Positions 1 to 42,816 of a stretch of 42,816 nucleotides of DNA are shown here, piece by piece. The stretch lies in the IMG/VR virus record IMGVR_UViG_3300045988_147588, positions 1-42,816 of that record. One strand, written 5' to 3'. The notes beneath the pieces are model-generated. The model had not been told where the DNA came from. It was given only the letters and a program-made list of their open reading frames with translations, and ran no database searches. The position numbers and the translations under genes are program-made. Source of the DNA: a virus. Each line of letters starts with the position of its first letter. Within the stretch, counting starts at the first letter, position 1.

Positions 1-75
1 CTTGTGCGCTGCTTGTGCTGCTGCTTGTGCGCTGCTTGTGCTGCTGCTTGTGCTGCTGCTTGTGTTGCTGCTTAT
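1..75. repeat. Tandem repeat array (alternating CTTGTGCGCTG / CTTGTGCTGCTG units, 23-bp compound period), cut by the left window edge
   Basis: Units read at 1-11, 12-23, 24-34, 35-46, 47-58, 59-70 (last degenerate). Same array at 42744-42816. Confidence 0.9.
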
Positions 76-113
76 CCAGAAAAAAACATTTTTAAAATAT
101 TTTTATTTTAGTA

Positions 114-170
114 TTGACAAGTCGTCTTGTATATATATACTTATGGTTGTAAAGACAAGTAGTCTTGTAT
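114..170 (+). promoter_or_regulatory. Sigma70-like promoter with paired palindromic operator boxes
   Basis: TTGACA 114-119, 17-nt spacer, TATACT 137-142. 17-bp box GACAAGT(C/A)GTCTTGTAT at 116-132 and 154-170 (ACAAG...CTTGT inverted arms). Confidence 0.6.
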
Positions 171-190
171 AGAAAGTGAGAAATAAAAAC

Positions 191-499
191 ATGAAAAAAC
201 TTAAAGCATTATTACTTGCAACATTAGCAGCTGCTAACATTTACACGCTTATTAATAGCGATAAGCAGCAAGAACAACCAACAAACGAAAAGCATTTATT
301 ATCAATTGAACATTTCGAATATGATTATTATCAATCATATTTGCATGGATCAGTACCAGTTGATCATGACACATTTATAGCTATAAAAGTAGCTTACACA
401 ATAACAGAAGATGAAAGCTATATCTATTTATTAGATAGTTTAAATAATCAAGAATATGTAATAGCTCAAATGATTATTGATATAAATAACGGGCAGTGA
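191..499 (+). CDS. Small secreted or membrane-anchored protein (102 aa)
   Basis: ORF track 176..499. ATG at 191 gives MKKLKALLLATLAAANIY, a hydrophobic N-terminal signal/anchor. Lies downstream of the promoter at 114-142. Confidence 0.6.
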   Translation: MKKLKALLLATLAAANIYTLINSDKQQEQPTNEKHLLSIEHFEYDYYQSYLHGSVPVDHDTFIAIKVAYTITEDESYIYLLDSLNNQEYVIAQMIIDINNGQ

Positions 500-529
500 G
501 TGAAAAAATTAAAAAATATAAAAAAAGCA

Positions 530-581
530 TTGACATGTCACCACGTGGTGATAATATATAAGTGTAATCACCAAGTGGTGA
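530..581 (+). promoter_or_regulatory. Sigma70-like promoter with a second, different palindromic operator pair
   Basis: TTGACA 530-535, TAATAT 552-557. Perfect palindrome TCACCACGTGGTGA at 538-551 and near-copy TCACCAAGTGGTGA at 568-581. Confidence 0.6.
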
Positions 582-601
582 CAACTAGAAAGGAGGAAAA
601 A

Positions 602-754
602 ATGACCAACAAAGAAATAGAAATGTTGAAGCGCTGCATTTTAGCAAATTTAAAAGTATTAAAAATACTTTTAGAAAATGAAAAGCTCAATAATCAGGCA
701 ATCATAGCATTAATTAACTCAATGATTAAAGAGCTTGAATTAAGTAGCTTATAG
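602..754 (+). CDS. Hypothetical 50-aa helical protein
   Basis: ATG at 602 preceded by AGGAGG (591-596). The 500..601 part of the track ORF contains the promoter/operators, so it is not coding. Terminator follows. Confidence 0.6.
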   Translation: MTNKEIEMLKRCILANLKVLKILLENEKLNNQAIIALINSMIKELELSSL

Positions 755-761
755 CAGCTAC

Positions 762-790
762 AGGGCGGAACGCCTCCGCCCTTCAATTTT
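762..790 (+). terminator. Rho-independent terminator
   Basis: Stem AGGGCGGA (762-769) / TCCGCCCT (775-782) followed by TCAATTTT. Confidence 0.7.
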
Positions 791-833
791 AGCATAAAAA
801 TAACATGATAAAAAAATAAAAGGAGAAAAAAAC

Positions 834-1208
834 ATGACTTACAATTACAGATTAGAAGAAAAAAACGACATTTACAATTATATTACAGAAAATTATGAAG
901 ATATTAAAAGTGAACTAGAAGATCGTGATTCATTTTATGAAACATTATATGACAATTTATTTAATGAAGATTCAGTAACAGGAAATGCTAGCGGCTCATA
1001 TACTTTTAACCGTTACAAATCACGCGAGTATGTTTTAGGAAATGAAGATCTATTAAGAGAAGCATATACAGAATTTTGCTGTATGGATTCACTCGGCAAT
1101 GATTTTATAGAAGAAAATTACGAAAAAATGGATGTGACTATTCGCTGTTATTTATTGGGTGAATGTTTAAGCGATGTTTTAGACGACCTAGAAAGCGAAA
1201 TTGAATAA
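834..1208 (+). CDS. Strongly acidic 124-aa protein (anti-restriction / DNA-mimic candidate)
   Basis: ATG preceded by AAAGGAG. About 32 D/E versus about 11 K/R counted by eye. Early-arm position. Confidence 0.7.
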   Translation: MTYNYRLEEKNDIYNYITENYEDIKSELEDRDSFYETLYDNLFNEDSVTGNASGSYTFNRYKSREYVLGNEDLLREAYTEFCCMDSLGNDFIEENYEKMDVTIRCYLLGECLSDVLDDLESEIE

Positions 1209-1209
1209 T

Positions 1210-1389
1210 ATGATGAAAAGATATATTTCAGTTAGTAAAAATACGCAATGTTATGTATTTTCAACAGTAATAAATAATCGCTGTTATGAACAATGTTATT
1301 TCGGCTACACCATGCAAGAAATGCGGCGGATGTTCCGCGAACATTGCGGACTTATTGGCGATAAAAATGTTAGATTCATTTCACGATAA
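1210..1389 (+). CDS. Hypothetical 59-aa protein
   Basis: In-frame ATG ATG at 1210/1213 within track ORF 1201..1389. Abuts the stop of the upstream gene. Confidence 0.5.
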   Translation: MMKRYISVSKNTQCYVFSTVINNRCYEQCYFGYTMQEMRRMFREHCGLIGDKNVRFISR

Positions 1390-1479
1390 TATAAAAAGAC
1401 GCCCTGAAAGAGTCGTTGAAAATTACGACGAAACCGTCGCAGCTGCGGCGGTCGGCGTTATGCCATGGAGGTTTTTGTT

Positions 1480-1809
1480 ATGCTTGTACCTGAATTGATT
1501 AAAATAAAACCTATTGAAGCATTTAAAAATAGATCTTTAAGGACAGAATATAACAGCCAATGCGATAATGCTTTAAAATTCTGGACAGATTACATTTTTA
1601 ATAATGTCGAAAACGGAATAGAAATTGAAGATAAAAATATAATGATTATTTCTAAGGGAATAAATAACCCTGGTTATATTAGAATCTCAATTTTCAATCA
1701 TGAAAGAGATTATTTTTTGTATGCAGTAATGCATAAAGAATATAAGCCAACTGAAATGAAACGGCTTTTCAATGACTATTTATTAAAAATAAGCATTTCG
1801 AAATCCTAG
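1480..1809 (+). CDS. Hypothetical 109-aa protein
   Basis: GGAGG at 1467-1471, then ATG at 1480 (MLVPELIKIK...). The stop lies inside two-block element copy A. Confidence 0.7.
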   Translation: MLVPELIKIKPIEAFKNRSLRTEYNSQCDNALKFWTDYIFNNVENGIEIEDKNIMIISKGINNPGYIRISIFNHERDYFLYAVMHKEYKPTEMKRLFNDYLLKISISKS

Positions 1810-1831
1810 AAAACAATTTGCGGAGGTATAG
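1800..1831 (+). repeat. Two-block element copy A (GAAATCCTAG-N14-AGGTATAG)
   Basis: Block 1 at 1800-1809 overlaps the stop codon of 1480..1809. Block 2 at 1824-1831 overlaps the SD of the next ORF. Confidence 0.85.
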
Positions 1832-1833
1832 AT

Positions 1834-2010
1834 ATGTATAAATATGGAATGCGATTAAGAGGTTTCGGTTGTGGATCACAGCCAAACGGCTTTGTTAAGT
1901 GGGAGGATTGTGACAAAAACATAACTGGATATTGGAGTTATGTTTGGTACGATTTCAAGCTTGATAACAACGATTTATTCACTTATAGCATGGATTTACT
2001 AAGCGATTAG
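1834..2010 (+). CDS. Hypothetical 58-aa protein (below the ORF-track cutoff)
   Basis: Hand translation: MYKYGMRLRGFGCGSQPNGFVKWEDCDKNITGYWSYVWYDFKLDNNDLFTYSMDLLSD. GGAGG at 1822-1826 upstream of the ATG at 1834. Confidence 0.6.
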   Translation: MYKYGMRLRGFGCGSQPNGFVKWEDCDKNITGYWSYVWYDFKLDNNDLFTYSMDLLSD

Positions 2011-2041
2011 AAATCCTACGTTTAAAAATTTGGAGGTATAT
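2010..2041 (+). repeat. Two-block element copy B (GAAATCCTAC-N14-AGGTATAT)
   Basis: Block 1 at 2010-2019 starts on the last base of the preceding stop codon. Block 2 at 2034-2041 overlaps the SD. Confidence 0.9.
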
Positions 2042-2563
2042 ATGAAAATCAGCAAAACATTTAGTGGAAGTAACGAATTATATTTGCAGAAATTAACTAG
2101 ACAACAACGCTCTAGCTTGATTGAGAGCGCTGTATCTGACAACATTTACATGCGCGAAATGATACAAAAGCAAATTGAAAACGAAAATGCATACCTTAAA
2201 AGTGTTCATCAACCATCTATGTGGTATGCAATTAGATCTCAGTTGCATGATATGGTGAAAACTTATAGCGATATAGGAAGCGTATTGATAGGGAATGAGC
2301 ATTTTTCTACAACTTTTCATAACGGATATGGTGATGGCACAACTAGAACAGGATACATTGATGCCAACAATTCTGTATTGAGATTCATGAAGTTCGAAAC
2401 AACGTTCCAGGTGAACGGTGATAGCTGCTTTATTTACAGCTACGACTGTTTAAACGGTGAAGATTTAAAAGATAAATCCTACATTGCTGGAACTATTCCA
2501 TGTGGTAAATACGATGTATACCACTATGAAGGTATCATTGCATTAGTTAAACAAGCAAAATGA
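2042..2563 (+). CDS. Hypothetical 173-aa protein
   Basis: ATG at 2042 (MKISKTF...), 5 nt after GGAGG at 2032-2036. Track ORF 2030..2563. Confidence 0.75.
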   Translation: MKISKTFSGSNELYLQKLTRQQRSSLIESAVSDNIYMREMIQKQIENENAYLKSVHQPSMWYAIRSQLHDMVKTYSDIGSVLIGNEHFSTTFHNGYGDGTTRTGYIDANNSVLRFMKFETTFQVNGDSCFIYSYDCLNGEDLKDKSYIAGTIPCGKYDVYHYEGIIALVKQAK

Positions 2564-2593
2564 AATCCTACAAACAAGTCTATGGCCGTATAG
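2562..2593 (+). repeat. Two-block element copy C (GAAATCCTAC-N14-CCGTATAG, weaker block 2)
   Basis: Block 1 at 2562-2571 overlaps the TGA of 2042..2563. Same 14-nt spacing. Confidence 0.7.
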
Positions 2594-2619
2594 CTGTGGA
2601 CTTGTTGTTTAAGCATTTT

Positions 2620-2651
2620 GAAATCCTGCAAAGTAAATTATAATGGTATTG
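2620..2651 (+). repeat. Two-block element copy D (GAAATCCTGC-N14-TGGTATTG)
   Basis: Intergenic. Followed by AAGGAG and the ATG at 2670. Confidence 0.75.
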
Positions 2652-2669
2652 TTTAAAGGAGAAATTACC

Positions 2670-2882
2670 ATGCCAGAAAAGAAATTTGATAAACTAGAAT
2701 ATAACAAAGTGTACAATAAACAGCACACAAAAATGATATGTATTTACCTTAGAATAGAACAAGACTCTGATATAATTGAAGAAATTAGCTCTGCACCAAA
2801 TAAAACAGATTACATCCGTAATTTAGTTCGTGCTGATATTGAACGCAAAAAGCAAGCATCCAAAAATTCTGAAGTTGAATAA
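2670..2882 (+). CDS. Small DNA-binding-like protein (70 aa), paralog of 2958..3167
   Basis: ATG at 2670 after AAGGAG. Shared C-terminal motif PNK(T/V)(D/E)YIR(N/Q)LVRAD(I/M) with the next gene. Confidence 0.7.
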   Translation: MPEKKFDKLEYNKVYNKQHTKMICIYLRIEQDSDIIEEISSAPNKTDYIRNLVRADIERKKQASKNSEVE

Positions 2883-2913
2883 TCAATCGTATGTTTGCTA
2901 ATAGAAGCAAATT

Positions 2914-2945
2914 GAAATCCTACAATAAATATAAATAAGGTATGA
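2914..2945 (+). repeat. Two-block element copy E (GAAATCCTAC-N14-AGGTATGA)
   Basis: Intergenic. Followed by AGAGGTG and the ATG at 2958. Confidence 0.85.
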
Positions 2946-2957
2946 AAGAGGTGTAAT

Positions 2958-3167
2958 ATGGCATTATCAGAAGAAGCAAAAAAGAGAAAGAGCAAATATA
3001 ACGCAGAGAGAAATCAATTAGTTAGTGTTCGCATGGAATTCAGATTTCAAAAAGCAACCGATATGGATGTAGTGGAATACATTAAAGCACAACCAAATAA
3101 AGTGGAATACATCCGTCAATTAGTCAGAGCGGATATGCAAGCAAATCGAAATCCTAAGCAAAAATAA
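2958..3167 (+). CDS. Small DNA-binding-like protein (69 aa), paralog of 2670..2882
   Basis: ORF track. Shares the PNKVEYIRQLVRADM motif with 2670..2882. Confidence 0.7.
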   Translation: MALSEEAKKRKSKYNAERNQLVSVRMEFRFQKATDMDVVEYIKAQPNKVEYIRQLVRADMQANRNPKQK

Positions 3168-3179
3168 ATAGAGGTATAT
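3148..3179 (+). repeat. Two-block element copy F (GAAATCCTAA-N14-AGGTATAT)
   Basis: Block 1 lies inside the last codons of 2958..3167. Block 2 is 23 nt upstream of the ATG at 3202. Confidence 0.85.
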
Positions 3180-3201
3180 GTGAAAACAGGAGGTATTGCA
3201 A

Positions 3202-3423
3202 ATGTGTCTAACAATAAACTTTACAGAAGAAGAGAAGCGTTTGCTTAACAGCTATGCTAAAGTTCATTCAACGTCAGTTAGTGATGCCATCAAAAAAATA
3301 GTTTTAGAAAAAATTGAAGATGAATATGATGCTGCTTATGCTGAAAATGCATATAAAGCTTATATTGAAAGTAGCAAAAAAACATACTCTTTTTCTGAAG
3401 CTATGGAAGAACTGGGATTATGA
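3202..3423 (+). CDS. RelB/DinJ-type (DUF6290-like) type II antitoxin, orphan
   Basis: MCLTINFTEEEKRLLNSYAKVHSTSVSDAIKKIVLEKIEDEYD...YSFSEAMEELGL matches the RHH-antitoxin pattern as I recall it. ATG at 3202 after AGGAGG. Confidence 0.6.
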   Translation: MCLTINFTEEEKRLLNSYAKVHSTSVSDAIKKIVLEKIEDEYDAAYAENAYKAYIESSKKTYSFSEAMEELGL

Positions 3424-3453
3424 AGTATCTAGATAGTTATATATAAGCAAAGC

Positions 3454-3485
3454 AAAATCCTACAAAGGAATAAAATAAGGTATAT
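3454..3485 (+). repeat. Two-block element copy G (AAAATCCTAC-N14-AGGTATAT)
   Basis: Follows the last + strand gene. Points directly into the bidirectional terminator. Confidence 0.85.
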
Positions 3486-3487
3486 AA

Positions 3488-3516
3488 AAAGCGGTCAATT
3501 CAATCTTGATCGCTTT
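3488..3516. terminator. Bidirectional rho-independent terminator between the convergent + arm and the - early operon
   Basis: 10-bp stem AAAGCGGTCA / TGATCGCTTT with one G-U pair. T-runs on both strands. Confidence 0.7.
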
Positions 3517-3673
3517 CTTCTTTTAGATGTTTAATTACTTCTGATGTATCTTTTGATAAAAGTATTTCTACTTTTGCGTGTAATCCATAATTCAAGCCTT
3601 TATTGAATCCTACATGATATCCAATAAACAGAAGCATTGTCATCACTCCAATTTGCGTTATTATACTAAGCAT
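3500..3673 (-). CDS. 57-aa peptide with hydrophobic N-terminus and charged C-terminus (type I toxin-like or holin-like)
   Basis: Hand translation: MLSIITQIGVMTMLLFIGYHVGFNKGLNYGLHAKVEILLSKDTSEVIKHLKEESDQD. Weak AGGA SD. Stop lies in the terminator loop. Confidence 0.45.
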   Translation of the reverse strand: MLSIITQIGVMTMLLFIGYHVGFNKGLNYGLHAKVEILLSKDTSEVIKHLKEESDQD

Positions 3674-3675
3674 TT

Positions 3676-4002
3676 TCAAATCCTACAACATAACATTTCA
3701 CGGCTTGTCTTAATCCAAGCCAAATTTTGATACATGTATTCAATACCTTTTATCGTAATAGAATAAGTTACCATTTTCATATATTCTATCCTATCTGCAA
3801 AAAACTTTGTTTCACCCTCGAAGATATAACCGTTTGATATTAGATTATCAATAATAGTATTCCAATAGTTATCATTTATAATTGGAAACAATGAGCCATC
3901 ATTCTGTATTTCATTACAATATCCAGGTCTTCCGTCTCTCAACATTTCATATAAGTAATTCAATATTTTATATACGACCACACAATAATCATTTTTCGCC
4001 AT
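3676..4002 (-). CDS. YjcQ-like winged-helix protein (108 aa)
   Basis: AGGAGG 8 nt upstream of the ATG at 4002 (MAKNDYCVVVYKILNYLYE...). Resemblance to the YjcQ family by eye. Confidence 0.55.
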   Translation of the reverse strand: MAKNDYCVVVYKILNYLYEMLRDGRPGYCNEIQNDGSLFPIINDNYWNTIIDNLISNGYIFEGETKFFADRIEYMKMVTYSITIKGIEYMYQNLAWIKTSREMLCCRI

Positions 4003-4015
4003 AATCAAGTCCTCC

Positions 4016-4047
4016 TAAATCCTACGCTTCAATTTTTAAAGGTATAT
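4016..4047 (+). repeat. Two-block element copy J (TAAATCCTAC-N14-AGGTATAT)
   Basis: Same orientation and spacing as copies A-G, but lies between two minus-strand genes. A degenerate relative sits at 4828-4859. Confidence 0.8.
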
Positions 4048-4697
4048 CATTTATATTTGCTCATTACATGTTCAATATTTCTTTTAGCATCAATTAAATC
4101 GACTATAGAATTTATAAATGATTTCAAATCAATTAAACCTGGATCTTCTATATTATTTACATAATGTGTTTGACTGTTGCCTATAGTCTTTGAGCCTTTT
4201 GCCAGGATTTTAATATTTTCATCATCAATGTAATCATCTATGCATCGGCCTAAAGGCACTTTTTCTATTTCATCTTTTTTATCGCTGTGAAGATATATTG
4301 CATAATCTTTAATCAACACTTCAAGAGATTTTCTAAAACCAATTCCAGCTATTTCATCAAGTTTATTTTCCTGTGCAAACAATGATTGATTATATATCTT
4401 TTGAAATCTAGGCGATAATTCATTAATCCATTCTGAAAAAATCTTTTCTTCTGGAATCTTTGGTGTTGTTCCTATTAGAATTGGAGTAATAATTCTAAAT
4501 TCATATGTTGCAATAAATGTATTATGGCACGCTGGGCATAAACATGTTCTAAACACTTTACATCTGCAGTTATTGTAATCAAACAATGGTTCAGGACAAA
4601 TATAAGAGTGACATATTGGGCAACGATTAGGTAATTTACCTTTAAATTCTCCTCGTTCTTTAATCAATTTATTACTTACTTTTTTTAAAATACGCAT
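4047..4697 (-). CDS. Zn-ribbon + DUF4145-like protein (216 aa), defence/exclusion candidate
   Basis: CPICH...CLCPACH cysteine pairs at the N-terminus. C-terminal GFRKSLEVLIKDY...IGNSQTHY resembles DUF4145. Confidence 0.55.
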   Translation of the reverse strand: MRILKKVSNKLIKERGEFKGKLPNRCPICHSYICPEPLFDYNNCRCKVFRTCLCPACHNTFIATYEFRIITPILIGTTPKIPEEKIFSEWINELSPRFQKIYNQSLFAQENKLDEIAGIGFRKSLEVLIKDYAIYLHSDKKDEIEKVPLGRCIDDYIDDENIKILAKGSKTIGNSQTHYVNNIEDPGLIDLKSFINSIVDLIDAKRNIEHVMSKYK

Positions 4698-4699
4698 GG

Positions 4700-4816
4700 C
4701 TATATTTTACCATTATCTTTATTTTTTAAAACACGTTCTATTTCTTCAAGTCTTTTTTCAATATCATTCAGTCTTTTTAGAATTTCATTTAAAACAATAC
4801 TTTGTAATTCATCCAT
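4700..4816 (-). CDS. 38-aa coiled-coil peptide
   Basis: Hand translation: MDELQSIVLNEILKRLNDIEKRLEEIERVLKNKDNGKI. AGGAGG upstream. Tightly packed before the next ATG. Confidence 0.45.
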   Translation of the reverse strand: MDELQSIVLNEILKRLNDIEKRLEEIERVLKNKDNGKI

Positions 4817-4840
4817 ACAAGTCCTCCTAAATCATAAGTG

Positions 4841-5266
4841 CTAACATATAATGGCATATATTTTTTCATATATATTTGTTATCTTTCTATATACTTGGGA
4901 TTTGCTGCAATGCATATTTTTTCCTATTTCTTCATAAGATAATCTTCTTATATATACATCATCAAGAAGTTCTTTTTCTTCTTCCAGAAGATTTGCTTTG
5001 TTGAAAGAAATAAATAAATATTTACTTTTCTTTTTCTCAATCTTTTTAGCTACTTCTAAATCATCAATTTTAGAAATCATATCAATCAATCTTTGATCGT
5101 GTGTTATTCCACTTGGCGAACCAGGTTCTTTATCATATCTAATTCCTTTAGTTCCTAGTTTGCTTCTGCATTGCTTGATGTTTCTTTCTATTTCATTAAT
5201 TTTTTCAATGCTCAAATACATTGAAGCTAGAAATCCTTTAATTTTTTGTACTTCTAAATCAGTCAT
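4841..5266 (-). CDS. Sigma-70 region-4-like / phage transcriptional regulator (141 aa)
   Basis: C-terminal HTH LSYEEIGKNMHCSKSQVYRKITNIYEKI. Size and layout resemble ArpU/RinA/DUF1492-type phage regulators. Confidence 0.55.
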   Translation of the reverse strand: MTDLEVQKIKGFLASMYLSIEKINEIERNIKQCRSKLGTKGIRYDKEPGSPSGITHDQRLIDMISKIDDLEVAKKIEKKKSKYLFISFNKANLLEEEKELLDDVYIRRLSYEEIGKNMHCSKSQVYRKITNIYEKIYAIIC

Positions 5267-5293
5267 TATCCTCTCAGAAATAAGTTACAGTTC

Positions 5294-6163
5294 TTATTTC
5301 TCAAAATCAGTAAATATACTAGTTTGTCCAAACCTATCAATACCATTAATTCTATTTGTTGCTATTTTCTGGTATTCTTCATTGATTTCAAATCCTATAA
5401 AATTTCTTCCTGTTTCTTTGCAAGCAACACAAGTTGTTCCACTTCCGCAAAATGCATCCAATACAATATCGTTTGGTTGCGTAGCATGAAGTATATGCTT
5501 TTCAACGAAATCCAACGGCTTAATTGTCGGATGTATGTATTTCTTTTTATCTTCAGTATTGGTAGAAGAAATATAATATGAGCGTTTTAAATCCATACCA
5601 TCATTCAATCTTCTTGCTCCTTTTTCTCTGAAGAAAAGACAATATTCTGTATCACTCAACCACGTATTGTTTGTTTTTGGAATCGGATTTGTTTTATGCC
5701 ACGTTAATATATTGAAGTTGCAGTCTTTCTTATTGCAGAAATAATCAATTGTATATGGAATCTGCGCTTTAGATAACCATATATATATGTATATTTCTTT
5801 TTCTACTCTGCAAAATTCATCATATATAGAATAATCAATTCCTGTATCAATACCCACAAGATTCTTTTTTTGCACAAGTCTGTTGCATTCTTGTTTATGC
5901 TTTTCCTTTTCGTATTCGCCAGTTGTTTCTTCATACAATTGTTTTTCTTTTTTAAATGCTATTTCTAAATTGTATTTTCTATTTCTAATTCCAAACGCAC
6001 CACCGTCACCAGCAGAAGCAAATTGATATGGAAGATCAACATAAATTAAATCAATGCTCTTGTCAGGTATATTCTTTATCAGTTCATAAGCATTTCCGCA
6101 TATAACTGTATTTAAATTTTCCTCAATAAAACTGCCCATTTTCTCCTTGAACATAAGAAGCAT
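5294..6163 (-). CDS. Beta-class N6A/N4C DNA methyltransferase (N6_N4_Mtase type)
   Basis: Motif IV-like VDLPY near the N-terminus. HPTIKP...VLDAFCGSGTT (motif I) near the C-terminus. Start may be an internal ATG. Confidence 0.8.
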   Translation of the reverse strand: MLLMFKEKMGSFIEENLNTVICGNAYELIKNIPDKSIDLIYVDLPYQFASAGDGGAFGIRNRKYNLEIAFKKEKQLYEETTGEYEKEKHKQECNRLVQKKNLVGIDTGIDYSIYDEFCRVEKEIYIYIWLSKAQIPYTIDYFCNKKDCNFNILTWHKTNPIPKTNNTWLSDTEYCLFFREKGARRLNDGMDLKRSYYISSTNTEDKKKYIHPTIKPLDFVEKHILHATQPNDIVLDAFCGSGTTCVACKETGRNFIGFEINEEYQKIATNRINGIDRFGQTSIFTDFEK

Positions 6164-6181
6164 ATCTTGTGTTCCATCTTG

Positions 6182-6864
6182 TTAAATCAGATAAGTTTTT
6201 ATAAATCTTCTTGCATAGTCTTTTGAAATCATACTTCTTTGAACTTTTCTTGTTTTTCCATCTTCATCTTTGGCATATGAAATTCTTTTTTTTGGATGAA
6301 TAATCATTGGTTCATCCATAATAATATTTTCTTTAGGTTCAAAGTTAACAAAGAAGTATTGTGTAGATTTTTCATAGTAATCACCATTTTCATGCCTGTT
6401 TTTATCAATAACTTTAGGCTTTATGGCCCAGTACTTAATCAAGTAATGAGTTGATGAATATGGATTTTCTATGACTAAACGAAGCCCCCCCGTAAAGCTA
6501 CAATCGTGAGCATTGTTACAAATTCATACATATCATGCAGTTCCTTATGCATTTTCATATCTAACTGGAGCTTTTCTATATCATCATAATTTTTCATCTG
6601 GAAGGCAGTTCCTCTGAAATGCAGCTGAATTTGTTCTTCAAATCTAATGCAGGGAAAGAAAGCTAAAATCAAATCATCCTTTTTAATACTGTCGAATATT
6701 GAATCACGATAACAGTACGCCTTTTCTATTTCATCAAACAAATCAATCACATAATCTGTTTCACTGAAATCATTAGCAATATCATAATCGTATGCTTCAT
6801 ATCCAAGTTTTCTGAATTCATTTTTGAATGTTCCCGACTGTTCAAACATGCAATGAACTTTCAT
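6182..6864 (-). pseudogene. C5-cytosine-methyltransferase-like gene split by a G7 tract (ORFs 6475..6864 and 6182..6442)
   Basis: CMFEQSGTF (motif I-like) and FFPC (motif IV-like) in the upstream ORF. One extra G joins the ORFs and creates LVIENP (motif VI-like). The downstream ORF has a TTG start and no SD. Confidence 0.6.
6485..6491 (-). repeat. G7 homopolymer (C7 on the + strand) at the frameshift point
   Basis: Read directly. Unusual in this AT-rich genome. Confidence 0.95.
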
Positions 6865-7007
6865 ATTCTCTCCTTTAATCCATGCAACCGATGTATAGTT
6901 ATGTTGCATGGTTCTAATTTCGTAAAATCCAAGATAACCGTTTATTTATGCGGTTATCCTAGATTGTGCTTTTTTCTTGTGCAACATAATTTGATTTGTT
7001 GCAACGC
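6865..7007 (-). promoter_or_regulatory. Leader/regulatory module copy A (TGCAACA palindromes + terminator hairpin)
   Basis: Hairpins at 6980-7003 (TGCAACA/TGTTGCA), 6933-6958 (GATAACCG/CGGTTATC + T-run on the minus strand) and 6880-6911 (CATGCAAC/GTTGCATG). Homologous module at 11320-11465. Confidence 0.6.
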
Positions 7008-7178
7008 TTATATTCTCCAGTCAAGTGGACGTCCACAATATGGACATTCTGGCGAATAATAATCTGTTCCTCTTATCCACTTATGACAATGAGGACAGCC
7101 AAATCTTTCAAGCTTTACTTCCTCTTCATCTTCTTCAAAAACAAAGATGTCATATTCAACTTTATTATTCTGCTGCAT
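7008..7178 (-). CDS. Zn-ribbon protein (56 aa)
   Basis: CPHC...CPYC motif pairs. ATG at 7178 after GGTGA, just downstream of the MazG stop. Confidence 0.6.
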   Translation of the reverse strand: MQQNNKVEYDIFVFEEDEEEVKLERFGCPHCHKWIRGTDYYSPECPYCGRPLDWRI

Positions 7179-7179
7179 T

Positions 7180-7515
7180 TTAAATATCACCTTCAGCACG
7201 ATGTAATGAGCGTTCTGATTCAAATCCTTCTGGATATCTTGCTTTCAATTTATTGATGTTTGTCTGCATTACATCATCCATATCAAGGCCAAGTGCTTCA
7301 CATGCTTCAGTAATCATCCAGAGACAATCACCAAGTTCTTTCTTGATATGCTCTTTGTCAAATTCATGTCCCTGATATACCTTCTGAAGAATTCCTGCAA
7401 CTTCACCAGCTTCTGAAGTAAGTCCAAATACTGCATGATGTAATCTTCCTTTCTTGTCATCGTATGGAATGCTGCATGTTCTCATTGCGTATGTTTGATA
7501 TTCGTTTCCTGTCAT
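7180..7515 (-). CDS. MazG-like nucleotide pyrophosphohydrolase (111 aa)
   Basis: LTSEAGEVAGILQK...ELGDCLWMI...INKLKARY, typical of phage MazG. GGAGG upstream of the ATG at 7515. Confidence 0.8.
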   Translation of the reverse strand: MTGNEYQTYAMRTCSIPYDDKKGRLHHAVFGLTSEAGEVAGILQKVYQGHEFDKEHIKKELGDCLWMITEACEALGLDMDDVMQTNINKLKARYPEGFESERSLHRAEGDI

Positions 7516-7910
7516 ATTCCTAATTCCTCCAAAGTATATTTTTCCCATGCTTTCATATTTTTATACATAGTGTCTTTTTTGAAGCATGGCAAATTAATAG
7601 TGTTATCATTTTTGATTCCAATTCGAATATTATCAGTGCCAATAGAAGCTTTTTGAATATATAAAACTTTGTCTCTAAACGGTCCAATCACTGAACTTAA
7701 ATATTTTCTTTCAACTTTATCAAGTATCTGTTCTTTATATTCTGACTTAAGCCATTTTCGCTTTTCATCCTGGCAATTTTTGCTTTTATTAAATATACAT
7801 TCATCGCAATCTATAAAACCGCATTCACATATATATCCTCTTTCAGATATAGCAACCCATTTAACCAGTATATTTTCAATTCCGTCTTTATATTTCTCTA
7901 TATTAAGCAT
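7512..7910 (-). CDS. Paralog family 'EKYKD...Cys-cluster...WL.SEYKE...YTLEELG' member 1
   Basis: Clear similarity to 9845..10267 and 10270..10689 along the full length. Confidence 0.75.
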   Translation of the reverse strand: MLNIEKYKDGIENILVKWVAISERGYICECGFIDCDECIFNKSKNCQDEKRKWLKSEYKEQILDKVERKYLSSVIGPFRDKVLYIQKASIGTDNIRIGIKNDNTINLPCFKKDTMYKNMKAWEKYTLEELGI

Positions 7911-8170
7911 TAAATAGTCCCTTCCGCTTTTGCTTCTTCTAGTTCTTTTTTTAATTTTTTATTTTCGATTTCTCTATTCAAATACCAGACAGCCTTTTCT
8001 AAATCTTCTATTTCGTTGCCTTTGTATTCACTTCTGGCAATGTATTTAATAGCATTACCTTTATTAAATCCTAGATTCCAATCTTCGATGGCATCTATCA
8101 CTTCGATTGTTCCTTGATTGTAATGTGAAGGATGATCTACATTTTTATTCAATGTCAAATCCTCCTTCAA
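7910..8170 (-). CDS. DUF3310-family protein
   Basis: HPSHY...GNAIKYIARSEYKG...DLEKAVWYL signature. The true start may be the TTG at 8152, after AGGAGG. Confidence 0.7.
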   Translation of the reverse strand: MKEDLTLNKNVDHPSHYNQGTIEVIDAIEDWNLGFNKGNAIKYIARSEYKGNEIEDLEKAVWYLNREIENKKLKKELEEAKAEGTI

Positions 8171-8310
8171 TTACAATTGCCCCATCCTCAACATAATCAA
8201 AATCAAGTATTTCAACCGGGTCGTAAACTGGGAACCGTGTATCGCATATTTTAACGTCAGTTGCATCGTCGTATGCTTGTAAAAAGTTAATCAATTCCTT
8301 AACTGTCATT
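8146..8310 (-). CDS. Hypothetical 54-aa acidic protein
   Basis: Hand translation: MTVKELINFLQAYDDATDVKICDTRFPVYDPVEILDFDYVEDGAIVIEGGFDIE. AAGAGGA upstream. Confidence 0.45.
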
Positions 8311-8326
8311 GTCTTTTATTCCTCTT

Positions 8327-8470
8327 TAAATATCCGCTTTTTTCAAGTCTTCTTATAAATTCTTCGAATATGGCATTTGCAACTGTTCTGTTTACTACAA
8401 TTCCAAAATCACATAGTACCTGTTGCATAATTGCCCATTCCGTTAATACATATTCTTCTTTTTCTTCCAT
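8327..8470 (-). CDS. Hypothetical 47-aa protein
   Basis: Hand translation: MEEKEEEYVLTEWAIMQQVLCDFGIVVNRTVANAIFEEFIRRLEKADI. Fills a gap in the operon. Confidence 0.35.
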
Positions 8471-8486
8471 ATATTTACCTCAAATT

Positions 8487-8720
8487 TTATTCTGTCTCTT
8501 CCATTGGAATTCCAGCGTCTATCCAAGAATCCAATTTTGTGTGCAGAAGAATCAATTCTGTTTGTAAAGAAACAAGAAATATCATTCTAATTTTTTCGCT
8601 CTCACATGCTTCGTAACAGTATTTTTTGCTTCGAAGTACTCTTTTAACGCTATTGATAGATTTGAGTACATCATTCAACTGATCGCTTGCGTTTTTCATG
8701 ATTCTTCGTTCTCCTTCCAT
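8487..8720 (-). CDS. Hypothetical protein (77 aa)
   Basis: ORF track. Same strand and tight packing in the early operon. Confidence 0.5.
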   Translation of the reverse strand: MEGERRIMKNASDQLNDVLKSINSVKRVLRSKKYCYEACESEKIRMIFLVSLQTELILLHTKLDSWIDAGIPMEETE

Positions 8721-8722
8721 TT

Positions 8723-8953
8723 CTAAATCCTTTCTGCGATATATCCGTTCATTGTTTTTCTTATTGCTACTTCTTCATTAACTATTACCGTTAAAAGTCT
8801 GCTTATTGTGTTCTCACTCATTAATTCAAGCAAATCTTCTGGCAGCACTGAATTTCTGTATTCATTTAATCTATCAATCATCCATCCAGTAGCTATTGAT
8901 TGAATATCACATGGAAACTTTAACGGTTTTGGTATTTCACCTTTTAATTGCAT
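8723..8953 (-). CDS. Hypothetical protein (76 aa)
   Basis: ORF track. Packed in the operon. Confidence 0.5.
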   Translation of the reverse strand: MQLKGEIPKPLKFPCDIQSIATGWMIDRLNEYRNSVLPEDLLELMSENTISRLLTVIVNEEVAIRKTMNGYIAERI

Positions 8954-9150
8954 GGCGTAAATACTCTTGCATTTTTTGCTTTAACAATTTCTGTGTATTC
9001 TTCTGACAAGTCTTTTTCTAATTTACATTCACTTGTAAGCCAATCTAAATTAGTTTCATTTTTGTCTTTGTATTGTTTAATAAAATCGTTTACTTCTGCC
9101 ATGTTTTTACAATTTTCTAAATGTTTTTTATATTTCAGAATGTTTATCAT
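8944..9150 (-). CDS. Hypothetical protein (68 aa), N-terminus related to the EKYKD paralog family
   Basis: MINILKYKKHLE...DWLTSECK resembles the N-terminal half of the family. Confidence 0.5.
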   Translation of the reverse strand: MINILKYKKHLENCKNMAEVNDFIKQYKDKNETNLDWLTSECKLEKDLSEEYTEIVKAKNARVFTPCN

Positions 9151-9355
9151 TTTCTTTCTCCTTTTTGTCTATTTCTAATTCCAAGTAATCAATTAGCTTA
9201 ATAATGTTTTTTATTGCACAATCTAGAAGATATATTATCTTTGCTCTTTGTGCTTTAGTAAGCCAATCGTTGCCATAAACATTATTTGTTAGAAAAATTA
9301 TTTCATCTCTCAGTCTATAAGCTGTGTAATGTACTTCTTCTAATTTCTCTTTCAT
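9128..9355 (-). CDS. Hypothetical protein (75 aa)
   Basis: ORF track. Packed in the operon. Confidence 0.5.
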   Translation of the reverse strand: MKEKLEEVHYTAYRLRDEIIFLTNNVYGNDWLTKAQRAKIIYLLDCAIKNIIKLIDYLELEIDKKEKENDKHSEI

Positions 9356-9373
9356 AATCTAAACCCTCGTAAA

Positions 9374-9493
9374 TCATCTGTGTCGCCAATCATCTTTGAT
9401 TTCTTCCTCGCTTTTTTCTCTTGTCGTGTCATAGATATAAAACAGAAACAAGCAAATCAGAAGTATCAGTAGTATTATTCTTATAGTTGTCAT
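9374..9493 (-). CDS. 39-aa single-TM peptide
   Basis: Hand translation: MTTIRIILLILLICLFLFYIYDTTREKSEEEIKDDWRHR. Confidence 0.3.
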   Translation of the reverse strand: MTTIRIILLILLICLFLFYIYDTTREKSEEEIKDDWRHR

Positions 9494-9500
9494 TTTTTTA

Positions 9501-9848
9501 TCACTCGTTTATCTTTTCAAAGATATAGTCAACAGAGTTCTTGATTACATCTTCTGCTTTCTGAATGTTATTATCTGTAATCTGTGAAGCAATCATCATT
9601 TTGTAACATGTTTCTTTGCTCGGAATGAATGGAATAACGATAAAAAGCAAAATAGAAAAGAAAATCACTATCTTTCTTGTTCTTCTGGCAGATTTCAGTT
9701 CTTTTTCCTTATATTCCAAATCATTGATTCTAAAAGTAAGAAAAATAATAACAGTTACAAGTGCAGACACCACAAGAATACACATTATTTGTAATTTCGC
9801 AAGGCAGTCAGCAAGATAGAACAGCCACGGATTGATTATTGGTGTCAT
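9501..9848 (-). CDS. Membrane protein (115 aa, two hydrophobic segments)
   Basis: ORF track. Hydrophobic stretches WLFYLADCLAKLQIMCILVVSALVTVIIFL and IVIFFSILLFIVIPFI. Confidence 0.6.
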   Translation of the reverse strand: MTPIINPWLFYLADCLAKLQIMCILVVSALVTVIIFLTFRINDLEYKEKELKSARRTRKIVIFFSILLFIVIPFIPSKETCYKMMIASQITDNNIQKAEDVIKNSVDYIFEKINE

Positions 9849-10267
9849 AGTCCTAACTCCTCAAGAGTGTATTCTCTGCCAAGTTCCATATTTTGAAACA
9901 TTCCAGTTGATTTTTTAAATGGTGGTAAAATTGTCGTGCATCCCCATGATTGAGAATCCTGTGAGTATAATGATATTTTTTCCATGCCATTTGCTACAGC
10001 TTCTAATTTTTTTATACACCTAACAAACCTTCTAAAAGGTTTAATCACTGCACTAAGATATTCTCTTTCTTCATCTGTCAAAACAGATTCTTTACATTCT
10101 GAATTTAGCCAATCCCTTGCATTATCAACACAATTACCACCGTGAAATATACATTTATAACAGCCTCCCATATCTTTACATCGGCACATCTCTCCGCTTT
10201 TAGATACCCCAATTGTGTAAGAAAATATTTCTTCAATTTTATCTTTGTATTTTTCTTTGTTTAACAT
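9845..10267 (-). CDS. EKYKD paralog family member 2
   Basis: MLNKEKYKDKIEEI...WLNSECKES...YLSAVIKPFR...EYTLEELGL. Confidence 0.75.
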   Translation of the reverse strand: MLNKEKYKDKIEEIFSYTIGVSKSGEMCRCKDMGGCYKCIFHGGNCVDNARDWLNSECKESVLTDEEREYLSAVIKPFRRFVRCIKKLEAVANGMEKISLYSQDSQSWGCTTILPPFKKSTGMFQNMELGREYTLEELGL

Positions 10268-10269
10268 AT

Positions 10270-10689
10270 CTATATTCCTAATTCCTCAAGTGTATATTCT
10301 TTTCCAAGCTCCATACCTTTATACATGGTATTTCCATCAAATCTTGGCAAGCATGCATCAGCTGGTCCTTCAATAACCATATAGATATATTCTTCTGTGC
10401 AACGAGTATCTGCAAACTTTGTTATGCTTTTAACTTTGTCTCTAAAAGGTTTAACAACTGAACTAAGATATTCTTTTTCTTGTTTTGTTAAAATCGACTC
10501 TTTATATTCGGAGTTAAGCCATTCTTTAGCGGCTTCAAAACTCCCACATTTATTATTTATAAAAAATATGCATTTATCACAAGGGCGATCGCCGCATCGT
10601 GTAATCGCTTCCTCGTAATCTTGATAAACTGCAATTGTTTTAACTAATATATCTTCAAGTTTATCTTTGTATTTCTCTTTTTTAAGCAT
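10270..10689 (-). CDS. EKYKD paralog family member 3
   Basis: ATG at 10689 (MLKKEKYKDKLEDI...) after GGGAGAA. Ends in EYTLEELGI. Confidence 0.75.
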   Translation of the reverse strand: MLKKEKYKDKLEDILVKTIAVYQDYEEAITRCGDRPCDKCIFFINNKCGSFEAAKEWLNSEYKESILTKQEKEYLSSVVKPFRDKVKSITKFADTRCTEEYIYMVIEGPADACLPRFDGNTMYKGMELGKEYTLEELGI

Positions 10690-10885
10690 CTTTTCTCCCA
10701 CTAAAATATCCGAGTGAATTTGCCATTACAGTAAATTCACTGAATGACTGTACATCATCCCAGTCATTGTTTTTTGCAATTCTTCTGGAAGCTGCCATGA
10801 TAGGAATCAATTCATTTTCCCATTGTATTAAAACATCACGGTCCTTTTTAGCAGCATTCCATCCGCTTTTAAATTTATAATTCAT
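10682..10885 (-). CDS. Hypothetical protein (67 aa)
   Basis: ORF track. Overlaps the next start. Confidence 0.5.
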   Translation of the reverse strand: MNYKFKSGWNAAKKDRDVLIQWENELIPIMAASRRIAKNNDWDDVQSFSEFTVMANSLGYFSGRKDA

Positions 10886-10886
10886 A

Positions 10887-11054
10887 TCAATTCCACGGTC
10901 TGAATCTTTCTACTTTCATAACCTGTTCATAGTAGCTGATTGCATTGGTTGCTTCGAGAAGTCTAGCAAATGCATCTTGATTCAGCTTTTCTAATAGTAG
11001 AAGCTTGTTTTTCAGCTTCTCATTCTCTTCTACTAGTTCTTCATATGTTTTCAT
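10887..11054 (-). CDS. 55-aa coiled-coil protein
   Basis: Hand translation: MKTYEELVEENEKLKNKLLLLEKLNQDAFARLLEATNAISYYEQVMKVERFRPWN. Abuts both neighbours. Confidence 0.45.
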   Translation of the reverse strand: MKTYEELVEENEKLKNKLLLLEKLNQDAFARLLEATNAISYYEQVMKVERFRPWN

Positions 11055-11055
11055 T

Positions 11056-11319
11056 TCAGTTCCTTCTAAGCAATCGCCTTTCTTTCAGATATTCAAGACA
11101 TGCGAATACATCTAAGTTACCTATAGGGTCTCCAAACTCATCCCATGCTTCAATTAAATCGTTTGAGCTTCCATATGATCCCATATGTTCAATAAATGAA
11201 ATTCTGTATTTATTGGATTTAATAATGATTTGGAATCCATCGAACATTGGTCTGAAAATGTGTTCAATGTGCAAGTCTTTTAGCACTTCATCAAGTTCAA
11301 ATATTGAGTTATATTCCAT
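11056..11319 (-). CDS. Hypothetical protein (87 aa)
   Basis: ATG at 11319 (MEYNSIFELDE...) after AAAGGAAAAAG. Preceded by leader module copy B. Confidence 0.6.
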   Translation of the reverse strand: MEYNSIFELDEVLKDLHIEHIFRPMFDGFQIIIKSNKYRISFIEHMGSYGSSNDLIEAWDEFGDPIGNLDVFACLEYLKERRLLRRN

Positions 11320-11465
11320 ATTCTTTTTCCTTTCTTCCATGCAACCGAATCATAGTTATGTTGCATGGTTCTGTTTCTTTAAATTATTCATATCGCCTTT
11401 ATTTATGCGTATTTCTTCACTTTTATGTTTTTACCGTGCAACATATTTTGACTTGTTGCATTATC
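11320..11465 (-). promoter_or_regulatory. Leader/regulatory module copy B
   Basis: CATGCAAC/GTTGCATG hairpin at 11337-11368. TGCAACA/TGTTGCA hairpin at 11437-11460. Same 69-nt separation as copy A. Central hairpin degenerate. Confidence 0.6.
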
Positions 11466-11508
11466 CTCAATCTAACCATGTATAATTGTTTGGAAGGAGG
11501 TGATATAC

Positions 11509-11697
11509 ATGGAAAATAAAGAAAATGTAATTCGTGATGTTGCAATGATGCTTACTTTTATTGATATTCAAAAAAATCATTCTGATAATTTGCAAACTCA
11601 TAGCAATGCATCAGCTGCATTAAAAAGTTATGCAGAATATCTTAATCTTTGCGAAGAAGAATATGATTCTTTTATTCAGCAAAGAGATCAAAAATAG
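11509..11697 (+). CDS. Small + strand protein (62 aa), paralog of 14832..15092
   Basis: GGAGG 8 nt upstream of the ATG at 11509. ENKENVIRDVAMMLTF aligns with SKNEVIQQVAMIMTI. TATAAT at 11481-11486. Confidence 0.65.
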   Translation: MENKENVIRDVAMMLTFIDIQKNHSDNLQTHSNASAALKSYAEYLNLCEEEYDSFIQQRDQK

Positions 11698-11902
11698 CAG
11701 TATGTTCATTTGAATATGTTTTTGAATATCTTACATATGCACGTAACGCTTCAACAACATGTTCACTCTCGGAAATAGTAAGTTTTTCTTGGCAGAGAAA
11801 ATTTACTATTTTCTTTTGCACGGAAACCAATTTTTCTCCTCTTTCATCTTTGCTTAAGTTTGTAAAATAAGTTTCAAATTCAATTTTTCCTACATTTGCC
11901 AT
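11672..11902 (-). CDS. Small protein (76 aa), paralog of 15067..15294
   Basis: KKIVNFLCQEKLTISESEHVVEAL aligns with KKIVNLLIEGKFTIDESKTTLKLV. Its 3' end overlaps the convergent + gene by 26 nt. Confidence 0.65.
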   Translation of the reverse strand: MANVGKIEFETYFTNLSKDERGEKLVSVQKKIVNFLCQEKLTISESEHVVEALRAYVRYSKTYSNEHTAIFDLFAE

Positions 11903-11905
11903 ATG

Positions 11906-12085
11906 CTACTCCTTTTCATCTAACAATGAACCGATAGTTGATTTTTTAATTGCTTTGAATTTTAACAAATACAATTTACTGTTTAATGCTTCGACTATGG
12001 CACGAAATTCAACCACTGTTATATTTTCATTTTCGCAACGTTTTATGATCTCGCTTATAATTTCATCAATCAAATTTTTACGCAT
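11906..12085 (-). CDS. Hypothetical 59-aa protein
   Basis: Hand translation: MRKNLIDEIISEIIKRCENENITVVEFRAIVEALNSKLYLLKFKAIKKSTIGSLLDEKE. Confidence 0.45.
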   Translation of the reverse strand: MRKNLIDEIISEIIKRCENENITVVEFRAIVEALNSKLYLLKFKAIKKSTIGSLLDEKE

Positions 12086-12099
12086 TTTCTTATTTCTCC

Positions 12100-12306
12100 T
12101 TATAAAAAGAACGTTTTGATGCTCATTGTATTTCTTATAGCTTTCTTTTGAAGTTCTAACATTTCATGCCCTTCAAAAGTAAAATTGATACCATTTTTTA
12201 ATAGCAAATATCCCAATGCACCAACCATAGAAAAGTAATTTATTTTTCTTTGCCAATTAATATACAAAAGACATGAGAGAACTATGATAATAATATTTTT
12301 AATCAT
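12100..12306 (-). CDS. Small membrane protein (68 aa)
   Basis: ORF track. Hydrophobic N-terminus IIIIVLSCLLYI. Confidence 0.5.
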   Translation of the reverse strand: MIKNIIIIVLSCLLYINWQRKINYFSMVGALGYLLLKNGINFTFEGHEMLELQKKAIRNTMSIKTFFL

Positions 12307-12503
12307 TATTGCTGCTCCTTCAGGCTATGCCACCATCTGTCTATTTCATCTCTGGCGGTCATTAACCCATCAGCACATCCGTGCAAATAAGCACGTTTGC
12401 CATCATTATTGGATTCAATTTCCAATTTACTGTTAACATTCTTTGCAACAAACAAAATGTGTTGCAACATCACAATATCGTCATCCGTTACTATCTTTTT
12501 CAT
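12306..12503 (-). CDS. Hypothetical protein (65 aa)
   Basis: ORF track. Start and stop overlap the neighbours. Confidence 0.5.
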   Translation of the reverse strand: MKKIVTDDDIVMLQHILFVAKNVNSKLEIESNNDGKRAYLHGCADGLMTARDEIDRWWHSLKEQQ

Positions 12504-13345
12504 TCTTCCTCCTCAAGTAACTCTTTAAGACCGCCAAAATCATCTCTGAGCTTCTGTTTTCTGTGGTCTGCGCCTTTAACTTCAACTGGATAACACATTT
12601 CCATCAGTCTACTGTAAATGCGCTGTTTAGCCACTTCTGTGGGGTTCTTTAGCTCTTCTGATGTTAGATTGGTTGTAACTATAATTGGCTTTTTAGAACG
12701 GTATCTAGAGTCGATAACGTTCATCACCATTTCGTTCATATATTCTGTGTTTCTTTCACTTGCCAGATCGTCAATAACAAGCAGTTCATACTTGCATAGA
12801 TAATCTATGTAGTCCTGTTTGTTTACGCCTGGTGTTGATAGAACATTTACAATTCTTGCAAATGTTGTAACCATGCACGAATAGCCTTTATCCAAGAGAG
12901 CATTGGCTATACAGCTCGCATAAAATGTTTTTCCTGTTCCTACTGATCCAAAGAGCAATAACCCCTTTGACCTCTTTTGCATTTCAGGAAATATATCTGC
13001 ATATTTTCTACTGATTTTACTTAGTTTTGTATTCAGCAAATCATCGTTTGAAAATACACATTCTTTAAGACTTGGATCATTGAATGCTGCTCTACGCATT
13101 TCATAAATTTTCATCTTTCGTTGTTCTTCAGCATAGTGACGCTCACTTGCATCTCTAGCTTCTTCTTCGCACTTACAAAGACAGCGAACAACAACTGTCT
13201 TGTTGTCAAACTTTAGAACCGTTTCTTTGGGAGTTTGACATTTGCCACATATGAGCAATCCCTCTTTATTTCTGAAATCTTCTGTGTTTGTTTCTAAACT
13301 TCTTGCACTATCGCATATCACGTTTAGTAAGTTTTCGGTATTCAT
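12500..13345 (-). CDS. DnaC/IstB-like AAA+ helicase loader with N-terminal Cys cluster
   Basis: Walker A GSVGTGKTF, Walker B LLVIDDL. CGKCQ...CLCKC at the N-terminus. Confidence 0.85.
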   Translation of the reverse strand: MNTENLLNVICDSARSLETNTEDFRNKEGLLICGKCQTPKETVLKFDNKTVVVRCLCKCEEEARDASERHYAEEQRKMKIYEMRRAAFNDPSLKECVFSNDDLLNTKLSKISRKYADIFPEMQKRSKGLLLFGSVGTGKTFYASCIANALLDKGYSCMVTTFARIVNVLSTPGVNKQDYIDYLCKYELLVIDDLASERNTEYMNEMVMNVIDSRYRSKKPIIVTTNLTSEELKNPTEVAKQRIYSRLMEMCYPVEVKGADHRKQKLRDDFGGLKELLEEEE

Positions 13346-13354
13346 TTACACCTC

Positions 13355-14098
13355 TCAAAATATTTCATCGAGCGTACTATCACGCTCTTGCTCATTGACT
13401 ATCTGATGATTGTTTCGAAGCCAGTTCCTTACTGTAGCTTTCCAATCTTTCATCGGACTCTTGCCAACAAGCCATCCTTTTGCTTCGTAATAGTCATAGA
13501 ATCTCGCTACGTCTAACGATTTACCAAGACTTTTTACGTATTCAGCAATTTCTTGCTGAGTTGGTTTCACAAATTTTTTTTGTTTTTTCTTAACAACTAC
13601 GTCAGTAGTTGTTTCTTTTTTTATATCTATATCTTTCTCTAACTCTATCTCTGGTGTAGAAATCTTGTTAGAAACCTCGTTAGATATATTGTTAGAAATC
13701 ATGTTAGAAATCTTACGCTTTTCTTCTGAAATTCTTTTTTGATAATTTCTTTGTCTATCTGCTTCTGAGCTAGACTGACCTATAAAGTTTTGGATGTCTA
13801 ACATATAAATTGCTCCAGTATCAAGAACATCAATTAGTCCTAAATCTTTAAATATTTTTAATGCCTTTTCTACATCTCCAACTGAATGTCTTGTTATTGT
13901 GGCAATCATTTGTGCATTGTATGGAATGCGGTCATTGAACATCAATTTTCCGTTTCCCTGTAAACTCATTAGATATAATTTCAACAAAATATTTGAATAC
14001 TTATATCCATCTTGGATAGACTCAAGTATTTTCATTTCATTTGTATCGAAAAAATTTTCCTTAAGTCTCATATAGTAATATTTTTTATTGTCACTCAT
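13355..14098 (-). CDS. Phage replisome organizer / DnaD-domain protein
   Basis: MSDNKKYYYMRLKENFF N-terminus. C-terminal YYEAKGWLVGKSPMKDWKATVRNWLRN is a DnaD-like motif. Alternative start at 14113. Confidence 0.8.
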   Translation of the reverse strand: MSDNKKYYYMRLKENFFDTNEMKILESIQDGYKYSNILLKLYLMSLQGNGKLMFNDRIPYNAQMIATITRHSVGDVEKALKIFKDLGLIDVLDTGAIYMLDIQNFIGQSSSEADRQRNYQKRISEEKRKISNMISNNISNEVSNKISTPEIELEKDIDIKKETTTDVVVKKKQKKFVKPTQQEIAEYVKSLGKSLDVARFYDYYEAKGWLVGKSPMKDWKATVRNWLRNNHQIVNEQERDSTLDEIF

Positions 14099-14103
14099 AC
14101 AAA

Positions 14104-14778
14104 TCACTCCCATTTAGTACCATAGTTTATTTTTTCTCTCTCTTTCTGGACATCACCATATTCCAGACAGATATAAGCCATAGTCACTATAGGGCTTTCA
14201 TGCATTAGCAATCTTTGTGTTTGAAGAAGATCATGTGTCTCATCGTAATACCACCTTCCAAATGACTTTCTCATTGAGTGGCAACCGATTTGATACTTAA
14301 CACCAGCTTCTTTTGCTAATGCTTTAATCTGTCTCCATGCGGTAACACGATTTATAGGAAAGTTATTTTCCTTACTGCTTGGAAACAAGTACTGACTTTG
14401 AGTAATGCCTAGCCACTTAATGTAGTCATTAATAGGCTGCATTACCTCTTTGGACATCGAATACTGCATACGTTTACCTGTCTTATGTTCAGTAAACGTA
14501 ACTTCACCATCACTGATATCTCTAGGTGTTAGTTCTATCAGCGTTGTGATTCTTAGTCCTGTATTTACGCCTAAATGCATTAGTATCTTCAAGCGATACC
14601 ATCTGAAATATTCTTCAGATGTTTCTTCAAGTGATTCCATTCTCACTCTTAAAATTCTTTGCATTTCTTCGTAATCTTCTTTCTTGAACGGTTTAACAAC
14701 TTCTCGACCGTGCTTATCGAGTGTCTTCCGTTCGTATTTCGAACCCTTTGGATTAAATCTCTTTAATTGTCTAGGCAT
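14104..14778 (-). CDS. Short tyrosine recombinase (224 aa, catalytic domain only)
   Basis: GLRITT (Arg), HSMRKSF (HxxR), LMHES...MAYI (His/Tyr). Overlaps the DnaD-like gene start region. Confidence 0.75.
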   Translation of the reverse strand: MPRQLKRFNPKGSKYERKTLDKHGREVVKPFKKEDYEEMQRILRVRMESLEETSEEYFRWYRLKILMHLGVNTGLRITTLIELTPRDISDGEVTFTEHKTGKRMQYSMSKEVMQPINDYIKWLGITQSQYLFPSSKENNFPINRVTAWRQIKALAKEAGVKYQIGCHSMRKSFGRWYYDETHDLLQTQRLLMHESPIVTMAYICLEYGDVQKEREKINYGTKWE

Positions 14779-14831
14779 TCTCTCCTTTCTTCCTCCTATT
14801 CGTTATAATGTTCTACAGAAAGGAGGATATT

Positions 14832-15092
14832 ATGTCTAAAAATGAAGTCATTCAGCAAGTCGCAATGATTATGACTATTCCGGAATACGCAAAGCTTCTT
14901 GAAGACTATAAGAGCGAACCAAGTTATCAAAAAACTTTACCATCCGAAAGAAAAGACAATCTTGTAAAAGATGCATTGCAAGCATATGAAGAAAATTACA
15001 TTGCAGTATGTAGAAATTTTGATACATATATAAATGCATACACTGACCAAGATTTTTACGACCTAGCTATTCTTGAAAAGAATCAAGAGTAA
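14832..15092 (+). CDS. Small + strand protein (86 aa), paralog of 11509..11697
   Basis: AGGAGG upstream of the ATG at 14832. TATAAT at 14804-14809. Confidence 0.65.
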   Translation: MSKNEVIQQVAMIMTIPEYAKLLEDYKSEPSYQKTLPSERKDNLVKDALQAYEENYIAVCRNFDTYINAYTDQDFYDLAILEKNQE

Positions 15093-15294
15093 TTTCATTG
15101 CATTTTCTGTCTATGTAATCAGAAACAAGTTTTAAAGTTGTTTTTGATTCATCAATAGTGAATTTTCCCTCTATGAGAAGATTCACTATTTTTTTACGCA
15201 TTAATACTTCTCTTTTAAATTTTTCTTTTTCATCTTTCGTACCTATAAGGCTAAGTACCTTTGCTTGATCTCTTTCCGAATCTTCAAAAAACAT
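15067..15294 (-). CDS. Small protein (75 aa), paralog of 11672..11902
   Basis: ATG at 15294 after AAGGA. Same 26-nt 3' overlap with its convergent partner as in the other copy. Confidence 0.65.
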   Translation of the reverse strand: MFFEDSERDQAKVLSLIGTKDEKEKFKREVLMRKKIVNLLIEGKFTIDESKTTLKLVSDYIDRKCNEITLDSFQE

Positions 15295-15539
15295 ATTTTT
15301 TTCCTTTCTTTTCACCTAGATTAATCAAATAATTAATTCTCTCTTTTCTATATGTTTTCGAAAAGATAAGAAGTAATGTATCAGCTATAAACCATATAAG
15401 TAACAACCTTTCCATTCATATTTACCTTTCTAAGTGATTAGCAACTGCTGCATGGCGATTCAATAGTCCAAAAGGAATCCTTTCTTTAACAAGAACCACG
15501 CAGCAGCGTTATCACTTCTTTTGAGAATCAGCACGACTG

Positions 15540-15734
15540 TCAATCAAACAGCTTTAAAGTCAACGGAGGTATTTCGTGCTTTCCTCTCAATGCCAGTGGA
15601 TATATTCCAATGCAGCCACAAACAGGACATGCTGTTTCATATTCTGTTTTGTGGGATAGTTTGTTGAAAATAGGTTTCTGGCACAACTCATTTTCCGCAA
15701 ATCTACTTCTACAATTGGAGCAAATATATTTCAT
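15540..15734 (-). CDS. Zn-ribbon protein (64 aa)
   Basis: CSNC...CPVC motif pairs. ATGA overlap with the upstream small ORF. Confidence 0.6.
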   Translation of the reverse strand: MKYICSNCRSRFAENELCQKPIFNKLSHKTEYETACPVCGCIGIYPLALRGKHEIPPLTLKLFD

Positions 15735-15868
15735 CCTATGAATTTGAATATTGAATCTAGTACTATAAATGCCATAAGTGGCAATACAGCTAATAGCAAT
15801 TCAAATTCTTTCACTTCTTCGATATTCGTATCGAAATGATCCAACAGATAATTTTCTAGTGCTTTCAT
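15731..15868 (-). CDS. 45-aa protein with hydrophobic C-terminus
   Basis: Hand translation: MKALENYLLDHFDTNIEEVKEFELLLAVLPLMAFIVLDSIFKFIG. Stop overlaps the next ATG. Confidence 0.4.
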   Translation of the reverse strand: MKALENYLLDHFDTNIEEVKEFELLLAVLPLMAFIVLDSIFKFIG

Positions 15869-16057
15869 TTTTATTTCCTTTCTTCCCTCAAGCGTTCATA
15901 GGCTCTATCAACAGTTTTTTATATGCAAGATTACCATCACGTTTTTAAAGCTTTATTTTTTTATTCGAAAGGAGACGTTGATAGAGCGTATCAACACTCA
16001 AGGGATTATATGAATGAGGATATAAAAAACCTCATTGAATTTCTCAAAGAGGTTGCG

Positions 16058-16172
16058 TTGAAAATGTATACCTAAAAATAGTATAATTTTAATGCACTCT
16101 TTGAGTGTTTTATGAGGCGTTCGAGCTTAGTCGCCAAACTTACGTCGAGCGTCTCATCCTATTTTGCTTTGT
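16058..16172 (+). ncRNA. Candidate short antisense RNA unit (promoter + hairpin terminator)
   Basis: TTGAAA 16058-16063, 18-nt spacer, TATAAT 16082-16087. Imperfect hairpin at 16112-16157 followed by a T-rich run overlapping the 3' end of the minus gene 16159..16350. Confidence 0.3.
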
Positions 16173-16350
16173 TGATTAGTTGGCGGATACATTCCGCATA
16201 GCTAATCTCTTTTTTTTGGCATAGTTTATCAAGTTTACTTTTAGTTTCTTCATCAATCTTGATTTGTAGCCTGATATCTTTAGGTTGCCCTATTACAGGT
16301 CTGCCCATTTTTTTCTTTTCTGGCACACTCCTCCTTTCCCTTACGTACAC
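16159..16350 (-). CDS. Ribbon-helix-helix (CopG/Arc-like) protein
   Basis: MGRPVIGQPKDIRLQIKIDEETKSKLDKLCQKKEISYAECIRQLI pattern. Start uncertain (16350, 16326 or 16308). Confidence 0.6.
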   Translation of the reverse strand: MYVRERRSVPEKKKMGRPVIGQPKDIRLQIKIDEETKSKLDKLCQKKEISYAECIRQLINKAK

Positions 16351-16459
16351 ATAGGTGTGTAGCTTAGTGCCTATTACATAATAATATTGGTGTGTACCTA
16401 AGTCAATATCTTTTAGATATTTTTTTCACCTCATTCAGTTTTCAAAGACCATTTAATGC

Positions 16460-16714
16460 TTAACGCTTTTTCTCACGTGCGTTTCTTGCTGCCAATATAT
16501 ATGGAGCAAAGAAACGTATCTTTTCTTCATTCTCTAGATCGTATCCGCGGATATCATGAATGAGGTCGTTTATTTCTTCCTCATCATATTTCCAATACCT
16601 GCCAACTCTAGAGCCTTTTAGCAATCCCACTTCTCTAAAAAGTGAGAACAGCTCTCTATCAAAGCCTGTATCTTTTGAGGCTTCAATAGCTGAATATCTT
16701 TTGTTTATTGACAT
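16460..16714 (-). CDS. Excisionase-type / MerR-like HTH protein (84 aa)
   Basis: YSAIEASKDTGFDRELFSLFREVGLLKGSRVGRYWKYDEEEI resembles excisionase-family HTH proteins. Sits next to the Cro-like gene. Confidence 0.5.
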   Translation of the reverse strand: MSINKRYSAIEASKDTGFDRELFSLFREVGLLKGSRVGRYWKYDEEEINDLIHDIRGYDLENEEKIRFFAPYILAARNAREKKR

Positions 16715-16737
16715 TGACGTTCCTCCTTTTTTAAAAA

Positions 16738-17060
16738 GTGAATTTAATTCAGCTAATCTTGTAAAAAAATATTTTCTATATCTTTTACCGTTAATTTTAA
16801 TGTCTTTTTCAAACCGACAATTTCAGATGCAGTAAAATCGCCCATCCCATTTAGCCTGTTATAAAGCGTTTCTCGCTTAATATTTGAGCGTTTTGCAATA
16901 ACAGTCATAGGAATTCCGCTTTCTTTAATTATTGTTTTTAATTTTTCTAATTTGACCATCTTTTCCTTTCTAGTGAATTTAATTCAACTTGCATAATTAT
17001 CTTATCTAAGAAGTGAATTATTGTCAACACTATAAATAGAAATGTTGAATTATTTTACAC
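16738..17060. promoter_or_regulatory. Genetic-switch operators
   Basis: Identical 15-mer AGTGAATTTAATTCA at 16738-16752 and 16972-16986 (TGAATT-N-AATTCA symmetry). Related AGTGAATTATTGTCAAC at 17012-17028 and GTTGAATTATTTTACAC at 17044-17060. Confidence 0.6.
16753..16959 (-). CDS. Cro-like HTH regulator (68 aa)
   Basis: Divergent from the CI-like gene. HTH IPMTVIAKRSNIKRETLYNRLNG. Confidence 0.65.
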   Translation of the reverse strand: MVKLEKLKTIIKESGIPMTVIAKRSNIKRETLYNRLNGMGDFTASEIVGLKKTLKLTVKDIENIFLQD

Positions 17061-17095
17061 AAACAGTTATTCTATCAGTGAAAGGACATGTTAAT

Positions 17096-17518
17096 ATGTT
17101 AAAATTATACGAAAATATTAAAAAATATCGTTTGCAATTGAGAATGAGCCAAAAAGAATTAGCAAAAAGGACTGGCTACACCGACAGAAGTATGATCACA
17201 AAAATTGAAAAAGGTCATGTAGACCTACCATTATCTAAAATAATTTTATTTGCTGATGTGTTGCAGACAACTCCTATTGAATTGATGGAACTATCTGATG
17301 ATGACTTAATGGAAGAAAGTACAATATATCATTCCAAGAATTCATTTACTCCAGATGATGTAAGAATGTTGGAAGTATATCATAAATCTTCACCAGAAAC
17401 ACAACAAATAATTAGATTGCTCTTGGCAAAAGAACAGGGTATTCCTGCTATAGCCGAGCAAGAACGCCCTATTGCCGATAATACGGATAATGAATCATCA
17501 CGCATTAAGGATAAATAA
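17096..17518 (+). CDS. CI-like XRE-family repressor (140 aa)
   Basis: ATG at 17096 after AAAGGA. HTH MSQKELAKRTGYTDRSMITKIEKG. Divergent from the Cro-like gene. Confidence 0.8.
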   Translation: MLKLYENIKKYRLQLRMSQKELAKRTGYTDRSMITKIEKGHVDLPLSKIILFADVLQTTPIELMELSDDDLMEESTIYHSKNSFTPDDVRMLEVYHKSSPETQQIIRLLLAKEQGIPAIAEQERPIADNTDNESSRIKDK

Positions 17519-17553
17519 ATTATATACCCATCTAGCACATTTGTTTCAAAAAA

Positions 17554-17605
17554 TCAATAGGAAATAACAATTTGCGTTTTATGCAAATTGTTCTCAACCT
17601 ATTGA
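17554..17605 (+). terminator. Extended imperfect palindrome / hairpin downstream of the repressor gene
   Basis: TCAATAGG..AACAATTTGC-GTTTTAT-GCAAATTGTT..CCTATTGA. Inner stem of 10 bp. No strong T-run. Confidence 0.45.
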
Positions 17606-17800
17606 CATTTTCAGATTTATTAAAACAGGTAAATATTCTTATTCGCAATGTTTTAACTAGTGTTTTTGCAATTTTTTCGCAAAATCGAGCGTTAAAACAC
17701 TAAAATAAACGGTTTATTAACTTTTTAAGCAAATAAACCTTAGAACAAAAAAGCTACCATCTAGGTAGCAGTGAAATTTAAAGCAAGGAAATTATAACAC

Positions 17801-18961
17801 ATGATAGATAATTCAGGAATATATGAGAGAAAGTCCAAAGCAGGTATTTCATTACAAATTATCCTTAGATATGGAAAAGGAAAAGATAGAAAATCGTTTA
17901 CCAAAACGATTAAAGTATCAGATTATCCAGATAAGAAAAGCGCATATGTTGTAGCTAGAATGATTAGAGATAAAGCACGTATTGATATTAGTGCTGGTAA
18001 AGCATTAGATAATACTGTGCCTAATGTTAAATGGTTCTTTGAAAAAGAATTAGAGTTATCTGGACTTTCAATTAAAACAAAAGCCAAACATAGAGTGTTA
18101 TACAAATACTCTATTGCACAATTTGAGGATGTTCCATTAAATAAAATTAAGACATCTGACATTCAACAATCAATTGTTGAATTTGCTGAAAATCATTCAA
18201 ATGACAGCATTCAAAGATTGGTTTCTGTATGGAGAGCTATTTACCATGCTGCATTAATGTTAGAGTATGAAATTACTGATAAGACTATAGCATTAAAGAA
18301 TGTTAAGTCTAAAATTGTTTCTATTCCAAGAAGCACAGCAACTGATGTAGAAACATTCAATCTGTTTTGTGATGAATTATTAAAATATAATTCAAAAGAT
18401 GGCGTGCCATGCAAGAGATCTCAAGACATTTGGTATATGCTGCAAATAATGAGATGGACAGGTTGTCGCACAGCAGAAGTGCTGGCACTTAACTGGAATG
18501 ATTTCAACGCAGAAAACAAAACGCTATATATCAATAAAAGTGTTGGTTCAACAGGAACAGAAACAAGAAAAATAATCACTACTAAAACTGTTGAATCAAT
18601 ACGCTATGTACCATGCACAGACGAACTAATAGTCATTTTAAATAGTCTTAGAGATTATTCTAGTTCTTCACCTATGATTATTGAGCAGGATGGAAAACCG
18701 TATGAAATAAACGATGTAAGTAACCATATAATGTTAGTATCAAAGAAATGTGGGATTAAGTTTAACGCTTATATGTTGAGACATTTATTCTCTACTACAC
18801 TATACCGTGAAGGTGTTAATCAAGCTGTTATCCGTGACTTGATGGGACATACTTCTTCCAGTATGACATTAGGCTATGCTAATACATCAGAAGAAGATAG
18901 GAAGAAAGCAATCAATAAAATAAAAGCCGAGGAGAAACAAGAAAATGAAGAAAACAACTAA
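17801..18961 (+). CDS. int: Tyrosine integrase (386 aa)
   Basis: GCRTAEVLAL (Arg), MLRHLFST (HxxR-type), LMGHTSSSMTLGYA (His...Tyr). Full N-terminal arm/core-binding region present. Confidence 0.9.
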   Translation: MIDNSGIYERKSKAGISLQIILRYGKGKDRKSFTKTIKVSDYPDKKSAYVVARMIRDKARIDISAGKALDNTVPNVKWFFEKELELSGLSIKTKAKHRVLYKYSIAQFEDVPLNKIKTSDIQQSIVEFAENHSNDSIQRLVSVWRAIYHAALMLEYEITDKTIALKNVKSKIVSIPRSTATDVETFNLFCDELLKYNSKDGVPCKRSQDIWYMLQIMRWTGCRTAEVLALNWNDFNAENKTLYINKSVGSTGTETRKIITTKTVESIRYVPCTDELIVILNSLRDYSSSSPMIIEQDGKPYEINDVSNHIMLVSKKCGIKFNAYMLRHLFSTTLYREGVNQAVIRDLMGHTSSSMTLGYANTSEEDRKKAINKIKAEEKQENEENN

Positions 18962-19190
18962 AATAACAAGATGGGGAAATTCTCAGGGAATCAGATTACC
19001 TAAAGGTGCTTTAAATTTATTATCTCTAAATATTGGTGATGAATTGTCTATTAGTATTGCGGATGGCAAAATAATTTTATCGTCAGTCAAAAATGAGTTT
19101 AAGTTTTCTGATTTGTTTTCAAATTACATTGGTGAAACAAGGCAAAAAGAATATTGGAACGATTCACCAACAGGAAAAGAGAACATCTAA
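18945..19190 (+). CDS. MazE/AbrB-family antitoxin homolog (81 aa), no adjacent same-strand toxin
   Basis: ITRWGNSQGIRLPKGAL...DGKIILS...FSDLFSNYIGE...EYWNDSPTGKE parallels E. coli MazE as I recall it. Overlaps the int 3' end by 17 nt, with GAGGAG SD. Confidence 0.7.
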   Translation: MKKTTKITRWGNSQGIRLPKGALNLLSLNIGDELSISIADGKIILSSVKNEFKFSDLFSNYIGETRQKEYWNDSPTGKENI

Positions 19191-19200
19191 AGTATAAAAT

Positions 19201-19226
19201 AAAAGCCGACTAGTTGTCGGTTTTTT
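19201..19226. terminator. Bidirectional rho-independent terminator
   Basis: AAAAGCCGAC-TAGTT-GTCGGTTTTT between convergent genes. Confidence 0.8.
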
Positions 19227-19644
19227 ATTGGTTTAAGTTAATTAATTCATCTAAGCTAATATATACAATTTTATTATCTGAAATCTGATTTGTTTCTTGA
19301 TAATGTCTATATTCATCTAATAGATCATAATATAGTCCATCTGTTATAGGCTTTCCTTTTGTAAAGGTATAATCCCCACATTCAATCATAAAAATATTAT
19401 CGAGCTGGGCATAGCAATATTTTGATATACCATCTTTTTCGCTTGGTTTTATCAGCTTATTAGAACGTTTTGCAGAAATATATACTTTATTAGGTTTAAC
19501 CGTATCTAATTGAATCAGTTCAACATACTTTTCTTCAGTGTTAACATCTATAACTATATATTTGTGTTTAACTTCTGATATAGTACCAGGTTCATTATTA
19601 AAACGAATTCTCAGCCAAATTGTATCTTTAATCTTCAACATCAT
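19225..19644 (-). CDS. Putative toxin, MazF/PemK-like N-terminal pattern (139 aa)
   Basis: KDTIWLRIRFNNEPGTISEVKHKYIVIDV resembles GDLIWVDFDPTKGSEQAGHRPAVVL of MazF. Start overlaps the upstream Panacea-domain gene. Confidence 0.4.
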   Translation of the reverse strand: MMLKIKDTIWLRIRFNNEPGTISEVKHKYIVIDVNTEEKYVELIQLDTVKPNKVYISAKRSNKLIKPSEKDGISKYCYAQLDNIFMIECGDYTFTKGKPITDGLYYDLLDEYRHYQETNQISDNKIVYISLDELINLNQ

Positions 19645-20143
19645 CAAAATCACTTTCTGCCGCATCGAACATTAAATACAACAAATCAGCATATTGTTCA
19701 CGATATTCATCTTTTCTTGAAATAGAATCCATGTAATATGATATGCCAGAATTTTTTTCTTTCCACTCATTATCTTCGTGCGATATTTCAATAAGTTCAT
19801 CGACAGAAGCGTCTTTAAACGTATCATAAATCTTATCCAAAAATATTTTTGTCTCTGAATCAATATCTGTTGATAAATTTGATTTCTTCAAGGACATATA
19901 TTTTTTTTGCACATTAAAAGCTACAGCACCATTATCATAAGCTAATAATGTATCTGTAAACAATGGTGTTCCATATTTAGCAAGATGAAGATTTTGTGCT
20001 AAATGTAAATATTTATTTAATCTAGCATTGCCATCATAAAAAGTGTGATTATTTTTTTCGATTAAGTTGTTAGTGAAAACTGTTTTATCTTTATCTTTCG
20101 ATAAAAAATATTTTGCAATTTCCGTCGCAGTATAGTTAGTCAT
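19628..20143 (-). CDS. Panacea-domain (DUF4065, GepA/SocA-like) antitoxin candidate (171 aa)
   Basis: LNKYLHLAQNLHLAKYGTPLFTDTLLAYDNGAV matches the DUF4065 core pattern. ATG at 20143 after AAGGTGGTGA. Confidence 0.65.
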   Translation of the reverse strand: MTNYTATEIAKYFLSKDKDKTVFTNNLIEKNNHTFYDGNARLNKYLHLAQNLHLAKYGTPLFTDTLLAYDNGAVAFNVQKKYMSLKKSNLSTDIDSETKIFLDKIYDTFKDASVDELIEISHEDNEWKEKNSGISYYMDSISRKDEYREQYADLLYLMFDAAESDFDDVED

Positions 20144-20229
20144 ATTTATCACCACCTTTTTGTAATCTAATTATACTATAGCTTAAAAATAAAAAAAGCA
20201 AATAGAAAGTTTAAAAAATATATAAACTT

Positions 20230-20456
20230 TGTTCGCAAAATTATTCGCAAAAATTAAAAAACCGCTTATTTATGCGGTTTTGTTAACTATAATGGTGCGG
20301 ATAACGGGAATAGTTACATTATTTTTAATTTATGCACTTTTAGAGCTTTCTGTGCGATTTCATAGTATTTATGCTGTATTTCGAATAATTCACATTGCAC
20401 TTTAAGCACATTCTAGAGACTTTAATGCGAACAAGATGTTCGCATTTTGTTCGCAT
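20230..20456. other. attP candidate region
   Basis: TTCGCAAAA at 20232-20240 and 20244-20252. TTCGCA at 20439-20444 and 20450-20455, inverted copy at 20426-20431. TGGTGCGGATAACGGGAAT (20293-20311) is the reverse complement of a tRNA-like 3' end ...CCCGTTATCCGCACCA. Confidence 0.4.
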
Positions 20457-20459
20457 TAT

Positions 20460-20873
20460 TTATACTCTAGTAGCATATCTATATGTTTTAATATCTCCAC
20501 CTTCAGAATCAACATCATTTAACCAAAGTTTAGATATTTCAACATATTTTTCAGTGTCATCATTAAACAAATCATGATAATCATTAAACATCATATTCAT
20601 TGTGTAATATCTGGTGGCTAACTTGCAGTTTCCACCAAGTACTTGATCCACTTCATTCATTGTCCATTTTTGTCCATACGGTTTCATTTCATGAACTAGA
20701 TATTCAGCCTTTTCTTTTGATAGAACTTCACCATATATAGTTTCATAAATTTCATCATATAAACAATCATAATCTTCTTTACTTAGTTTCTTGAAATATT
20801 CCTCAACAATTGGAATCCATTGCTTCATAGTTTCAGAAGATTTGGCAGTTTCCATCAATTCGCAAATTAACAT
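20460..20873 (-). CDS. Hypothetical protein (137 aa), last gene of the cargo cluster
   Basis: ORF track. Start overlaps the upstream stop. GGTGA SD. Confidence 0.6.
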   Translation of the reverse strand: MLICELMETAKSSETMKQWIPIVEEYFKKLSKEDYDCLYDEIYETIYGEVLSKEKAEYLVHEMKPYGQKWTMNEVDQVLGGNCKLATRYYTMNMMFNDYHDLFNDDTEKYVEISKLWLNDVDSEGGDIKTYRYATRV

Positions 20874-21277
20874 AGTTTAGTCACCACTACATTAATTGTT
20901 GCTTGAGTTAATTCTACACCAGTATTTACAAATTGAATTGTAGTTGGTGATGAGCAACAACATGTTCCATTATTTCTTGTTGCTTGAACTAAAGTAGTAA
21001 TAGATCCATGAATTCCTTCAGTTGCAACAACTGTTGGAATAGAAATCTTAGATTGAGATTGTTGTACACCATCTTTAGTCATTACAATTTCAATATCGCC
21101 CGCTGCGCCTGGTAAACCGCCTACATTTAGAACGATTTCATAAACACCTGAACAATTTAACTCAATTGATGAAACGCCGCTCAAAATGGCTGTTTTGCCC
21201 TTTTTAAGAGATACGCTATTAAACGGTAAAATTCCATTTGTAGCTATTGTTTGATTTATCGAATAAGCTTCTAACAT
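20867..21277 (-). CDS. C1q/TNF-like (BclA C-terminal-domain-like) protein with CCC motif (136 aa)
   Basis: Beta-rich pattern resembles the exosporium BclA C-terminal domain: GILPFNSV...GVYEIVLNVGG...IEIVMTKDGV...INVVVTKLC. Contains TCCCSSP. Confidence 0.45.
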   Translation of the reverse strand: MLEAYSINQTIATNGILPFNSVSLKKGKTAILSGVSSIELNCSGVYEIVLNVGGLPGAAGDIEIVMTKDGVQQSQSKISIPTVVATEGIHGSITTLVQATRNNGTCCCSSPTTIQFVNTGVELTQATINVVVTKLC

Positions 21278-21342
21278 ATTTTTTTCCTTTCTTTAAAAGA
21301 GAGGCGTTTGCCTCTCTCCTTATCTGGCAAACTTAATTTGCT

Positions 21343-21939
21343 CTAAATATTGTTTGTTCCGCATCCACTGTAGAATGGATTTGCACCGCTACAATAACTT
21401 GTCTGTGTAGGATATCTTACAACTCCTGCCACAGCATTTTGTAATTGCAACGCGTTGATTTGGTTCTGCATATCATTCATTCTGTTTGTTGTGATAGCAT
21501 CAAGAATCTTTTGTGTTTGTGCCACTGTAGTAGCGTTAATGCTAGCAGTATTTAAGCTGGCATTATAATTTACACCATCAATTGCTCTTAGTGTTTCACA
21601 ACAACATCTCTGTTGTTCTGCAAAGCCTTGTTGAATAGTACTCTGAACATCTCTGATTTCTCCTAGATTGTTCATCGCTAAATCTTTCATTTGAGAAATG
21701 ACTTCTGAACCAACTTCCTGAGTTCTTGCCTCAATATCTCTTTGTCCATTTTGGATTGAGTTGAGGTCAATTGCTCTTTGCAAATCGCCTTGTTGCAATC
21801 CGCCACCACCTAATCCAAAGCCATTGCCACCAAATAATAGAATCAATAATGCGAATATCCACATGAATGAACTATCCCATCCATAGCCTGAATCTTTCTG
21901 CATTAAAGCCACATCACTAGCTGTTAAGCCGTTTTCCAT
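21343..21939 (-). CDS. Membrane-anchored Gly-rich / coiled-coil protein with CCC motif (198 aa)
   Basis: FMWIFALLILLFGGNGFGLGGGG transmembrane + Gly segment. Q/N-rich helical region. QQRCCCETL. C-terminal YCSGANPFYSGCG. Confidence 0.6.
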   Translation of the reverse strand: MENGLTASDVALMQKDSGYGWDSSFMWIFALLILLFGGNGFGLGGGGLQQGDLQRAIDLNSIQNGQRDIEARTQEVGSEVISQMKDLAMNNLGEIRDVQSTIQQGFAEQQRCCCETLRAIDGVNYNASLNTASINATTVAQTQKILDAITTNRMNDMQNQINALQLQNAVAGVVRYPTQTSYCSGANPFYSGCGTNNI

Positions 21940-21990
21940 AATTCATCCTTTCTGTGCATTAGCACTTTTATAAATAACTGTCATGACTAG

Positions 21991-22230
21991 TTATTTCCCT
22001 AAAAATTGTCTTATCGTATTGATAGTTGTATCTGCATCTAACCCACGTTGTCTGCACAATGAACGAAATGCATTTTCTGGTGATCCATACTGTTTAATCA
22101 TGTTTTGAACTTGTGGATTATTAATTCTTTCATTCACGAATGTTTGAGGATTTCCAATCCCCTTTAGCATGTTCATCATTGGATTCTGATTTAATGATGT
22201 TTGTGTTAGTTGCTGGAATAGCTTGTTCAT
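21991..22230 (-). CDS. Q/N-rich small protein (79 aa)
   Basis: AAGGAG 7 nt upstream of the ATG at 22230. Starts 101 nt inside the preceding ORF. Confidence 0.55.
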   Translation of the reverse strand: MNKLFQQLTQTSLNQNPMMNMLKGIGNPQTFVNERINNPQVQNMIKQYGSPENAFRSLCRQRGLDADTTINTIRQFLGK

Positions 22231-22510
22231 TCTTCATCTCCTTTAGAATTGCCATCAATTCATTTCTTGTTACATATTGGTTTGGCTGTGGCTGAGGTTC
22301 ATCAATGATTTCTTGATATCTGAATTTTCTCAACGAACACATTCCAATGTTGTCGCATATCTTGATATAAAATAATCCATCGTTTTCACTGTCCAAAAGT
22401 ACAGTGTTGGAATTAGGCGGTAATTGGAAAGCTTTAGCACCTTCGATTCCTTGTACCCAGTTGATTCCATTTTTCTGAGGTTGATATCCTAAAAATCCGT
22501 TATTATACAT
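22130..22510 (-). CDS. Hypothetical protein (126 aa), first gene of the cargo cluster
   Basis: ATG at 22510 (MYNNGFLGYQPQ...) after GAAAGGA. PQPQPNQ linker. Confidence 0.6.
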   Translation of the reverse strand: MYNNGFLGYQPQKNGINWVQGIEGAKAFQLPPNSNTVLLDSENDGLFYIKICDNIGMCSLRKFRYQEIIDEPQPQPNQYVTRNELMAILKEMKNEQAIPATNTNIIKSESNDEHAKGDWKSSNIRE

Positions 22511-22530
22511 AATCTGATATCCTTTCTTCA

Positions 22531-22601
22531 CACTATAATTATCAAAGAAAAGTCGGCTTAAAAAGTATCAATAAAAGTTCAGAAAAGTATCGGAAAAGTA
22601 T
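22531..22601 (-). promoter_or_regulatory. Cargo-cluster promoter region with five phased repeats
   Basis: Minus-strand TATAGT (22531-22536), no good -35. AAAAGT(A/T) copies on the + strand with G at 22551, 22565, 22577, 22587, 22598 (10-14 bp period). Confidence 0.5.
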
Positions 22602-22611
22602 TAAAAACCAT

Positions 22612-22643
22612 AAAAAAAGAGGGTATTGCATTACACAATACCC
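22612..22643 (-). terminator. Rho-independent terminator of the late operon
   Basis: GGGTATTG / CAATACCC stem followed on the minus strand by TCTTTTTTT. Lies 5 nt after the stop of 22648..22914. Confidence 0.8.
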
Positions 22644-22647
22644 AAGT

Positions 22648-22914
22648 TTAATTTTCATCTAAATATGTTTCTTCTACACTATTTTTTCTAGGTGGTAGAA
22701 GAACACTGTATTTTTGAACTTTATCGTACTTTTTCTTTAATCTAGCTATTATTCTTTTAACAGAACTTTCTGACATATGTAATTCGTATGCCTGTTTTGT
22801 AATAGTCCATCCGCTTACTCTTGTACGGATTATCATTTCTTCTGTTTTTGTAAGACAAGCAAGAGATATAAATTCTTCAAGTATGATTTTGTTCCAAGCT
22901 ACTTGCTTACTCAT
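22648..22914 (-). CDS. Small HTH protein, sigma-70 region 4 / LuxR-like (88 aa)
   Basis: LTKTEEMIIRTRVSGWTITKQAYELHMSESSVKRIIARLKKKY. Confidence 0.6.
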   Translation of the reverse strand: MSKQVAWNKIILEEFISLACLTKTEEMIIRTRVSGWTITKQAYELHMSESSVKRIIARLKKKYDKVQKYSVLLPPRKNSVEETYLDEN

Positions 22915-22916
22915 AA

Positions 22917-23291
22917 TTAAAAATCATTTTTACTATATGCCTTCTCGTATACCTTTTTTACATTAGCGATTGCCATCACGGCTTTACTGTTTGGATAATC
23001 AGGGTGCTGTCGGCAGTAGTCTTCATAATAGTCTATCGCGCTGAGGCATTCGTTGAACTCTTCCTCGTCGTGATGAATGCCGTGCTTGATTTCACCGTTA
23101 AATCTCAAAACACAAGCGCGCTTGTTTTCGGCTTTGTTTAAATCAATCTTACTTTCTAAGCTATCTAGCTTCTTTGAAATGTCGTCGACTGAAAACTTCT
23201 TTTCTAGCTTGTTAGCAAGTTTGCCACTACTTATTAGTGCAACTGTAATAGGCACCAACACATTAGTTAATAATACAATCCATGTCTCCAT
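22917..23291 (-). CDS. N-terminally membrane-anchored protein in the lysis cassette (124 aa)
   Basis: METWIVLLTNVLVPITVALISSG transmembrane segment, then a coiled coil. Adjacent to the holin. Confidence 0.55.
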   Translation of the reverse strand: METWIVLLTNVLVPITVALISSGKLANKLEKKFSVDDISKKLDSLESKIDLNKAENKRACVLRFNGEIKHGIHHDEEEFNECLSAIDYYEDYCRQHPDYPNSKAVMAIANVKKVYEKAYSKNDF

Positions 23292-23300
23292 GCCTTGCCG

Positions 23301-23528
23301 TTATTGCTCCTGTTCCTTCTTGTATTTTGAAGAACTATACATTAGGCACGCGCCCAATAAAGTTACGACACCCATAATTGTCGCCGGAATTTTGTCCGCA
23401 AACGGTAAACCCCATATTGCGGCCATTGCTTTGTAAAAAGTTGCAATTGCCGGCAATACGATTGTTGTTAACCATTTCAAAAAATCATAAGTTTCATTGT
23501 TCATTTTAAATGCGATAATTTTTTTCAT
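23301..23528 (-). CDS. Holin (Dp-1 / LL-H-like family, 75 aa)
   Basis: NNETYDFLKWLTTIVLPAIATFYKAMAAIWGLPFADKI...VVTLLGACLMY: two hydrophobic segments. Next to the lysin. Confidence 0.7.
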   Translation of the reverse strand: MKKIIAFKMNNETYDFLKWLTTIVLPAIATFYKAMAAIWGLPFADKIPATIMGVVTLLGACLMYSSSKYKKEQEQ

Positions 23529-23531
23529 TTT

Positions 23532-24959
23532 TCATCCCTCCATGATCTTCTTTATTTCATTTAATTTTTCGTTAGCTTTTTTTAGCTCCTCTTTTACTGC
23601 GTTCAGTTCTGCTTGAAGTTTATCGTATTCAGCTTTTGAAACGGTTTCTTCTGTTGGTTCTGTAGGTTTGCTAGGTTCTGTTGGTTCAGCAACCTTCATC
23701 TTTCCGATTGCTAATACGTTTGGAATATGACGACCTGTGTAAATGATTGATTGCCACTTGCTATCTGTAAACGCCATCATTTGAGTTGAACCACCACTGT
23801 CTACTAAGAATGCATAGTCAGCGTTACAATCTAACGCAAAGTTCTGCATTAGCTTTGGAAGTACTTTGCTAGCAGTACATACAATGCACCATGTATCTTT
23901 AATCTTCATAAACATGGTTTGACTGTTTGCGTAGTTGTCCTTATTGCCAAACGCTGATGAACGATGATTACAAGCTACATGATTAAATACAACTGTAGCG
24001 TATGGTGAACATGCGAAGTTCACATCCGCCTTAGAATACCAATAATCATTAGCGGTACATCTACCACACTCACCATTTTTCAATTCATAGAACACTTCAT
24101 AAGCACCGTTCTTAGGTGCTAGGTCATGTCCTGTAGTGTGTACATCATCACCGATACTTTGCTCAACACCGTAATGTTGACCATATTCTGATTTTGAAGC
24201 CATTTCAAAATAGTTACAATTTGCATCAGCCATGATTAATAAATTACTATGGTCGAATTTTCTAATATCTTGAGTAGCCTTTTCGTTTCCTAAAGCACTA
24301 AGCATGAATAATTTCTTGAATTTGTCATAGCCTTTATAGACTTTCAGATTTGCACCTGAATATGTCAAACTCTGGAATCCATCATTTAAATTCATAATTG
24401 CTTCATCTCCTTTGCATGTAATACCTGAGCAACTTTTCAATGTTGCTCCCTTTGTATTGAGTATTTTCGTAAAACTTGTGTCAACAAACATAACCTCAAG
24501 TGGATTTAATTCGTTGTATAAAGTCCACGTTCCATTTTTAGCCTTGTATCTTTTTCTAACATCGCCTTCAGCAATTTCTAGATGAATGTGATTGCCAGTA
24601 ACTTTACCTTCGTAAGGATATTTAGTTCCTTCTTGATACATCTTTTCATTGTGGTAAAGCCTACCAATTTTATGTTTATTCAAATCGTGTGTTAGCGATA
24701 CTGTTACCACTCTATCCACACCATCTGCACAATGTACCTTAGTAGGATTGCCTTTAGAATCGCATGACAGAAAATGATATGTATTAGTTGCACTACTCCA
24801 ACAACACGTACACTTCCAAAAAGTATCACCTCTGGCATACCAAATGTCTTTTCCTGTATCTCTACCGCCTAAATCAACCGCTTGATTTGCATGAGAATAA
24901 CTTCCACCTGGCAATTGAGTTATGTTTAAATATTCCATTCCAAAACACAAGTTATCCAT
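23532..24959 (-). CDS. Cell-wall hydrolase / lysin (475 aa), multi-domain
   Basis: GNHIHLEI (HxH, M23/LytM-like). FLVDSGGSTQM (phosphodiester-glycosidase/NAGPA-like). PTEPSKPTEPTEE linker and C-terminal coiled coil. Confidence 0.6.
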   Translation of the reverse strand: MDNLCFGMEYLNITQLPGGSYSHANQAVDLGGRDTGKDIWYARGDTFWKCTCCWSSATNTYHFLSCDSKGNPTKVHCADGVDRVVTVSLTHDLNKHKIGRLYHNEKMYQEGTKYPYEGKVTGNHIHLEIAEGDVRKRYKAKNGTWTLYNELNPLEVMFVDTSFTKILNTKGATLKSCSGITCKGDEAIMNLNDGFQSLTYSGANLKVYKGYDKFKKLFMLSALGNEKATQDIRKFDHSNLLIMADANCNYFEMASKSEYGQHYGVEQSIGDDVHTTGHDLAPKNGAYEVFYELKNGECGRCTANDYWYSKADVNFACSPYATVVFNHVACNHRSSAFGNKDNYANSQTMFMKIKDTWCIVCTASKVLPKLMQNFALDCNADYAFLVDSGGSTQMMAFTDSKWQSIIYTGRHIPNVLAIGKMKVAEPTEPSKPTEPTEETVSKAEYDKLQAELNAVKEELKKANEKLNEIKKIMEG

Positions 24960-25002
24960 GTTACCACCTCACTTTCATAATAAAAAGCCGTATTGCTACG
25001 AC

Positions 25003-25317
25003 TTATTCAAATTCAGCTTTAATAATATCTAATCCTGTTATACCAACAATAGACCACTTTACACCTTTTTTAGCTTGGTAAACTTTCATACCAGTTCCTG
25101 CTCCATAAGCTCCAGTATTATTCTTAACATCAAGAATACTTGTTAATCCGCTTGCTGTAATATTAACTTGCCATGTATTAATAGCAACTATGATGTAGCA
25201 GTCTTTTTCGGGTGTTTCAGTATAAGTTTTATTGTTGTCTCCATTAAAGGCTATCAAGGAAGTAAATTTCAATTTAGATACCCCCCCCGATTTCCGTACA
25301 ATTAAACAATTTCCCAT
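25003..25317 (-). CDS. Small tail-distal paralog 3 (104 aa) with G8 tract in codons 10-13
   Basis: MGNCLIVRKSGG N-terminus shared with the two upstream genes. AAAGGAG SD. Confidence 0.7.
   Translation of the reverse strand: MGNCLIVRKSGGVSKLKFTSLIAFNGDNNKTYTETPEKDCYIIVAINTWQVNITASGLTSILDVKNNTGAYGAGTGMKVYQAKKGVKWSIVGITGLDIIKAEFE
25281..25288 (-). repeat. G8 homopolymer inside the 5' end of 25003..25317
   Basis: Read directly: tcg ggg ggg gta. Confidence 0.95.
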
Positions 25318-25334
25318 CTTTTCTCCTTTGTTAT

Positions 25335-25676
25335 TTATAAAATTCCAATCAATATTATTGAACCTTGGTGTCCTGTTCTTCCTACATCAAATACAGTTCC
25401 TTTTGGAACATTTTCATAGTAATAATGATACCAAGAAAATATTTGCCCCCATGTATCGTTATACCCTGAGCTAATCTTTACAGCCTCGATACTAGGTGTT
25501 GTTGTAGTTTCCCATGAGCCACCATTTTGACCATTCAAAATAACATACACTCTTTTGTAATCTTTCTCTGTCGTTGCCTTTAACGTGGTTCCTTGAGAAT
25601 TACCGAATGTAACATATTTTGTAGCGATAATTTCGCTTCCACCGCCACCTTTTCTTGTTATCATGCAATTGCTCAT
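25335..25676 (-). CDS. Small tail-distal paralog 2 (113 aa)
   Basis: ATG at 25676 gives MSNCMITRKGGGG. Ends in ILIGIL. Confidence 0.7.
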   Translation of the reverse strand: MSNCMITRKGGGGSEIIATKYVTFGNSQGTTLKATTEKDYKRVYVILNGQNGGSWETTTTPSIEAVKISSGYNDTWGQIFSWYHYYYENVPKGTVFDVGRTGHQGSIILIGIL

Positions 25677-25725
25677 TCCAACACCTTCTTTCTGAAGATG
25701 TTTTTTAGGTAAGAAATACACTTAG

Positions 25726-26094
25726 TTATTCCCCCCCCGAGAGAATTCCGATGATTAGAACGTGCCCCCAACCGTTTGAAGCACCACTCCAAGAAATCGA
25801 ATGCCCTTTTTTAGCACTACCATATACATTAGTTCCTGTTACGTAATCGTTATCTTTACCAATACTGCCGTTATATCCCCAATCTCCTTTAGCTGCACTA
25901 GCTAATTCTTGCAATCCGTTTACATTGCATGAAGGTATTCCAGCTTGAGTTCTTTTCCCATCCACACTTCTTGTAACAACTATTGCCACATAGTCTTTTT
26001 GAAGAGTAATAGAACCACTGCCACCACTTTCTGCAAGCTTTTCTCCTGTCAATTTAGAAGAGCCGCCTTTTCTTGTAATTAAAGCATTTGCCAT
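25726..26094 (-). CDS. Small tail-distal paralog 1 (122 aa) with G8 tract in the last codons
   Basis: MANALITRKGGSS N-terminus. Ends in LIIGIL-SGGE, with SGGE encoded by the G8 tract. Confidence 0.7.
   Translation of the reverse strand: MANALITRKGGSSKLTGEKLAESGGSGSITLQKDYVAIVVTRSVDGKRTQAGIPSCNVNGLQELASAAKGDWGYNGSIGKDNDYVTGTNVYGSAKKGHSISWSGASNGWGHVLIIGILSGGE
25731..25738 (-). repeat. G8 homopolymer at the 3' end of 25726..26094
   Basis: Read directly: tcg ggg ggg gaa taa. Confidence 0.95.
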
Positions 26095-26100
26095 ATATAA

Positions 26101-26226
26101 CTATCCTTTTAATTCTTTTCCGTAAAGTTCTTTATATGCTTTTTTTGTTTCTTCAACATATCTTGTAGGAACATCATCTAAAGTTTTTTTGCCATTATGA
26201 ATGGCTCTTGCATATATTTTTCCCAT
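26101..26226 (-). CDS. XkdX-like 41-aa protein
   Basis: Hand translation: MGKIYARAIHNGKKTLDDVPTRYVEETKKAYKELYGKELKG. Size and position after the baseplate genes fit XkdX-type genes. Confidence 0.45.
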   Translation of the reverse strand: MGKIYARAIHNGKKTLDDVPTRYVEETKKAYKELYGKELKG

Positions 26227-26227
26227 A

Positions 26228-26545
26228 TTACACCTCTGCTAATTCCATTAATGCATCTGCATGTTCATTGAGTACTTCTGATACTTTTTCCTCAAAAGTT
26301 TTCATTCTGTTCTGAATAGTAACCTTTACAGTATCACCATCTTTTCTAGCGGAAATACCTTCTGGAATTACTTCAACATATTCAGTACCGTCTAATGTTA
26401 GTGTTTTCATATTTTCTACCGTTAGATTGTTTTTGATTGCATCCACTTCTTTAAAATTAGAAGTAGTCATTGTAATCAGCGTAATTGTAGATTCATCATC
26501 TACGTTAAATTTTGTTCCATCAGTGAATACTAATACTTTCATCAT
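26228..26545 (-). CDS. Hypothetical tail-module protein (105 aa)
   Basis: ORF track. Overlaps the upstream stop. Confidence 0.6.
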   Translation of the reverse strand: MMKVLVFTDGTKFNVDDESTITLITMTTSNFKEVDAIKNNLTVENMKTLTLDGTEYVEVIPEGISARKDGDTVKVTIQNRMKTFEEKVSEVLNEHADALMELAEV

Positions 26546-27246
26546 TTAACTCCTTTCACCAAAATAACAAAGTTTGAAGTAGGTTTATCTAAGCAGTACA
26601 AAGTCAATGTTTTTGTTTGTTCGTACAAATAAGCATATTTTAATGTTGCATATGCTTGTTCTTCTTCCTCAGTAGGAAGTGTTCCTGTAGCACCTATTTC
26701 AATAATTGGGTAACTGTCTATAATTTTGTTTACTGTTAAATCCTGGTAATAATAATCTCTTCCATCAATTGTTTTAGTACTAGAACTCCAACTTGATGCA
26801 GCCACATTAAATTTAGCTGTATTTGTACTACTTGGTATAGCTATGCTAAAAGCCATTGTAATTTTTTCTACTGCTAGATTCGTAGCGGTATATGTTGCAA
26901 TAATCATTTCGTATACTGAACCGTTAGTATTGATATCTTCTTTTGTTGGTGTATAACTACCTAAATAAGAAACAATACTGATAACATTTTCTGTAGCTAG
27001 ATCGTACTTCACTACAATATATCCGTTTGTTGTTTCAGATGATGGAAGTTTAACGGTTATGTCTTGCTCCTCGGTAACAAACTCTCTACCCATCATAATT
27101 CCATACATTGCTGGAATATGAACGAGTGCAGCACCTAATGAATTAATTGTTATTCCGTTAAACAAACCATCACTGAAAATCATGTTAAATAGCTTGCCAT
27201 CATCACTAGGAGAGACATTTTGTCCGTTTGCTCTAATTACTCTCAT
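26542..27246 (-). CDS. Baseplate / receptor-binding-module protein (234 aa)
   Basis: Position after the Dit and Gp37-like genes. N-terminus resembles BppU-type upper baseplate proteins by eye. Confidence 0.5.
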   Translation of the reverse strand: MRVIRANGQNVSPSDDGKLFNMIFSDGLFNGITINSLGAALVHIPAMYGIMMGREFVTEEQDITVKLPSSETTNGYIVVKYDLATENVISIVSYLGSYTPTKEDINTNGSVYEMIIATYTATNLAVEKITMAFSIAIPSSTNTAKFNVAASSWSSSTKTIDGRDYYYQDLTVNKIIDSYPIIEIGATGTLPTEEEEQAYATLKYAYLYEQTKTLTLYCLDKPTSNFVILVKGVK

Positions 27247-28399
27247 TGTTTGTAATCCTCCAATTTTCTCTGACGATTTGTGTTAATCGTGTTCTTGCCA
27301 TGCCAAAAGTAAGTACCATCGTTTTATCTGTTATTACTTCCTTACTAGTAAGCATTGTGTAGTATCTAGCATCATCTACTATAATTAGATATCTTGTGCC
27401 AATATCGCCAATATAAACTAACTTAGAATCCGTTTTGACTGTCAATTCTAACTCATCATCATAAGATGTTCTTTGCATTGAATCGAAAGCATCTTCTTTG
27501 CACACTTGCTCAAAAGATTTAGCTTCTTGTGTTACTACACCGTCTTTATCTTTCTTTTCTTCAACTGCCTTTTTCTTCTTAAACTTTTTAGAAACAGGCA
27601 ATAATCTTGGTGCTTTTGGTTCTTGATCTACATAACCGCTAAAACCATCTGGATGCCAATAAAATACAAGCATTGGTGTAAGGTTTGCTTTTTCCTCATC
27701 TGTTGCACCTTCTTTGTAATATTCACTATTTAAATAAACTATCTTATTAGGTTTCTTACTGTTAGATGTTTTCATCGAATAATCTAATACATCTGTTTCA
27801 CTTGTATCTATTACCCAAAATTCTTCAGTATCAACTAAGTGAATATCAATTTGAATAGTTTGTGTTTTAGGTACAAACTCCATATCAACAACTAATCCAT
27901 ATACTTTTAAAAACTCAACAGTTAAATCGTAAATGTTGTAAATATCATCATTTGCTACTTCAATATTTCCATTAGTACTTGAATGCTTTGTGATATTCAT
28001 TCCGATAATGTTTTGATAAGTATCGCCACTAGCAAAGATTGCTTTCATTTGTAACTCAAGCCAATCCTCTAACGTCATTTTGTTATCATTGACTTTAGCT
28101 ACCGAACCTAAATCACCATCAAAACAATCCATATCAAGTAATGACTGCAAAGGCAATAAAGTTACCGTTGTGTATGTTTTATCGAACGTATAATCATTTA
28201 TAACACCTTGATAAATTGCTTTTTCATCTAAAAACAAAGTGACTATATCGGTTCTTGATATATCCACTTTGCCTATTAGAGTTATTTTAGTTTTTTCTTG
28301 TGATATATAATCGTAGACAAGATTATCTACTTTTATTACTTCTTTATATTCTTTATATTCTAATGTTCTACTGAATACTGTTACACTATACCGTTTCAT
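27233..28399 (-). CDS. Tail/baseplate protein (Siphovirus Gp37-like, 388 aa)
   Basis: ATG at 28399 (MKRYSVTVF...) after GAGGAAG. Follows Dit. Confidence 0.6.
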   Translation of the reverse strand: MKRYSVTVFSRTLEYKEYKEVIKVDNLVYDYISQEKTKITLIGKVDISRTDIVTLFLDEKAIYQGVINDYTFDKTYTTVTLLPLQSLLDMDCFDGDLGSVAKVNDNKMTLEDWLELQMKAIFASGDTYQNIIGMNITKHSSTNGNIEVANDDIYNIYDLTVEFLKVYGLVVDMEFVPKTQTIQIDIHLVDTEEFWVIDTSETDVLDYSMKTSNSKKPNKIVYLNSEYYKEGATDEEKANLTPMLVFYWHPDGFSGYVDQEPKAPRLLPVSKKFKKKKAVEEKKDKDGVVTQEAKSFEQVCKEDAFDSMQRTSYDDELELTVKTDSKLVYIGDIGTRYLIIVDDARYYTMLTSKEVITDKTMVLTFGMARTRLTQIVRENWRITNNESN

Positions 28400-29216
28400 A
28401 GACTTCCTCAATTTCTAAAATTGCATTAATTTTATTTCCTGATGTTTCAGTAACTCTAAGCATTGATTCACCTGTAGGAATTACAATAAAAGCTTTATTG
28501 TCAAAATCTATTTTCTGATATAAGTTTTGATACAGCGTATCATCAAGCGTATATTCAGCGATTTCTCTTTCGTTGTCATTAGAATTAATAATCAGTTTGT
28601 GGTTCGACGGTATTTCTACATTCAAACCATTCTTGATCAGCGTTTTTCCATTTTGAGATAAAACCCAATTTGGATTAACGCAGTTTCCAAATAAAGTTAA
28701 TATGCTCGGACATTCTTCTGTACCTTCATTGATAATTCTAAATTCACCACTTGCTGTTTCAACATAAGTATAACCATATGAATAGTTATACTTCTTTATA
28801 TTAGTTGAATCTTCTGTGGCAGTCATTGCTCTTCTAGGAATATACCATTTACTTAATGCAGTAAAATCAATCGCACATGTCAGTAAGCTTGTAGAAGAAC
28901 TAATCTCGCTTTTATCAAGTCGTGTAACAGTACATTTCAGATATGCCCATTCATCTAAAGGTTTATAAGCTAGTTTCAAAGGTTTATATGAGATAAACTT
29001 TGTAAACTCTTTATATTGCTTGTACCCTTTAAAAATCATCTCTCCTGTTACAGCTTTTTGTGATGATTTTTCTTCTGTAATTTCATAGACAGTTCCAATA
29101 TTTGCATATGAATTATCCATTGAAAAACCTAAGCCATCTGGAGAGTTAAAAAAAGCATCTAGGCGCATGAGATTAAACTCTGCGCCTGTGCTATTAATTA
29201 ATTTGAACTGCCTCAT
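28386..29216 (-). CDS. Distal tail protein (Dit)
   Basis: MRQFKLINSTGAEFNLMRL...SPDGLGF N-terminus is typical of Sipho_tail proteins. Lies immediately after the tape measure gene. Confidence 0.75.
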   Translation of the reverse strand: MRQFKLINSTGAEFNLMRLDAFFNSPDGLGFSMDNSYANIGTVYEITEEKSSQKAVTGEMIFKGYKQYKEFTKFISYKPLKLAYKPLDEWAYLKCTVTRLDKSEISSSTSLLTCAIDFTALSKWYIPRRAMTATEDSTNIKKYNYSYGYTYVETASGEFRIINEGTEECPSILTLFGNCVNPNWVLSQNGKTLIKNGLNVEIPSNHKLIINSNDNEREIAEYTLDDTLYQNLYQKIDFDNKAFIVIPTGESMLRVTETSGNKINAILEIEEVYETV

Positions 29217-32200
29217 TAGATTGCACCTCCGAGCAGTCTATCCAAATCACGTGCAACGGATAATCCATCACGTTTTGAATAATTTCCATTAAATGTCAGA
29301 TTTTGTGTTATTTGATGACTTGAGCCACCGCCAAATAATCCAGATACTGCATTTGAGCCATAAATCATATTATCTATAACAGATTTAGAAACATTTTTAG
29401 CCATATCACCTACTGCATCCATTTTCGCCTTTAATCCAACGATTAATCCATCATCCCAAAACATACCTATTTCTTTAGCTAGTTTTGAAGGAGAATTAAC
29501 CTTCATTGAACCTCTTGTTGCTGAATCAATATATCTTCCAACTGAATCAGCTGCACTTTTTACTGCCGCTAATTTTTCTTGGTCTTTTAATCCAGCAATC
29601 AATCCATCTAGCCAATATGATGTAATTTGTTTACCACTATCAAAATTAATAATTTCTTTAGCAGCATTTACCGTCAAATTACTATCTTGATATGTTTCTG
29701 GAACAATATCTTCCGTGAAACCTCTGTTAATTTCTTCTGTTGCTGAATCAGTAAATGGCGTAATAATTTGTGTTCCGCTTGATTGTGCTGCACCAACTAA
29801 ATCTGGATCAATACCTATTTCAGATAATGGACTTAAAATATTTTGTTTCCAAGTATCAACTGTACTTGTTCCAGAATCAGCTATATTTTGATTCACACCA
29901 GCAAGAGATTCATCTATTTGATATCCGATTGCATGTGCTACTTCAGCTGCTTCATTAGTTGAAGTTTCTAAATCGGTATGAATTACTACTCTATTATTTG
30001 GGTCAGCTGTATATCCTTGCAGTTCTGTTATTTGATTAATAACTTCATCTTTTGCCTGTTTAAGCAAATCTGCAACACCTGCATTTTCTGGGTCTACCAT
30101 TTCTTTAAGCAACGCATCGTATGCAGTCCATAATGAGGCTATTTGTTCTTCAGTTGTTAAAGCTGAATTTTCTATTCCATTTGAGAATTCATAGAACTTT
30201 TGAATTGCACCTTCTAAATCACCACTATTAGCAAGATCAATGCTTTCTTCAATGTTTCTCATCACTGAATATGCACTTGCTAACGAATCAGTAACTTTAT
30301 TTAATTCTGTTTGAGCACTTGAGATAGATGTGCCAAACATATTATCAAATATTCCAGCATGTTCTTTGACAAATTCTTCTTTGTCTTCTTGTGCCATATT
30401 AGAGAATTCTTCAAAGCCAACACCATATGCTGCTTTTAAGCCATCCCAATAAGCACTTATCATATCTCCAGCTTTACCAGCTGTGATTTCTATAGTTGCA
30501 TCATCACCAAAATATTTTGATAATTCTTCATTTACTTCTTTTGAAGCAACAGAAATATTAGATTTAGCTTCCGCAAGTTGCTGATACACTTCAGTTAGTT
30601 GCTCATTTAAATTGCCTACAAATTTAGATTTAGTTTGTTCTTCAACTGACTTATGAATAGATGAAGTCAATTCATCATATTTATCAATAACGCCATCAAC
30701 TAAGTTATATTCAATGCCATACGCATTTGATAGTTCACTGAGAATGTACTTAACTCTATCTTCCATTCCATCTTTGACTTTACCATTTGTGTCTACCAAG
30801 CTATCTAATTCATCAATTAATAGTTGACTGCTAGTTAAACTTTCATAGCTGCTTTGAGCACTTTCTGATAGTGATTCCTTAGTAGAATCAATAGATTCAT
30901 TTAACTCATCATATGCATCTCTCAATGCCATTATTTGAGGATGTTCATCTTCCCATTTTGCTTTAGCAATCTCTACAGCTCCTTTCAAAGCTGAATAAAG
31001 TACAATAAGTCCTGAGATAGCAATTCCTGCGCCGCCAAATGCAGTAGTTAAAGTTAATGTTCCAGAATTTAATTCATCAAATACAGCTTTAAGTGCTAAA
31101 GCACCACTGGTAATTTTATCAAATGATGATTTTGCTTTGTTTGCAACCACCATTGATATCATTGTTCTACCGATTGCAGTAAATCCAGCAGACACTTCAT
31201 TTAAGTGTGGCGCTAATGCTTTTAAAGTTTTTGTTAAACCATCAAATATACTTCCAATTTGTTTTCCAAATCTCTTTACAAATAAATTAGCTTCTTTTGT
31301 CTGTAAGAATGAAGTTAACGTTTGAGCCGATTCTCTAAGTGAAGGAGAAACCGACTGATATAAAGTAATACTTAAATCTTCAAAAGTATTATTCAATTTT
31401 TGAGCATCACCATACAAGTTATCTAATCTTTCATTTGCAACTTGTTCTACTGTGCCACTTGCATTAGCTATTTTATTTCCAAGATTTTCCCAATCTTCAG
31501 CACTTGTATTAACAATTGCTGTTAATGCAGTTAATCCTCTTGTACCAGTAACTGTATAAGCAAGTTGAGCTTGTTCTTGAGTGCTCATTCCTTTCATTAC
31601 ATCACGTAATTTAGATAATGTTTCACTTAAATCATTAGCACGACCTTTTGAGTCAAAGAAATGAACGCCTAATTCTTCAAGAACATCATTAGCTTTGCTG
31701 ACATTAGCTGAAATTCGTGTAAGCATAGTTCTTAAAGCAGTACCTGCTTGAGAACCTTTAACACCTTGAGTTGCCATTGTTCCTAATGCCTGTGCTACAT
31801 CTTCTACAGAATAGCCAAATGAACCAGCAACAGATCCAGCATATTTCATTGCCTCACCTAAATCAGTGACATTAGTATTAGTACTTAACGCAGCTTTAGC
31901 AAGTACATCAGAAAAATGTGTTGCTTGACTTGATTTCATACCAAATTCAGCTAATCCATCAACGACAATATCAGACATTGTATTGAATTCTTCACCCATG
32001 CCTTCAGCTAATTGAAGAATAGGTTTAATTGCATTAGATGTTTGTTCAGCATTATAGCCTGCTAAAGCTAACGCTTTAGAAGCATTATTTATTTTTGTAG
32101 CAGAATTTTCACTATTTAATCCTAATGAACGGAATTTATCTTCTAATGAGTTAAATTCAGAACTCGAAACATCACCATACATGGCTTTTAAACTGCTTGA

Positions 32201-33874
32201 TGCATCATCAAACGCAGAGCCAGTGCTATATACTTTACTTGCTAATTTTCGTAATTCTGTAACGCCTCTTCTTATAGCCATTGCAGCTAGATTCCCAAGC
32301 GCAACAGTCCACGAATTAATTGATGTTAGAGACTTATCAAAAGATCCAGATACTTCATTAGTTGATGAACTTAAATTTAAGTTTTCATTTGCAAGAGTTC
32401 TAACTGCTTGTTGAGCTTCAGCATTTGTTCCATTCAAATTCTGTTGTAATTCATTTAATCGTTGAATACTTTGTTCTGCTTCAGCTAGTTTAAGTTTAAG
32501 TTCTGCCACTTCTTCAGCAGTATTTGCATAATTTGAATTTTGCTTTTCTTCAATTGCTTGATTCAATTCTTCGATATACAACCGTGTTTCATCAGATTCT
32601 TTTTCTAAAAGCTTTAATAATTCTGTTGTATCTTCAAATCCACGAGGATTAAGGACCATAGCTTTTGCAAGAGAATACATAGCAGTTTCTGTAGTCTTTA
32701 TTGCTGATCGTGAATTTTGTAAATTGATTGTTAGCTGTTTAGAAGTTGTCCCTAATGTCTTATATGAAGTAGAAAATGCAGAAATTGAAGTTGAATATGT
32801 TTCAGCACCTTGTGCTGTCTGCATCATTTCTTCACGCACTGGACTTAATGAATTACTATAAACAATTGCTGCTGCATTTGCTGTTTCTAAAGCTTCTTTC
32901 GCTTTTGCCAGTTCTGCTGCCAATTCAGCAACTTCAGGATTTGTATAATCAAGTCCTTGTGATAATTTAGCTTGTAATGCTTCTGATAATTGTTCTACTT
33001 TACCACGTGCTGCATCTACTGCCGCGTCCATTAAATCCATTTTTGCAGCAATCAAATCGAGATTTCTTGGATCTATTTCTAACGCAGTATCAAGATTACG
33101 TACAGTATTTTCTAATGTTGTAAATCTATTAGCAAATGCATCCGCATGTTCTCTAGCCTGTGAAAAGCCAGTAGCAACATTTGCAAGCTCCATAACGTAG
33201 TTATCTAAAGATAATTTAGAATCATCTACATTTTTTTGCATTAAGCCAATTTTAGAAGCTAATTCCGTAATAACTGGATTTGCTAAGCTTGCTCCTTCTG
33301 CAAGTCGTAGCTGCATTTCTTCGCGTAACATCTCTAAAGAATCACGTGCAGATTGAGCTGATGTTTGCAATAATTGCATTTTTACAGCAGATGTTTCTAC
33401 TGTAGATGGATCAAACTTAAAAGCAGTATTTACTTCTTCAATCTGTCTATTTGCCTGTGCAAAGTTATTAGCAAATTCCTTTGCATATTCTGAAGCCGCA
33501 GAAATTCCACTAGTTAATTCATTTAAACGTGTTGTAGCTTCTTCTGCTTGTTTCTTTGATTCAGATAGCTTTTGTGCAAGTAATGCATATGAATGAAGAT
33601 TATCATCTGATATGCCTTCATTTTCCATAGCTTTCATTGCCAAGCTTAACTGATTTACTACTTTTTCAGCTTCACTTGCTGAAGATTGCATTGCTAGTAG
33701 TTTCGTTGAATATGAAACAAGTGGAGTACCATCAATATCAAATGCTTTACTGATATTATTGATGTCTTTTTCGAATTTTTTAAATTCTTGTTTTAGACTA
33801 TTGATTTGTCTTGAAATGGTGCTGGTATTTGCTTCAATATTAATGACTAAGCCTTTAGTTTGTTTATCTGCCAT
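29216..33874 (-). CDS. Tape measure protein (1552 aa)
   Basis: Length, coiled-coil-rich sequence, hydrophobic central segment, position after the chaperone pair. Confidence 0.9.
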   Translation of the reverse strand: MADKQTKGLVINIEANTSTISRQINSLKQEFKKFEKDINNISKAFDIDGTPLVSYSTKLLAMQSSASEAEKVVNQLSLAMKAMENEGISDDNLHSYALLAQKLSESKKQAEEATTRLNELTSGISAASEYAKEFANNFAQANRQIEEVNTAFKFDPSTVETSAVKMQLLQTSAQSARDSLEMLREEMQLRLAEGASLANPVITELASKIGLMQKNVDDSKLSLDNYVMELANVATGFSQAREHADAFANRFTTLENTVRNLDTALEIDPRNLDLIAAKMDLMDAAVDAARGKVEQLSEALQAKLSQGLDYTNPEVAELAAELAKAKEALETANAAAIVYSNSLSPVREEMMQTAQGAETYSTSISAFSTSYKTLGTTSKQLTINLQNSRSAIKTTETAMYSLAKAMVLNPRGFEDTTELLKLLEKESDETRLYIEELNQAIEEKQNSNYANTAEEVAELKLKLAEAEQSIQRLNELQQNLNGTNAEAQQAVRTLANENLNLSSSTNEVSGSFDKSLTSINSWTVALGNLAAMAIRRGVTELRKLASKVYSTGSAFDDASSSLKAMYGDVSSSEFNSLEDKFRSLGLNSENSATKINNASKALALAGYNAEQTSNAIKPILQLAEGMGEEFNTMSDIVVDGLAEFGMKSSQATHFSDVLAKAALSTNTNVTDLGEAMKYAGSVAGSFGYSVEDVAQALGTMATQGVKGSQAGTALRTMLTRISANVSKANDVLEELGVHFFDSKGRANDLSETLSKLRDVMKGMSTQEQAQLAYTVTGTRGLTALTAIVNTSAEDWENLGNKIANASGTVEQVANERLDNLYGDAQKLNNTFEDLSITLYQSVSPSLRESAQTLTSFLQTKEANLFVKRFGKQIGSIFDGLTKTLKALAPHLNEVSAGFTAIGRTMISMVVANKAKSSFDKITSGALALKAVFDELNSGTLTLTTAFGGAGIAISGLIVLYSALKGAVEIAKAKWEDEHPQIMALRDAYDELNESIDSTKESLSESAQSSYESLTSSQLLIDELDSLVDTNGKVKDGMEDRVKYILSELSNAYGIEYNLVDGVIDKYDELTSSIHKSVEEQTKSKFVGNLNEQLTEVYQQLAEAKSNISVASKEVNEELSKYFGDDATIEITAGKAGDMISAYWDGLKAAYGVGFEEFSNMAQEDKEEFVKEHAGIFDNMFGTSISSAQTELNKVTDSLASAYSVMRNIEESIDLANSGDLEGAIQKFYEFSNGIENSALTTEEQIASLWTAYDALLKEMVDPENAGVADLLKQAKDEVINQITELQGYTADPNNRVVIHTDLETSTNEAAEVAHAIGYQIDESLAGVNQNIADSGTSTVDTWKQNILSPLSEIGIDPDLVGAAQSSGTQIITPFTDSATEEINRGFTEDIVPETYQDSNLTVNAAKEIINFDSGKQITSYWLDGLIAGLKDQEKLAAVKSAADSVGRYIDSATRGSMKVNSPSKLAKEIGMFWDDGLIVGLKAKMDAVGDMAKNVSKSVIDNMIYGSNAVSGLFGGGSSHQITQNLTFNGNYSKRDGLSVARDLDRLLGGAI

Positions 33875-33893
33875 TATGCACCACCTTTTCTAT

Positions 33894-34477
33894 TTACATA
33901 GCGAGAGCATCTATATCAGCCTGTGTTGCTTTACGCGTATCTTTTCCACTAGCTTTTGCTTTCGCTTTCTTTTCTGCTTTATTAGTTAATTCAACCTTTG
34001 TGTTAATCAAATTTAAAAGCGTACCTATTGTGAAATACCGCAAATCACTTACAGATATTCCAATTGATAGGCACGCTAGTAAAAATTCATCAGAAGTTAT
34101 TTTTTCTTGACTGTCGATGTTTTCTTTTTTTTACTATCATCGTCTTTTTCTTCATTATCTTTTTGTCCGATATTCATTGTTTCGTTTACTTCTGCCATAA
34201 TTGCATAAACGATTTTTTCATCATTAAGTTCAGATAATTTTAGAATAGAAGATAAGAATTCATTATATGATTTGAAAACTTCTGAATTTGCAGTTTTCGC
34301 AAAAATATAGAATAGTTTCGAAATATTCGTGAATTCAATCTTTCCTCTGCTTGAATTAGCATAGAAACGTTCAAATTCTTGAAATAAGTCTGTATGAAAT
34401 TCATTTACAAATAAACGAATTGTATCTCCTGAACAATAAATAGTAATATCTTGATTTTTCCATTTAACAGTTTGCAT
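33894..34477 (-). CDS. Tail assembly chaperone -1 frameshift product (G-T-like, about 194 aa)
   Basis: GAAAAAA at 34100-34106. The -1 frame continues ITSDEFLLACLSIGISVSDLRYFTIG...DIDALAM to the stop at 33894-33896. That frame has no own start codon. Confidence 0.65.
34097..34477 (-). CDS. Tail assembly chaperone (G-like, 126 aa)
   Basis: Lies between the major tail protein and the tape measure gene. Ends in a K-rich tail with an A6 slippery run. Confidence 0.75.
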   Translation of the reverse strand: MQTVKWKNQDITIYCSGDTIRLFVNEFHTDLFQEFERFYANSSRGKIEFTNISKLFYIFAKTANSEVFKSYNEFLSSILKLSELNDEKIVYAIMAEVNETMNIGQKDNEEKDDDSKKKKTSTVKKK

Positions 34478-34570
34478 GGTTAATTTTCTCCTTTTCTGAT
34501 TTTCTTTTTTCTTGTCCTTACTGGACTAGTATTTATTTCTTGTGAAACAGAATAATAGCTGATAGTGCTA

Positions 34571-35134
34571 TTATTCTGCTTTAAATGAGGGTACAGCCAC
34601 CGTAGTAAATGCATCTGCGTATCCTGTATCCTCTGCTTCTAGAACACGTTTAAATACTTGTCTGTCACCTACTGTTTCACCAGCGCATGTAACGCTAATA
34701 GTAGATGTTTGAGGTGTAATATCACCATCAACAGTTGCATATTCTTCTGAAGATTCAGCAAGTGTGCAGTTATAATAAATAAATTTTCTAGCTTTTCCAT
34801 CTGTTTCTACTTGGAACATAAGAGCGCAGTTAGCAAGATCTAAGCTATTCGTTTCTAAAATGCCACCTTCTTTTGCTTCTTTATAACCTAAGTAGTCAAG
34901 AAGAATCTGTCTTGGAATATCAGCTAATTCTAAGTCACCGCCTTCAGATGTTTTAGCTTTAGCATTGTAATAAAGAATGTTATCGGCATAGAAAGTAATT
35001 TCTGACTGTTCTTTATCAACAGAGAAATTAACTGCGCCTGGCAACTTTACAGGTGTGGCATATGTAACACCTGAATCTGATACTGTTCTTTTTGAAACAG
35101 CAACATTGGATAAACCGTATTTAATTTTTGACAT
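34571..35134 (-). CDS. Major tail protein (187 aa)
   Basis: MSKIKYGLSNVAVSKRT...PGAVNFSV pattern of phi13/TP901-type major tail proteins. Position fits. Confidence 0.8.
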   Translation of the reverse strand: MSKIKYGLSNVAVSKRTVSDSGVTYATPVKLPGAVNFSVDKEQSEITFYADNILYYNAKAKTSEGGDLELADIPRQILLDYLGYKEAKEGGILETNSLDLANCALMFQVETDGKARKFIYYNCTLAESSEEYATVDGDITPQTSTISVTCAGETVGDRQVFKRVLEAEDTGYADAFTTVAVPSFKAE

Positions 35135-35152
35135 CTTCTTTTTCCTTTCTGT

Positions 35153-35632
35153 CTATTTAACTCCAGCCTTTTTCAAAATTTCATCAATACCTTCTTCAAA
35201 TTCCTTTATCATGGCATCTTCTTCAAATCCCCATAGATTAAATCCATAGGTTAGATTTGTTCCTTTACCTGTTTCACCTTTACTTGAAACAGAATTTCCA
35301 TGTGTACCATGCTTGTTTTTGTAAAATTTGCCTTTGTTTTTATTGCGGATTCTGTGTCCATCCTCAAGCAAATGAGACAATGGATATTTCTTATTCCATA
35401 GTTTTGCACCATACGAACCGAGATATCCTTCAAGTGGAATTGTTGTAAAGCCGTTTATATATACTGGTTTTTTACCTTTTGTGATTTGAATTTCATCTTT
35501 AAATTCATCACGAAGTATTTTTTTATGTTTGTCACATATTTCAATTGCGAGTTTTTCAGCATCCGCACCAATTTCATCAAGAGGTGCAATGATGTCATTT
35601 ATTTGCGACATTATGTCAATCTTTCTTGCCAT
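35153..35632 (-). CDS. HK97 gp10-like tail-completion protein (159 aa)
   Basis: ATG at 35632 (MARKIDIMSQ...). PLSHLLEDGH motif. Confidence 0.6.
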   Translation of the reverse strand: MARKIDIMSQINDIIAPLDEIGADAEKLAIEICDKHKKILRDEFKDEIQITKGKKPVYINGFTTIPLEGYLGSYGAKLWNKKYPLSHLLEDGHRIRNKNKGKFYKNKHGTHGNSVSSKGETGKGTNLTYGFNLWGFEEDAMIKEFEEGIDEILKKAGVK

Positions 35633-35984
35633 AGAAAAACCTCGCTGTATATTCCGTTTGAAATAGCTGAATATCTGAATACCAGTCTGTGTCTTTGCTG
35701 AACGGTATTCCGTTTTCAACAAAAAAACGCTCAATAGCTTCTTCAACTGTTGAACGTTTTGAATTTCTTGAATCTTGCCCTTGATATACTAATAGATTTA
35801 CGCTGATATAAACGCTTTTAACGTATACTGAATCATCTGCCCAAACATTACTATCATTCACTTCAGCAACAATAATATATGGTGCTTTAATCAAACCTTT
35901 TGGTGTTCGATACTCATAAACATCTACTGATGTTGCTTCTTTTAAAGAATCCCTTATTTCATCTAAATCAATCCATAGTTTCAT
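35616..35984 (-). CDS. Neck / tail-completion protein (122 aa)
   Basis: ATG at 35984 (MKLWIDLDEI...). Position in the neck module. Confidence 0.55.
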   Translation of the reverse strand: MKLWIDLDEIRDSLKEATSVDVYEYRTPKGLIKAPYIIVAEVNDSNVWADDSVYVKSVYISVNLLVYQGQDSRNSKRSTVEEAIERFFVENGIPFSKDTDWYSDIQLFQTEYTARFFYGKKD

Positions 35985-36333
35985 AAGGAATTGTTGTCCT
36001 TTCAAGATAGACTTTGTACCATACAGGTCTTGCATAGTCTTGATATTGAGCATGTGTAACGATGTATTCATCTTCACCAATAACCGCTATATCCCCATGT
36101 TCAATGACTGTACCACCAGAAGGAATACCAATCGCACGAGTAACTGTTGCATTATTTTGCTGTGCCTTCAAAAAAGAATCTAAAGAAATTGATTCATCAG
36201 AGAAATAATATTTTTCTTTTACTTTTCCTTTAACTCTTTCATCAGCATTGTAAAAATACACAATACCAGCATTAAACGATTTTTCTCTATCTCGTAGATT
36301 TCGATTATCGAATGTATAGTTACTGTTCAGCAT
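35968..36333 (-). CDS. Head-tail adaptor / head-closure protein (121 aa)
   Basis: Position after the connector. Beta-rich small protein. Confidence 0.6.
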   Translation of the reverse strand: MLNSNYTFDNRNLRDREKSFNAGIVYFYNADERVKGKVKEKYYFSDESISLDSFLKAQQNNATVTRAIGIPSGGTVIEHGDIAVIGEDEYIVTHAQYQDYARPVWYKVYLERTTIPYETMD

Positions 36334-36655
36334 GAGATCTTACCTGTCCATATCTATATAATTTGAGTAATTCACTAGTATAGTTTGATTCGAAATCATC
36401 AAGAGCTTTTTCATTCATATAAAACACACGAGGCAATAGAAGTTCGTATGCAAGATTTTCAGCATTTGCATATTTACTATTTGGATCAATATCCACAAAA
36501 GATAAAGAGTATCCGTAGATACTCTCTAGCTTTGCAATAGATGATTTGATGAATAGTTTTAATTGAGCTTCTTTCGCTTCGTCATGCCATGTGATGTTAA
36601 GGTATGTTTTAACATCTGATAATAGCTTAATCATGTTTTCATCTGTTAATTCCAT
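36320..36655 (-). CDS. gp6-like head-tail connector (111 aa)
   Basis: LLSDVKTYLNITWHDEAKEAQLKLFIKSSIAKLE pattern. Follows the capsid gene. Confidence 0.7.
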   Translation of the reverse strand: MELTDENMIKLLSDVKTYLNITWHDEAKEAQLKLFIKSSIAKLESIYGYSLSFVDIDPNSKYANAENLAYELLLPRVFYMNEKALDDFESNYTSELLKLYRYGQVRSHAEQ

Positions 36656-36668
36656 ACCTTAATCCTCC

Positions 36669-37820
36669 TTATTTCTTTTGTGCTCTTGTAGGCATTGCTG
36701 CTTCTACTAATCCGCTAATGTCCGCATAAATAAATGACACATCATCTTTTGGTGTACCATATGCAACACATCTAGCTTTATATGTGCGAACATCACTTAG
36801 GAATTTGAAGTGGTCGGAATATTGAATCTTTCCATTCTTACCGAATCCAATTGTTGCAAAATAGTTTTCACAAACACCGAATACAGCTTTTCCTGAAGCA
36901 ACTGCACATGATTCAATTACGTTAATTGGAACGTTTGATTTAACAACTTGTCCATTTTGATTTGTATAGAATAATGCTGGATATACTTTTCCCCAATAGT
37001 CTACAGGGTTAACAATCATATCAATTACACCAACAGTTCTCTTTCCACCGTTAGTTAAAGCAGCAGCAATTTTTCCTACAGTTGTTGTTGATAAATCAGT
37101 TAATGTGTAATCAGTTGTTTCTTTGTCAACTGCTGGACGTGTCTGGCTCTTAACATTTACTGTTTTAATCATTCCTACTGGTTTATTCTGACCGTCACCA
37201 TTGATAATTGCATCTTCAAGTTTACGTGCAATAATTTCAGCTAAATATTCAACTACGAACTGGTCTAACCATGTTAAACCTAATTCAATCATTGTAATTG
37301 GAACTGGAATCCATGTGCTTAATTTAAATTGACTGAATTCAATTTTAGTGAATGCTGCTTTAGCACCTGTAACGATTTCATCATTTAAATCACCCCAAGC
37401 CCCAGCATAATCTAAATCTTCAGCTAAAATCCACTCTGTTATTCCTTTAGAATCTACAAAGTTGATTTTTTGTAATAGTGGGTGAGCTACTTTTAATTCA
37501 TCGAATACACGATTAGAAGTTGTTACTGGAAGAGCAACTGTAGTATTTGTTAATCCCGCTTCACCTTTAGCCATAGAAACTAATGTTTCATAGAATTTTG
37601 TTTCTTCAGAAGTTAAAGCATGAATCCCTCTTGATTCAAGTATTGCTGTATCAGTAATTGCTTTATATTCTTCATACTTTTCTAATACAGAGTTTGTAAC
37701 GCTTTCTTGGATTTGTGTTGACATTGTTTCAAATGCTTTATCAATGAAACCACTTGTGTCACCTTTTTGGATTGCTTCTGTCATTTGAGACTTTGCGCCG
37801 TTAATTGCATCTAAATTCAT
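36669..37820 (-). CDS. Major capsid protein, HK97 type (383 aa)
   Basis: Size, position after the protease, HK97-family-like sequence. Confidence 0.85.
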   Translation of the reverse strand: MNLDAINGAKSQMTEAIQKGDTSGFIDKAFETMSTQIQESVTNSVLEKYEEYKAITDTAILESRGIHALTSEETKFYETLVSMAKGEAGLTNTTVALPVTTSNRVFDELKVAHPLLQKINFVDSKGITEWILAEDLDYAGAWGDLNDEIVTGAKAAFTKIEFSQFKLSTWIPVPITMIELGLTWLDQFVVEYLAEIIARKLEDAIINGDGQNKPVGMIKTVNVKSQTRPAVDKETTDYTLTDLSTTTVGKIAAALTNGGKRTVGVIDMIVNPVDYWGKVYPALFYTNQNGQVVKSNVPINVIESCAVASGKAVFGVCENYFATIGFGKNGKIQYSDHFKFLSDVRTYKARCVAYGTPKDDVSFIYADISGLVEAAMPTRAQKK

Positions 37821-37844
37821 TTTTCTTTTATCCTTTCTTTTTCT

Positions 37845-38705
37845 TCAGGCCACATGAAAAAAACTCCGTAACGCGTTTTCTTTAACTTGTTCTACAGAGT
37901 TCTTAATTTCTTCTTTTGTGTATGCCTTATTTTGTGGAATATCTTCAATCTTTTTCGTTTCGTTGACATTGCCCATTTCGTTGACTGTCTCCACCTCTTT
38001 GGTTTCTTTGACTGTCTCATGTGGTTCTGTCTCCACTTCAATAGAACGAATGCATTCCTGTATAGCTCTAAGTTGTTTTAACTTAGCGTTATAAATTTTT
38101 GTTTGTTGCTCTAATGCTTCTTCAACTAATTCATCAGTTTTTTCATTATCATCAACAATTTTTGTACACAATCCTTTATCTAAACATTCTTGTGCTGTTA
38201 AATATGTTTCTTCATCTAGTAATTTACGTAATTCTTTTTCACTTCCATTAAATTTTGACATATATGCTGCAATTCCTAGTTCATTGATTTTATCTAAATC
38301 ATCAGCTTGTTTTCGTAATTCTCTAGCATTTCCGACTGCCATTGACCAACAATTATGAACCATCATCATTGATGTTTTAGGCATATAAATTGCATTACCT
38401 GCCATTGCAATTACAGAAGCAATAGAACAAGCTAAACCATCAATATATACTCGTTTATATGCTTTATTTCTCTTTAATTTGTTGTAGATTGTAATCCCTT
38501 CTGATACATCACCACCAGGTGAATTAATATAAATATCAATCAAATTTGCATCTTTGTTTTTTTCTAACAACCTATCAAGTTCAGCCACGTTGTGCATTTG
38601 GCCTTCGGTTTTTTCACCATTCTCTGAATCATAAAAAGAAGACTTTCTTACATTTGTATATAACTTTAAAGTTAGCTTCTTTTCTTCCTGTAATGCCTCA
38701 ATCAT
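37845..38705 (-). CDS. ClpP-like prohead protease with C-terminal scaffold-like region
   Basis: INSPGGDV, CSIASVIAMAG, MMVHN motifs. Probable start at 38705 (MIEALQEEKK). Track ORF extends to 38867. Confidence 0.8.
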   Translation of the reverse strand: MIEALQEEKKLTLKLYTNVRKSSFYDSENGEKTEGQMHNVAELDRLLEKNKDANLIDIYINSPGGDVSEGITIYNKLKRNKAYKRVYIDGLACSIASVIAMAGNAIYMPKTSMMMVHNCWSMAVGNARELRKQADDLDKINELGIAAYMSKFNGSEKELRKLLDEETYLTAQECLDKGLCTKIVDDNEKTDELVEEALEQQTKIYNAKLKQLRAIQECIRSIEVETEPHETVKETKEVETVNEMGNVNETKKIEDIPQNKAYTKEEIKNSVEQVKENALRSFFHVA

Positions 38706-39945
38706 CGTTTTGTTCTCCTCCACCGCTAGTTTGTACATGTTTTTCAGGGTCGTTGACATAATTACCAATAACCGCATAGTTCTGTGTAATCCAATGAATG
38801 TCACCAATTTCTGGATTAATCTTGTTTTCACCAAGTTCTTTTCTAACTTCATTAATCGTATAGACACCAGAAGAAATGATTTTATTAATTGGATTTGAAA
38901 TGGAAATCAAGTCATAGTTACGTGCCTGCTTTGTATCGAGCTTGCACTTTGTTCCTTTCATCACATCGTCTTTTCCATACCACTTTCGATTAAATGCCTG
39001 GGTAATTAGTTCAGCGATTGGATTTAAACAGAACATTAAGAATGGATCAATATCTTCTGTTTCAAATTCACCTAACATAACTGATTTAGGAATATTAAAA
39101 GCAAGTCCTACTTTAGTTATCGTTTCATCAATTTGCGTATCTACAGATTTATTGGCAACAGAAGCGTTCTGTCCTAAATCCGCACCAGCACTTGTCTGGT
39201 CCAATTTCATTCCAGAATATAAAGGTAATACTGCATTTTCACCTTTCATGAATTTTGCAAATTGAACATCTAGAATATCTTGTAAATCAGCTTCAAAGTT
39301 CGGATTATTTTCTGCTGTGCTATCCATTGATAGAACATACTTCATTCTGTATGAACCAGCTTTTTCAGCATTCACAATAAGTTGATAGTATGTATTTTGC
39401 ATAGCATTGAAGATTTGATTCAATTCATTGTTTGTATATTTTATATAAATTGCTTTTTTACCAGAATAAGTTCCTTTTAATGCATATGTACTATCACCAT
39501 AAGGATTGATTGTTACATTATTAAACGATGTTTCTAATACAACAAAGTTACCTTTTTGAAAGCTTTCCGCAATATACATAGCTTGCTTTTTGCCTTTTAC
39601 ATTGTCTAGTACCACTATTAGTGCATCATGTGTTGGACTAAGTATCAGTCTACGAATAAGTTGCTTTCTAAATTCTGCTGCACTTTGATTAGGATTAGGC
39701 TCAATATTTAATAAATAATAGTTTTCTCCTTCAACCTGTTCACCATTGATATATGTTTTAAATTCACATCTAGCTAGTGTAGAACCAATGCGTTCACACG
39801 CTATGCCCAAAGCAAGGTTATACGCCCACAACGAGCTATACATTACTTCTATATCATCTGTCCATGTATTCAGCGATACTTTGGAATTCCCATATTCGTC
39901 TTCTTCTGTAAATAAAAAGTCAACGAAATTTTTAAACATTCCCAT
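38698..39945 (-). CDS. Portal protein (HK97 family, 415 aa)
   Basis: Position between TerL and the protease. Size. Confidence 0.85.
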   Translation of the reverse strand: MGMFKNFVDFLFTEEDEYGNSKVSLNTWTDDIEVMYSSLWAYNLALGIACERIGSTLARCEFKTYINGEQVEGENYYLLNIEPNPNQSAAEFRKQLIRRLILSPTHDALIVVLDNVKGKKQAMYIAESFQKGNFVVLETSFNNVTINPYGDSTYALKGTYSGKKAIYIKYTNNELNQIFNAMQNTYYQLIVNAEKAGSYRMKYVLSMDSTAENNPNFEADLQDILDVQFAKFMKGENAVLPLYSGMKLDQTSAGADLGQNASVANKSVDTQIDETITKVGLAFNIPKSVMLGEFETEDIDPFLMFCLNPIAELITQAFNRKWYGKDDVMKGTKCKLDTKQARNYDLISISNPINKIISSGVYTINEVRKELGENKINPEIGDIHWITQNYAVIGNYVNDPEKHVQTSGGGEQNDD

Positions 39946-39957
39946 GCAAGCTCCTTC

Positions 39958-41661
39958 CTAATAACTTCTAGCAGAGAACAGTCTGCGACTATATGTTTTA
40001 GCTTCTTTTAATTCAGCATATGCAGTCATTGCATGAACGAAAGACATGAATGTATCTGTCTTTCTAGATTTAGCTTCAATCTTTGCATATCCTCTATTTC
40101 CTATATCTGGATTGCCATATCCATTTGCTCTACGGACATATACTTTTGTGTTATTACATGCCCATCTAAAAATTGGATCATCACCACATATCAAATGTTC
40201 TGTATTAAATAGTGATTCAATAATTGGTACGGTCTTAGAAATATCATTCGGTCGTACCATTTTTAAATTTCCATTCATTTTGCTAAATCCAATATCTGAT
40301 AATTCAGATGAAAATAAGCTATATCTAAAATCATCAATACATACCATTTGTATTCTGAACATCGTTTTTAAATCATTGATATAGTTCTGCACATATTTTG
40401 GTGAGATCTCTACGTCATCAACTATAGTTAATAGTCCCATATCAACCCATTTAGGAAACGCTTCAACAACTTTCATTCGTCCCCAGTCTTTGCTAGATGT
40501 ACATACCCATGTATGCGTTAAAGCATAAATAAAACCATCTCTTTTGAAGATGGCTGTTACTGCTTCCATATCTGATGTTTTACTAGTATCAATACCAACA
40601 ACACATTGACATCCTCTTAAATCATCTGGAAGCGGTCTATTTGTTTTTAATATTTGTTCATATTCAGCTACTGCCTTATCCGATGCAATATCAGGTACAT
40701 TCATTCTTTTGCTCATGAATGCTGGTAGTAGTTGATGGTCTTGTTTCCATTTAATGAATTCTTCTTTGATTTCCTGTTCCAAAGAAGGCATATATGGAAG
40801 TGATGGATTTGCTTTTACCCAATTTTTTGGATCCATAACTTCTTTTTTACTATCTAATCTACATAGAAAAGGAAGTGTTGTCATATCTTCACTTGTTCCT
40901 TTCAGTATTTCTTCAGCGTTTCTTAATTCCTCATCCAAAACACCATCTCTCACATCACCATTAGTTGTTACGTAAATGGCACGTGGGTTTTCTTTTTTAC
41001 CTAGACCAGTAGTAAATACGTTGATGTTTGCATGTGATTCATACTGGTGTATTTCATTTAAGATAATACATCCAGAACGAAGACCATCCTTTCCTTTAGG
41101 GTTATTTGTATGACCTTTAATATACCCACCATTAGCAAGTCCACGTATCATTGCTGAGGTCCAATAAAAAGAAGCCTTATTAGCTTCTTTAAATTCAGGT
41201 TTATTTAAAAAGTCAATTGCATCTTTAACAGGTCTCATTGCCTGGTCCTCGTTATTTGCACAAATATCAACATCATATTGCTCAATTGGGTTGTGTCTAC
41301 TTATCATACACAAAGCAAGCCAAGCTATAAAACCGTCTTTTCCTGCACCACGCCCAATCATAATTAAACTGTTTTTCCAGCGCGGCCGGTCATCCGATTT
41401 TTTATAAGTACATAGTAACAAACCACATAAGCATTTTTCCCATGGCATTAAACCTTTTGGGTACATTGCTTCACCTATTGCAATATACGCTTCGTATTGT
41501 TTCTTATTAAAATAACTATCATCTGCTTCATAGGCATTACGCACTAACTTAGCAAATGCATGTAAGTCTTTTCCTGCAAGTGGCTTATCATTTTCGATTG
41601 ATCGTATATATTTAGCTATATCTTTATGCCACAATTCAGGAACTTTTTTAACTTTTACCAA
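39958..41661 (-). CDS. terL: Terminase large subunit (567 aa)
   Basis: Walker A-like MIGRGAGKDG. Size. Position. Confidence 0.9.
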   Translation of the reverse strand: MVKVKKVPELWHKDIAKYIRSIENDKPLAGKDLHAFAKLVRNAYEADDSYFNKKQYEAYIAIGEAMYPKGLMPWEKCLCGLLLCTYKKSDDRPRWKNSLIMIGRGAGKDGFIAWLALCMISRHNPIEQYDVDICANNEDQAMRPVKDAIDFLNKPEFKEANKASFYWTSAMIRGLANGGYIKGHTNNPKGKDGLRSGCIILNEIHQYESHANINVFTTGLGKKENPRAIYVTTNGDVRDGVLDEELRNAEEILKGTSEDMTTLPFLCRLDSKKEVMDPKNWVKANPSLPYMPSLEQEIKEEFIKWKQDHQLLPAFMSKRMNVPDIASDKAVAEYEQILKTNRPLPDDLRGCQCVVGIDTSKTSDMEAVTAIFKRDGFIYALTHTWVCTSSKDWGRMKVVEAFPKWVDMGLLTIVDDVEISPKYVQNYINDLKTMFRIQMVCIDDFRYSLFSSELSDIGFSKMNGNLKMVRPNDISKTVPIIESLFNTEHLICGDDPIFRWACNNTKVYVRRANGYGNPDIGNRGYAKIEAKSRKTDTFMSFVHAMTAYAELKEAKTYSRRLFSARSY

Positions 41662-41990
41662 GCTTTAACGCTTCCTGACAATACGAGCGTTTTTGTCTTT
41701 TCTTCTATAACTGAAGCAGTTTTTAATAATGTAGCATGGTTCTTGTTGTAAGCAGCAATTGCTGGATTGATAATGTTATTTCCTTTAGCATCAACAAGCC
41801 AATAACCATTCTTTTCGATATCTTCCCATAGCTTATCGTTAATCACAGCCATTCTTTGGAAGTCATCTAACATTCTTGAAAGAATTGCATCTTTCGATAA
41901 TTGCTCATCGGCTGAAATGGCTTTTTTATAGTTCTCAAACTTTTCAGCAAAATCCATCTCAGGCGGTTTAACATTAACTTTTCTTGGCAT
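41655..41990 (-). CDS. terS: Terminase small subunit (P27-like, 111 aa)
   Basis: ATG at 41990 after GGAGGA (MPRKVNVKPPEMD...). The track ORF extension overlaps the HNH gene and is rejected. Confidence 0.7.
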   Translation of the reverse strand: MPRKVNVKPPEMDFAEKFENYKKAISADEQLSKDAILSRMLDDFQRMAVINDKLWEDIEKNGYWLVDAKGNNIINPAIAAYNKNHATLLKTASVIEEKTKTLVLSGSVKAW

Positions 41991-42000
41991 AGTATCCTCC

Positions 42001-42378
42001 TTAATCCCATCTTTCTGGGGTAGTGAAGCTATCATCACGGTATAGCTTCGCCTTTTTCTGTTGTTTGTTTCTATGAGTATCTTTGTGTACAAATTCATGG
42101 CATTCAGTACAAAGACTATATAAGTTTCTAACTTTTGTGCCATCACTTTTCTTTACAAACATCTGATATTTATATTCAGGATAATTTGTAACTGGAAAAT
42201 GGTGATGTACTAGTACTGCCTTTGTTCTTTTAACAGGCATGGTTGTATCTGGCATGTACTTTCCTAAGCACCTTTGGCATAATCCTTTGTCATATTTCAT
42301 AACCATTGCACGAACGGTTTTCCATGTTTTACCTTTGTACGGTTTATTTCTTCTTTCTTCCATAATATTTAATGACAC
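42001..42378 (-). CDS. HNH endonuclease (packaging-associated)
   Basis: CQRC...VHHHFPV...CTECHEFVH motifs. The start may be the ATG at 42363. Confidence 0.85.
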   Translation of the reverse strand: MSLNIMEERRNKPYKGKTWKTVRAMVMKYDKGLCQRCLGKYMPDTTMPVKRTKAVLVHHHFPVTNYPEYKYQMFVKKSDGTKVRNLYSLCTECHEFVHKDTHRNKQQKKAKLYRDDSFTTPERWD

Positions 42379-42516
42379 GGTTTAGGTATAGGACTTCCTG
42401 TATCTGTAGTTTCTTGTGGAGGTGATTTGGTCACAAGCATAAAAAAAACGAGCTACCATGCCTAGGACTCGCTTCATTCCCTTTTTGAACACATTAACAC
42501 AATAACACGAAAAAGC

Positions 42517-42650
42517 CTGGAACGCGTTCCAACTTTCAAAAATTATAATTTTTTTTATTTTTTAGGTGCTTTTCGCGCACATGTGCGACCCTGGCAGCTT
42601 TGTCGAGACCCCCACGCCGTTCCCCCCAATATACCCGGGGGTTAGTTGTG
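42517..42650. other. GC-rich island upstream of HNH/terS: cos-site candidate with palindromes
   Basis: TGGAACGCGTTCCA (42517-42530) and CGCACATGTGCG (about 42575-42587) palindromes. C5/C6/G5 runs at 42608-42640. An HNH-TerS-TerL layout is typical of cos phages. Confidence 0.45.
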
Positions 42651-42743
42651 AAAAACATGGTATGGCTCACAATATTTTAATAAGATCGTTTTATTTTTGT
42701 TTTTAGCATAAATAACAAAGAAAGAATAATTATTTTGTTGCTG

Positions 42744-42816
42744 CTTGTGCGCTGCTTGTGCTGCTGCTTGTGCGCTGCTTGTGCTGCTGCTTGTGCGCTG
42801 CTTGTGCTGCTGCTTG
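42744..42816. repeat. Tandem repeat array (same 11/12-nt units as 1-75), cut by the right window edge
   Basis: Units at 42744-42754, 42755-42766, 42767-42777, 42778-42789, 42790-42800, 42801-42812, then a partial CTTG. Confidence 0.9.

What the first reader, a model, noticed from the sequence alone, without database searches (positions are those of the whole stretch)
1800..4047. Eight same-orientation copies of a two-block element GAAATCCTAC-N14-AGGTATAT punctuate the small-gene array
Copies lie at 1800-1831, 2010-2041, 2562-2593 (weaker block 2), 2620-2651, 2914-2945, 3148-3179, 3454-3485 and 4016-4047. A degenerate relative lies at 4828-4859, and block-1-only copies at 3604-3613 and 3677-3686.

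The spacer is always exactly 14 nt but its sequence varies. That is the architecture of a -35/-10 promoter for a non-housekeeping sigma factor, or of a bipartite protein-binding site. All copies face the same way, even the one between two minus-strand genes. Four copies overlap the stop or terminal codons of the preceding ORF.

The phage encodes two sigma-region-4-like proteins (4841..5266 and 22648..22914) that could read this element.

Caveats seen in the sequence:
- In copies A and B, block 2 doubles as the SD (GGAGGTATA), leaving no leader.
- Copy G fires straight into a terminator.
- Copy J would make RNA antisense to the DUF4145 gene.

A cassette-boundary or recombination role is therefore an alternative.
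Basis: partly seen in the sequence, partly recalled or inferred. Interest (0 to 1): 0.8.

Follow-up and report, generated by a model that had tools for sequence, protein, structure and literature searches.

The report
Repeated junction element between phage gene cassettes
A conserved stretch of about 40 bases sits at nearly every gene boundary in a variable block of small accessory genes of a gut phage, and related phages gain, lose and swap genes exactly at these stretches, much like the promoter-containing junctions known from T4-type phages.

Summary
The unit is about 39-41 nt: AAGCA-N5-AAATCCTRN-N14-WGGTAT. It occurs only on the + strand and only between 1791 and about 4857. Spacing is fixed: 41 of 43 AAATCCT/GGTAT pairs in the window and its relatives. 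There are 31 different spacers.

Relatives from gut metagenomes carry 6-12 copies each, around different genes. Ends of homology between eight arrays fall inside an element 109 of 274 times, against 23 expected. Hybrid copies show crossovers on either side of the spacer. That fits homology-driven cassette exchange, not a recombinase with one fixed cut site. This part is shown.

What maintains the sequence is inferred. I favour a promoter-type (RNA 5'-end-defining) signal that is not of the sigma-A type. The element is gene-oriented and intergenic, with two strong blocks 17 bp apart. Sigma-A promoters occur only at the array start, and terminator-like hairpins directly precede some copies.

Against block 2 as a -10 box:
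- it is the Shine-Dalgarno sequence in at least 12 copies;
- copy G is followed only by a terminator;
- copy J lies antisense between minus-strand genes.

The closest known system is the PeSL cassette of T4-type phages. Relatives carry hammerhead ribozymes at equivalent junctions.

The parts
1791..1829 (+). Copy A. AAGCA 1791-1795, AAATCCTAG 1801-1809, GGTAT 1825-1829. The stop codon of the 109-aa gene is the last 3 nt of block 1. Block 2 is the ribosome-binding site of the 58-aa DarA_C gene (ATG 1834).
2001..2039 (+). Copy B. Block 2 is the ribosome-binding site (GGAGGTATAT-ATG) of the 173-aa gene (ATG 2042).
2553..2606 (+). Copy C. A good left half; block 2 is degenerate (CCGTAT) and sits in the loop of a hairpin (arms 2573-2580 and 2599-2606). 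No gene follows it; copy D starts 58 nt later. Relatives have the same layout with different stems.
2611..2649 (+). Copy D (AAATCCTGC..TGGTAT), upstream of the 70-aa paralog gene. That gene's own ribosome-binding site lies 8 nt after GGTAT.
2854..2892 (+). Degenerate copy inside the 3' end of the 70-aa gene (AAGCATCCAAAAATTCTGA..CGTAT).
2905..2943 (+). Copy E, upstream of the 69-aa paralog gene.
3139..3177 (+). Copy F. Its left half encodes the C-terminus (QANRNPKQK) of the 69-aa protein. Homology with L017 ends at 3177. It is the left border of the swappable last cassette.
3445..3483 (+). Copy G, the terminal copy after the last cassette. Only the bidirectional terminator follows it. Homology with L017 resumes at 3439.
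3488..3516 (.). Terminator-like hairpin between the converging + array and the minus-strand early operon.
3668..3686 (+). Copy I, left half only (AAGCATTTTCAAATCCTAC). It lies on the overlap of two minus-strand genes. Homology with L017 ends at 3684.
4007..4045 (+). Copy J. It fills the gap between two minus-strand genes. Blocks 1 and 2 are intact. The AAGCA position is taken by the reverse complement of the downstream gene's ribosome-binding site.
4819..4857 (+). Copy K, degenerate (AAATCATAA..TGGCAT). Its block 2 overlaps the last codons of the 141-aa gene. It shares CAAGTCCTCCTAAATC with J. Relatives that lack the genes between J and K carry a J/K hybrid.
114..141 (+). Consensus sigma-A promoter at the array start (TTGACA-16-TATACT), with two copies of the palindrome ACAAGTnGTCTTGT.
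530..557 (+). Second consensus sigma-A promoter (TTGACA-16-TAATAT, TG-extended), with two TCACCAnnTGGTGA palindromes.
1398..1459 (+). Hammerhead-like three-way junction in the element-free proximal part of the array. The core has one extra A (CUGAAAGA).
4841..5266 (-). 141-aa protein with a C-terminal sigma-70 region-4-like helix-turn-helix (phrog_36). A candidate reader of the element, not shown to be one.

Best explanation
The element is the junction module of a highly variable accessory-gene array in a temperate phage of a low-G+C Firmicute. The array lies between the end of the early operon and the probable cos/terminase end of the genome.

Shown:
- The unit is about 40 bp, AAGCA-N5-AAATCCTRN-N14-WGGTAT, with fixed spacing and one orientation.
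- It sits at almost every boundary in the distal half of the array.
- Related phages differ by insertion, deletion and replacement of whole cassettes exactly at these units.
- Cassettes can be an ORF, a toxin-antitoxin pair, a hairpin only, a hammerhead only, or minus-strand genes.
- Crossovers fall either in the left half or in block 2. The exchange therefore works by short-homology recombination between directly repeated units.

Inferred: the unit is kept because it is an expression signal of the promoter type.
- Its conserved patches lie about 11 bp apart, on one face of the helix.
- The two strongest patches, AATCCT and GGTATN, are 17 bp apart. This is the layout of a sigma-70-family promoter that does not match the housekeeping consensus.
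- It would be read by RNA polymerase with a phage factor, or with an alternative host sigma. The 141-aa region-4-like protein is the obvious phage candidate.
- Each cassette then brings or meets its own start signal, as in the PeSL cassettes of T4-type phages.

Where transcription would start is open. It could be about 7 nt after block 2, or at block 2 itself. The second option fits the flanking features better.
For: Reality and fixed geometry:
- 8 hits against 0.06 expected.
- Copies on the + strand only.
- GGTAT lies at one offset in 41 of 43 cases, with 31 different spacers.

Conservation in relatives, around different genes:
- L017/L018 carry 6-7 copies, L070 carries 12, L073 carries 11, L080 carries 9.
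- L085, L161, L164 and others also carry copies.

Cassette exchange:
- Homology between the window and L017 breaks at 2549, 3177, 3439 and 3684, all at element edges.
- 109 of 274 HSP ends lie inside an element. The null mean is 22.9 and the maximum 38 in 1000 randomisations. 158 lie within 10 nt, against 33 expected.
- The slot between F and G is empty in L080. It holds DUF6290 in the window, L072 and L073, and a 151-aa ORF in L017, L070 and L085. In L105 it holds DUF6290 plus a RelE-like toxin.
- Hybrid copies show crossovers on both sides of the spacer.

Promoter-type reading:
- Copies are intergenic and co-oriented with the array genes.
- Consensus sigma-A promoters exist only at array starts: window 114 and 530, L080 3307, L073 4281 and 4568.
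- Terminator-like hairpins directly precede some copies: window C before D, L080 4694-4711, L073 6620-6645.
- Stem-loops overlapping block 2, and upstream stop codons inside the unit, match the published PeSL layouts (PMC2839356, read).
- No conserved RNA fold exists (mean z -0.03 over 31 copies) and Rfam gives no hit. This favours recognition of the primary sequence by a protein.
Against: There is no transcript or binding evidence.

Block 2 cannot be the -10 box for the adjacent gene in many copies.
- In at least 12 distinct copies it is the ribosome-binding site, with ATG 1-5 nt after GGTAT.
- In copy E and in L070-4330 the ribosome-binding site begins 4-5 nt after GGTAT.
- A hammerhead (L070 1981), a hairpin (L070 about 3854) or a terminator (copy G) starts 1-5 nt after GGTAT.

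Copies in the wrong context for a promoter:
- Copy G is among the best matches, yet only a terminator follows it.
- Copies I and J lie among minus-strand genes.

Other points:
- Hammerheads in the same arrays imply long read-through transcripts, which makes internal promoters less necessary.
- No copy lies upstream of the late (HNH/terminase) operon, where a late activator of the 141-aa type would be expected to act.
- The breakpoint counts use related, non-independent sequences.
Confidence: 0.5

Rival explanations
1. RNA-level punctuation. The array is one long transcript from the sigma-A promoters at its start. The element acts in the RNA as a linear recognition site for a host or phage endoribonuclease or RNA-binding protein. 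It would define mRNA ends or stability at each junction, the job hammerhead ribozymes do at equivalent junctions in relatives.
For: - Canonical hammerheads sit at cassette junctions in L070 and L080, with the GUC cleavage site 5 nt before block 1 of the next copy. Hammerhead-like folds occur at window 1398-1459 and in L073.
- Hammerheads are published as flanking genes in prophages, with processing of long transcripts proposed as their role (PMC3088659).
- The terminal copy G after the last gene, and left-half-plus-hairpin copies (C type), fit a 3'-end element.
- More distant arrays (L083, L084) carry a different, structured repeat at the same junctions.
Against: - The element has no conserved fold and no Rfam match, so it is not itself a ribozyme.
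- Copies I and J are antisense to their neighbouring genes.
- Nothing identifies a nuclease.
- A fixed 14-nt spacing between two short blocks is more typical of DNA recognition.
Confidence: 0.15
2. Operator sites. The element is bound by a small DNA-binding protein encoded in or next to the array: the 69/70-aa paralogs, YjcQ, the 216-aa phrog_1305 protein or the 141-aa protein. Binding would repress or coordinate the array without the element being a promoter.
For: - Four conserved patches lie about 11 bp apart, on one helix face.
- CCT..AGG in blocks 1 and 2 form a weak inverted repeat.
- The 69/70-aa paralog genes sit directly downstream of copies D and E in every element-bearing array.
- Several predicted DNA-binding proteins flank the array.
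Against: - The patches are not repeats of one another.
- The two paralogs share only about 35% identity, so they are unlikely to read one site.
- The ribbon-helix-helix idea for them was not confirmed. The AF2 model is confident but gives no Foldseek match.
- Operators rarely precede every gene of an operon.
Confidence: 0.12
3. A junction with no molecular function. The blocks persist only because cassettes flanked by well-matched units are the ones that spread and get homogenised by recombination. Block 2 is a shared translation-start region (GGAGGTATATATG) and the left half is a shared gene tail.
For: - Crossovers occur in either block.
- Block 2 is the ribosome-binding site in at least 12 copies.
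- The left half encodes the conserved C-terminal QAxxNP of the 69/70-aa family.
- Copies G, I and J have no obvious expression role.
- The chromosomal fragment in L075 shows decaying copies.
Against: - GGTAT and its exact distance from block 1 are kept in copies where it is not the ribosome-binding site (D, E, F, G, J), across 31 unrelated spacers.
- Conserved AA and A/T-only positions inside the spacer are hard to explain by homology alone.
Confidence: 0.13
4. A site-specific recombination site, integron-like. A phage recombinase, for example the second tyrosine recombinase at 14104-14778, cuts and joins at the element to capture cassettes.
For: - The layout resembles an integron: promoters at the array start, then ORF-plus-site units, with a terminal site after the last cassette. 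Some cassettes are inverted.
- A second integrase-family gene is present.
Against: - There are no inverted-repeat arms and no foldable structure.
- The crossover point is not fixed; it lies left or right of the spacer in different hybrids.
- The J/K deletion uses a different 16-nt repeat.
Confidence: 0.05

Closest known systems
PeSL (promoter-early stem-loop) mobile regulatory cassettes of T4-type phages (Arbiol et al. 2010, PMC2839356; Comeau et al. 2014, PMC4122927)
   Same: - Short composite motifs are repeated at gene boundaries in hyperplastic regions full of ORFans.
- The upstream stop codon lies in or near the motif, and the ribosome-binding site and start codon lie at its 3' end.
- In some copies a stem-loop lies between the boxes or over the second box.
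- Insertions, deletions and replacements between related phages map to the motifs.
- Recombination between neighbouring motifs removes the intervening gene.
   Different: - PeSL boxes match the sigma-70 consensus, and promoter and terminator activity were measured. Here the boxes do not match sigma-A and no activity is known.
- Most copies here lack a stem-loop.
- The host is a Firmicute and the phage a temperate siphovirus.
- The spacing is rigid and there is an extra upstream AAGCA block.
- Some copies flank minus-strand cassettes.
Hammerhead ribozymes flanking genes in prophages (Perreault et al. 2011, PMC3088659)
   Same: - The genomic niche is the same: arrays of small, variable genes, including anti-restriction-type genes.
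- Each array is punctuated by a repeated non-coding unit.
- Relatives of this phage carry a canonical hammerhead at a junction, between two copies of the element.
   Different: The element has no hammerhead core, no conserved fold and no Rfam hit. It would have to act through a protein.
Integron attC sites and cassette arrays
   Same: - Promoters lie at the array start, followed by ORF-plus-site cassettes.
- A site follows the last cassette.
- Cassette content is highly variable.
   Different: - There is no integron integrase next to the array.
- The element has no R''/L''-L'/R' inverted repeats and no folded bottom strand.
- Crossover points are variable.
Group-3 alternative-sigma promoters, e.g. 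sigma-B GTTTAA-N12-15-GGGTAT (recalled from memory, not tested)
   Same: - Block 2 (WGGTAT) resembles the GGGTAT -10 box.
- 14 nt separate it from the upstream block.
- In copy D, GGTATTGTTT resembles the Bacillus subtilis ctc promoter -10 region.
   Different: Block 1 (AAATCCT) does not resemble GTTTAA. No sigma-B-type gene was identified. Host unknown.
Phage-factor-dependent promoters (T4 MotA-box middle promoters, SPO1 gp28 promoters, RinA/ArpU/Alt-dependent late promoters)
   Same: - A non-consensus upstream box replaces the -35 box.
- A small phage protein with a sigma region-4-like fold is encoded nearby.
   Different: - No consensus -10 box accompanies the element.
- No copy lies at the late operon.
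- The 141-aa protein has only sub-threshold family matches.

Membership tests
Housekeeping sigma-70/sigma-A promoter | -35 box like TTGACA and -10 box like TATAAT (A at position 2, T at position 6), 16-18 bp apart | tested here: not met
   The consensus scan picks none of the copies. In no register is the sixth position of a block-2 hexamer a conserved T. Block 1 AAATCCT is unlike TTGACA.
PeSL-type mobile regulatory cassette | Repeated composite motif concentrated at gene boundaries of a hyperplastic region | tested here: met
   Copies occur only in the variable distal array, 6-12 per relative.
PeSL-type mobile regulatory cassette | Indel and replacement breakpoints between related phages map to the motifs | tested here: met
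   109 of 274 homology ends lie inside elements against 22.9 expected, and hybrid copies exist.
PeSL-type mobile regulatory cassette | Strong sigma-70-consensus early promoter within the motif | tested here: not met
   The boxes are not of the sigma-A type. Promoter activity itself is not testable here.
PeSL-type mobile regulatory cassette | Stem-loop (terminator or attenuator) as part of the motif | tested here: inconclusive
   A hairpin is present only in C-type copies (4 different stems), after copy G and after L070-3828. Most copies have none.
PeSL-type mobile regulatory cassette | Formation of mini-circles by recombination between neighbouring motifs | not testable with these tools
   Needs PCR on phage DNA. 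Only the deletion product is seen (the F/G hybrid in L080).
Integron attC site | Imperfect inverted repeats that fold, and a fixed crossover point next to an integron integrase | tested here: not met
   No fold. Crossovers lie on either side of the spacer. The only extra recombinase lies 10 kb away.
Self-cleaving ribozyme or other structured RNA family | Conserved secondary structure with covariation, or a match to a curated family | tested here: not met
   No Rfam hit at E<=5 in 1-6000. Mean folding z is -0.03 over 31 copies, and the predicted folds differ from copy to copy.
Replication-origin iterons | Closely spaced direct repeats next to or inside the initiator gene | tested here: not met
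   Copies are 58-560 nt apart over 2.2 kb and far from the replication genes. An iteron-like array of 12 nt x 4.8 lies at 13657-13714, inside the replisome-organiser gene.
Alternative-sigma (sigma-B-like) promoter | GTTTAA-like -35 box, 12-15 nt, GGGTAT-like -10 box | tested here: inconclusive
   The -10-like part and the spacing fit; the -35 part does not. The consensus is recalled from memory. The host and its sigma factors are unknown.
Sigma factor (for the 141-aa protein) | Region 2 plus region 4 of the sigma-70 family | tested here: inconclusive
   Only region 4 is seen, and below the curated cut-offs: Pfam 22.7 bits against 24.1, TIGR02937 28.3 against 42.9. The N-terminal half has no match, and its AF2 model has pLDDT below 50.

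The most novel reading that the evidence does not exclude
The element and the hammerhead ribozymes may be interchangeable 'cassette heads'. Each would define a fresh RNA 5' end, by initiation at GGTAT or by self-cleavage, for whatever lies downstream. The shared 40-bp unit would also serve as the address for homology-guided capture and exchange of accessory or anti-defence ORFans among gut phages. That would be a recombinase-free analogue of an integron, read by a phage-encoded region-4-like factor.
Probability: 0.2. Interest if true: 0.75.

Novelty: new variant of a known kind. Interest (0 to 1): 0.6.

Why it matters
- It would extend the 'mobile regulatory cassette' mechanism of gene shuffling from virulent T4-type phages of Gram-negative hosts to temperate phages of gut Firmicutes, using a different, non-consensus signal.
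- It gives a concrete sequence handle for finding hypervariable accessory-gene arrays in metagenomes. These arrays hold a DarA_C-like gene, an orphan antitoxin and many ORFans.
- Hammerhead ribozymes occupy equivalent junctions in sister phages. The system therefore offers a natural comparison for asking why prophage gene arrays are punctuated by ribozymes, a question left open since 2011.

Tried and rejected
Searches for relatives:
- No near-identical phage in the GenBank phage collection.
- No protein-level match for the 141-aa protein there.
- The nearest large terminases are 37-42% identical, from faecal phage contigs and a Clostridium scindens phage.
- Exact-pattern scans of IMG/VR and of GTDB genomes gave only single hits. 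None carries the AAGCA extension at the same site, so I treat them as chance.
Only five short contigs carry several copies.

Readings rejected:
- Sigma-A promoter, in either orientation.
- Structured RNA or ribozyme.
- Replication iterons.
- Integron-like site.
- By inspection only: DnaA box, CodY box, Spo0A box, Chi site and CRISPR-repeat mimic. None fits the consensus, the spacing or the clustering.

Other attempts:
- Ribbon-helix-helix assignment of the 69/70-aa paralogs. The AF2 model is confident (pLDDT 88) but gives no Foldseek match in PDB.
- AF2 model of the 141-aa protein. It is too poor in the N-terminal half to judge a sigma region 2.
- PADLOC on the array proteins found nothing meaningful.
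- Host identification was not achieved.

Full report
**1. Setting**

The window is a complete temperate siphovirus-type genome of 42.8 kb with 33% G+C.
- The late genes run on the minus strand from 42378 down to about 19200.
- An integrase (17801-18961, +) and a cI-like repressor (17042-17518, +) face a cro-like gene (16753-16959, -). The minus-strand early operon follows and ends at 3500.
- A plus-strand array of small genes (176-3423) converges on that operon at a bidirectional terminator (3488-3516).
- A 23-nt tandem repeat spans both window ends, so the record is circular or terminally redundant.
- In relatives the array lies between the early-operon end and the HNH/terminase genes.
- A G+C-rich stretch at about 42600-42650 is probably cos. 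This is inference. If so, the array sits a few hundred bases from one end of the virion DNA and reads inward.

**2.

- AAATCCTA occurs 11 times on the + strand and never on the - strand.
- Aligning the copies shows a third conserved block, AAGCA, 5 nt upstream of block 1.
- A weight matrix built from 15 copies finds hits only on the + strand, between 1801 and 4829. One weak hit lies at 8066.
- The unit is AAGCA-N5-AAATCCTRN-N14-WGGTAT, about 40 nt.
- Over 31 copies with different spacers, A-8 and G-7 are invariant. Spacer positions 15-16 are A in 30 and 26 of 31 copies. Positions 17-21 are almost only A or T.
- The conserved patches are centred near -7, 4, 15.5 and 27. That is about 11 bp apart, on one face of the helix.
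- Among 96 distinct AAATCCT contexts in the window and its relatives, GGTAT follows at the canonical offset in 41 and two bases closer in 2. No other offset occurs.

**3. Relatives**

- Curated phage records and IMG/VR hold no close relative. GTDB genomes gave only chance hits.
- I found relatives in ENA and Logan gut metagenomes through the 141-aa protein and through the 69/70-aa paralog family of the array.
- They carry 6-12 copies each, all co-oriented with the array. Short contigs from the metagenome scan add more.
- More distant arrays (L083, L084) lack the element. They carry a different, hairpin-forming repeat of about 65 nt at gene junctions.

**4. Gene content changes at the elements (shown)**

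- Homology between the window and L017 breaks at 2549, 3177, 3439 and 3684. These are the edges of copies C, F, G and I.
- Across eight arrays, 109 of 274 blastn HSP ends lie inside an element. The null mean is 22.9 and the maximum 38 in 1000 randomisations. 158 lie within 10 nt, against 33 expected. The sequences are related, so the ends are not independent, but the excess is large.
- The slot between copies F and G has four states:
  - empty in L080;
  - a DUF6290 antitoxin-like gene in the window, L072 and L073;
  - DUF6290 plus a RelE-like toxin in L105;
  - an unrelated 151-aa ORF in L017, L070 and L085.
- The L080 copy is an F/G hybrid: the 3' end of the 69-aa gene on the left, the G spacer and terminator on the right.
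- The terminal copy of L085 has an F-like spacer joined to the terminator.
- The same head (hammerhead, block 1, spacer CACTTAAATTATGG) precedes a 171-aa gene in L070 and a 173-aa gene in L080.
- Crossovers therefore occur left or right of the spacer. This fits short-homology recombination and argues against one fixed cleavage site.
- Minus-strand cassettes behave the same way.
  - YjcQ alleles differ between copy I and copy J.
  - L070 and L072 lack the 216-aa and 38-aa genes between J and K, and carry a J/K hybrid.
- A fragment of the array, with decaying copies, sits in a bacterial chromosome contig (L075/L076).

**5. What keeps the sequence? (inferred)**

It is not a sigma-A promoter. The consensus scan misses every copy, and no register has the conserved last T of a -10 hexamer.

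It is not a structured RNA. Rfam gives no hit, folding energies are no better than for shuffled sequence, and the predicted folds differ between copies.

It is not an origin. An iteron-like repeat lies inside the replisome-organiser gene.

Features that fit a promoter-type signal:
- Copies are intergenic and co-oriented with the array genes.
- AATCCT and GGTATN are 17 bp apart, with an upstream AAGCA one helical turn further.
- Consensus sigma-A promoters occur only at array starts (window 114 and 530, L080 3307, L073 4281 and 4568).
- Terminator-like hairpins directly precede some copies, so transcription would have to restart there.
- Upstream stop codons inside the unit, and stem-loops placed over the second box, match the published PeSL layouts.

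Features that speak against block 2 as a -10 box:
- In at least 12 distinct copies block 2 is the ribosome-binding site (GGAGGTATATATG).
- In two other copies the ribosome-binding site begins 4-5 nt after GGTAT.
- A hammerhead, a hairpin or a terminator begins 1-5 nt after GGTAT in three contexts.

An alternative register places the start at GGTAT, the conserved AA at the -11 position of a weak -10 region, and AAGCA at -35. It keeps all downstream features intact. It would also make copy G plus the terminator a small RNA, and copy J an antisense RNA. This register is speculative.

**6. Who could read it**

- The 141-aa protein (4841-5266) matches phrog_36 'transcriptional regulator' at E = 3e-13. 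Its matches to sigma-70 region 4 stay below the curated cut-offs. Its N-terminal half matches nothing, and its AF2 model there is unreliable.
- The 88-aa protein (22648-22914) has only a weak region-4-type match.
- No element lies upstream of the late operon.
- The 69/70-aa paralogs look like small DNA-binding proteins to me, but the fold search gave nothing.
- Their conserved C-terminal QAxxNP is simply the translation of the element's left half.

**7. Hammerheads**

- L070 (1981-2041) and L080 carry a hammerhead with a complete core: CUGAUGA, GAA and GUC. It lies between two element copies. The Rfam scores are below the gathering threshold, but the fold is the minimum-energy structure.
- Window 1398-1459 and L073 have the same three-way junction, with compensatory changes in stems II and III. 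Their cores deviate: an extra A in the window, U4 to C in L073. Their activity is uncertain.
- Hammerheads flanking variable genes in prophages are known, and their role is unresolved (PMC3088659).

**8. Verdict**

The feature is real and specific to this phage lineage. It is the junction unit of a cassette-shuffling array. The closest known system is the PeSL cassette of T4-type phages (PMC2839356, PMC4122927). The element meets the distribution and breakpoint criteria of that family, but not the sigma-70-consensus criterion. I therefore call it a new variant of a known kind. Its molecular reader and its transcription start are undetermined.

Noticed in passing
window 1398-1459 (+); L070 1981-2041; L080 about 4983-5039; L073 5258-5317: Hammerhead ribozyme motifs lie inside the small-gene arrays. 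L070 and L080 have a canonical core. The window has one extra A (CUGAAAGA) and L073 has U4 to C. Stems II and III carry compensatory changes between the window and L073. The window copy overlaps a mechanical ORF (1286-1498) that is probably not a gene.
   Followed up: partly
L083 2414-2479, 2684-2752, 3211-3281, 4021-4083; L084 598-656, 1014-1070: More distant arrays, found through remote homologues of the 69/70-aa family, carry a different intergenic repeat of about 65 nt. It has a covarying hairpin: CAGCAATTGCnnCCAAC..GGTTGGnTGCAATAACGGG..CCCGAAG, followed by the ribosome-binding site. It has no Rfam match and folds with z = -4.2.
   Followed up: partly
window 112-172 and 528-590 (+): Each of the two consensus sigma-A promoters at the array start carries two copies of its own palindrome. 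The first has GACAAGTnGTCTTGTAT and the second TCACCAnnTGGTGA. These look like operator pairs for two different repressors.
   Followed up: no
window 1-73 and 42739-42816; L017 about 12117-12465: A 23-nt tandem repeat (CTTGTGCGCTGCTTGTGCTGCTG) spans the junction of the window ends. It is several-fold longer in the relative L017.
   Followed up: no
window about 42600-42650: A G+C-rich island (CCCCCGGGTATATTGGGGGG and GC-rich neighbours) lies in an A+T-rich genome, upstream of the HNH and terminase genes. It is a probable cos site. That would put the array at one end of the virion DNA.
   Followed up: no
window 14104-14778 (-) and 13657-13714: A second, short tyrosine recombinase (224 aa, phrog_216) lies directly upstream of the replisome-organiser gene. 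A 12-nt x 4.8 repeat (TAGAAATCTTGT) inside that gene looks like the origin.
   Followed up: partly
window 3202-3423 (+); L105 (reverse strand) 473-984: The last cassette of the window is a DUF6290 antitoxin-like gene with no toxin. In L105 the same slot holds DUF6290 plus a RelE-like toxin gene.
   Followed up: partly
L075/L076 about 6020-7262 (NCBI GCA_964316255.1, contig CAYCJM010000234.1): A fragment of the array sits in a bacterial chromosome between glycerol-metabolism and flavin-reductase genes. It holds four tandem 69-75-aa paralogs with their elements and the first 30 nt of the 151-aa gene. No other phage genes are nearby. Three of its four main copies score lower than their phage orthologues.
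   Followed up: partly
window 2670-2882 and 2958-3167 (+): These two genes are paralogs of about 35% identity in the phrog_14312 family. Their C-terminal residues (QASKNSE, QANRNPKQK) are encoded by the element's left half. Distant family members from arrays without the element lack this tail.
   Followed up: yes
window 2939-2956 and 3178-3183 (+): Tiny ORFs start inside or just after block 2. In copy E it is ATG AAA GAG GTG TAA, ending one base before the real ATG. In copy F it is ATG TGA. They may be relics of the form of block 2 that serves as a ribosome-binding site.
   Followed up: no

Follow-up and report, generated by a model that had tools for sequence, protein, structure and literature searches.

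Phasevarions and the poly-G restriction-modification genes of Campylobacter and Helicobacter are switched reversibly ON and OFF by repeat slippage within the methyltransferase ORF. These genes are chromosomal and mostly encode Type I/III or IIG Mod proteins that are paired with a restriction activity or control a regulon, while the gene described here is an orphan, is borne by a gut phage and encodes a minimal C5-like enzyme. Orphan methyltransferases of phages are usually taken as fixed anti-restriction armour. A poly-G run in the methylase gene of the phage BPP-1 was reportedly noted as a frameshift hot spot by Liu et al. in J Bacteriol in 2004. A recent source mentions the homopolymer tract in the methylase of this Bordetella phage, and no further study since (PMC12633550). 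BPP-1 resembles the present locus in that the DNA methylase gene is the phage's own and contains a poly-G run, but the methylase family and the host phylum are different and the observation concerns a single phage.

The best characterized phage switch of this type is the agt gene of coliphage T2, which is involved in DNA glucosylation. A gain or loss of one base in an A-run of agt toggles the modification, and such mutants revert ~1000 times as often as a point mutant does. The switch is set between TgvAB, which attacks modified DNA, and McrA/BC, which attacks unmodified DNA (Gomez, Barrick & Waters, bioRxiv 2025, PMC12633550). Both agt and the gut-phage gene are DNA-modification genes with an internal homopolymer run, in which one base more or less switches, or in the present case would switch, the modification off and on. 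On the other hand, T2 is a virulent coliphage with an A-run in a glucosyltransferase gene, while the run described here consists of G and belongs to a C5-methyltransferase-like gene that temperate gut phages carry. Also, switching rates have been measured for agt, whereas the present switch is proposed from population genomics. Poly-G tracts have been described in the receptor-binding proteins of the Campylobacter Fletchervirus (Sorensen et al., Cell Rep 2021, as cited in PMC12823448 and PMC12633550). There, G7-G11 runs in the genes of A+T-rich phage genomes generate sub-populations, as seems to be the case here, but Fletchervirus phages are virulent Campylobacter phages with tracts in receptor-binding proteins rather than in a methyltransferase.

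The present locus lies in the IMG/VR record IMGVR_UViG_3300045988_147588, and the term “window” will be used for the whole 42,816-nt stretch analysed. The window is the genome of a temperate siphophage from the human gut. From the sequence comparisons presented below, we consider it probable that the locus is a poly-G contingency locus, a slippage switch in a phage DNA-modification gene that is OFF in the window.

The poly-G tract and the reading frame

The minus-strand text at the tract reads gct tta cgg ggg ggc ttc gtt tag, with a run of exactly seven G. The parts of the gene are listed below in window coordinates.

6485..6491, minus (coding) strand: poly-G tract, G7 (C7 on the plus strand), which sets the reading frame
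6475..6864, minus strand: 5' part of the methyltransferase-like gene, 129 aa, from ATG 6864 to a premature TAG at 6477-6475
6846-6826, minus strand: motif I-like FEQSGTF, in the 5' part
6660-6649, minus strand: motif IV-like FFPC, in the 5' part
6182..6484, minus strand: 3' part of the gene, read in frame -1 with respect to the 5' part and open up to TAA 6184-6182
6469-6461, minus strand: motif VI-like ENP, invariant, in the 3' part
6876-6868, minus strand: Shine-Dalgarno sequence AAAGGAGAG, 3 nt 5' of ATG 6864
6907..6909, minus strand: upstream in-frame ATG, giving a 242-aa ORF if the parts are fused and a 144-aa ORF as is

The original prediction held that the G7 tract ends the ORF 6475..6864 in ggg ggc ttc gtt tag and that one extra G would join it to the downstream ORF. 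The sequence reads exactly so, and the added G gives ...RGGLRLVIENPYSSTHYLIKYW..., which is open without a stop up to the TAA at 6184-6182. With G7 the stop lies 10 nt past the run, G8 gives an intact 227-aa ORF and G9 leads to a stop 25 codons past the run, while removing one G (G6) leaves the frame broken. The predicted 242-aa fused ORF does exist, from ATG 6909, and this start has been chosen by gene callers for two proteins (P0122 and P0123). It is probably not the start in use. The 227-aa form from ATG 6864 is the likelier product because a Shine-Dalgarno sequence is present and the starts of the homologues (MKxHCLFEQSGTF) match this position. The presence of such tracts exceeds chance. 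GGGGGGG occurs at three sites in the window, which has 33% G+C, every one on the minus strand; dinucleotide shuffles contain 0.21 matches on average and reached the observed count in 0 of 100 cases.

The broken frame could also be recoded during expression, by a programmed -1 frameshift or by RNA-polymerase slippage on G7, so that 129-aa and 227-aa products are both made. The run fits the slippery pattern X_XXY_YYZ as G_GGG_GGC, a -1 shift at this site yields exactly the G8 protein, and leaky slippage on such runs is plausible from general knowledge. However, close relatives are in frame with G8, the G9 alleles require a +1 event instead, and the out-of-frame arrangement shows no conservation across the family. 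Recoding is therefore regarded as extremely improbable, and its programmed form has been rejected given that the relatives are in frame and that the 90 nt past the run have no stronger predicted folding than shuffled sequences (z = +0.34). A role for a G-quadruplex has also been dismissed by reasoning, since a lone G7-G9 run is insufficient to form one.

Identity of the repaired protein

The original prediction described the repaired protein as C5-methyltransferase-like, and this assignment is upheld by the fold, the motifs and a PHROGs match, though not by the domain databases. Searched against PHROGs, the protein matches phrog_757, annotated as “DNA methyltransferase”, over residues 1-223 (E 1.1e-23), and the match crosses the G-run junction in one stretch. 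No family has been found for it in NCBIfam, or in Pfam at E values up to 1, PF00145 included, and a profile search of the PDB sequences at E values up to 10 returned no C5 methyltransferase. A total of 2636 homologues have been found; among the matches listed, all are single ORFs of ~220–265 aa, and not pairs of separate genes.

An AlphaFold2 model of the repaired protein has a pLDDT of 88.7, with lower values of 61–65 for residues 191-210 and less confidence over the C-terminal 60 residues. The best 50 Foldseek matches of this model in the PDB are C5-cytosine methyltransferases only (probability 1.00, E from 1.9e-5), including M.HaeIII, DNMT3A/B, M.HhaI and DNMT1, and the matches in BFVD include proteins annotated as cytosine methylases. 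The TM-scores to the solved C5 methyltransferases are no more than 0.35–0.45. The structure prediction thus points to a C5-cytosine methyltransferase fold for the fused protein.

The three motifs that the original prediction had singled out (CMFEQSGTF, FFPC and LVIENP) hold up in the homologues. FEQSGTF, FFPC and ENP are invariant among 45 homologues, and so are, as individual residues, P71-C72 and E133-N134-P135. An hhalign alignment with M.HhaI places FFPC on the PC motif and FEQSGTF on FxGxG in the correct register, but it is statistically weak, with a probability of 7%; in this alignment FEQSGTF lies over the FAGLGGF of M.HhaI, with the first Gly replaced. The equivalence of ENP to the ENV of motif VI is suggested by the motif order and the predicted fold.

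Compared with the PF00145 enzymes, of which M.HhaI, M.HaeIII and DNMT3 are the best and sole structural matches, the phage family keeps the Pro-Cys of motif IV and the Glu-Asn-x of motif VI invariant. It differs in motif I, which is FEQSGTF and not FxGxG, and in an insertion that separates motifs IV and VI by a long helix (residues 95-126). The protein is also ~100 aa shorter than M.HhaI (227 vs 327 aa), and neither a target-recognition domain nor motifs IX/X have been recognized in the 227 aa. Membership in the classical C5 family is accordingly a matter of modelled fold and motifs only, and the enzyme is presumed to methylate cytosine C5 in DNA.

Length alleles in natural populations

The alleles of the gene were read as proteins in its 90% cluster and then confirmed in the DNA of 40 contigs. 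The cluster contains ON members (227, 235 or 242 aa), G7-OFF members ending in ...RGGFV* and G9-OFF members with ...RGGASFSH...*. At the same site as the window tract, G8 is found in contigs L001-3, L097-107 and L109, G7 in L084-86 and L115-117, and G9 in L087-96 and L110-114. The three versions come from many human gut samples, and each of the two sub-clades contains G7, G8 and G9. Haplotype 4 is shared without a difference over 684 nt by 15 contigs, which come from different samples, and carries G8 in 10 and G9 in 5 of them; it is present in the Hadza assemblies ERZ4560159, ERZ4560474, ERZ4561073 and ERZ4561078, the ERZ27287xxx series and ERR7738xxx. In this comparison of orthologues, G7, G8 and G9 are thus seen repeatedly, in many independent assemblies and against several sequence backgrounds. 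When the run is set to 8, an intact 227-aa ORF results in all 25 of the OFF contigs that are long enough for this test. In a sister cluster with 77% identity, 4 members are ON and 6 are OFF, broken at the same run, while four control clusters without the run have hardly any truncated members. Among the members listed, the OFF state accounts for about half of the alleles that the closest clusters contain in nature.

A gapped tract pattern matched one contig in the JGI metagenomes, with G8; megablast of the region gave no match among GenBank phages, and neither did a scan of IMG/VR and GTDB genomes with the exact tract and 3' flank pattern.

The original prediction had allowed for a homopolymer error, in which case sequencing or assembly would have lost a base and the phage in the sample would truly be G8 with an intact gene. 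The four contigs with the exact G7 haplotype of the window (the window and three others) show 100.000% identity across as much as 16.9 kb and may all stem from one low-coverage sample, so that the same few reads may underlie them; the source sample of the window is probably SRR1761699 / SAMN03283272; one, a SPAdes contig (L084), has a coverage of 3.87. Also, assemblers stumble at runs, and a scaffold gap adjoins a G9 run in contig L125. Against an error, the identical G7 call has been obtained from four pipelines (JGI, ENA SPAdes, ENA scaffold and Logan), and the exact 129-aa product of the window (P0121) is seen in further assemblies. G7 occurs on three other backgrounds (P0128, P0129 and P0133) in 8 further contigs, and G9 alleles are found in more than 20 contigs. 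A third to half of the contigs are out of frame, unlike what random error would produce, and the genomes of plaque-purified Bacteroides phages are frameshifted in the same way. Based on these observations, an error is considered quite unlikely.

Poly-G runs across the family and the proposed switch

The runs are not confined to the closest clusters. Among 82 distant IMG/VR phage homologues, 36 carry a coding-strand run of G7-G11 at one of a few hot spots. The run density is 0.63 per kb in the gene and 0.027 per kb in the flanks, of which 445 kb were covered (~23-fold), and GGG-GGG is used in 42 of 59 Gly-Gly pairs where 1.1 would be expected; these enrichment statistics take related genes as independent, so that their P values are overstated, which is partly remedied by a neighbour-joining tree that requires at least 16 gains or losses of a run. 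The runs are written almost exclusively as GGG-GGG, while an isolated Gly is encoded by GGG in 13.6% of cases. Among the flank runs, at least 7 of 12 lie inside other DNA methyltransferase genes. In 4 of 11 genomes of cultured Bacteroides fragilis phages, a G8 or G10 run puts the gene out of frame (BF10P2, with G7, is ON; BF10P1, with G10, BF10P3, BF8P1 and BF766P1 are OFF). With both states in culture, these phages offer a ready experimental system.

Some of these observations would also be expected of a non-adaptive mutational hot spot, in which the gene is dispensable, drift or mutation bias creates the runs and the frameshifts are ordinary gene loss. About half of the cluster members listed are OFF, cultured phages grow with the gene OFF, and the gene behaves as an exchangeable cassette that is present in unrelated phage backbones. 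One G9 allele has spread widely and seems to be stable, its protein being shared by 16 contigs from several studies, and such stable-looking OFF alleles would fit slow switching or plain loss as well as fast phase variation. In mismatch-repair-proficient hosts, very high slippage rates would call for longer runs than G7-G9. However, a second lesion has been found in 0 of the 25 OFF contigs checked. The density of runs in the gene, the use of the rare GGG codon in Gly-Gly pairs, the repeated gains and losses at few tolerant loop positions and the share of flank runs in other methyltransferase genes all speak against a mere hot spot, as does the run kept at the same site across 77%-identical clusters, each with ON and OFF members. 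Gene loss at a hot spot is therefore held to be rather unlikely.

Of the two readings that the original prediction had left side by side, error and slippage switch, the latter is favoured by the recurrent alleles, the lack of a second lesion and the family-wide enrichment. Several features of a contingency locus are found together here, namely a frame-setting run, length variants on an identical background, OFF alleles that are otherwise intact, and over-representation of runs. In the proposed mechanism, the gene 6182..6864 would encode a 227-aa enzyme with a C5-cytosine DNA methyltransferase fold but without a classical target-recognition domain. The run lies at codons 124-126 (Arg-Gly-Gly), a sequence-variable site at the end of the long helix and just before the strand that bears the catalytic motif ENP. 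Slipped-strand mispairing during replication would alter the run by one base, so that G8 would be in frame and ON, while G7, as in the window, and G9 would be OFF. Either OFF product would be devoid of motif VI and the whole C-terminal half. The OFF state should be reversible in principle because the OFF alleles are otherwise intact.

The run may be retained as a hedge, with phage lineages alternating between methylated and unmethylated DNA. Methylated DNA would be shielded from host restriction enzymes that cut unmodified sites, while unmethylated DNA would go unseen by methylation-dependent defences and might be cheaper for the lysogen. Slippage appears to toggle a family that is common, with more than 2600 homologues, and has hardly been annotated. 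If the switch is adaptive, gut phages hedge their bets on two kinds of host, those that cut unmethylated DNA and those that cut methylated DNA, a phage methylome deduced from one assembly only is unreliable, and “split” or “hypothetical” virome genes at poly-G runs should not be discarded as errors or pseudogenes.

Neighbouring genes, tail-region tracts and host

Three further features of the window bear on its other genes.

5294..6163, minus strand: intact DNA methyltransferase of the N6/N4 type, directly downstream, with a DPPY motif (PF01555, E 2.3e-30)
25281..25288, minus strand: second poly-G tract, G8, within codons 10-13 of a tail-region gene (25003..25317, 104 aa)
25731..25738, minus strand: third poly-G tract, G8, just 5' of the stop of a 122-aa tail-region gene (25726..26094)

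The downstream methyltransferase is missing from four close relatives (L001, L097, L098 and L099), in which window positions 5268-6136 have no counterpart. As for the host, Bacillota are likely. The nearest cultured relative by large terminase is a Clostridium scindens phage, at 37% identity, and a homologue of the gene that is 58% identical is found in Amedibacillus dolichus genomes. A genome-contig search with protein P0001 gave one match only, in a distant Clostridia bacterium MAG.

Whether human-gut and rumen phages, temperate and virulent, of Bacillota and Bacteroides use poly-G runs as a multi-locus “phasome” is a question on which we consider the chances evenly balanced. Such a phasome would include the runs repeatedly made and lost at a handful of tolerant loop positions in the orphan C5-like family, and also those in the N6/N4 methyltransferase genes next to it and in small genes of the tail tip. 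If it is true, one lineage steadily yields progeny that differ in methylation state and probably in the adsorption apparatus, an epigenetic and host-range bet-hedging on the scale of the gut virome that can be read in public metagenomes.

The two tail-region genes are paralogous, and their runs resemble the Fletchervirus tracts. The tract at 25281..25288 is related to the methyltransferase switch, yet it is no part of it; relatives have G7 (L118-124) or G9 (L125) at this position, with altered N-termini. At 25731..25738, the relatives have G7, G8 or G9, and the length of the tract decides the presence of an 18-aa C-terminal extension, the C-termini being ...ILSGGE* or ...ILSGGVLSSLLNRIANIFRKEVLA*.

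Reading frame and identity of the repaired protein

On the minus strand, positions 6485-6491 hold exactly seven G's, within ...gct tta cgg ggg ggc ttc gtt tag. From ATG 6864, which is preceded by AAAGGAGAG, the ORF runs for 129 codons to the TAG at 6477-6475. Adding one G to the run gives ...ALRGGLRLVIENPYSSTHYLIKYW... and a frame that stays open through to the TAA at 6184-6182, and deleting one G in silico leaves the frame broken. This agrees with the original prediction that a G7 tract interrupts the gene and that a single extra G repairs it. The predicted 242-aa ORF is indeed open from a second in-frame ATG upstream at 6909, but the product of the repaired gene is likely the 227-aa protein from ATG 6864, because the homologues start at the equivalent of that codon. 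In this window of 33% G+C, GGGGGGG occurs three times, in each case on the minus strand, compared with a mean of 0.21 in shuffled sequences, and is not expected by chance.

Pfam and NCBIfam searches with the repaired protein matched no family. The PHROG family phrog_757 ('DNA methyltransferase') covers residues 1-223 in one stretch across the junction (E 1.1e-23). Among 5.8 billion proteins, 2636 homologues were found, and each of the 120 among the matches listed is one single ORF of 220-265 aa. Three motifs had been predicted for the fused protein, CMFEQSGTF, FFPC and LVIENP, and in an alignment of 45 homologues F7-E-Q-S-G-T-F13 (motif I-like), F69-F-P-C72 (motif IV-like) and E133-N-P135 (motif VI-like) are invariant. 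The AlphaFold2 model from this alignment is confident (mean pLDDT 88.7, pTM 0.87), and all of its best 50 Foldseek matches in the PDB are C5-cytosine DNA methyltransferases, including M.HaeIII (E 1.9e-5), DNMT3A/B, M.HhaI and DNMT1, with modest TM-scores of 0.35-0.45. The matched viral structure models include annotated cytosine methylases as well as small phage methylases. A profile alignment to M.HhaI is statistically weak but in register, with FEQSGTF opposite FxGxG and FFPC opposite the catalytic Pro-Cys. M.HhaI is longer than the repaired protein by ~100 aa. No target-recognition domain is recognisable in the repaired protein, which also does not match the sequence profile of the C5 methyltransferase family. 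Fold and motifs thus support the predicted designation 'C5-methyltransferase-like', not that of a proven family member, and the methyltransferase activity is putative.

Run lengths among relatives

The closest full-length relative (P0001, 99% identical protein) is encoded on three metagenomic contigs with ~97.5% identical DNA and G8 at the same place. Its 90%-identity protein cluster has 113 members, with three product classes among them.

Product classes of the 90%-identity cluster, with proteins
Intact: ...ALRGGLRLVIENP...; P0001, P0123, P0126, P0127, P0130
G7: ends ...ALRGGFV, then stop; P0121, P0122 (the window's allele) and P0128, P0129, P0133 (three other backgrounds)
G9: ends ...ALRGGASFSHRKSIFFN.LLD, then stop; P0124, P0125

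Run lengths of 7, 8 and 9 have been confirmed at the DNA level in 40 contigs, which carry seven gene haplotypes at most 5% apart after run normalisation. Haplotype 4 comprises 15 contigs that are identical over 684 nt and stem from different samples, taken from the Hadza and from other human gut cohorts; 10 of the 15 have G8 and the other 5 have G9. All three lengths are present in each of the two sub-clades of the gene and circulate on identical and different backgrounds. The run length sets the frame, ON at G8 and OFF at G7 or G9, and the OFF forms lack both motif VI and the protein's C-terminal half. Setting the run to eight restores an intact 227-aa ORF in every OFF allele long enough for the test. 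In a sister cluster that is only 77% identical, the run sits at the same codons with 4 members ON and 6 OFF, the OFF products ending in ...ALRGG or ...ALRGGVKTSN before the stop. Four run-free control clusters have almost no truncated members. The allele pattern is unlike the product of random homopolymer miscalls and favours the slippage switch over the homopolymer error, the two alternatives originally offered.

An assembly error behind the window's own G7 is possible. The window's haplotype is 100.000% identical to three other contigs over 16.9, 9.5 and 3.9 kb, and all four may come from one sample of ~4x coverage; four assemblers all gave the G7, though perhaps not from independent reads. 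Such an error would leave the wider allele pattern untouched. In one relative (L125, ~2785-2803), a run of N marking a scaffold gap lies directly next to a G9 run in a tail-region gene. Poly-G tracts are places where assemblies break, so tract lengths taken from assemblies call for caution. Programmed frameshifting at the G7 allele is a further rival, since G_GGG_GGC is formally slippery, but the gene is in frame in the relatives, and the sequence downstream shows no structure (z +0.34).

Poly-G runs across the gene family

The family has been surveyed in 82 genes, from 80 IMG/VR loci with 50-60% identical, intact homologues plus close relatives. A run of G7, G8, G9 or G11 is present in 36 of the 82, with G always on the coding strand. 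Run density is 0.63 per kb in the gene and 0.027 per kb in the flanking phage DNA (445 kb), an enrichment whose P values are overstated since gene relatedness is ignored. Presence or absence of the run needs at least 16 changes on a neighbour-joining tree, and the signal is not confined to one clade. The positions are few: residues 46-48 (EI[RE]GGY), 50-53 (AYxGG), ~60-63 and 124-127, the last being the RGG before ENP at the window's own site. They are sequence-variable in the alignment and, in the predicted structure, lie at helix ends or in loops ahead of beta strands. GGG-GGG writes 42 of 59 Gly-Gly pairs, while isolated glycines are GGG in only 13.6%. Interrupted runs such as CGG TGG GGG (Arg-Trp-Gly) occur beside CGG GGG GGG, and therefore the amino acids themselves are not the conserved feature.

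Among GenBank phages, homologues occur only in the Bacteroides phages of the B40-8 group (43% identity; L126-L136), where a fourth hot spot lies close to residue 200 (gene nt ~600). At this run 4 of 11 isolate genomes are frameshifted.

Run state in cultured Bacteroides phages
B40-8: interrupted GGGTGGGG, ON, 237 aa
BF10P2: G7, ON, 242 aa
vB_BfrS_23, UZM3: G5, ON, 242 aa
BF8P1, BF10P1, BF10P3: G10, OFF, 218 aa
BF766P1: G8, OFF, 215 aa

The deposited records label the truncated ORFs as hypothetical proteins. Two gut-virome entries in BFVD have the gene split within one phage, ctLeh52 (106 + 59 aa) and ct43U4 (120 + 86 aa).

The run could also be a neutral hot spot in a dispensable gene. Some OFF alleles are stable, as would then be expected, the same G9 protein being found in 16 contigs, but run enrichment, codon choice, recurrent run gains and the want of secondary decay in OFF alleles would be left unexplained. 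Under a slippage switch, slipped-strand mispairing in phage or prophage replication would alter the run length, and the run would be kept because switching is useful. The ON state would shield the phage's DNA against restriction enzymes acting on unmethylated sites; the OFF state would escape methylation-dependent defences and any lysogen cost.

In bacteria, control of methyltransferases by repeats is a classical finding. Receptor-binding genes of Campylobacter phages reportedly contain hypermutable poly-G runs (Sorensen 2021), and a poly-G run is said to have been noted in the methylase gene of Bordetella phage BPP-1. Contingency loci have been established in coliphages in a 2025 preprint: experiments on the A-run in agt, the glucosyltransferase gene of T2, have demonstrated the same logic, with reversion ~1000-fold faster than a point mutant and the two states favoured by TgvAB and McrA/BC, respectively (PMC12633550). 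The present case differs in having a G-run, a methyltransferase-like gene and sequence evidence. In the literature, with incomplete coverage, we found poly-G switching described neither for this methyltransferase family nor for the methyltransferases of gut phages. What is added here is that the runs recur family-wide at multiple sites, that OFF alleles are abundant in human gut metagenomes, and that a cultured Bacteroides system exists in which switching is testable.

At least 7 of 12 flank runs are in other DNA methyltransferase genes (N6/N4 type), and several families of methyltransferases in gut and rumen phages may be under poly-G control. Listed flank runs, most of them in methyltransferase genes of the DPPY or DNPPF type, are at:
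L034: 1908, 2113
L073: 6552, 6575
L049: 10
L057: 2299
L033: 3799
L072: 1185
In L073, G8 and G10 runs lie in an apparently frameshifted methylase.

Tail-region runs and genome context

The window's two other poly-G runs are in two small paralogous tail-region genes with the shared N-terminus M[GA]N[CA]LI[TV]RK.GG, and both are G7, G8 or G9 across relatives.

25281-25288, minus strand: G8 run, codons 10-13 of a 104-aa tail-region protein (MGNCLIVRKSGGVSK...), gene 25003..25317
25731-25738, minus strand: G8 run, two codons before the stop of the 122-aa paralogue (MANALITRKGGSSK...), gene 25726..26094

At the first site, gene callers use a TTG start in another frame for relatives with G7 (MFNCTEIGGVSK..., at least 23 contigs), and G9 gives MYGNRGGVSK...; a length change alters the N-terminus of the protein, and the site appears to be a second locus of variable length in this phage. 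At the second site, relatives end in ...ILSGGE, GGY or GGGN before the stop, or carry the extra tail ...ILSGGVLSSLLNRIANIFRKEVLA before it (50 contigs). A length change there makes an 18-aa C-terminal tail present or absent, and the window has the short form. The N-terminal motif M[GAS]N[CA][LM]I[TV]RK.GG is common to three small genes that lie side by side in 25003..26094 (minus strand). They separate the large tail genes (downstream of the 1552-aa tape measure) from the lysis genes, and may be alternative modules of the tail tip or fibre.

The window appears to be the complete genome of a temperate siphophage and carries integrase, Rep/DnaC-like, MazG, TerL, portal, ClpP-type protease, capsid and tape-measure genes. 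The C5-like gene alone (6137-6867) is ~94.5% identical in three phages (L087, L107, L109) whose flanks do not align; by this comparison the gene behaves as a mobile cassette swapped between different temperate phage backbones. Directly downstream of it is:

5294..6163: intact N6/N4 methyltransferase (PF01555)

This gene (window positions 5268-6136) is missing from four close relatives (L001, L097-L099). The breakpoint is within the common 5' end (ATGCTTCTTATGTTCAAGGAG), which leaves the downstream gene with the same first codons. The corresponding methylase of L088, L089 and L092 is 610 aa long with a faint LAGLIDADG match, which suggests an inserted homing-endonuclease or intein-like segment. 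A short G+C-rich patch at 42609-42641 (CCCCCACGCCGTTCCCCCCAATATACCCGGGGG) stands out in the otherwise 33% G+C genome; it lies near the contig end, upstream of the small and large terminase genes, and could be a packaging (cos/pac) site.

Follow-up and report, generated by a model that had tools for sequence, protein, structure and literature searches.

The OOP antisense RNA of phage lambda is encoded immediately upstream of O and P and faces the 3' end of cII, and sar of phage P22 is a further convergent antisense RNA of this kind. Convergent, 3'-overlapping transcripts are likewise found in type I toxin-antitoxin systems of Bacillus subtilis prophages, such as txpA/RatA and bsrG/SR4. Prophage accessory genes that have their own transcription signals, for example gene 15 of HK97, are known as morons (PMC3594210, PMC7067206), and P2-like phages and P4-like satellites contain variable cargo hotspots of antiviral systems (PMC9122126).

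Here, we analysed a window of 42,816 nucleotides, the genome of a siphovirus-type temperate phage that infects an uncultured member of the Erysipelotrichaceae from the human gut, and compared it with about 30 related metagenomic contigs (loci labelled L001, L008, L022, L105 and so on). Two convergent gene pairs proposed in an earlier note were reproduced at all four ORF positions. Pair 1 consists of a plus-strand ORF at 11509..11697 (ATG 11509, stop 11697, 62 aa), the cargo of slot 1, and a minus-strand early gene at 11672..11902 (76 aa); pair 2 consists of a plus-strand ORF at 14832..15092 (ATG 14832, stop 15092, 86 aa), the cargo of slot 2, and a minus-strand early gene at 15067..15294 (75 aa). 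As the note had also claimed, the pairs bracket the minus-strand replication module (12500..14778), that is a DnaC-like loader (12500-13345), a replisome organizer (13355-14113) with 12-nt iterons at 13657-13716, and a tyrosine recombinase comprising the catalytic domain only (14104-14778), plus four small genes (three besides the 76-aa gene of pair 1 itself). We consider it fairly probable that the locus consists of accessory-gene slots resembling morons and that these carry a single orphan pair duplicated long ago.

Candidate cargo slots beside the replication module

Comparison with the relatives identifies both plus-strand positions as predicted cargo slots, each made of conserved backbone signals followed by an ORF that appears exchangeable. 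At slot 1, a -10-like TATAAT box (11481..11486, plus strand) belongs to the backbone and is present in all relatives whatever their cargo, and the Shine-Dalgarno sequence GGAAGGAGG (11492..11500, 8 nt before the ATG) is the last backbone element before the cargo. At slot 2, the TATAAT box (14804..14809, plus strand) is again backbone and lies 26 nt from the recombinase start codon, followed by the Shine-Dalgarno sequence AAGGAGG (14820..14826, 5 nt before the ATG). The boxes are conserved 22-23 nt before each plus-strand ATG. The strong ribosome-binding sites and TATAAT boxes described previously are thus present at both slots, but neither promoter was called by a consensus scan, and a good -35 box is absent at both. 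The TTGACT at 11448-11453 is, at 27 nt upstream of TATAAT, too far for a normal -35 element; in L015 an 11-nt deletion creates TTGACT-16-TATAAT. The cI/Cro operator motif AGTGAATTTAATTCA was not found near either slot.

The alignment of eight loci at slot 1 is near-identical up to GGAAGGAGGT and unrelated beyond it. Relatives with different cargo lose homology at 11501-11516, or at 11464 in the case of L015 with its promoter deletion, and at least six cargo types occur, including the 62-aa gene, a 65-aa gene, a DUF2513 gene accompanied by one for a transmembrane protein, a transmembrane protein of 157 aa (of which the 137-aa cargo of L106 is a shorter gene call) and a zinc-ribbon ORF. Slot 2 holds at least two types, either the present pair or a DUF2321 gene, the latter in L022 behind an identical TATAAT box and Shine-Dalgarno sequence. 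Homology of L022 with the window ends at 14838 and the segment 14839-15414 is replaced, so that both genes of pair 2 were exchanged together. The mosaic breakpoints fall at 11501-11516, at 11667-11671 or 12084-12092, at 14838 and at 15415. An earlier reading had missed the slots, namely that the TATAAT box and ribosome-binding site are backbone and that unrelated genes occupy the same place in sister phages.

Like morons, the cargo genes are extra, exchangeable genes that vary among otherwise collinear related phages, have their own promoter-like box and ribosome-binding site, and are placed where expression would be possible while the surrounding operon is repressed. Unlike the morons described in PMC3594210, however, they have no terminator and no deviant GC content (27.5% and 32.2%, where the early region gives 32.3% +/- 3.9% when divided into 200-nt windows); the promoter and Shine-Dalgarno sequence belong to the conserved backbone instead of travelling with the cargo, and the genes are embedded in the early operon in antisense orientation and overlap the 3' end of an early gene. 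The fixed positions between backbone genes with many unrelated cargos resemble the P2/P4 hotspots, whereas here one tiny ORF usually makes up the whole cargo, the phages form a different lineage, one of Bacillota, and no cargo matches a known defence system: PADLOC returned only sub-threshold noise for ten cargo and partner proteins. The only Pfam matches among these proteins were to DUF2513, DUF2321 and zinc ribbons, and the full-text literature on DUF2513 and DUF2321 yielded nothing informative. An integron-like cassette platform at slot 2, divergent from the tyrosine recombinase, was considered and rejected, the likeness being geometric only; the slot 2 cargo has no flanking repeat, inverted repeat or attI/attC-type site, and TGCAAC-N-GTTGCA sites occur near slot 1 and not at slot 2.

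The locus is of interest as phage mosaicism and is neither a new kind of system nor a new mechanism. It offers a clean example of accessory-gene positions with a backbone promoter and ribosome-binding site, in which the cargo ORF is exchanged almost codon-precisely and two of which stand, on the lysogeny strand, to either side of the replication module. Such slots may represent promising sites to search for prophage-expressed exclusion, defence or host modulation, with the 62/86-aa family, DUF2513, DUF2321, the 157-aa membrane protein and the zinc-ribbon ORFs as a candidate set.

Two small protein families

The claim that the plus-strand proteins are paralogs holds, as the relationship is remote but real (reciprocal best HMM hits, E 0.001-0.04). 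BLASTP between the two gave no match, and the copies are 30-33% identical as protein, but a shuffle test (p = 0.009) and hhalign (P = 8e-4 across 52 columns) support the pairing, and each subfamily HMM has the other as its best non-self match (E 0.043 and 0.0072; 0.001 with a divergent relative added) among the 631 ORFs from a six-frame translation of the window. A 65-aa plus-strand protein of L010 and L022 was tried as a third member, and its relatedness was not detectable. Both proteins are acidic (pI 4.7 for the 62-aa and 4.5 for the 86-aa protein), and the four pair proteins as a set range from acidic to neutral and are all hydrophilic, with GRAVY values of -0.35 to -0.79. For both families the AF2 models contain only helices (pLDDT 61-63), and Foldseek against the PDB returned only non-significant coiled-coil or helical-bundle matches, which were disregarded.

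With so small and isolated a family, one or both plus-strand ORFs might be chance antisense ORFs in the AT-rich spacers of the early operon. Consistent with this, HMMER, run with the profile of the family over the complete set of 1.84 billion representatives, recovered only the family's own two clusters, defined at 50% identity, plus one spurious match; the AF2 confidence is low (pLDDT 63), and the frame of the 62-aa ORF is not clearly singled out by dN/dS (0.46-0.57, similar in one off-frame, a weak sign of purifying selection). The 86-aa ORF, however, has a dN/dS of 0.17 in frame as compared to 0.9-1.1 in the other plus-strand frames, with 14 of its 23 changes at third positions, and this pattern clearly predicts it to be coding. 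GGAGG stands at ideal spacing before both ATGs, both ORFs fill stretches that are non-coding on the minus strand, and each is the other's best match within the window. The frames also stay open in diverged alleles, the 62-aa ORF in five alleles of 74-79% identity and the plus-strand ORF overall in alleles that share 74-88% identity as well as in a homolog at 44%, and more than 30 contigs have it among their called genes. Chance ORFs are thus a scarcely credible explanation, and the plus-strand ORFs are most likely real genes. They share the strand of cI and int, and the assertion that they are the sole plus-strand genes there is borne out, with no other called from cro to about position 4000 in the window and relatives alike.

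The minus-strand proteins are more readily recognized as paralogs, as the earlier note had it (BLASTP E 2e-6; Smith-Waterman z = 7.6 against shuffles), although the copies of the two pairs are only about 30% identical. The family has exactly three members in the window, the 76-aa and 75-aa genes being the first two and the third being a 59-aa early protein at 11906..12085 (minus strand, HMM E 1.2e-23) without a plus-strand partner. Searches of Pfam, PHROGs, NCBIfam and PADLOC with all four pair proteins gave nothing above threshold, nor did tblastn of both families against 50,697 cultured phage records or their comparison with PDB sequence profiles give a match; IMG/VR contained no relatives of the recombinase or of the minus-strand family, GTDB genomes contained none of the plus-strand family, and JGI metagenomes added 1 locus.

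At about 30 loci the plus-strand family always stands next to a convergent gene of the minus-strand family, for three 62-aa-type alleles, two 86-aa-type alleles and an 81-aa homolog of 44% identity. This raises the question of whether the two proteins work together, with a plus-strand protein made in the lysogen that would bind or counteract its early lytic partner, as a small switch, exclusion or toxin-antitoxin-like module duplicated as a unit. The joint replacement of both pair 2 genes in L022 and the similar degree of divergence of the two families would fit such a coupling. However, both slots derive from one duplication, so that the co-occurrence is effectively one observation. Moreover, the 76-aa gene persists beside unrelated cargo in L008, L013-L016, L024 and L106, the third family member is always without a partner, and L001 and L002 combine an 88%-identical plus-strand allele with a 100% identical minus-strand gene, which means that the alleles recombine independently. 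We therefore regard a coupled protein pair as quite unlikely.

The suggestion of a toxin-antitoxin pair is disfavoured by the same separability of the partners, and neither protein is hydrophobic or matches a toxin, antitoxin or defence family. A type I system or cis-antisense RNA resembles the pairs in that two convergent genes overlap at their 3' ends within Bacillota prophage DNA, but here each partner is a hydrophilic protein of 62-86 aa, either acidic or neutral, the plus-strand unit being protein-coding, with neither a membrane toxin or other hydrophobic peptide nor a non-coding antitoxin, and no Rfam match. A type II system was rejected likewise, as the genes are convergent and not co-directional, and no Pfam, NCBIfam or PADLOC family was matched.

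Overlapping 3' ends and possible antisense transcription

The overlap of each pair, which had been called identical, is exactly 26 nt in both (11672..11697 and 15067..15092), whereas the sequence is not the same, with 16/26 bases identical in register. In pair 1 the overlap is antisense to IFDLFAE*, the final codons of the 76-aa gene; in pair 2 it includes a 9-bp AT-rich hairpin. The minus-strand proteins of the two pairs end in register (IFDLFAE* and TLDSFQE*), and both plus-strand stops fall at the homologous antisense position. Among the relatives the pairing is kept, including that of the 44%-identical plus-strand protein, but the overlap length varies, being 4, 20, 26, 35 or 59 nt across the roughly 30 contigs; for pair 2, near-identical relatives keep the 26 nt and the divergent L105 has 20 nt. 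The tail of the minus-strand protein beyond ...FAE varies as well. The overlap segment of pair 1 lies in the backbone, outside the cassette, and its sequence is equally conserved in L008, L013 and L015, where no plus-strand ORF enters. A length ranging from 4 to 59 nt argues against the special meaning that had been given to 26 nt, and on these alignments the equal overlap is to be read as inherited geometry without constraint.

Under the preferred model of accessory-gene slots, the backbone would provide a fixed site for expression on either side of the replication module, both on the cI/int strand. At each site a TATAAT box, conserved among the relatives, and a ribosome-binding site made strong by GGAGG precede an exchangeable ORF. 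In this phage both are filled by diverged copies of one small acidic, all-helical protein confined to the clade, and each copy meets, tail to tail, a member of the three-copy early family. One ancient duplication of the entire convergent pair is the most economical account of this arrangement, and the similar divergence of the plus-strand (30-33%) and minus-strand (about 30%) copies fits co-duplication. The overlap of the ORFs is explained by the lack of any spacer or terminator separating the genes: in pair 1 the plus-strand ORF would leave the cassette into the antisense of the last codons of the 76-aa gene and end at the first in-frame stop, pair 2 would have retained the homologous geometry, and the length would drift in relatives once either stop codon mutates. 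The idea that the pairs serve as module-boundary homology for recombination is not tenable, as the copies, with about 30% protein and about 41% in-register DNA identity, are too diverged for homologous exchange.

Alternatively, the conserved feature might be plus-strand transcription itself, the ORFs being passengers. Promoters on either side of the replication module, directed against the early operon, could, through collision or pairing with the 3' ends of early mRNAs, damp leaky expression of early and replication genes in the lysogen, a mode of action comparable to that of OOP RNA in lambda. This is compatible with the slot model and is suggested by the retention of TATAAT and Shine-Dalgarno sequences in every relative whatever the cargo, by the overlap of 3' ends in every version of the pair seen, and by the position of slot 2 directly upstream of the replication module, which is that of OOP in lambda. 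No terminator-like site follows 11697 or 15092, there being only weak, AT-rich hairpins in or near the overlaps, none with a clear T run after it, and transcripts should therefore continue antisense into the early genes. On the other hand, a plain expression slot equally predicts a conserved promoter and Shine-Dalgarno sequence, the promoter is weak by consensus, and the conserved ribosome-binding site and the purifying selection on the 86-aa ORF indicate that the protein matters. Folds of the overlaps were not significant on the plus strand (z = -1.6 and -2.5) or the minus strand (z = -1.6 and -0.8; no covariation data for either), and no Rfam family was found at gathering thresholds. The resemblance to OOP and sar, a short convergent unit opposite the 3' end of an early gene, is thus offset by a unit that encodes a protein, has no defined terminator and for which RNA action is only putative. 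We hold antisense interference to be unlikely, if worth keeping in mind.

It would be a long shot to go further and regard the convergent pair as a self-contained regulatory unit that gates the early operon on both sides of the replication module, the effector being the small protein of the lysogeny strand, its antisense transcript, or both. If true, the duplication would insulate the replication genes from leaky early transcription in the prophage, which would give a Bacillota phage its own version of the OOP-type control of lambda, present in two copies and encoding a protein.

Returning to the slot model, strand and signals suggest that in the lysogen, with the early operon repressed, each plus-strand gene would be transcribed by a promoter of its own and would thereby serve the prophage as an accessory gene; on induction, transcription from the rightward promoter would collide with them. 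Signatures of defence, toxin or DNA-binding function were not found in the plus-strand proteins. As a minor observation on pair 2, its minus-strand ORF has an alternative GTG start at 15315, which would extend the protein to 82 aa.

Two convergent gene pairs in a temperate phage genome

The 42.8-kb window spans the entire genome of a temperate phage. Its plus strand carries a 386-aa integrase (17801-18961) and a cI-like repressor (17042-17518), and its minus strand carries the late genes (42378-19225) and a long early operon, which starts with a cro-like gene (16959-16753) and runs down to about 4000. An ORF check bore out the coordinates of two convergent pairs described in an earlier note, namely a 62-aa plus ORF (11509-11697) with a 76-aa minus ORF (11902-11672), and an 86-aa plus ORF (14832-15092) with a 75-aa minus ORF (15294-15067). 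The strong SDs and TATAAT boxes ascribed to the plus ORFs are also present, with GGAGG 5-8 nt and TATAAT 22-23 nt upstream of each ATG. The observation as a whole is confirmed, and its first interpretation is partly supported.

We take both plus ORFs to be real genes, the 62-aa ORF with less certainty. Between the 86-aa ORF and its allele in the related locus L001, dN/dS is 0.17 in frame as against 0.9-1.1 in the other plus frames, and 14 of the 23 changes fall at third positions. The selection signal of the 62-aa ORF is weak (dN/dS 0.46-0.57), and the ORF is open in five alleles of 74-79% identity.

The genome was compared with about 30 close relative contigs from human-gut metagenomes (Hadza, Nepali and other cohorts). 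Among cultured phages (INPHARED) there is no close relative, and the replisome organizer gene alone matches records, at ~70%. In two related contigs the prophage adjoins hpf and a MiaB-like gene; the nearest genome matches of the latter, at 70% identity, are Solobacterium/Bulleidia-type Erysipelotrichaceae MAGs, and from these matches of the integration-site gene we infer a host of that type.

Exchangeable cargo at two plus-strand slots

Comparison with the relatives shows that the backbone itself provides two putative expression slots on the lysogeny strand, one on either side of the replication module, and that their cargo is exchangeable. In this phage, diverged copies of a single orphan gene occupy both slots, and next to each copy lies a member of a family of small early proteins. 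At slot 1, the position of the 62-aa ORF, eight loci align near-perfectly through GGAAGGAGGT and are unrelated directly afterwards; L015, which has an 11-nt promoter deletion, diverges earlier than the other slot 1 loci. Slot 1 carries either the 62-aa gene or, in its place, an unrelated 65-aa gene, a DUF2513 gene together with a membrane protein on the minus strand, a 157-aa membrane protein (a 137-aa call in L106 is of the same type), or, behind the conserved SD, a zinc-ribbon ORF (CPSC...CPFC; L007, 6880-7064). This last ORF lacks an ATG, GTG or TTG start and was missed by gene callers, and it either uses a non-canonical ATT/ATC start or is a decaying gene. At slot 2, the position of the 86-aa ORF, L022 carries a DUF2321 gene with a zinc-ribbon partner, the TATAAT and SD being unchanged. 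Mosaic breakpoints lie at 11501-11516 and then at 11667-11671 or 12084-12092 for slot 1, and at 14838 and 15415 for slot 2.

The plus genes are probably expressed from the prophage in a moron-like manner, and convergent early transcription would silence them upon induction. An antisense or transcriptional-interference action of the plus-strand units, one of the roles first proposed, is compatible with such slots. Likely cI/Cro operators flank and follow the cro-like gene, with AGTGAATTTAATTCA occurring as two exact copies and a third variant (16737-16751, 16972-16986 and about 17012-17026), and none of these motifs is found near slot 1 or slot 2. Like morons (PMC3594210), the slot cargo is present in some relatives and absent from others. 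A TATAAT box stands before each plus ORF as a possible promoter of its own; neither ORF has a usable -35 box, and a consensus scan called neither promoter. Unlike morons, the slots show no convincing terminator, the overlaps carrying weak AT-rich hairpins only, and their GC content is unremarkable. The slots would work as morons or hotspot slots do (compare PMC9122126), but they are not textbook morons. Rfam gave no match.

Classic accessory genes also lie beside int in L007, L009, L010 and L106 (MazE/PemK, SocA_Panacea, Abi_2), and a further plus-strand cluster including DUF6290 is found at the distal end of the early operon (176-2563), so that slots 1 and 2 are not the only places where phages of this group carry cargo on the lysogeny strand. 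The replication module, with its recombinase, organizer and loader genes, is headed by a 224-aa tyrosine recombinase (14104-14778), which consists of the catalytic domain only and is distinct from the 386-aa integrase (Phage_integrase match, E 4e-22; weak XerD/XerA-like matches); the recombinase gene and the slot 2 gene are divergent, with 53 nt between the recombinase start codon and the slot 2 ATG. Inside the organizer gene, 12-nt iterons resembling TAGAAATCTTGT follow one another in tandem at least five times (13657-13716), a site that is probably the phage replication origin.

Relatedness and separability of the paired genes

The minus proteins show clear homology to each other (BLASTP E 2e-6; shuffle z-score 7.6), and a profile of 33 family members retrieves exactly three window ORFs, the two partners and a 59-aa gene at 11906-12085. 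The plus proteins were likewise proposed as paralogs, which holds, but as a remote relationship: BLASTP gave no match between them, a shuffle test gave p = 0.009, hhalign gave P = 8e-4 across 52 columns, and MAFFT aligned three colinear blocks. With single-subfamily HMMs, the other copy is the best non-self match among 631 six-frame ORFs (E 0.043 and 0.0072), and E reaches 0.001 after addition of a divergent 81-aa relative (L105). Identity between the copies is 30-33% for the plus and about 30% for the minus proteins, as expected if the whole pair was duplicated as a unit. The same degree of divergence excludes recombination between the pairs through module-boundary homology.

Both families are orphans, without matches in Pfam, PHROGs, NCBIfam, PADLOC, PDB sequence profiles or cultured phages, and among 1.84 billion representatives the plus family makes up no more than two clusters at 50% identity. 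The four proteins are all hydrophilic, and the plus proteins are acidic (pI 4.5-4.7). AF2 gave helical models of low confidence, and searching for similar folds with these models was uninformative.

Of the "identical" 26-nt overlap, the length stands for both pairs and the sequence does not, as 16 of the 26 positions agree when the two overlaps are placed in register. The equal length is inherited geometry, since the end of the 75-aa protein (TLDSFQE*) is in register with that of the 76-aa protein and the plus stop lies at the homologous position. On its right, the slot 1 cassette extends to the stop of the 76-aa gene. The final 26 nt of the 62-aa ORF run antisense to the closing codons of the 76-aa gene (IFDLFAE*), and these codons are equally conserved at loci where no plus ORF reads in. 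Relatives have other lengths: 35 and 59 nt in pair-1 alleles through loss of the minus stop (tails ...FAEQKY, ...FAEQNEENIK and others), 20 nt in an 81/74-aa pair with an unrelated plus C-terminus, and 4 nt in a 65/74-aa pair. The overlap is incidental, and its length is not maintained.

No plus-family gene among the relatives lacks an adjacent minus-family gene, a co-occurrence close to a single observation because both slots stem from one duplication. In the other direction, the 76-aa gene is retained next to different slot cargo, and in L001 and L002 a plus allele of 88% identity stands beside a minus gene that is 100% identical. This separability, together with the absence of toxin-like features, speaks against a coupled protein pair or a toxin-antitoxin system.

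Repeats and further features of the early operon

An element of ~145 nt occurs in two direct copies of about 75-80% identity (A, 6862-7005; B, 11319-11462), each with two TGCAAC-N12-14-GTTGCA inverted repeats at 97-nt spacing (6883-7003 in A and 11340-11460 in B). The window holds 5 matches to this motif against 0.05 expected, the fifth at 12444-12466. Each copy lies in an intergenic gap and, read in the minus direction, just upstream of early genes; each is also located at a mosaic breakpoint. Copy B adjoins slot 1, where its right repeat overlaps a TTGACT box, and copy A adjoins a window-specific 713-nt insertion (6152-6864) with 86-aa and 144-aa minus-strand ORFs, which is missing from L007, L008, L010 and L022. 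The element may serve as a binding site for a regulator or a recombinase, or it may form an RNA hairpin of the nut/put type; its arms are invariant in relatives and hence give no covariation.

A 290-nt gap in the early operon (15869-16158), kept in relatives, contains an extended, imperfect inverted repeat (15875-15912 paired with 15977-16014) and the best plus promoter match of the region (TTGAAA-18-TATAAT, 16058-16087), antisense toward a ribbon-helix-helix gene. Finally, the early genes include three Cys-rich paralogs, of 132, 140 and 143 aa, at 7512-7910, 9845-10267 and 10270-10701, two of them in tandem.

What the first reader, a model, noticed from the sequence alone, without database searches (positions are those of the whole stretch)
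18945..20143. Non-canonical TA neighbourhood: int-coupled orphan MazE homolog converging on a Panacea-antitoxin / MazF-like toxin pair
18945..19190 (+) is a full-length MazE-like protein: SpoVT/AbrB N-terminus plus a C-terminal toxin-binding-like tail EYWNDSPTGKE. It is translationally coupled to the integrase through a 17-nt overlap and has no downstream toxin.

Across a shared bidirectional terminator, 19628..20143 (-) is a DUF4065/Panacea-domain protein. Its 3' end overlaps 19225..19644 (-), whose N-terminus (KDTIWLRIRFNNEPGTISEVKHKYIVIDV) resembles the MazF/PemK beta-barrel start.

So a possible MazF-like toxin has two different candidate antitoxins on opposite strands. One of them is tied to integrase expression. 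This could link toxin control to lysogeny or excision, or act as anti-defence against host MazEF-type abortive-infection systems.
Basis: partly seen in the sequence, partly recalled or inferred. Interest (0 to 1): 0.7.

Follow-up and report, generated by a model that had tools for sequence, protein, structure and literature searches.

The report
Two independent toxin-antitoxin cassettes beside integrase
A temperate phage carries, side by side next to its integrase and attachment site, an ordinary Panacea-antitoxin/MazF-fold-toxin pair and a separate toxin-less MazE antitoxin gene; related phages carry either one without the other, so the two are neighbours by cassette insertion rather than one three-part system.

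Summary
18945-19190(+) is a full-length MazE-family protein that overlaps int by 17 nt and has no toxin gene downstream. 19628-20143(-) is a Panacea (PF13274) protein that overlaps 19225-19644(-) by 17 nt. A bidirectional terminator lies at 19201-19225.

The 139-aa protein matches no sequence family.

The proposed functional link is not supported. Relatives show int-mazE without panAT (7 contigs), panAT-int without mazE (1), and a decayed panA alone (1). Only the window has both. The two are separate indels: mazE about 18931-19195, bracketed by a 16-nt direct repeat, and panAT about 19192-20212. The MazE tail is identical whether or not PanT is present. PanT relatives have PanA upstream in 5 of 5 readable cases.

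Distant MazE relatives are followed by PemK in 67 of 80 loci, so the phage clade is truly orphan. It is under purifying selection.

Best reading: a PanAT type II toxin-antitoxin moron, plus an orphan MazE that probably neutralises a MazF encoded outside the phage, as phi3T AimX/YosL do. Both kinds are already known. All of this sits next to attP (about 20291-20309, tRNA-Leu).

The parts
17801..18961 (+). Tyrosine integrase, 386 aa. Its last ~10 codons (AEEKQENEENN) are read from the inserted mazE cassette.
   Evidence: PF00589 E 5e-21 and phrog_1 integrase. Relatives without mazE end earlier: 377 aa in L020, and ...KKIKTD* in L014.
18915..18930 (.). Left copy of the 16-nt direct repeat ATAAAATAAAAGCCGA that brackets the mazE cassette.
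   Evidence: Exactly two copies in the window, at 18915 and 19194. L014, which lacks mazE, has a single copy fused to the terminator.
18945..19190 (+). Orphan full-length MazE/PemI/ChpS-family antitoxin homologue, 81 aa. It has an AbrB/SpoVT DNA-binding N-terminus and a toxin-binding-type tail. It lies in the same orientation as cI and int.
   Evidence: PF04014 at 40.1 bits. NCBIfam MazE/ChpS hits below the equivalog cut-offs. E. coli MazE E 4e-10. Tail motif alignment. dN/dS 0.17-0.31. No PemK-like ORF anywhere in the genome.
19194..19209 (.). Right copy of the 16-nt direct repeat. It overlaps the 5' half of the terminator stem.
   Evidence: sequence.
19201..19225 (.). Bidirectional intrinsic terminator shared by int-mazE (+) and panA-panT (-).
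   Evidence: Scored on both strands. The same hairpin directly follows int in L014.
19225..19644 (-). PanT: 139-aa toxin candidate with a MazF/PemK fold, from a small unannotated sequence family.
   Evidence: No library hit. 40 hits among 1.84 billion representative proteins. AlphaFold2 pLDDT 96.8. Foldseek finds MazF structures in the PDB and PemK-like proteins among viral models. 3 of 33 relatives weakly hit PF02452. dN/dS 0.09.
19628..20143 (-). PanA: Panacea-domain antitoxin, 171 aa, with an acidic C-terminal tail (DAAESDFDDVED). It overlaps panT by 17 nt.
   Evidence: PF13274 at 45.2 bits. 460 homologues. A PanA homologue lies immediately upstream of every PanT relative whose upstream DNA is visible.
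20144..20290 (-). panAT leader and promoter region, between the attP core and the panA start. It contains a TATAAT box, an AAGGTGGTG ribosome-binding site, and a terminator hairpin at 20258-20281 that insulates it from the attachment junction.
   Evidence: Sequence read directly. Hairpin scored. The promoter is inferred. The consensus scan did not list it.
20291..20309 (.). attP core, identical to the 3' end of host tRNA-Leu genes. In the prophage the order is tRNA-Leu/att, panA, panT, mazE, int.
   Evidence: Homology of L012, L017 and L019 to the window stops at 20309, inside a tRNA-Leu gene.

Best explanation
The window is a complete temperate phage genome. The stretch between the int 3' end and attP (the 3' end of tRNA-Leu) is a hot spot for accessory-gene cassettes. 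In this phage it holds two unrelated cassettes side by side.

(1) panA-panT is a standard bicistronic type II toxin-antitoxin pair with its own promoter. PanA, a Panacea-domain protein, binds and neutralises PanT. PanT is a highly diverged MazF/PemK-fold protein and most likely an endoribonuclease that stops translation when freed. In the lysogen the pair would act as a prophage-borne addiction or phage-exclusion module.

(2) mazE is a toxin-less but intact MazE-family antitoxin gene. It was inserted into the terminator at the int 3' end and is transcribed with the lysogeny genes cI and int. Its most likely job is to bind and neutralise a canonical MazF/PemK toxin encoded outside the phage. 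That toxin could be the host's MazEF, or a PemIK-type addiction module on a plasmid or rival element. The phage or lysogen would thereby be protected from MazF-mediated exclusion.

The convergent arrangement with PanT is a consequence of where the cassettes landed. It is not a functional three-part system.

Shown: gene identities, the PanT fold, cassette boundaries, independent assortment, orphan status, the attP position, and purifying selection.

Inferred: PanT toxicity and RNase activity, PanA-PanT binding, the target of the orphan MazE, and when it is expressed.
For: Genome and attachment site
- The contig ends share a 50-bp direct repeat, so the genome is complete.
- The attP core sits at the 3' end of tRNA-Leu, shown by three host-junction contigs.

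PanA-PanT
- PF13274 matches above its cut-off.
- The genes overlap by 17 nt, antitoxin first.
- PanA lies upstream of PanT relatives in the window clade, L001, L003, L110 and L114. That is 5 of 5 readable cases.
- In L110 the pair again converges on an integrase-like ORF.
- PanT has a MazF fold.
- Kurata et al. 2022 already list PemK among PanA-associated toxins. [quoted passage not shown]

Independence of the two cassettes
- mazE+/panAT-: L004-L010.
- mazE-/panAT+: L014.
- Decayed panA only: L020.
- Both: the window only.
- Indel boundaries are 18931-19195 for mazE and 19192/19196-20212 for panAT.
- A 16-nt direct repeat brackets mazE.

Orphan status and integrity of MazE
- No PemK or second PanT is found in the whole genome.
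- Among distant MazE relatives, 67 of 80 genomic loci have a PF02452 gene immediately downstream. So do P0177, P0181 and P0183, and P0181 sits on Rep3/relaxase plasmids.
- Every member of the phage clade is 81 aa, with an invariant WGNSQG.RLPK loop and a conserved tail.
- dN/dS is 0.17-0.31.

Precedent
- phi3T AimX and YosL are phage MazE-like antitoxins. They neutralise host MazF, and MazEF blocks the phage when they are deleted (bioRxiv 10.1101/2023.04.27.537455).
- Orphan antitoxin-like counter-defence against DarTG1 is also known (PMC11825919).
Against: - No experiment or complex model links the MazE-like protein to any MazF. The host genome is unknown, so the presence of a host or plasmid MazF could not be checked.
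- The gene sits on the lysogeny side (cI, int), whereas AimX and YosL act on the lytic side. The timing therefore differs from the precedent.
- The clade's tail (KEYWND...GKE.I) has lost the terminal Trp of canonical relatives, so its target specificity is uncertain.
- PanT is not detectably a PF02452 member by sequence. It has no hit of its own, and hhalign against 69 PemK sequences gives E 0.01 and probability 4%.
- The catalytic Arg position appears to be His in that non-significant alignment, and the family's near-invariant Pro28 is Lys in the window protein. RNase activity is therefore an inference from fold alone.
- The counts behind 'independent assortment' are small: 10 informative contigs, several from closely related phages.
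Confidence: 0.6

Rival explanations
1. The MazE-like protein is a second, integrase-linked antitoxin for the phage's own MazF-fold PanT, so toxin activity is tied to lysogeny or excision.
For: - PanT has a MazF fold.
- MazE tails bind MazF-fold toxins (established knowledge; solved MazE-MazF complexes such as 1ub4 and 4me7 appear).
- The two genes are separated only by a shared terminator in this genome.
- Both lie at the same prophage end.
Against: - Seven related contigs keep int-mazE with no panAT. L014 keeps panAT with no mazE.
- The tail is identical in P0163, which comes from phages without PanT.
- PanT shares only 10-16% identity with solved MazFs and is not recognised by PemK profiles. 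A canonical MazE tail is therefore unlikely to fit it.
- PanA is PanT's conserved partner.
- The two cassettes have separate insertion scars.
Confidence: 0.1
2. The MazE-like protein works mainly as an AbrB/SpoVT-type DNA-binding regulator of the phage, for example of int, excision or the lysogeny switch. It is not a toxin neutraliser.
For: - The DNA-binding loop WGNSQG.RLPK is invariant across the clade.
- The gene is always directly downstream of int, in the lysogeny orientation.
- There is no toxin in the phage.
- Repeated TTCGCA motifs near attP and upstream of int could be binding sites.
Against: - Sister phages with a 91-92% identical Int lack the gene (L014, L020), so it is dispensable for integration and excision.
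- A separate MerR-like Xis candidate exists at 16460-16714(-), although the Pfam hit is weak.
- The toxin-binding-type C-terminal tail is conserved under purifying selection. A pure DNA binder would not need it.
- The TTCGCA motif count is not above chance genome-wide.
Confidence: 0.2
3. The MazE-like gene is a decaying remnant of a MazEF pair whose toxin was lost, with no current function.
For: Its closest canonical relatives all have a PemK gene downstream. Here the terminator follows directly.
Against: - At least 12 clusters at 67-88% identity all keep an intact 81-aa ORF.
- dN/dS is 0.17-0.31, with dS up to 1.36 between clade members.
- A strong ribosome-binding site is retained.
Confidence: 0.05

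Closest known systems
PanA-PanT (Panacea/DUF4065) type II toxin-antitoxin systems with EndoA/PemK/MazF-like toxins (Kurata et al. 2022, PMC8832971)
   Same: - A PF13274 antitoxin lies upstream of, and overlaps, a small toxin gene.
- The toxin has a MazF/PemK fold that sequence searches do not detect. The validated P. moraviensis and B. ruminantium PanTs were likewise recognised only by HHpred.
- The pair is carried on a prophage, as several PanATs are.
   Different: - The toxin belongs to a separate, very small sequence family: 40 hits among 1.84 billion representatives.
- A near-invariant His-Pro sits where MazF has Arg-Pro.
- Nothing here has been tested experimentally.
Canonical MazEF / PemIK / ChpSB type II systems
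   Same: The 81-aa protein aligns with E. coli MazE (E 4e-10; N-terminal domain and linker) and over nearly its full length with the ChpS model (residues 6-76). It shares the AbrB N-terminal domain and the acidic/aromatic tail motif with relatives that sit upstream of PF02452 genes.
   Different: - There is no PemK gene downstream or anywhere else in the phage.
- The gene has no promoter region of its own and is fused to the int 3' end.
- The tail variant KEYWND..GKE.I lacks the terminal Trp.
- Scores are far below the NCBIfam equivalog cut-offs, for example 42 against 113.
Phage-encoded MazE-like antitoxins AimX and YosL of phi3T/SPbeta (bioRxiv 10.1101/2023.04.27.537455); orphan antitoxin counter-defence in T4-like phages against DarTG1 (PMC11825919)
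   Same: A temperate phage carries an antitoxin homologue without its toxin. The likely target is a MazF encoded outside the phage.
   Different: - AimX and YosL keep only the MazF-binding C-terminal part of the B. subtilis type of MazE, and they are expressed on the lytic side.
- The protein here is full length, keeps the DNA-binding domain, is of the E. coli MazE/PemI type, and sits in the lysogeny module next to int.
- No functional data exist for it.

Membership tests
Panacea-domain antitoxin (PanA, PF13274 SocA_Panacea) | Panacea domain detected above the curated threshold | tested here: met
   45.2 bits against a cut-off of 25.7, E 2e-11, residues 42-128. phrog_1281 E 2.7e-20. 460 homologues, and all 120 listed carry PF13274.
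Panacea-domain antitoxin (PanA, PF13274 SocA_Panacea) | Conserved two-gene arrangement with an adjacent toxin gene | tested here: met
   17-nt overlap with the 139-aa ORF. The same pairing is seen in L001, L003, L110, L114 and the L012-L019 clade.
Panacea-domain antitoxin (PanA, PF13274 SocA_Panacea) | Direct neutralisation of the toxin by complex formation | not testable with these tools
   This needs co-expression rescue and pull-down experiments.
MazF/PemK toxin (PF02452) | Sequence-profile match to PemK_toxin | tested here: not met
   The window protein has no hit at E <= 1. Only 3 of 33 relatives hit, best E 2.7e-4. hhalign against 69 PemK sequences gives E 0.01 and probability 4% over 49 N-terminal columns.
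MazF/PemK toxin (PF02452) | MazF/Kid/CcdB-type SH3-like barrel fold | tested here: met
   The model has pLDDT 96.8. 49 of the top 50 PDB matches are MazF toxins (the other is the type III toxin CptN), at probability 0.99-1.0 and target-normalised TM 0.50-0.74. The viral library returns PemK-like proteins and endoribonucleases.
MazF/PemK toxin (PF02452) | Catalytic Arg (R25/R29) and Thr (T48/T52) of MazF endoribonucleases | tested here: inconclusive
   In the non-significant hhalign alignment, the near-invariant His27 falls on the Arg of the RP motif and Ser/Thr46 falls next to the CPIT Thr. No residue-level structural superposition was available.
MazF/PemK toxin (PF02452) | Toxicity and RNA cleavage | not testable with these tools
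   This needs expression and RNA-cleavage assays.
MazE/PemI/ChpS antitoxin (PF04014 plus C-terminal toxin-binding tail) | N-terminal SpoVT/AbrB-type domain | tested here: met
   PF04014 at 40.1 bits against a cut-off of 24.7, residues 7-51. E. coli MazE 1mvf/1ub4, E 4e-10.
MazE/PemI/ChpS antitoxin (PF04014 plus C-terminal toxin-binding tail) | C-terminal tail with the conserved acidic/aromatic toxin-binding motif | tested here: met
   KEYWNDSPTGKENI aligns with [DE]xDWGxPxGKE[IL]W of relatives that have PemK partners. The ChpS model aligns residues 6-76. The terminal Trp is replaced by Ile. All NCBIfam equivalog cut-offs are missed, so it is a family member and not an equivalog.
MazE/PemI/ChpS antitoxin (PF04014 plus C-terminal toxin-binding tail) | Cognate PemK/MazF gene immediately downstream in the same operon | tested here: not met
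   A terminator follows directly. The whole genome has no PemK-like ORF. None of 8 readable contexts in the phage clade has one (the window plus L004-L010), against 67 of 80 distant relatives.
Phage orphan antitoxin used as counter-defence (AimX/YosL type) | Antitoxin homologue in a phage genome without its toxin, kept intact by selection | tested here: met
Phage orphan antitoxin used as counter-defence (AimX/YosL type) | Neutralises a host-encoded toxin and thereby rescues phage growth | not testable with these tools
   The host genome is unknown. No close relative of the prophage was found among the 185,579 species representatives.

The most novel reading that the evidence does not exclude
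The int-linked orphan MazE is a lysogeny-side regulator of MazF-type toxin activity. By titrating a host MazF, or more weakly the phage's own MazF-fold PanT, at the time int is expressed, it would bias the lysis-lysogeny outcome or protect the cell during integration and excision. This would mirror the phi3T AimX-MazF circuit from the lysogeny side. It would also make the window phage a natural case of cross-talk between a classical MazE and a Panacea-controlled MazF-fold toxin.
Probability: 0.1. Interest if true: 0.6.

Novelty: new member of a known kind. Interest (0 to 1): 0.3.

Why it matters
The apparently non-canonical toxin-antitoxin neighbourhood resolves into two ordinary mobile cassettes stacked in a phage moron hot spot. 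This guards against over-reading gene adjacency.

Two modest points remain of value.

- It adds a small, previously unannotated MazF-fold toxin family to the toxins partnered with Panacea antitoxins.
- It documents a clade of temperate gut phages that keep an intact, full-length, toxin-less MazE next to int. This is a candidate anti-MazF factor that could be tested as AimX and YosL were.

The indel series across sister phages (both cassettes, either one, or neither) gives natural controls for such experiments.

Tried and rejected
- Single-sequence AlphaFold2 of PanT was useless (pLDDT 31.8). It worked only with the 33-sequence alignment.
- Searches of PDB sequences with PanT alone and with its profile gave only chance hits.
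- hhalign of the PanT family against PemK alignments of 5 and 69 sequences was not significant.
- Megablast of the region against GenBank phages found nothing. A tblastn of PanT found nothing.
- A tblastn of MazE found only two unverified Listeria records. The one examined (H1) carries a canonical MazE-PemK pair, so it is not an orphan.
- The search for related loci with the full PanT alignment failed because it had no conserved stretch.
- Single-protein scans for MazE and PanT in viral and JGI metagenome contigs found no relatives.
- I first read L001 (panAT followed by host PTS genes, homology ending at 19257) as a sign that attP lay between mazE and panT. I rejected this once three junction contigs placed the core at 20291-20309, in tRNA-Leu. 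L001 is a more distant copy of panAT in another context.
- I considered the MazE-like gene as an excisionase. I rejected this because a MerR-like Xis candidate exists and sister phages with near-identical Int lack mazE.
- P0131 and P0154 are long tandem-repeat proteins whose scores look spurious. I left them out of the family alignment.
- The host species could not be identified. The genome-collection scan returned only distant MazE relatives.
Full report
**What is there**

The window is the whole of a 42,816-bp contig whose ends share a 50-bp direct repeat. It is therefore a complete, circularly assembled genome, with 33% G+C. It encodes a large terminase, a capsid protein, a 1552-aa ORF at the position of a tail tape-measure gene, a replisome organiser, a DnaC-like loader and a methylase. 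It also has a lysogeny module: a Cro-like gene and a candidate Xis on the minus strand, and cI-like (17042-17518) and int (17801-18961) on the plus strand.

- 18945-19190(+) encodes an 81-aa protein with a MazE_antitoxin/AbrB domain (PF04014, 40.1 bits against a cut-off of 24.7). Its best solved relative is E. coli MazE (E 4e-10). It starts 17 nt before the int stop and has its own GAGGAG ribosome-binding site.
- A hairpin at 19201-19225 scores as an intrinsic terminator on both strands.
- On the minus strand, 19628-20143 encodes a 171-aa Panacea-domain protein (PF13274, 45.2 bits against 25.7).
- That gene overlaps by 17 nt a 139-aa ORF at 19225-19644, which matches nothing in Pfam, PHROGs, PADLOC or NCBIfam.

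**The 139-aa protein**

A word-indexed search of 5.8 billion proteins found only itself and one 84%-identical relative. An exhaustive phmmer search over 1.84 billion representatives found 40 hits. They form a small family of proteins about 140 aa long, with the consensus GQVLWLK.RFNN.G..S...HPYLV...QLDS...ETVI.KDSY.QLDN. Two long repeat proteins among the hits look spurious.

Folding the protein alone failed (pLDDT 32). With the 33-sequence alignment the model reached pLDDT 96.8 and pTM 0.89. Foldseek against the PDB returned almost only MazF toxins from B. cereus, M. tuberculosis, B. subtilis, S. aureus and E. coli. These matched at probability 1.0, target-normalised TM 0.60-0.74 and 10-16% identity. 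The viral library returned proteins named PemK-like or endoribonuclease.

At sequence level the link is below significance. Three of 33 relatives touch PF02452, best E 2.7e-4. Profile-profile comparison with 69 genuine PemK proteins gives E 0.01 over the N-terminal 49 columns. That alignment places the family's near-invariant His27-Pro28 on the Arg-Pro of MazF, and Ser/Thr46 next to the CPIT threonine.

The protein is not a detectable PF02452 member, and its catalytic residues are unconfirmed.

**Its partner**

Wherever the DNA upstream of a family member is visible, a Panacea gene sits there and overlaps or nearly abuts it. This holds for the window clade (L012-L019), L001, L003, L110 and L114.

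This is the standard PanA-PanT type II arrangement. Kurata et al. 2022 list PemK among PanA-associated toxin domains. They validated two PanTs that only HHpred recognised as EndoA/PemK/MazF-like (PMC8832971). The pair here is a new member of that known kind.

dN/dS is 0.09 for PanT and 0.15 for PanA.

**The MazE-like gene is a true orphan**

The protein aligns from the AbrB domain to the tail with canonical relatives. Its KEYWNDSPTGKENI corresponds to their [DE]xDWGxPxGKE[IL]W.

The more distant relatives are canonical.
- P0177, P0181 and P0183 (37-48% identity) are each followed by a PF02452 gene. P0181 sits on small Rep3/relaxase plasmids.
- Of 80 genomic loci with relatives at 32-56% identity, 67 have a PemK gene immediately downstream.
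- The Listeria record examined (H1), one of the two hits among GenBank phages, also has a canonical pair.

The phage clade differs. It comprises 12 clusters at 67-88% identity, and every member is 81 aa. No member has a PemK gene downstream. The complete window genome has no PemK-like ORF at all.

The gene is not decaying. dN/dS is 0.17-0.31, with dS up to 1.36 within the clade.

**The two modules are independent cassettes**

Comparison with related contigs gives these combinations.

| Contigs | Arrangement | mazE | panAT |
|---|---|---|---|
| L004-L010 (7 contigs, two int subtypes) | int-mazE converging directly on the DUF7841 gene | present | absent |
| L014 | panA-panT (99% identical) converging directly on int | absent | present |
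| L020 | panA with in-frame deletions; panT replaced after nine codons by unrelated sequence | absent | decayed panA only |
| Window | both cassettes | present | present |

- The blastn boundaries are sharp. mazE spans about 18931-19195 and panAT about 19192/19196-20212.
- The mazE cassette is bracketed by a 16-nt direct repeat, ATAAAATAAAAGCCGA, at 18915 and 19194. In L014 the single copy forms the end of int plus the terminator stem.
- The 17-nt int overlap and the longer Int tail (386 aa against 377) are therefore by-products of the insertion. L004-type phages instead have a 26-nt gap.
- The MazE tail in the window is identical to that of P0162 and P0163, and P0163 comes from phages that lack PanT (L004/L005).

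These facts argue against a dedicated MazE-PanT relationship.

**Where the cluster sits**

Three contigs (L012, L017, L019) lose homology to the window at 20309, inside a tRNA-Leu gene. The phage sequence at 20291-20309 reproduces the tRNA 3' end. This is the attP core.

In the prophage the order is tRNA-Leu/att, panA, panT, mazE, int. The whole cluster is therefore the att-proximal accessory (moron) region.

A further relative, L121, shares the DUF7841 side up to 20406 and then has a different lysogeny module. L001 carries an 85%-identical panAT next to host PTS genes. The region and the cassette are both mobile.

**Mechanism**

For panAT I commit to the standard model. PanA binds and neutralises the MazF-fold PanT. 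Freed PanT most likely cleaves RNA and arrests translation. The pair then serves prophage maintenance or exclusion of other phages. These steps are inferred from family knowledge and fold, not shown.

For the orphan MazE the best-supported role is neutralisation of a canonical MazF/PemK encoded outside the phage, on the host chromosome or a plasmid. The precedent is phi3T/SPbeta AimX and YosL. These are MazE-like, neutralise host MazF, and are required to escape MazEF (bioRxiv 10.1101/2023.04.27.537455). Another precedent is the orphan antitoxin-like counter-defence against DarTG1 (PMC11825919).

It differs from that precedent in three ways. It is full length and retains the DNA-binding domain. 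It sits on the lysogeny side next to int. Its tail variant lacks the terminal Trp.

**Verdict**

The parts are right, and anti-MazF counter-defence is plausible. The proposed three-part circuit is not supported.
- Novelty: new member of known kinds, namely a PanAT pair with a MazF-fold toxin and a phage orphan antitoxin.
- Interest is modest, at 0.3.

Noticed in passing
window 1-50 and 42767-42816: The contig ends share a 50-bp exact direct repeat. The window is therefore a complete, circularly assembled phage genome of about 42.77 kb.
   Followed up: partly
window 20291-20309; L012 2435-2519, L017 465-549, L019 22-106: The attP core is identical to the 3' end of host tRNA-Leu. Prophage junctions occur at two different tRNA-Leu genes, anticodon TAG in L012 and CAG in L017 and L019.
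   Followed up: yes
window 20232-20252, 20423-20458, 17676-17684: TTCGCA(A/T)3 motifs cluster on both sides of the attP core (5 of 9 genome-wide copies), and one more lies upstream of int. They are possible integrase arm sites or an operator. The genome-wide count is not above chance.
   Followed up: partly
window 18915-18930 and 19194-19209: A 16-nt direct repeat, ATAAAATAAAAGCCGA, brackets the mazE cassette. The right copy forms half of the terminator stem. The mazE-less relative L014 has one copy.
   Followed up: yes
L020 7989-8616: In a sister phage PanA has in-frame deletions (151 aa). PanT is replaced after its first nine codons by an unrelated 65-aa ORF. This looks like decay of the toxin-antitoxin pair after loss of the toxin.
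   Followed up: partly
window 14104-14778 (-): A second, small (224 aa) tyrosine recombinase (PF00589) lies in the replication module, next to the replisome organiser and the DnaC-like loader. It is conserved in L006.
   Followed up: no
window 20867-21277 (-) and 21343-21939 (-): Two conserved small proteins with Cys-triplet motifs (GTCCCSSP and QQRCCCE) lie between the lysis genes and the DUF7841 gene. Neither matches a Pfam family.
   Followed up: no
window 16460-16714 (-): An 84-aa protein with a weak MerR-type helix-turn-helix hit lies beside the Cro-like gene. It is the likely excisionase.
   Followed up: no
L001 1-3241: A panA-panT copy 85% identical in DNA lies directly next to host-like PRD/PTS-EIIA and glucosamine-6-phosphate isomerase genes, with its PanT C-terminus altered. 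The cassette therefore also occurs outside this phage's att context.
   Followed up: partly
L121 (IMGVR_UViG_3300045988_086850): A related phage shares the DUF7841 side up to window 20406. It then carries a different lysogeny module, with no Int, MazE or PanAT homologue.
   Followed up: partly

What the first reader, a model, noticed from the sequence alone, without database searches (positions are those of the whole stretch)
20460..22615. Separately promoted 5-gene cargo cluster encoding Cys-triplet, Gly-rich membrane and C1q/BclA-CTD-like proteins
A strong terminator (22612-22643) ends the late operon. A new unit then starts with a TATAGT -10 box, no recognisable -35 box and five phased AAAAGT(A/T) repeats (22546-22601), which implies activator dependence.

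Genes of the cluster:
- 22130..22510
- 21991..22230 (Q/N-rich)
- 21343..21939 (TM-GGNGFGLGGGG, coiled coil, QQRCCCETL)
- 20867..21277 (beta-rich, BclA-CTD/C1q-like, TCCCSSP)
- 20460..20873

An internal hairpin lies at 21298-21317.

Two proteins share a CCC motif, and the composition recalls spore-coat or exosporium proteins (Cys-rich, Q/N-rich, TNF-like). This is not a standard phage module. It may be a lysogenic-conversion or late surface-remodelling system located next to attP.
Basis: partly seen in the sequence, partly recalled or inferred. Interest (0 to 1): 0.7.

Follow-up and report, generated by a model that had tools for sequence, protein, structure and literature searches.

The report
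Widespread phage stalk-and-head accessory cassette
The five genes are real and, together with the neighbouring small regulator gene, form a mobile, self-contained module found at the end of the lysis region of very many gut-bacterial viruses. It encodes a membrane-anchored rod-like protein and a fast-evolving C1q/TNF-like head protein. Its function is uncharacterised, but it more likely acts at the bacterial envelope than in spores or in the virus particle.

Summary
In detail: five ORFs, terminator, five ACTTTT repeats, −10-like box, internal hairpin and Cys triplets are all at the stated coordinates.

The unit is larger than reported. The 88-aa HTH gene (22648-22914) belongs to it: HTH homologs sit just upstream of g1 in 32 loci, and sequence identity to sister phages jumps from ~55% to >90% exactly at its start.

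The cassette order is HTH – terminator – g1 – g2 – g3 – terminator-like hairpin – g4 – g5. It recurs in >50 loci from sipho- and myovirus-type prophages of gut/rumen Firmicutes, almost always right after the lysis genes whatever the lysin type.
- g3 (1,656 clusters at 50% identity): TM helix plus one long helix.
- g4: BclA_C (C1q/TNF-like) protein and the hypervariable gene of the cassette.
- g1: novel small β domain.

None matches a virion, lysis or defence family.

The spore-coat reading, the ACTTTT–HTH link and a functional link between the two CCC motifs lack comparative support.

Best reading (confidence 0.4): a moron-like accessory module building a membrane-anchored stalk with a variable recognition head at the cell envelope. 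Rivals are a late, lysis-released cargo, a spore-surface role or a virion fibre. Function is untested.

The parts
22648..22914 (-). hth88: 88-aa stand-alone sigma-70-region-4/LuxR-GerE-type HTH, the cassette's regulator gene. It starts 2 nt after the stop of the upstream TM-protein gene and has no Shine-Dalgarno of its own.
   Evidence: Weak region-4/GerE/HTH hits, all below curated cut-offs: Pfam E about 0.01-0.02; NCBIfam PRK06930 'positive control sigma-like factor' 7e-5. An HTH profile finds a small HTH ORF within 450 nt upstream of g1 (g3 where g1 was not detected) on the same strand in 32 loci, and all 44 hits lie upstream. DNA identity to L007-L009 rises from about 0.55 to above 0.9 at its start. 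The protein is 100% identical in 10 sister loci.
22612..22643 (-). T1: intrinsic terminator between the HTH gene and g1.
   Evidence: Found by the terminator scan. -12.5 kcal/mol, z = -3.9. A canonical terminator lies within 200 nt upstream of g1 in 27 of 52 distinct loci, against about 8-10% expected.
22600..22615 (-). Position homologous to the conserved terminator-abutting TG/-10 promoter element of related cassettes. It is weak here (TTTTATGGT / TTTAAT).
   Evidence: A TG-extended -10-like element lies within 30 nt after T1 in 13 of 31 cases, against 39 of 475 for other terminators; Fisher p = 1.7e-6.
22548..22599 (-). Five ACTTTT direct repeats (AAAAGT on the + strand), spaced 10-13 bp.
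   Evidence: Four adjacent pairs against 0.09 expected, and unique in the window. Present only in the window and L007-L009. As RNA the region is unstructured, z = 0.
22532..22543 (-). Overlapping -10-like hexamers GATAAT (22543-22538) and TATAGT (22537-22532), with no -35 match. With GATAAT and a 17-nt spacer, repeat copy 4 occupies the -35 position.
   Evidence: Read directly from the sequence. Not reported by the two-hexamer scan because there is no -35.
22130..22510 (-). g1: 126-aa conserved core protein (phrog_21718) with a small five-stranded beta domain followed by a helix.
   Evidence: PHROG hit 3e-13. 283 homolog clusters. 22 invariant columns in 36 sequences. AF2 pLDDT 62 overall, 70-80 in the beta domain. 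No PDB fold match with E below 0.5; the only viral matches are uncharacterised gut phage proteins.
21991..22230 (-). g2: 79-aa Q/N-rich protein. It overlaps the g1 3' end by 101 nt in another frame and has its own AAGGAG Shine-Dalgarno.
   Evidence: ORF and sequence. Homologs at the same position in L007-L012 and many genome loci.
21343..21939 (-). g3: 198-aa membrane protein (phrog_16490). It has an acidic N-tail, a TM helix plus Gly-rich linker, one long helix (about residues 53-170) carrying the CCC motif, and a conserved C-terminus (GVVRYP...NPF...CG).
   Evidence: PHROG hit 1e-10. 4,554 clusters at 90% identity and 1,656 at 50% identity. Alignment A2. AF2 gives TM 26-37 plus helix 53-170 at pLDDT 53. 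Kyte-Doolittle score 1.89 for the best 18-aa window. The central region is swapped between sister phages while both termini stay identical.
21295..21341 (-). g3-g4 spacer: small post-stop hairpin (21341-21327) plus terminator-like hairpin T2 (21320-21295), ending 18 nt before the g4 start codon.
   Evidence: -20.4 kcal/mol, z = -4.7. A canonical terminator lies within 150 nt after g3 in 47 of 88 distinct loci, against 8.3% of control ORFs. 39 of 46 g3-g4 spacers fold at -8 kcal/mol or better.
20867..21277 (-). g4: 136-aa BclA_C (C1q/TNF-like) protein. The N-terminus (MLEAYS) and C-terminus (VTKLC) are conserved and the body is hypervariable.
   Evidence: 24 of 36 family members hit PF18573, best E 8e-13. 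The family profile's top PDB hits are BclA, E = 0.006. Alignment A1. DNA identity to L007-L009 drops to 0.45-0.75 only across this gene. Two allele classes about 60% identical occur in phages with an identical HTH.
20460..20873 (-). g5: 137-aa DUF7841 protein, translationally coupled to g4 (7-nt overlap). An optional cassette member.
   Evidence: PF25223 hit 5.6e-11, above the cut-off. Present in L007-L011 and L102-L110 and in some distant loci, absent from L001-L004 and L094.
20258..20458 (-). 3' end of the unit: a 16-bp hairpin (20458-20423) with no T-tail on this strand, then a canonical terminator (20281-20258), inside a repeat-rich non-coding gap.

Best explanation
The locus is a mobile, moron-like accessory cassette of temperate gut-Firmicute phages.

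Layout:
- a small region-4/GerE-type HTH regulator gene
- a terminator
- the cassette's own promoter region
- a conserved core: g1 (novel beta-domain protein), g2 (small Q/N-rich protein) and g3
- an attenuating terminator-like hairpin
- g4, then g5 (DUF7841)

Proposed mechanism:
1. g3 inserts in the cytoplasmic membrane through its N-terminal TM/Gly-rich segment.
2. g3 forms an oligomeric, probably trimeric, helical stalk whose length and central sequence can be exchanged.
3. The separately encoded C1q/TNF-like trimer g4 docks on the conserved C-terminal end of g3 through its own conserved N- and C-terminal strands. In BclA these strands lie at the base of the trimer.
4. g4's hypervariable body provides ligand specificity.
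5. g1, g2 and g5 are conserved cytoplasmic partners or assembly factors.

The complex would act at the host cell envelope as a recognition or exclusion device that benefits the prophage, for example by excluding superinfecting phages or masking a receptor.

Shown here: gene content, synteny, mobility, terminator bracketing, fold class of g4, TM segment of g3, and the pattern of variability.

Inferred: oligomeric state, g3-g4 docking, site of action, timing and biological role.
For: - Real and widespread: 4,554 clusters at 90% identity and 1,656 at 50% for g3, plus 283 for g1.
- Conserved order g1-(g2)-g3-g4-(g5) on one strand in more than 50 of 93 loci.
- An HTH gene lies immediately upstream in 32 loci.
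- Module boundaries: identity to sister phages jumps at the HTH start and stays at 0.85 or above through g3, and is high again in g5.
- Mobility: the same cassette follows five different endolysin types and several holin families, in sipho- and myovirus-type prophages, beside tyrosine or serine integrases or host genes, and once inside a head operon.
- Moron architecture: terminator upstream of g1 in 27 of 52 loci and downstream of g3 in 47 of 88, against 8.3% for control ORFs. A TG-extended -10 abuts the upstream terminator in 13 of 31 cases against 39 of 475, p = 1.7e-6.
- g3: conserved TM segment, mean Kyte-Doolittle score 1.74 over 86 homologs. A single predicted long helix. Length ranges from 183 to about 310 aa, with variation concentrated in the centre and both termini conserved.
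- g4: BclA_C fold class. It is the hypervariable island of the cassette, with invariant terminal motifs.
- No match to virion, lysis or defence families.
Against: - g4, g1, g2 and g5 have no signal peptide or lipobox, so an extracellular head needs an unexplained export route, or the whole complex faces the cytoplasm.
- g3 topology is unresolved. The canonical acidic N-tail suggests N-out/C-in, while two atypical variants suggest C-out.
- The HTH gene has no Shine-Dalgarno of its own and starts 2 nt after the upstream lysis-region gene, so it should be made late.
- In the L010 lineage there is no HTH, terminator or promoter room; g1 starts 34 nt after the preceding gene. Both points favour late lytic rather than lysogenic expression.
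- g1 and the g3 termini are far more conserved than known exclusion proteins usually are (this comparison is from my own knowledge).
- No g3-g4 fusion was found in the fetched loci, and the deep g3 search showed no informative domain fusions that would prove they form one unit.
- g3 central alleles and g4 alleles assort independently.
- There is no PADLOC hit and no experimental or expression data of any kind.
Confidence: 0.4

Rival explanations
1. Late-lytic, lysis-linked module. The cassette is transcribed at the very end of the lytic cycle and works with or after lysis. The HTH protein, made from the lysis transcript, would switch on g1-g5. Alternatively late transcription reads through T1 and T2. 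g3 could be a membrane accessory of lysis, with an i-spanin-like layout. The signal-peptide-less g4 could be cargo released through holin lesions or by lysis, for example a lectin-like protein that coats debris or neighbouring cells.
For: - The cassette is almost always immediately downstream of holin/endolysin genes on the same strand, including in phages where it is followed by early genes rather than an att site.
- The HTH gene is coupled to the lysis-region gene by a 2-nt gap and has no Shine-Dalgarno.
- The L010 lineage has no separate terminator or promoter.
- T2 sits 15-30 nt before the g4 ribosome-binding site, so g4 needs read-through.
- No signal peptides on g1, g2, g4 or g5.
- g3 has a TM segment, a long helix and cysteines.
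Against: - The cassette is independent of lysin and holin type and is absent from most phages, so it is not needed for lysis.
- Most hosts are monoderm, where no third lysis step is known (own knowledge).
- No lipoprotein partner exists.
- A terminator plus an activator-independent extended -10 promoter in front of g1 is the signature of an independently expressed moron.
- Hypervariability of g4 is not expected for a lysis accessory.
Confidence: 0.25
2. Spore-surface conversion. In sporulating lysogens the cassette would be expressed in the mother cell under the GerE-like HTH and add Cys/Gly/Q-N-rich proteins and a BclA_C head to the coat or exosporium.
For: - g4 belongs to the BclA_C family.
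- Composition: Cys-rich, Gly-rich and Q/N-rich proteins, with extremely Cys/Gly-rich tails in long g3 variants.
- No signal peptides, as for mother-cell-made coat proteins.
- The regulator has the stand-alone GerE/region-4 architecture.
- Most hosts belong to Clostridia.
Against: - No collagen-like GXY repeats and no exosporium leader (TIGR03720 not hit).
- No DUF4183/Ena-type partner like those in the appendage systems read in PMC12357932.
- The cassette occurs on 100-120 kb contigs of Bulleidia and Mogibacterium, in Ruminococcus flavefaciens FD-1, and in contigs binned to Atopobium, Treponema and Bacteroidota. I know these taxa as non-sporulating, though binning can err.
- The conserved promoter element is of the sigma-A extended -10 type, not sigma-K/E-like.
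- The HTH gene is coupled to lysis genes.
- The cassette tracks the lysis module, not sporulation genes.
Confidence: 0.1
3. Virion appendage. g3 (stalk) and g4 (knob) would form a head or tail fibre or decoration added to particles of different morphotypes, with g1 as adaptor or chaperone.
For: - The stalk-plus-TNF-like-knob logic resembles viral spikes (own knowledge).
- A variable knob is typical of receptor-binding proteins.
- In Dulem virus 35 the cassette lies between the minor and major capsid protein genes.
- One outlier protein joins a tape-measure-like N-terminus to the g3 C-terminal half.
- The cassette occurs in sipho- and myovirus-type prophages, and the viral-library fold neighbours of g1 come from uncultured phages labelled Siphoviridae, Myoviridae and Podoviridae.
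Against: - A conserved TM segment is unusual for an external virion fibre.
- The cassette sits outside the structural module in all but one genome.
- Terminators before g1 and g4 argue against high-copy structural expression.
- No similarity to any PHROG structural family.
- No BclA_C-like domain in the tail proteins of the window or the loci.
- The tape-measure fusion is a single sequence and may be a chimera.
Confidence: 0.1

Closest known systems
Morons of temperate phages (e.g. lambda bor/lom, HK97 gp15), as reviewed in PMC3594210
   Same: It is an independent unit inserted in or at the end of a late operon. It is bracketed by terminators and has its own promoter-like element. It is found in otherwise unrelated phages and absent from others, sits at the prophage end next to att, and includes a membrane protein.
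   Different: It has five to six genes with a dedicated regulator gene and an internal attenuating terminator, rather than one gene. Expression from the repressed prophage has not been shown. In one lineage it lacks its own terminator and promoter.
BclA and related exosporium/appendage proteins with a C1q/TNF-like C-terminal domain (PF18573; PDB 1WCK, 3TWI; F-BclA in PMC12357932)
   Same: g4 belongs to the same domain family. The logic of a trimeric head carried on a fibrous stalk is similar.
   Different: There is no collagen-like stalk and no exosporium leader. The head is a separate 136-aa protein. The putative stalk is an alpha-helical membrane protein encoded by another gene. The genes are phage-borne and follow lysis genes.
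Holin/endolysin-linked cargo loci with a dedicated sigma-like regulator (C. difficile PaLoc TcdR-TcdE, C. perfringens UviA/UviB-BCN5; holin-dependent 'type 10' secretion) - comparison from my own knowledge
   Same: It lies next to holin and peptidoglycan-hydrolase genes. The cargo proteins have no signal peptides. The regulator is small and sigma-related.
   Different: The regulator has only a region-4-like HTH of 88 aa, not a full group-5 sigma factor. The cargo is unrelated to these toxins or bacteriocins. The holin and lysin here belong to a complete prophage. No secretion has been shown.
Two-component spanins (Rz/Rz1)
   Same: The position is just downstream of the endolysin. g3 has an N-terminal TM segment, a long helical domain and cysteines, like an i-spanin. 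The g1/g2 pair overlaps.
   Different: There is no lipoprotein partner. Hosts are mostly monoderm. There is no sequence similarity. The cassette is accessory, not universal.
Xpf / 'positive control sigma-like factor' (PRK06930) and GerE-type stand-alone HTH regulators
   Same: hth88 aligns to the region-4 end of PRK06930 (E = 7e-5) and weakly to Sigma70_r4_2 and GerE. It is a small stand-alone HTH placed in front of the genes it presumably controls.
   Different: All hits are below curated cut-offs. Region 2 is absent. The binding site is unknown, and the ACTTTT array is not conserved with the protein.

Membership tests
BclA-type exosporium collagen-like glycoproteins | C-terminal C1q/TNF-like BclA_C domain (PF18573) | tested here: met
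   The window protein itself is below the Pfam threshold. However, 24 of 36 aligned homologs hit PF18573, best E 8e-13, and the family profile's best PDB hits are BclA chains, E = 0.006-0.03.
BclA-type exosporium collagen-like glycoproteins | Collagen-like GXY repeat stalk in the same polypeptide | tested here: not met
   g4 is 136 aa and consists of the head domain only. No GXY repeats occur in any cassette protein.
BclA-type exosporium collagen-like glycoproteins | N-terminal exosporium leader (TIGR03720) for docking to ExsF/BxpB | tested here: not met
   The NCBIfam scan of g1-g5 gave no such hit. The features of the leader were taken from PMC12357932.
BclA-type exosporium collagen-like glycoproteins | Mother-cell, sporulation-specific expression and location on the spore surface | not testable with these tools
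   No expression or localisation data are available. The conserved promoter element looks like a sigma-A extended -10.
Moron (independent transcription unit in a prophage) | Flanked by transcription terminators | tested here: met
   Window: T1 at 22643-22612 and a terminator at 20281-20258. Relatives: 27 of 52 upstream of g1 and 47 of 88 downstream of g3, against 8.3% for controls.
Moron (independent transcription unit in a prophage) | Own promoter | tested here: inconclusive
   Relatives carry a TG-extended -10 abutting T1 (13 of 31 against 39 of 475, p = 1.7e-6). The window has only weak -10-like hexamers and no -35. The L010 lineage has no room for a promoter.
Moron (independent transcription unit in a prophage) | Patchy distribution and mosaic boundaries among otherwise unrelated or related phages | tested here: met
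   The same cassette occurs behind five lysin types, in sipho- and myovirus-type prophages, and at different integration sites. A sharp identity step lies at the HTH start.
Moron (independent transcription unit in a prophage) | Expressed from the repressed prophage | not testable with these tools
   This needs transcriptomics of a lysogen.
Two-component spanin | i-spanin: N-terminal TM segment plus periplasmic coiled coil, encoded next to the endolysin | tested here: inconclusive
   g3 has the layout and the position, but its topology is unresolved and there is no sequence similarity to any lysis PHROG.
Two-component spanin | o-spanin: small outer-membrane lipoprotein with a lipobox | tested here: not met
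   No lipobox or signal peptide in g1, g2, g4 or g5.
Holin-dependent cargo loci with a TcdR-family sigma factor | Group-5 sigma factor with regions 2 and 4 | tested here: not met
   hth88 has 88 aa and only a region-4-like HTH. The longer homologs are ORF run-ons or unrelated fusions.
Holin-dependent cargo loci with a TcdR-family sigma factor | Cargo without signal peptide encoded beside holin and peptidoglycan hydrolase | tested here: met
   A Dp-1 holin and a lysin-like gene lie directly upstream. The hydrophobicity and lipobox check was negative for g1, g2, g4 and g5. This was a simple check, not a dedicated predictor.
Known prophage superinfection-exclusion / defence proteins | Sequence membership in a described defence or exclusion family | tested here: not met
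   PADLOC gave no significant hit. The PHROG families hit are of unknown function.

The most novel reading that the evidence does not exclude
The cassette encodes a previously unrecognised, self-regulated envelope apparatus of gut phages. It would consist of a membrane-anchored helical stalk (g3) with an exchangeable shaft, a separately encoded hypervariable C1q/TNF-like head (g4), and dedicated conserved partners (g1, g2, g5). That would make it a new class of phage-encoded cell-surface recognition or exclusion system, carried by a large share of temperate phages of human and animal gut Firmicutes.
Probability: 0.3. Interest if true: 0.8.

Novelty: new variant of a known kind. Interest (0 to 1): 0.58.

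Why it matters
Temperate phages of Lachnospiraceae, Oscillospiraceae and related gut bacteria are abundant and almost entirely uncharacterised. This cassette is among their commoner accessory modules. The exact 88-aa regulator of this window alone is indexed in 478 blocks of the assembly collection. The g3 family has 1,656 clusters at 50% identity, and every copy is annotated as hypothetical.

A hypervariable C1q/TNF-like head sitting inside an otherwise near-identical module suggests an ongoing arms race at a recognition interface. The opponent could be other phages, host receptors or the animal host. That would make the cassette relevant to phage-phage competition, lysogen fitness and strain-level ecology in the gut.

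The conserved regulatory grammar is HTH gene, terminator, abutting extended -10, core genes, attenuating terminator, variable gene. It is a testable model for how such modules are insulated from, or tied to, the late operon. If the function turns out to be ordinary, such as a minor lysis helper, the value is mainly in annotating thousands of genes.

Tried and rejected
- DNA-level relatives in the phage collection: none. Protein-level hits came only from uncultured faecal phages. No plasmid copies.
- Sequence search of solved structures for g1 and g3 gave only chance or generic hits (calbindin helices; FtsB TM plus coil).
- The AF2 monomer model of g3 is too poor for a fold search (pLDDT 53).
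- Fold search of g1 gave nothing significant in the PDB and only uncharacterised homologs in the viral library.
- F-ENA/Ena spore-appendage analogy: rejected, because there are no collagen repeats, DUF4183 or leader.
- Receptor-decoy idea, with g4 resembling the phage's own receptor-binding protein: there is no second BclA_C-like domain in the window or in large ORFs of the loci.
- Transcription-attenuation model, in which the post-stop hairpin competes with T2: complementarity beat shuffles in only 7 of 41 loci, so it is not established.
- Conservation of the ACTTTT array with the HTH protein: not found outside the closest relatives.
- Full-length sigma versions of the regulator: artefacts or unrelated fusions.
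- g3-g4 or g1-g3 domain fusions: none in the loci. The deep search found only one tape-measure/g3 chimera-like outlier.
- Rfam families in the spacers: none.
- tRNA at the att site in the window: none.
- Host identification through source names: none given.
- Literature searches for BclA_C with phage, DUF7841, and C1q-like/prophage/lysis terms found no description of this module.

Full report
CONTEXT

The window is a low-GC (about 32%) temperate siphovirus-type genome.

On the minus strand the late genes run in this order:
- terminase (about 41.6 kb)
- tape measure (29216-33874) and Dit (28386-29216)
- a 475-aa lysin-like gene (23532-24959)
- a Dp-1-type holin (23301-23528)
- a 124-aa TM protein (22917-23291)
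- an 88-aa HTH protein (22648-22914)
- the five ORFs of the finding

Beyond them lie a repeat-rich 300-bp gap, a SocA/Panacea-type pair (19225-20155), and on the other strand a MazE-like gene, a tyrosine integrase (17801-18961) and a cI-like repressor.

OBSERVATION

- The five ORFs.
- The terminator: stem 22643-22621 plus T-tract, -12.5 kcal/mol, z = -3.9.
- Five ACTTTT copies on the coding strand, spaced 10-13 bp. That gives four adjacent pairs against 0.09 expected, and the array is unique in the window.
- TATAGT at 22537-22532 with no -35.
- The g3-g4 hairpin. The full stem runs 21320-21295, with a second small hairpin at 21341-21327; z = -4.7.
- The two Cys triplets.

g2 overlaps the end of g1 by 101 nt and has its own AAGGAG. 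g5 overlaps g4 by 7 nt. All five ORFs have conserved homologs.

WHAT THE PROTEINS ARE

g4:
- Its relatives carry PF18573 (BclA_C). 24 of 36 aligned members hit it, and the family profile's best PDB matches are BclA chains.
- It is a 136-aa head-only protein, with no collagen repeats and no exosporium leader.

g3 (phrog_16490, no Pfam):
- It has an acidic tail of about 24 aa, a TM helix followed by a Gly-rich linker, one very long predicted helix, an almost invariant CCC...RAIDGVNYN block and a conserved C-terminus.
- The family is large: 4,554 clusters at 90% identity and 1,656 at 50% identity. Almost all are stand-alone proteins of 180-235 aa.
- Distant members reach about 310 aa and are extremely Cys- and Gly-rich.

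g1 (phrog_21718):
- It has 22 invariant columns and is predicted as a small five-stranded beta domain plus a helix.
- It has no significant fold match in the PDB. Its only viral matches are uncharacterised gut phage proteins.

Others:
- g5 is DUF7841.
- Nothing matches virion, lysis or defence families.
- Only g3 has a hydrophobic segment. g1, g2, g4 and g5 have no signal peptide or lipobox.

THE UNIT IS A CONSERVED, MOBILE CASSETTE THAT INCLUDES THE HTH GENE

Synteny: the order g1-(g2)-g3-g4-(g5) on one strand recurs in more than 50 of 93 loci.

Taxonomic spread: the genome loci come from Lachnospiraceae, Oscillospiraceae, Ruminococcus, Christensenellales, Mogibacterium, Bulleidia and others. 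Some contigs are binned to Atopobium, Treponema and Bacteroidota.

Position:
- The cassette nearly always follows the lysis genes.
- It does so behind Amidase_2, Amidase_3, GH25, M15, M23, glucosaminidase, PGRP or lysozyme-type lysins and several holin families.
- It does so in siphovirus-type and myovirus-type prophages.
- It does so next to tyrosine or serine integrases, host genes or early genes.
- The exception is Dulem virus 35, a temperate phage in which the cassette lies between the minor and major capsid genes.

The HTH gene belongs to the cassette:
- An iterated HTH profile finds a small HTH ORF within 450 nt upstream of g1 (g3 where g1 was not detected) in 32 loci, against 55 loci with g1 and enough upstream sequence. 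All 44 hits are upstream and on the same strand.
- In Dulem virus 35 the same junction (HTH gene, 14-bp terminator, TGCGAAAAT, g1) is present inside the head operon.
- Against sister phages L007-L009, DNA identity is about 0.5-0.7 upstream of 22940. It is 0.85-1.0 from the HTH start through g3, 0.45-0.75 across the g3-g4 spacer and g4, and 0.93-0.98 in g5.

The module therefore starts at the HTH gene, and g4 is a hypervariable island inside it.

VARIABILITY WITHIN ONE LINEAGE (ten loci with an identical HTH protein)
- g5 is about 99% conserved and g1 about 94%.
- g4 falls into two allele classes about 60% identical.
- g3 comes in two forms with identical N- and C-termini but a replaced central 90-residue segment. 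One of these forms lacks the CCC motif.
- The g3 and g4 alleles assort independently.

This argues against a specific functional pairing of the two CCC motifs. It fits a stalk whose shaft can be exchanged and a head that diversifies.

REGULATORY GRAMMAR
- A canonical terminator lies within 200 nt upstream of g1 in 27 of 52 distinct loci, and within 150 nt downstream of g3 in 47 of 88. The control is 8.3% for other ORFs.
- The second terminator usually ends 15-30 nt before the g4 ribosome-binding site, leaving no room for a promoter. g4 and g5 therefore depend on read-through.
- Directly after the first terminator many lineages have a TG-extended -10-like element: 13 of 31 against 39 of 475 for other terminators, p = 1.7e-6.
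- In the window this position is weak. The ACTTTT array occurs only in the window and its closest relatives.
- The array could hold binding sites for the HTH protein. It could be operator sites downstream of a T1-proximal start. It could also be phased A-tracts that bend DNA; that last option is from my own knowledge. The comparative data do not decide.

Timing is unresolved:
- The HTH gene has no Shine-Dalgarno and starts 2 nt after the upstream lysis-region gene, so it should be made late.
- The L010 lineage has no HTH, no terminator and a 34-nt gap before g1.
- These two points favour late expression. The terminator-plus-extended -10 layout favours independent, possibly lysogenic, expression.

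INTERPRETATION

The best-supported description is a moron-like accessory cassette with its own regulator.

For mechanism I commit, at 0.4, to the following model:
- g3 is a membrane-anchored helical stalk.
- g4 is a separately encoded, variable C1q/TNF-like head that docks through its conserved termini.
- The complex acts at the envelope as a recognition or exclusion device.

The main weaknesses are the lack of an export signal on g4, the unresolved topology of g3 and the hints of late expression.

Rivals:
- A late, lysis-linked cargo or accessory (0.25).
The defining BclA features are absent, and hosts I know as non-sporulating carry the cassette.
- A virion fibre (0.1).

Literature searches found no description of the module. 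Source databases call every copy hypothetical.

VERDICT

It is partly unsupported on three points: the spore link, the role of the ACTTTT repeats as activator sites, and the CCC link. The cassette is a widespread, uncharacterised variant of the moron theme. I rate it moderately interesting, and more so if the stalk-and-head envelope model proves correct.

Noticed in passing
window 19225-20155 (-) and 18945-19190 (+): A SocA/Panacea-domain antitoxin-like gene (19628-20155, PF13274 2e-11) overlaps a 146-aa ORF with no family hit, which may be its toxin. On the other strand a MazE/AbrB-like 81-aa gene overlaps the 3' end of the integrase gene. Both look like further accessory cargo beside the att region.
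   Followed up: partly
window 20156-20459: This 300-bp non-coding gap has four TGCGAA(C/T)A repeats, two AAAGTGCA repeats, a 16-bp hairpin (20458-20423) and a terminator (20281-20258). It is probably the attP region with integrase arm sites. No tRNA is present in the window.
   Followed up: partly
window 23532-24959 (-): The 475-aa 'lysin' upstream of the holin has no solid Pfam domain. It gives only phrog_11037 (7e-9) at the N-terminus, a weak NAGPA match and a C-terminal coiled coil. Homologs of 480-490 aa occupy the same place in all sister phages, and one carries Amidase_2 (L103). It may be an unusual endolysin.
   Followed up: no
window 21327-21341; same position in L005, L010, L029, L031, L037, L041, L056 and others: A small stem-loop lies right after the g3 stop codon, with apparently compensatory stem changes between lineages (GCGTA/TACGC, GCATA/TATGC, GCAAA/TTTGC, GCTGA/TCAGC, CGCC/GGCG). 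The 28 nt after g3 are more structured than after other ORFs (-4.8 vs -2.8 kcal/mol, p = 1.6e-9). Complementarity to the downstream terminator, which an attenuator would need, beat shuffles in only 7 of 41 loci.
   Followed up: partly
L019, L020, L042, L044, L051 (just downstream of g3): A divergent clade shares a conserved non-coding block after g3 (TTCCCTT..AAGGTGAT..TTCCGTCTT..AAGACGTTGACA, then a terminator). No Rfam family matches. It could be a structured RNA, or a promoter together with a ribosome-binding site.
   Followed up: no
L098 2520-3068, L100 7577-8128, L074 4254-4955: Homing-endonuclease genes (HNH, and a GIY-YIG-like ORF) are inserted inside or at the edge of the cassette in several phages. 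That fits a recombination hot spot.
   Followed up: no
P0413 (387 aa, deep-search outlier): One protein joins a tape-measure-like N-terminal domain to the C-terminal half of g3 (the CCC block through GVVRYP). It is either an assembly chimera or a hint that the g3 C-terminal module can be used in a virion protein.
   Followed up: no
L106 and L110 (same 52.5-kb contig of GCA_948242675.1): Two related copies of the lysis region plus cassette lie on one contig, each with the identical HTH protein but different holins and g3 alleles. This could be polylysogeny or tandem prophages.
   Followed up: no
L020 4881-12446: In a contig binned to Bacteroidaceae (GC 48%) the cassette lies in an island of about 7 kb between glycosyltransferase/radical-SAM genes and a tyrosine integrase next to a tRNA. 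No lysis or structural genes were seen in the fetched stretch, so this may be a remnant or a satellite-like element.
   Followed up: partly
window 22917-23291 (-): The 124-aa TM protein between holin and HTH (phrog_37604, 3e-26) is much more variable between sister phages than the cassette (about 60% identity, several length variants). The recombination junction lies exactly at its stop codon.
   Followed up: partly
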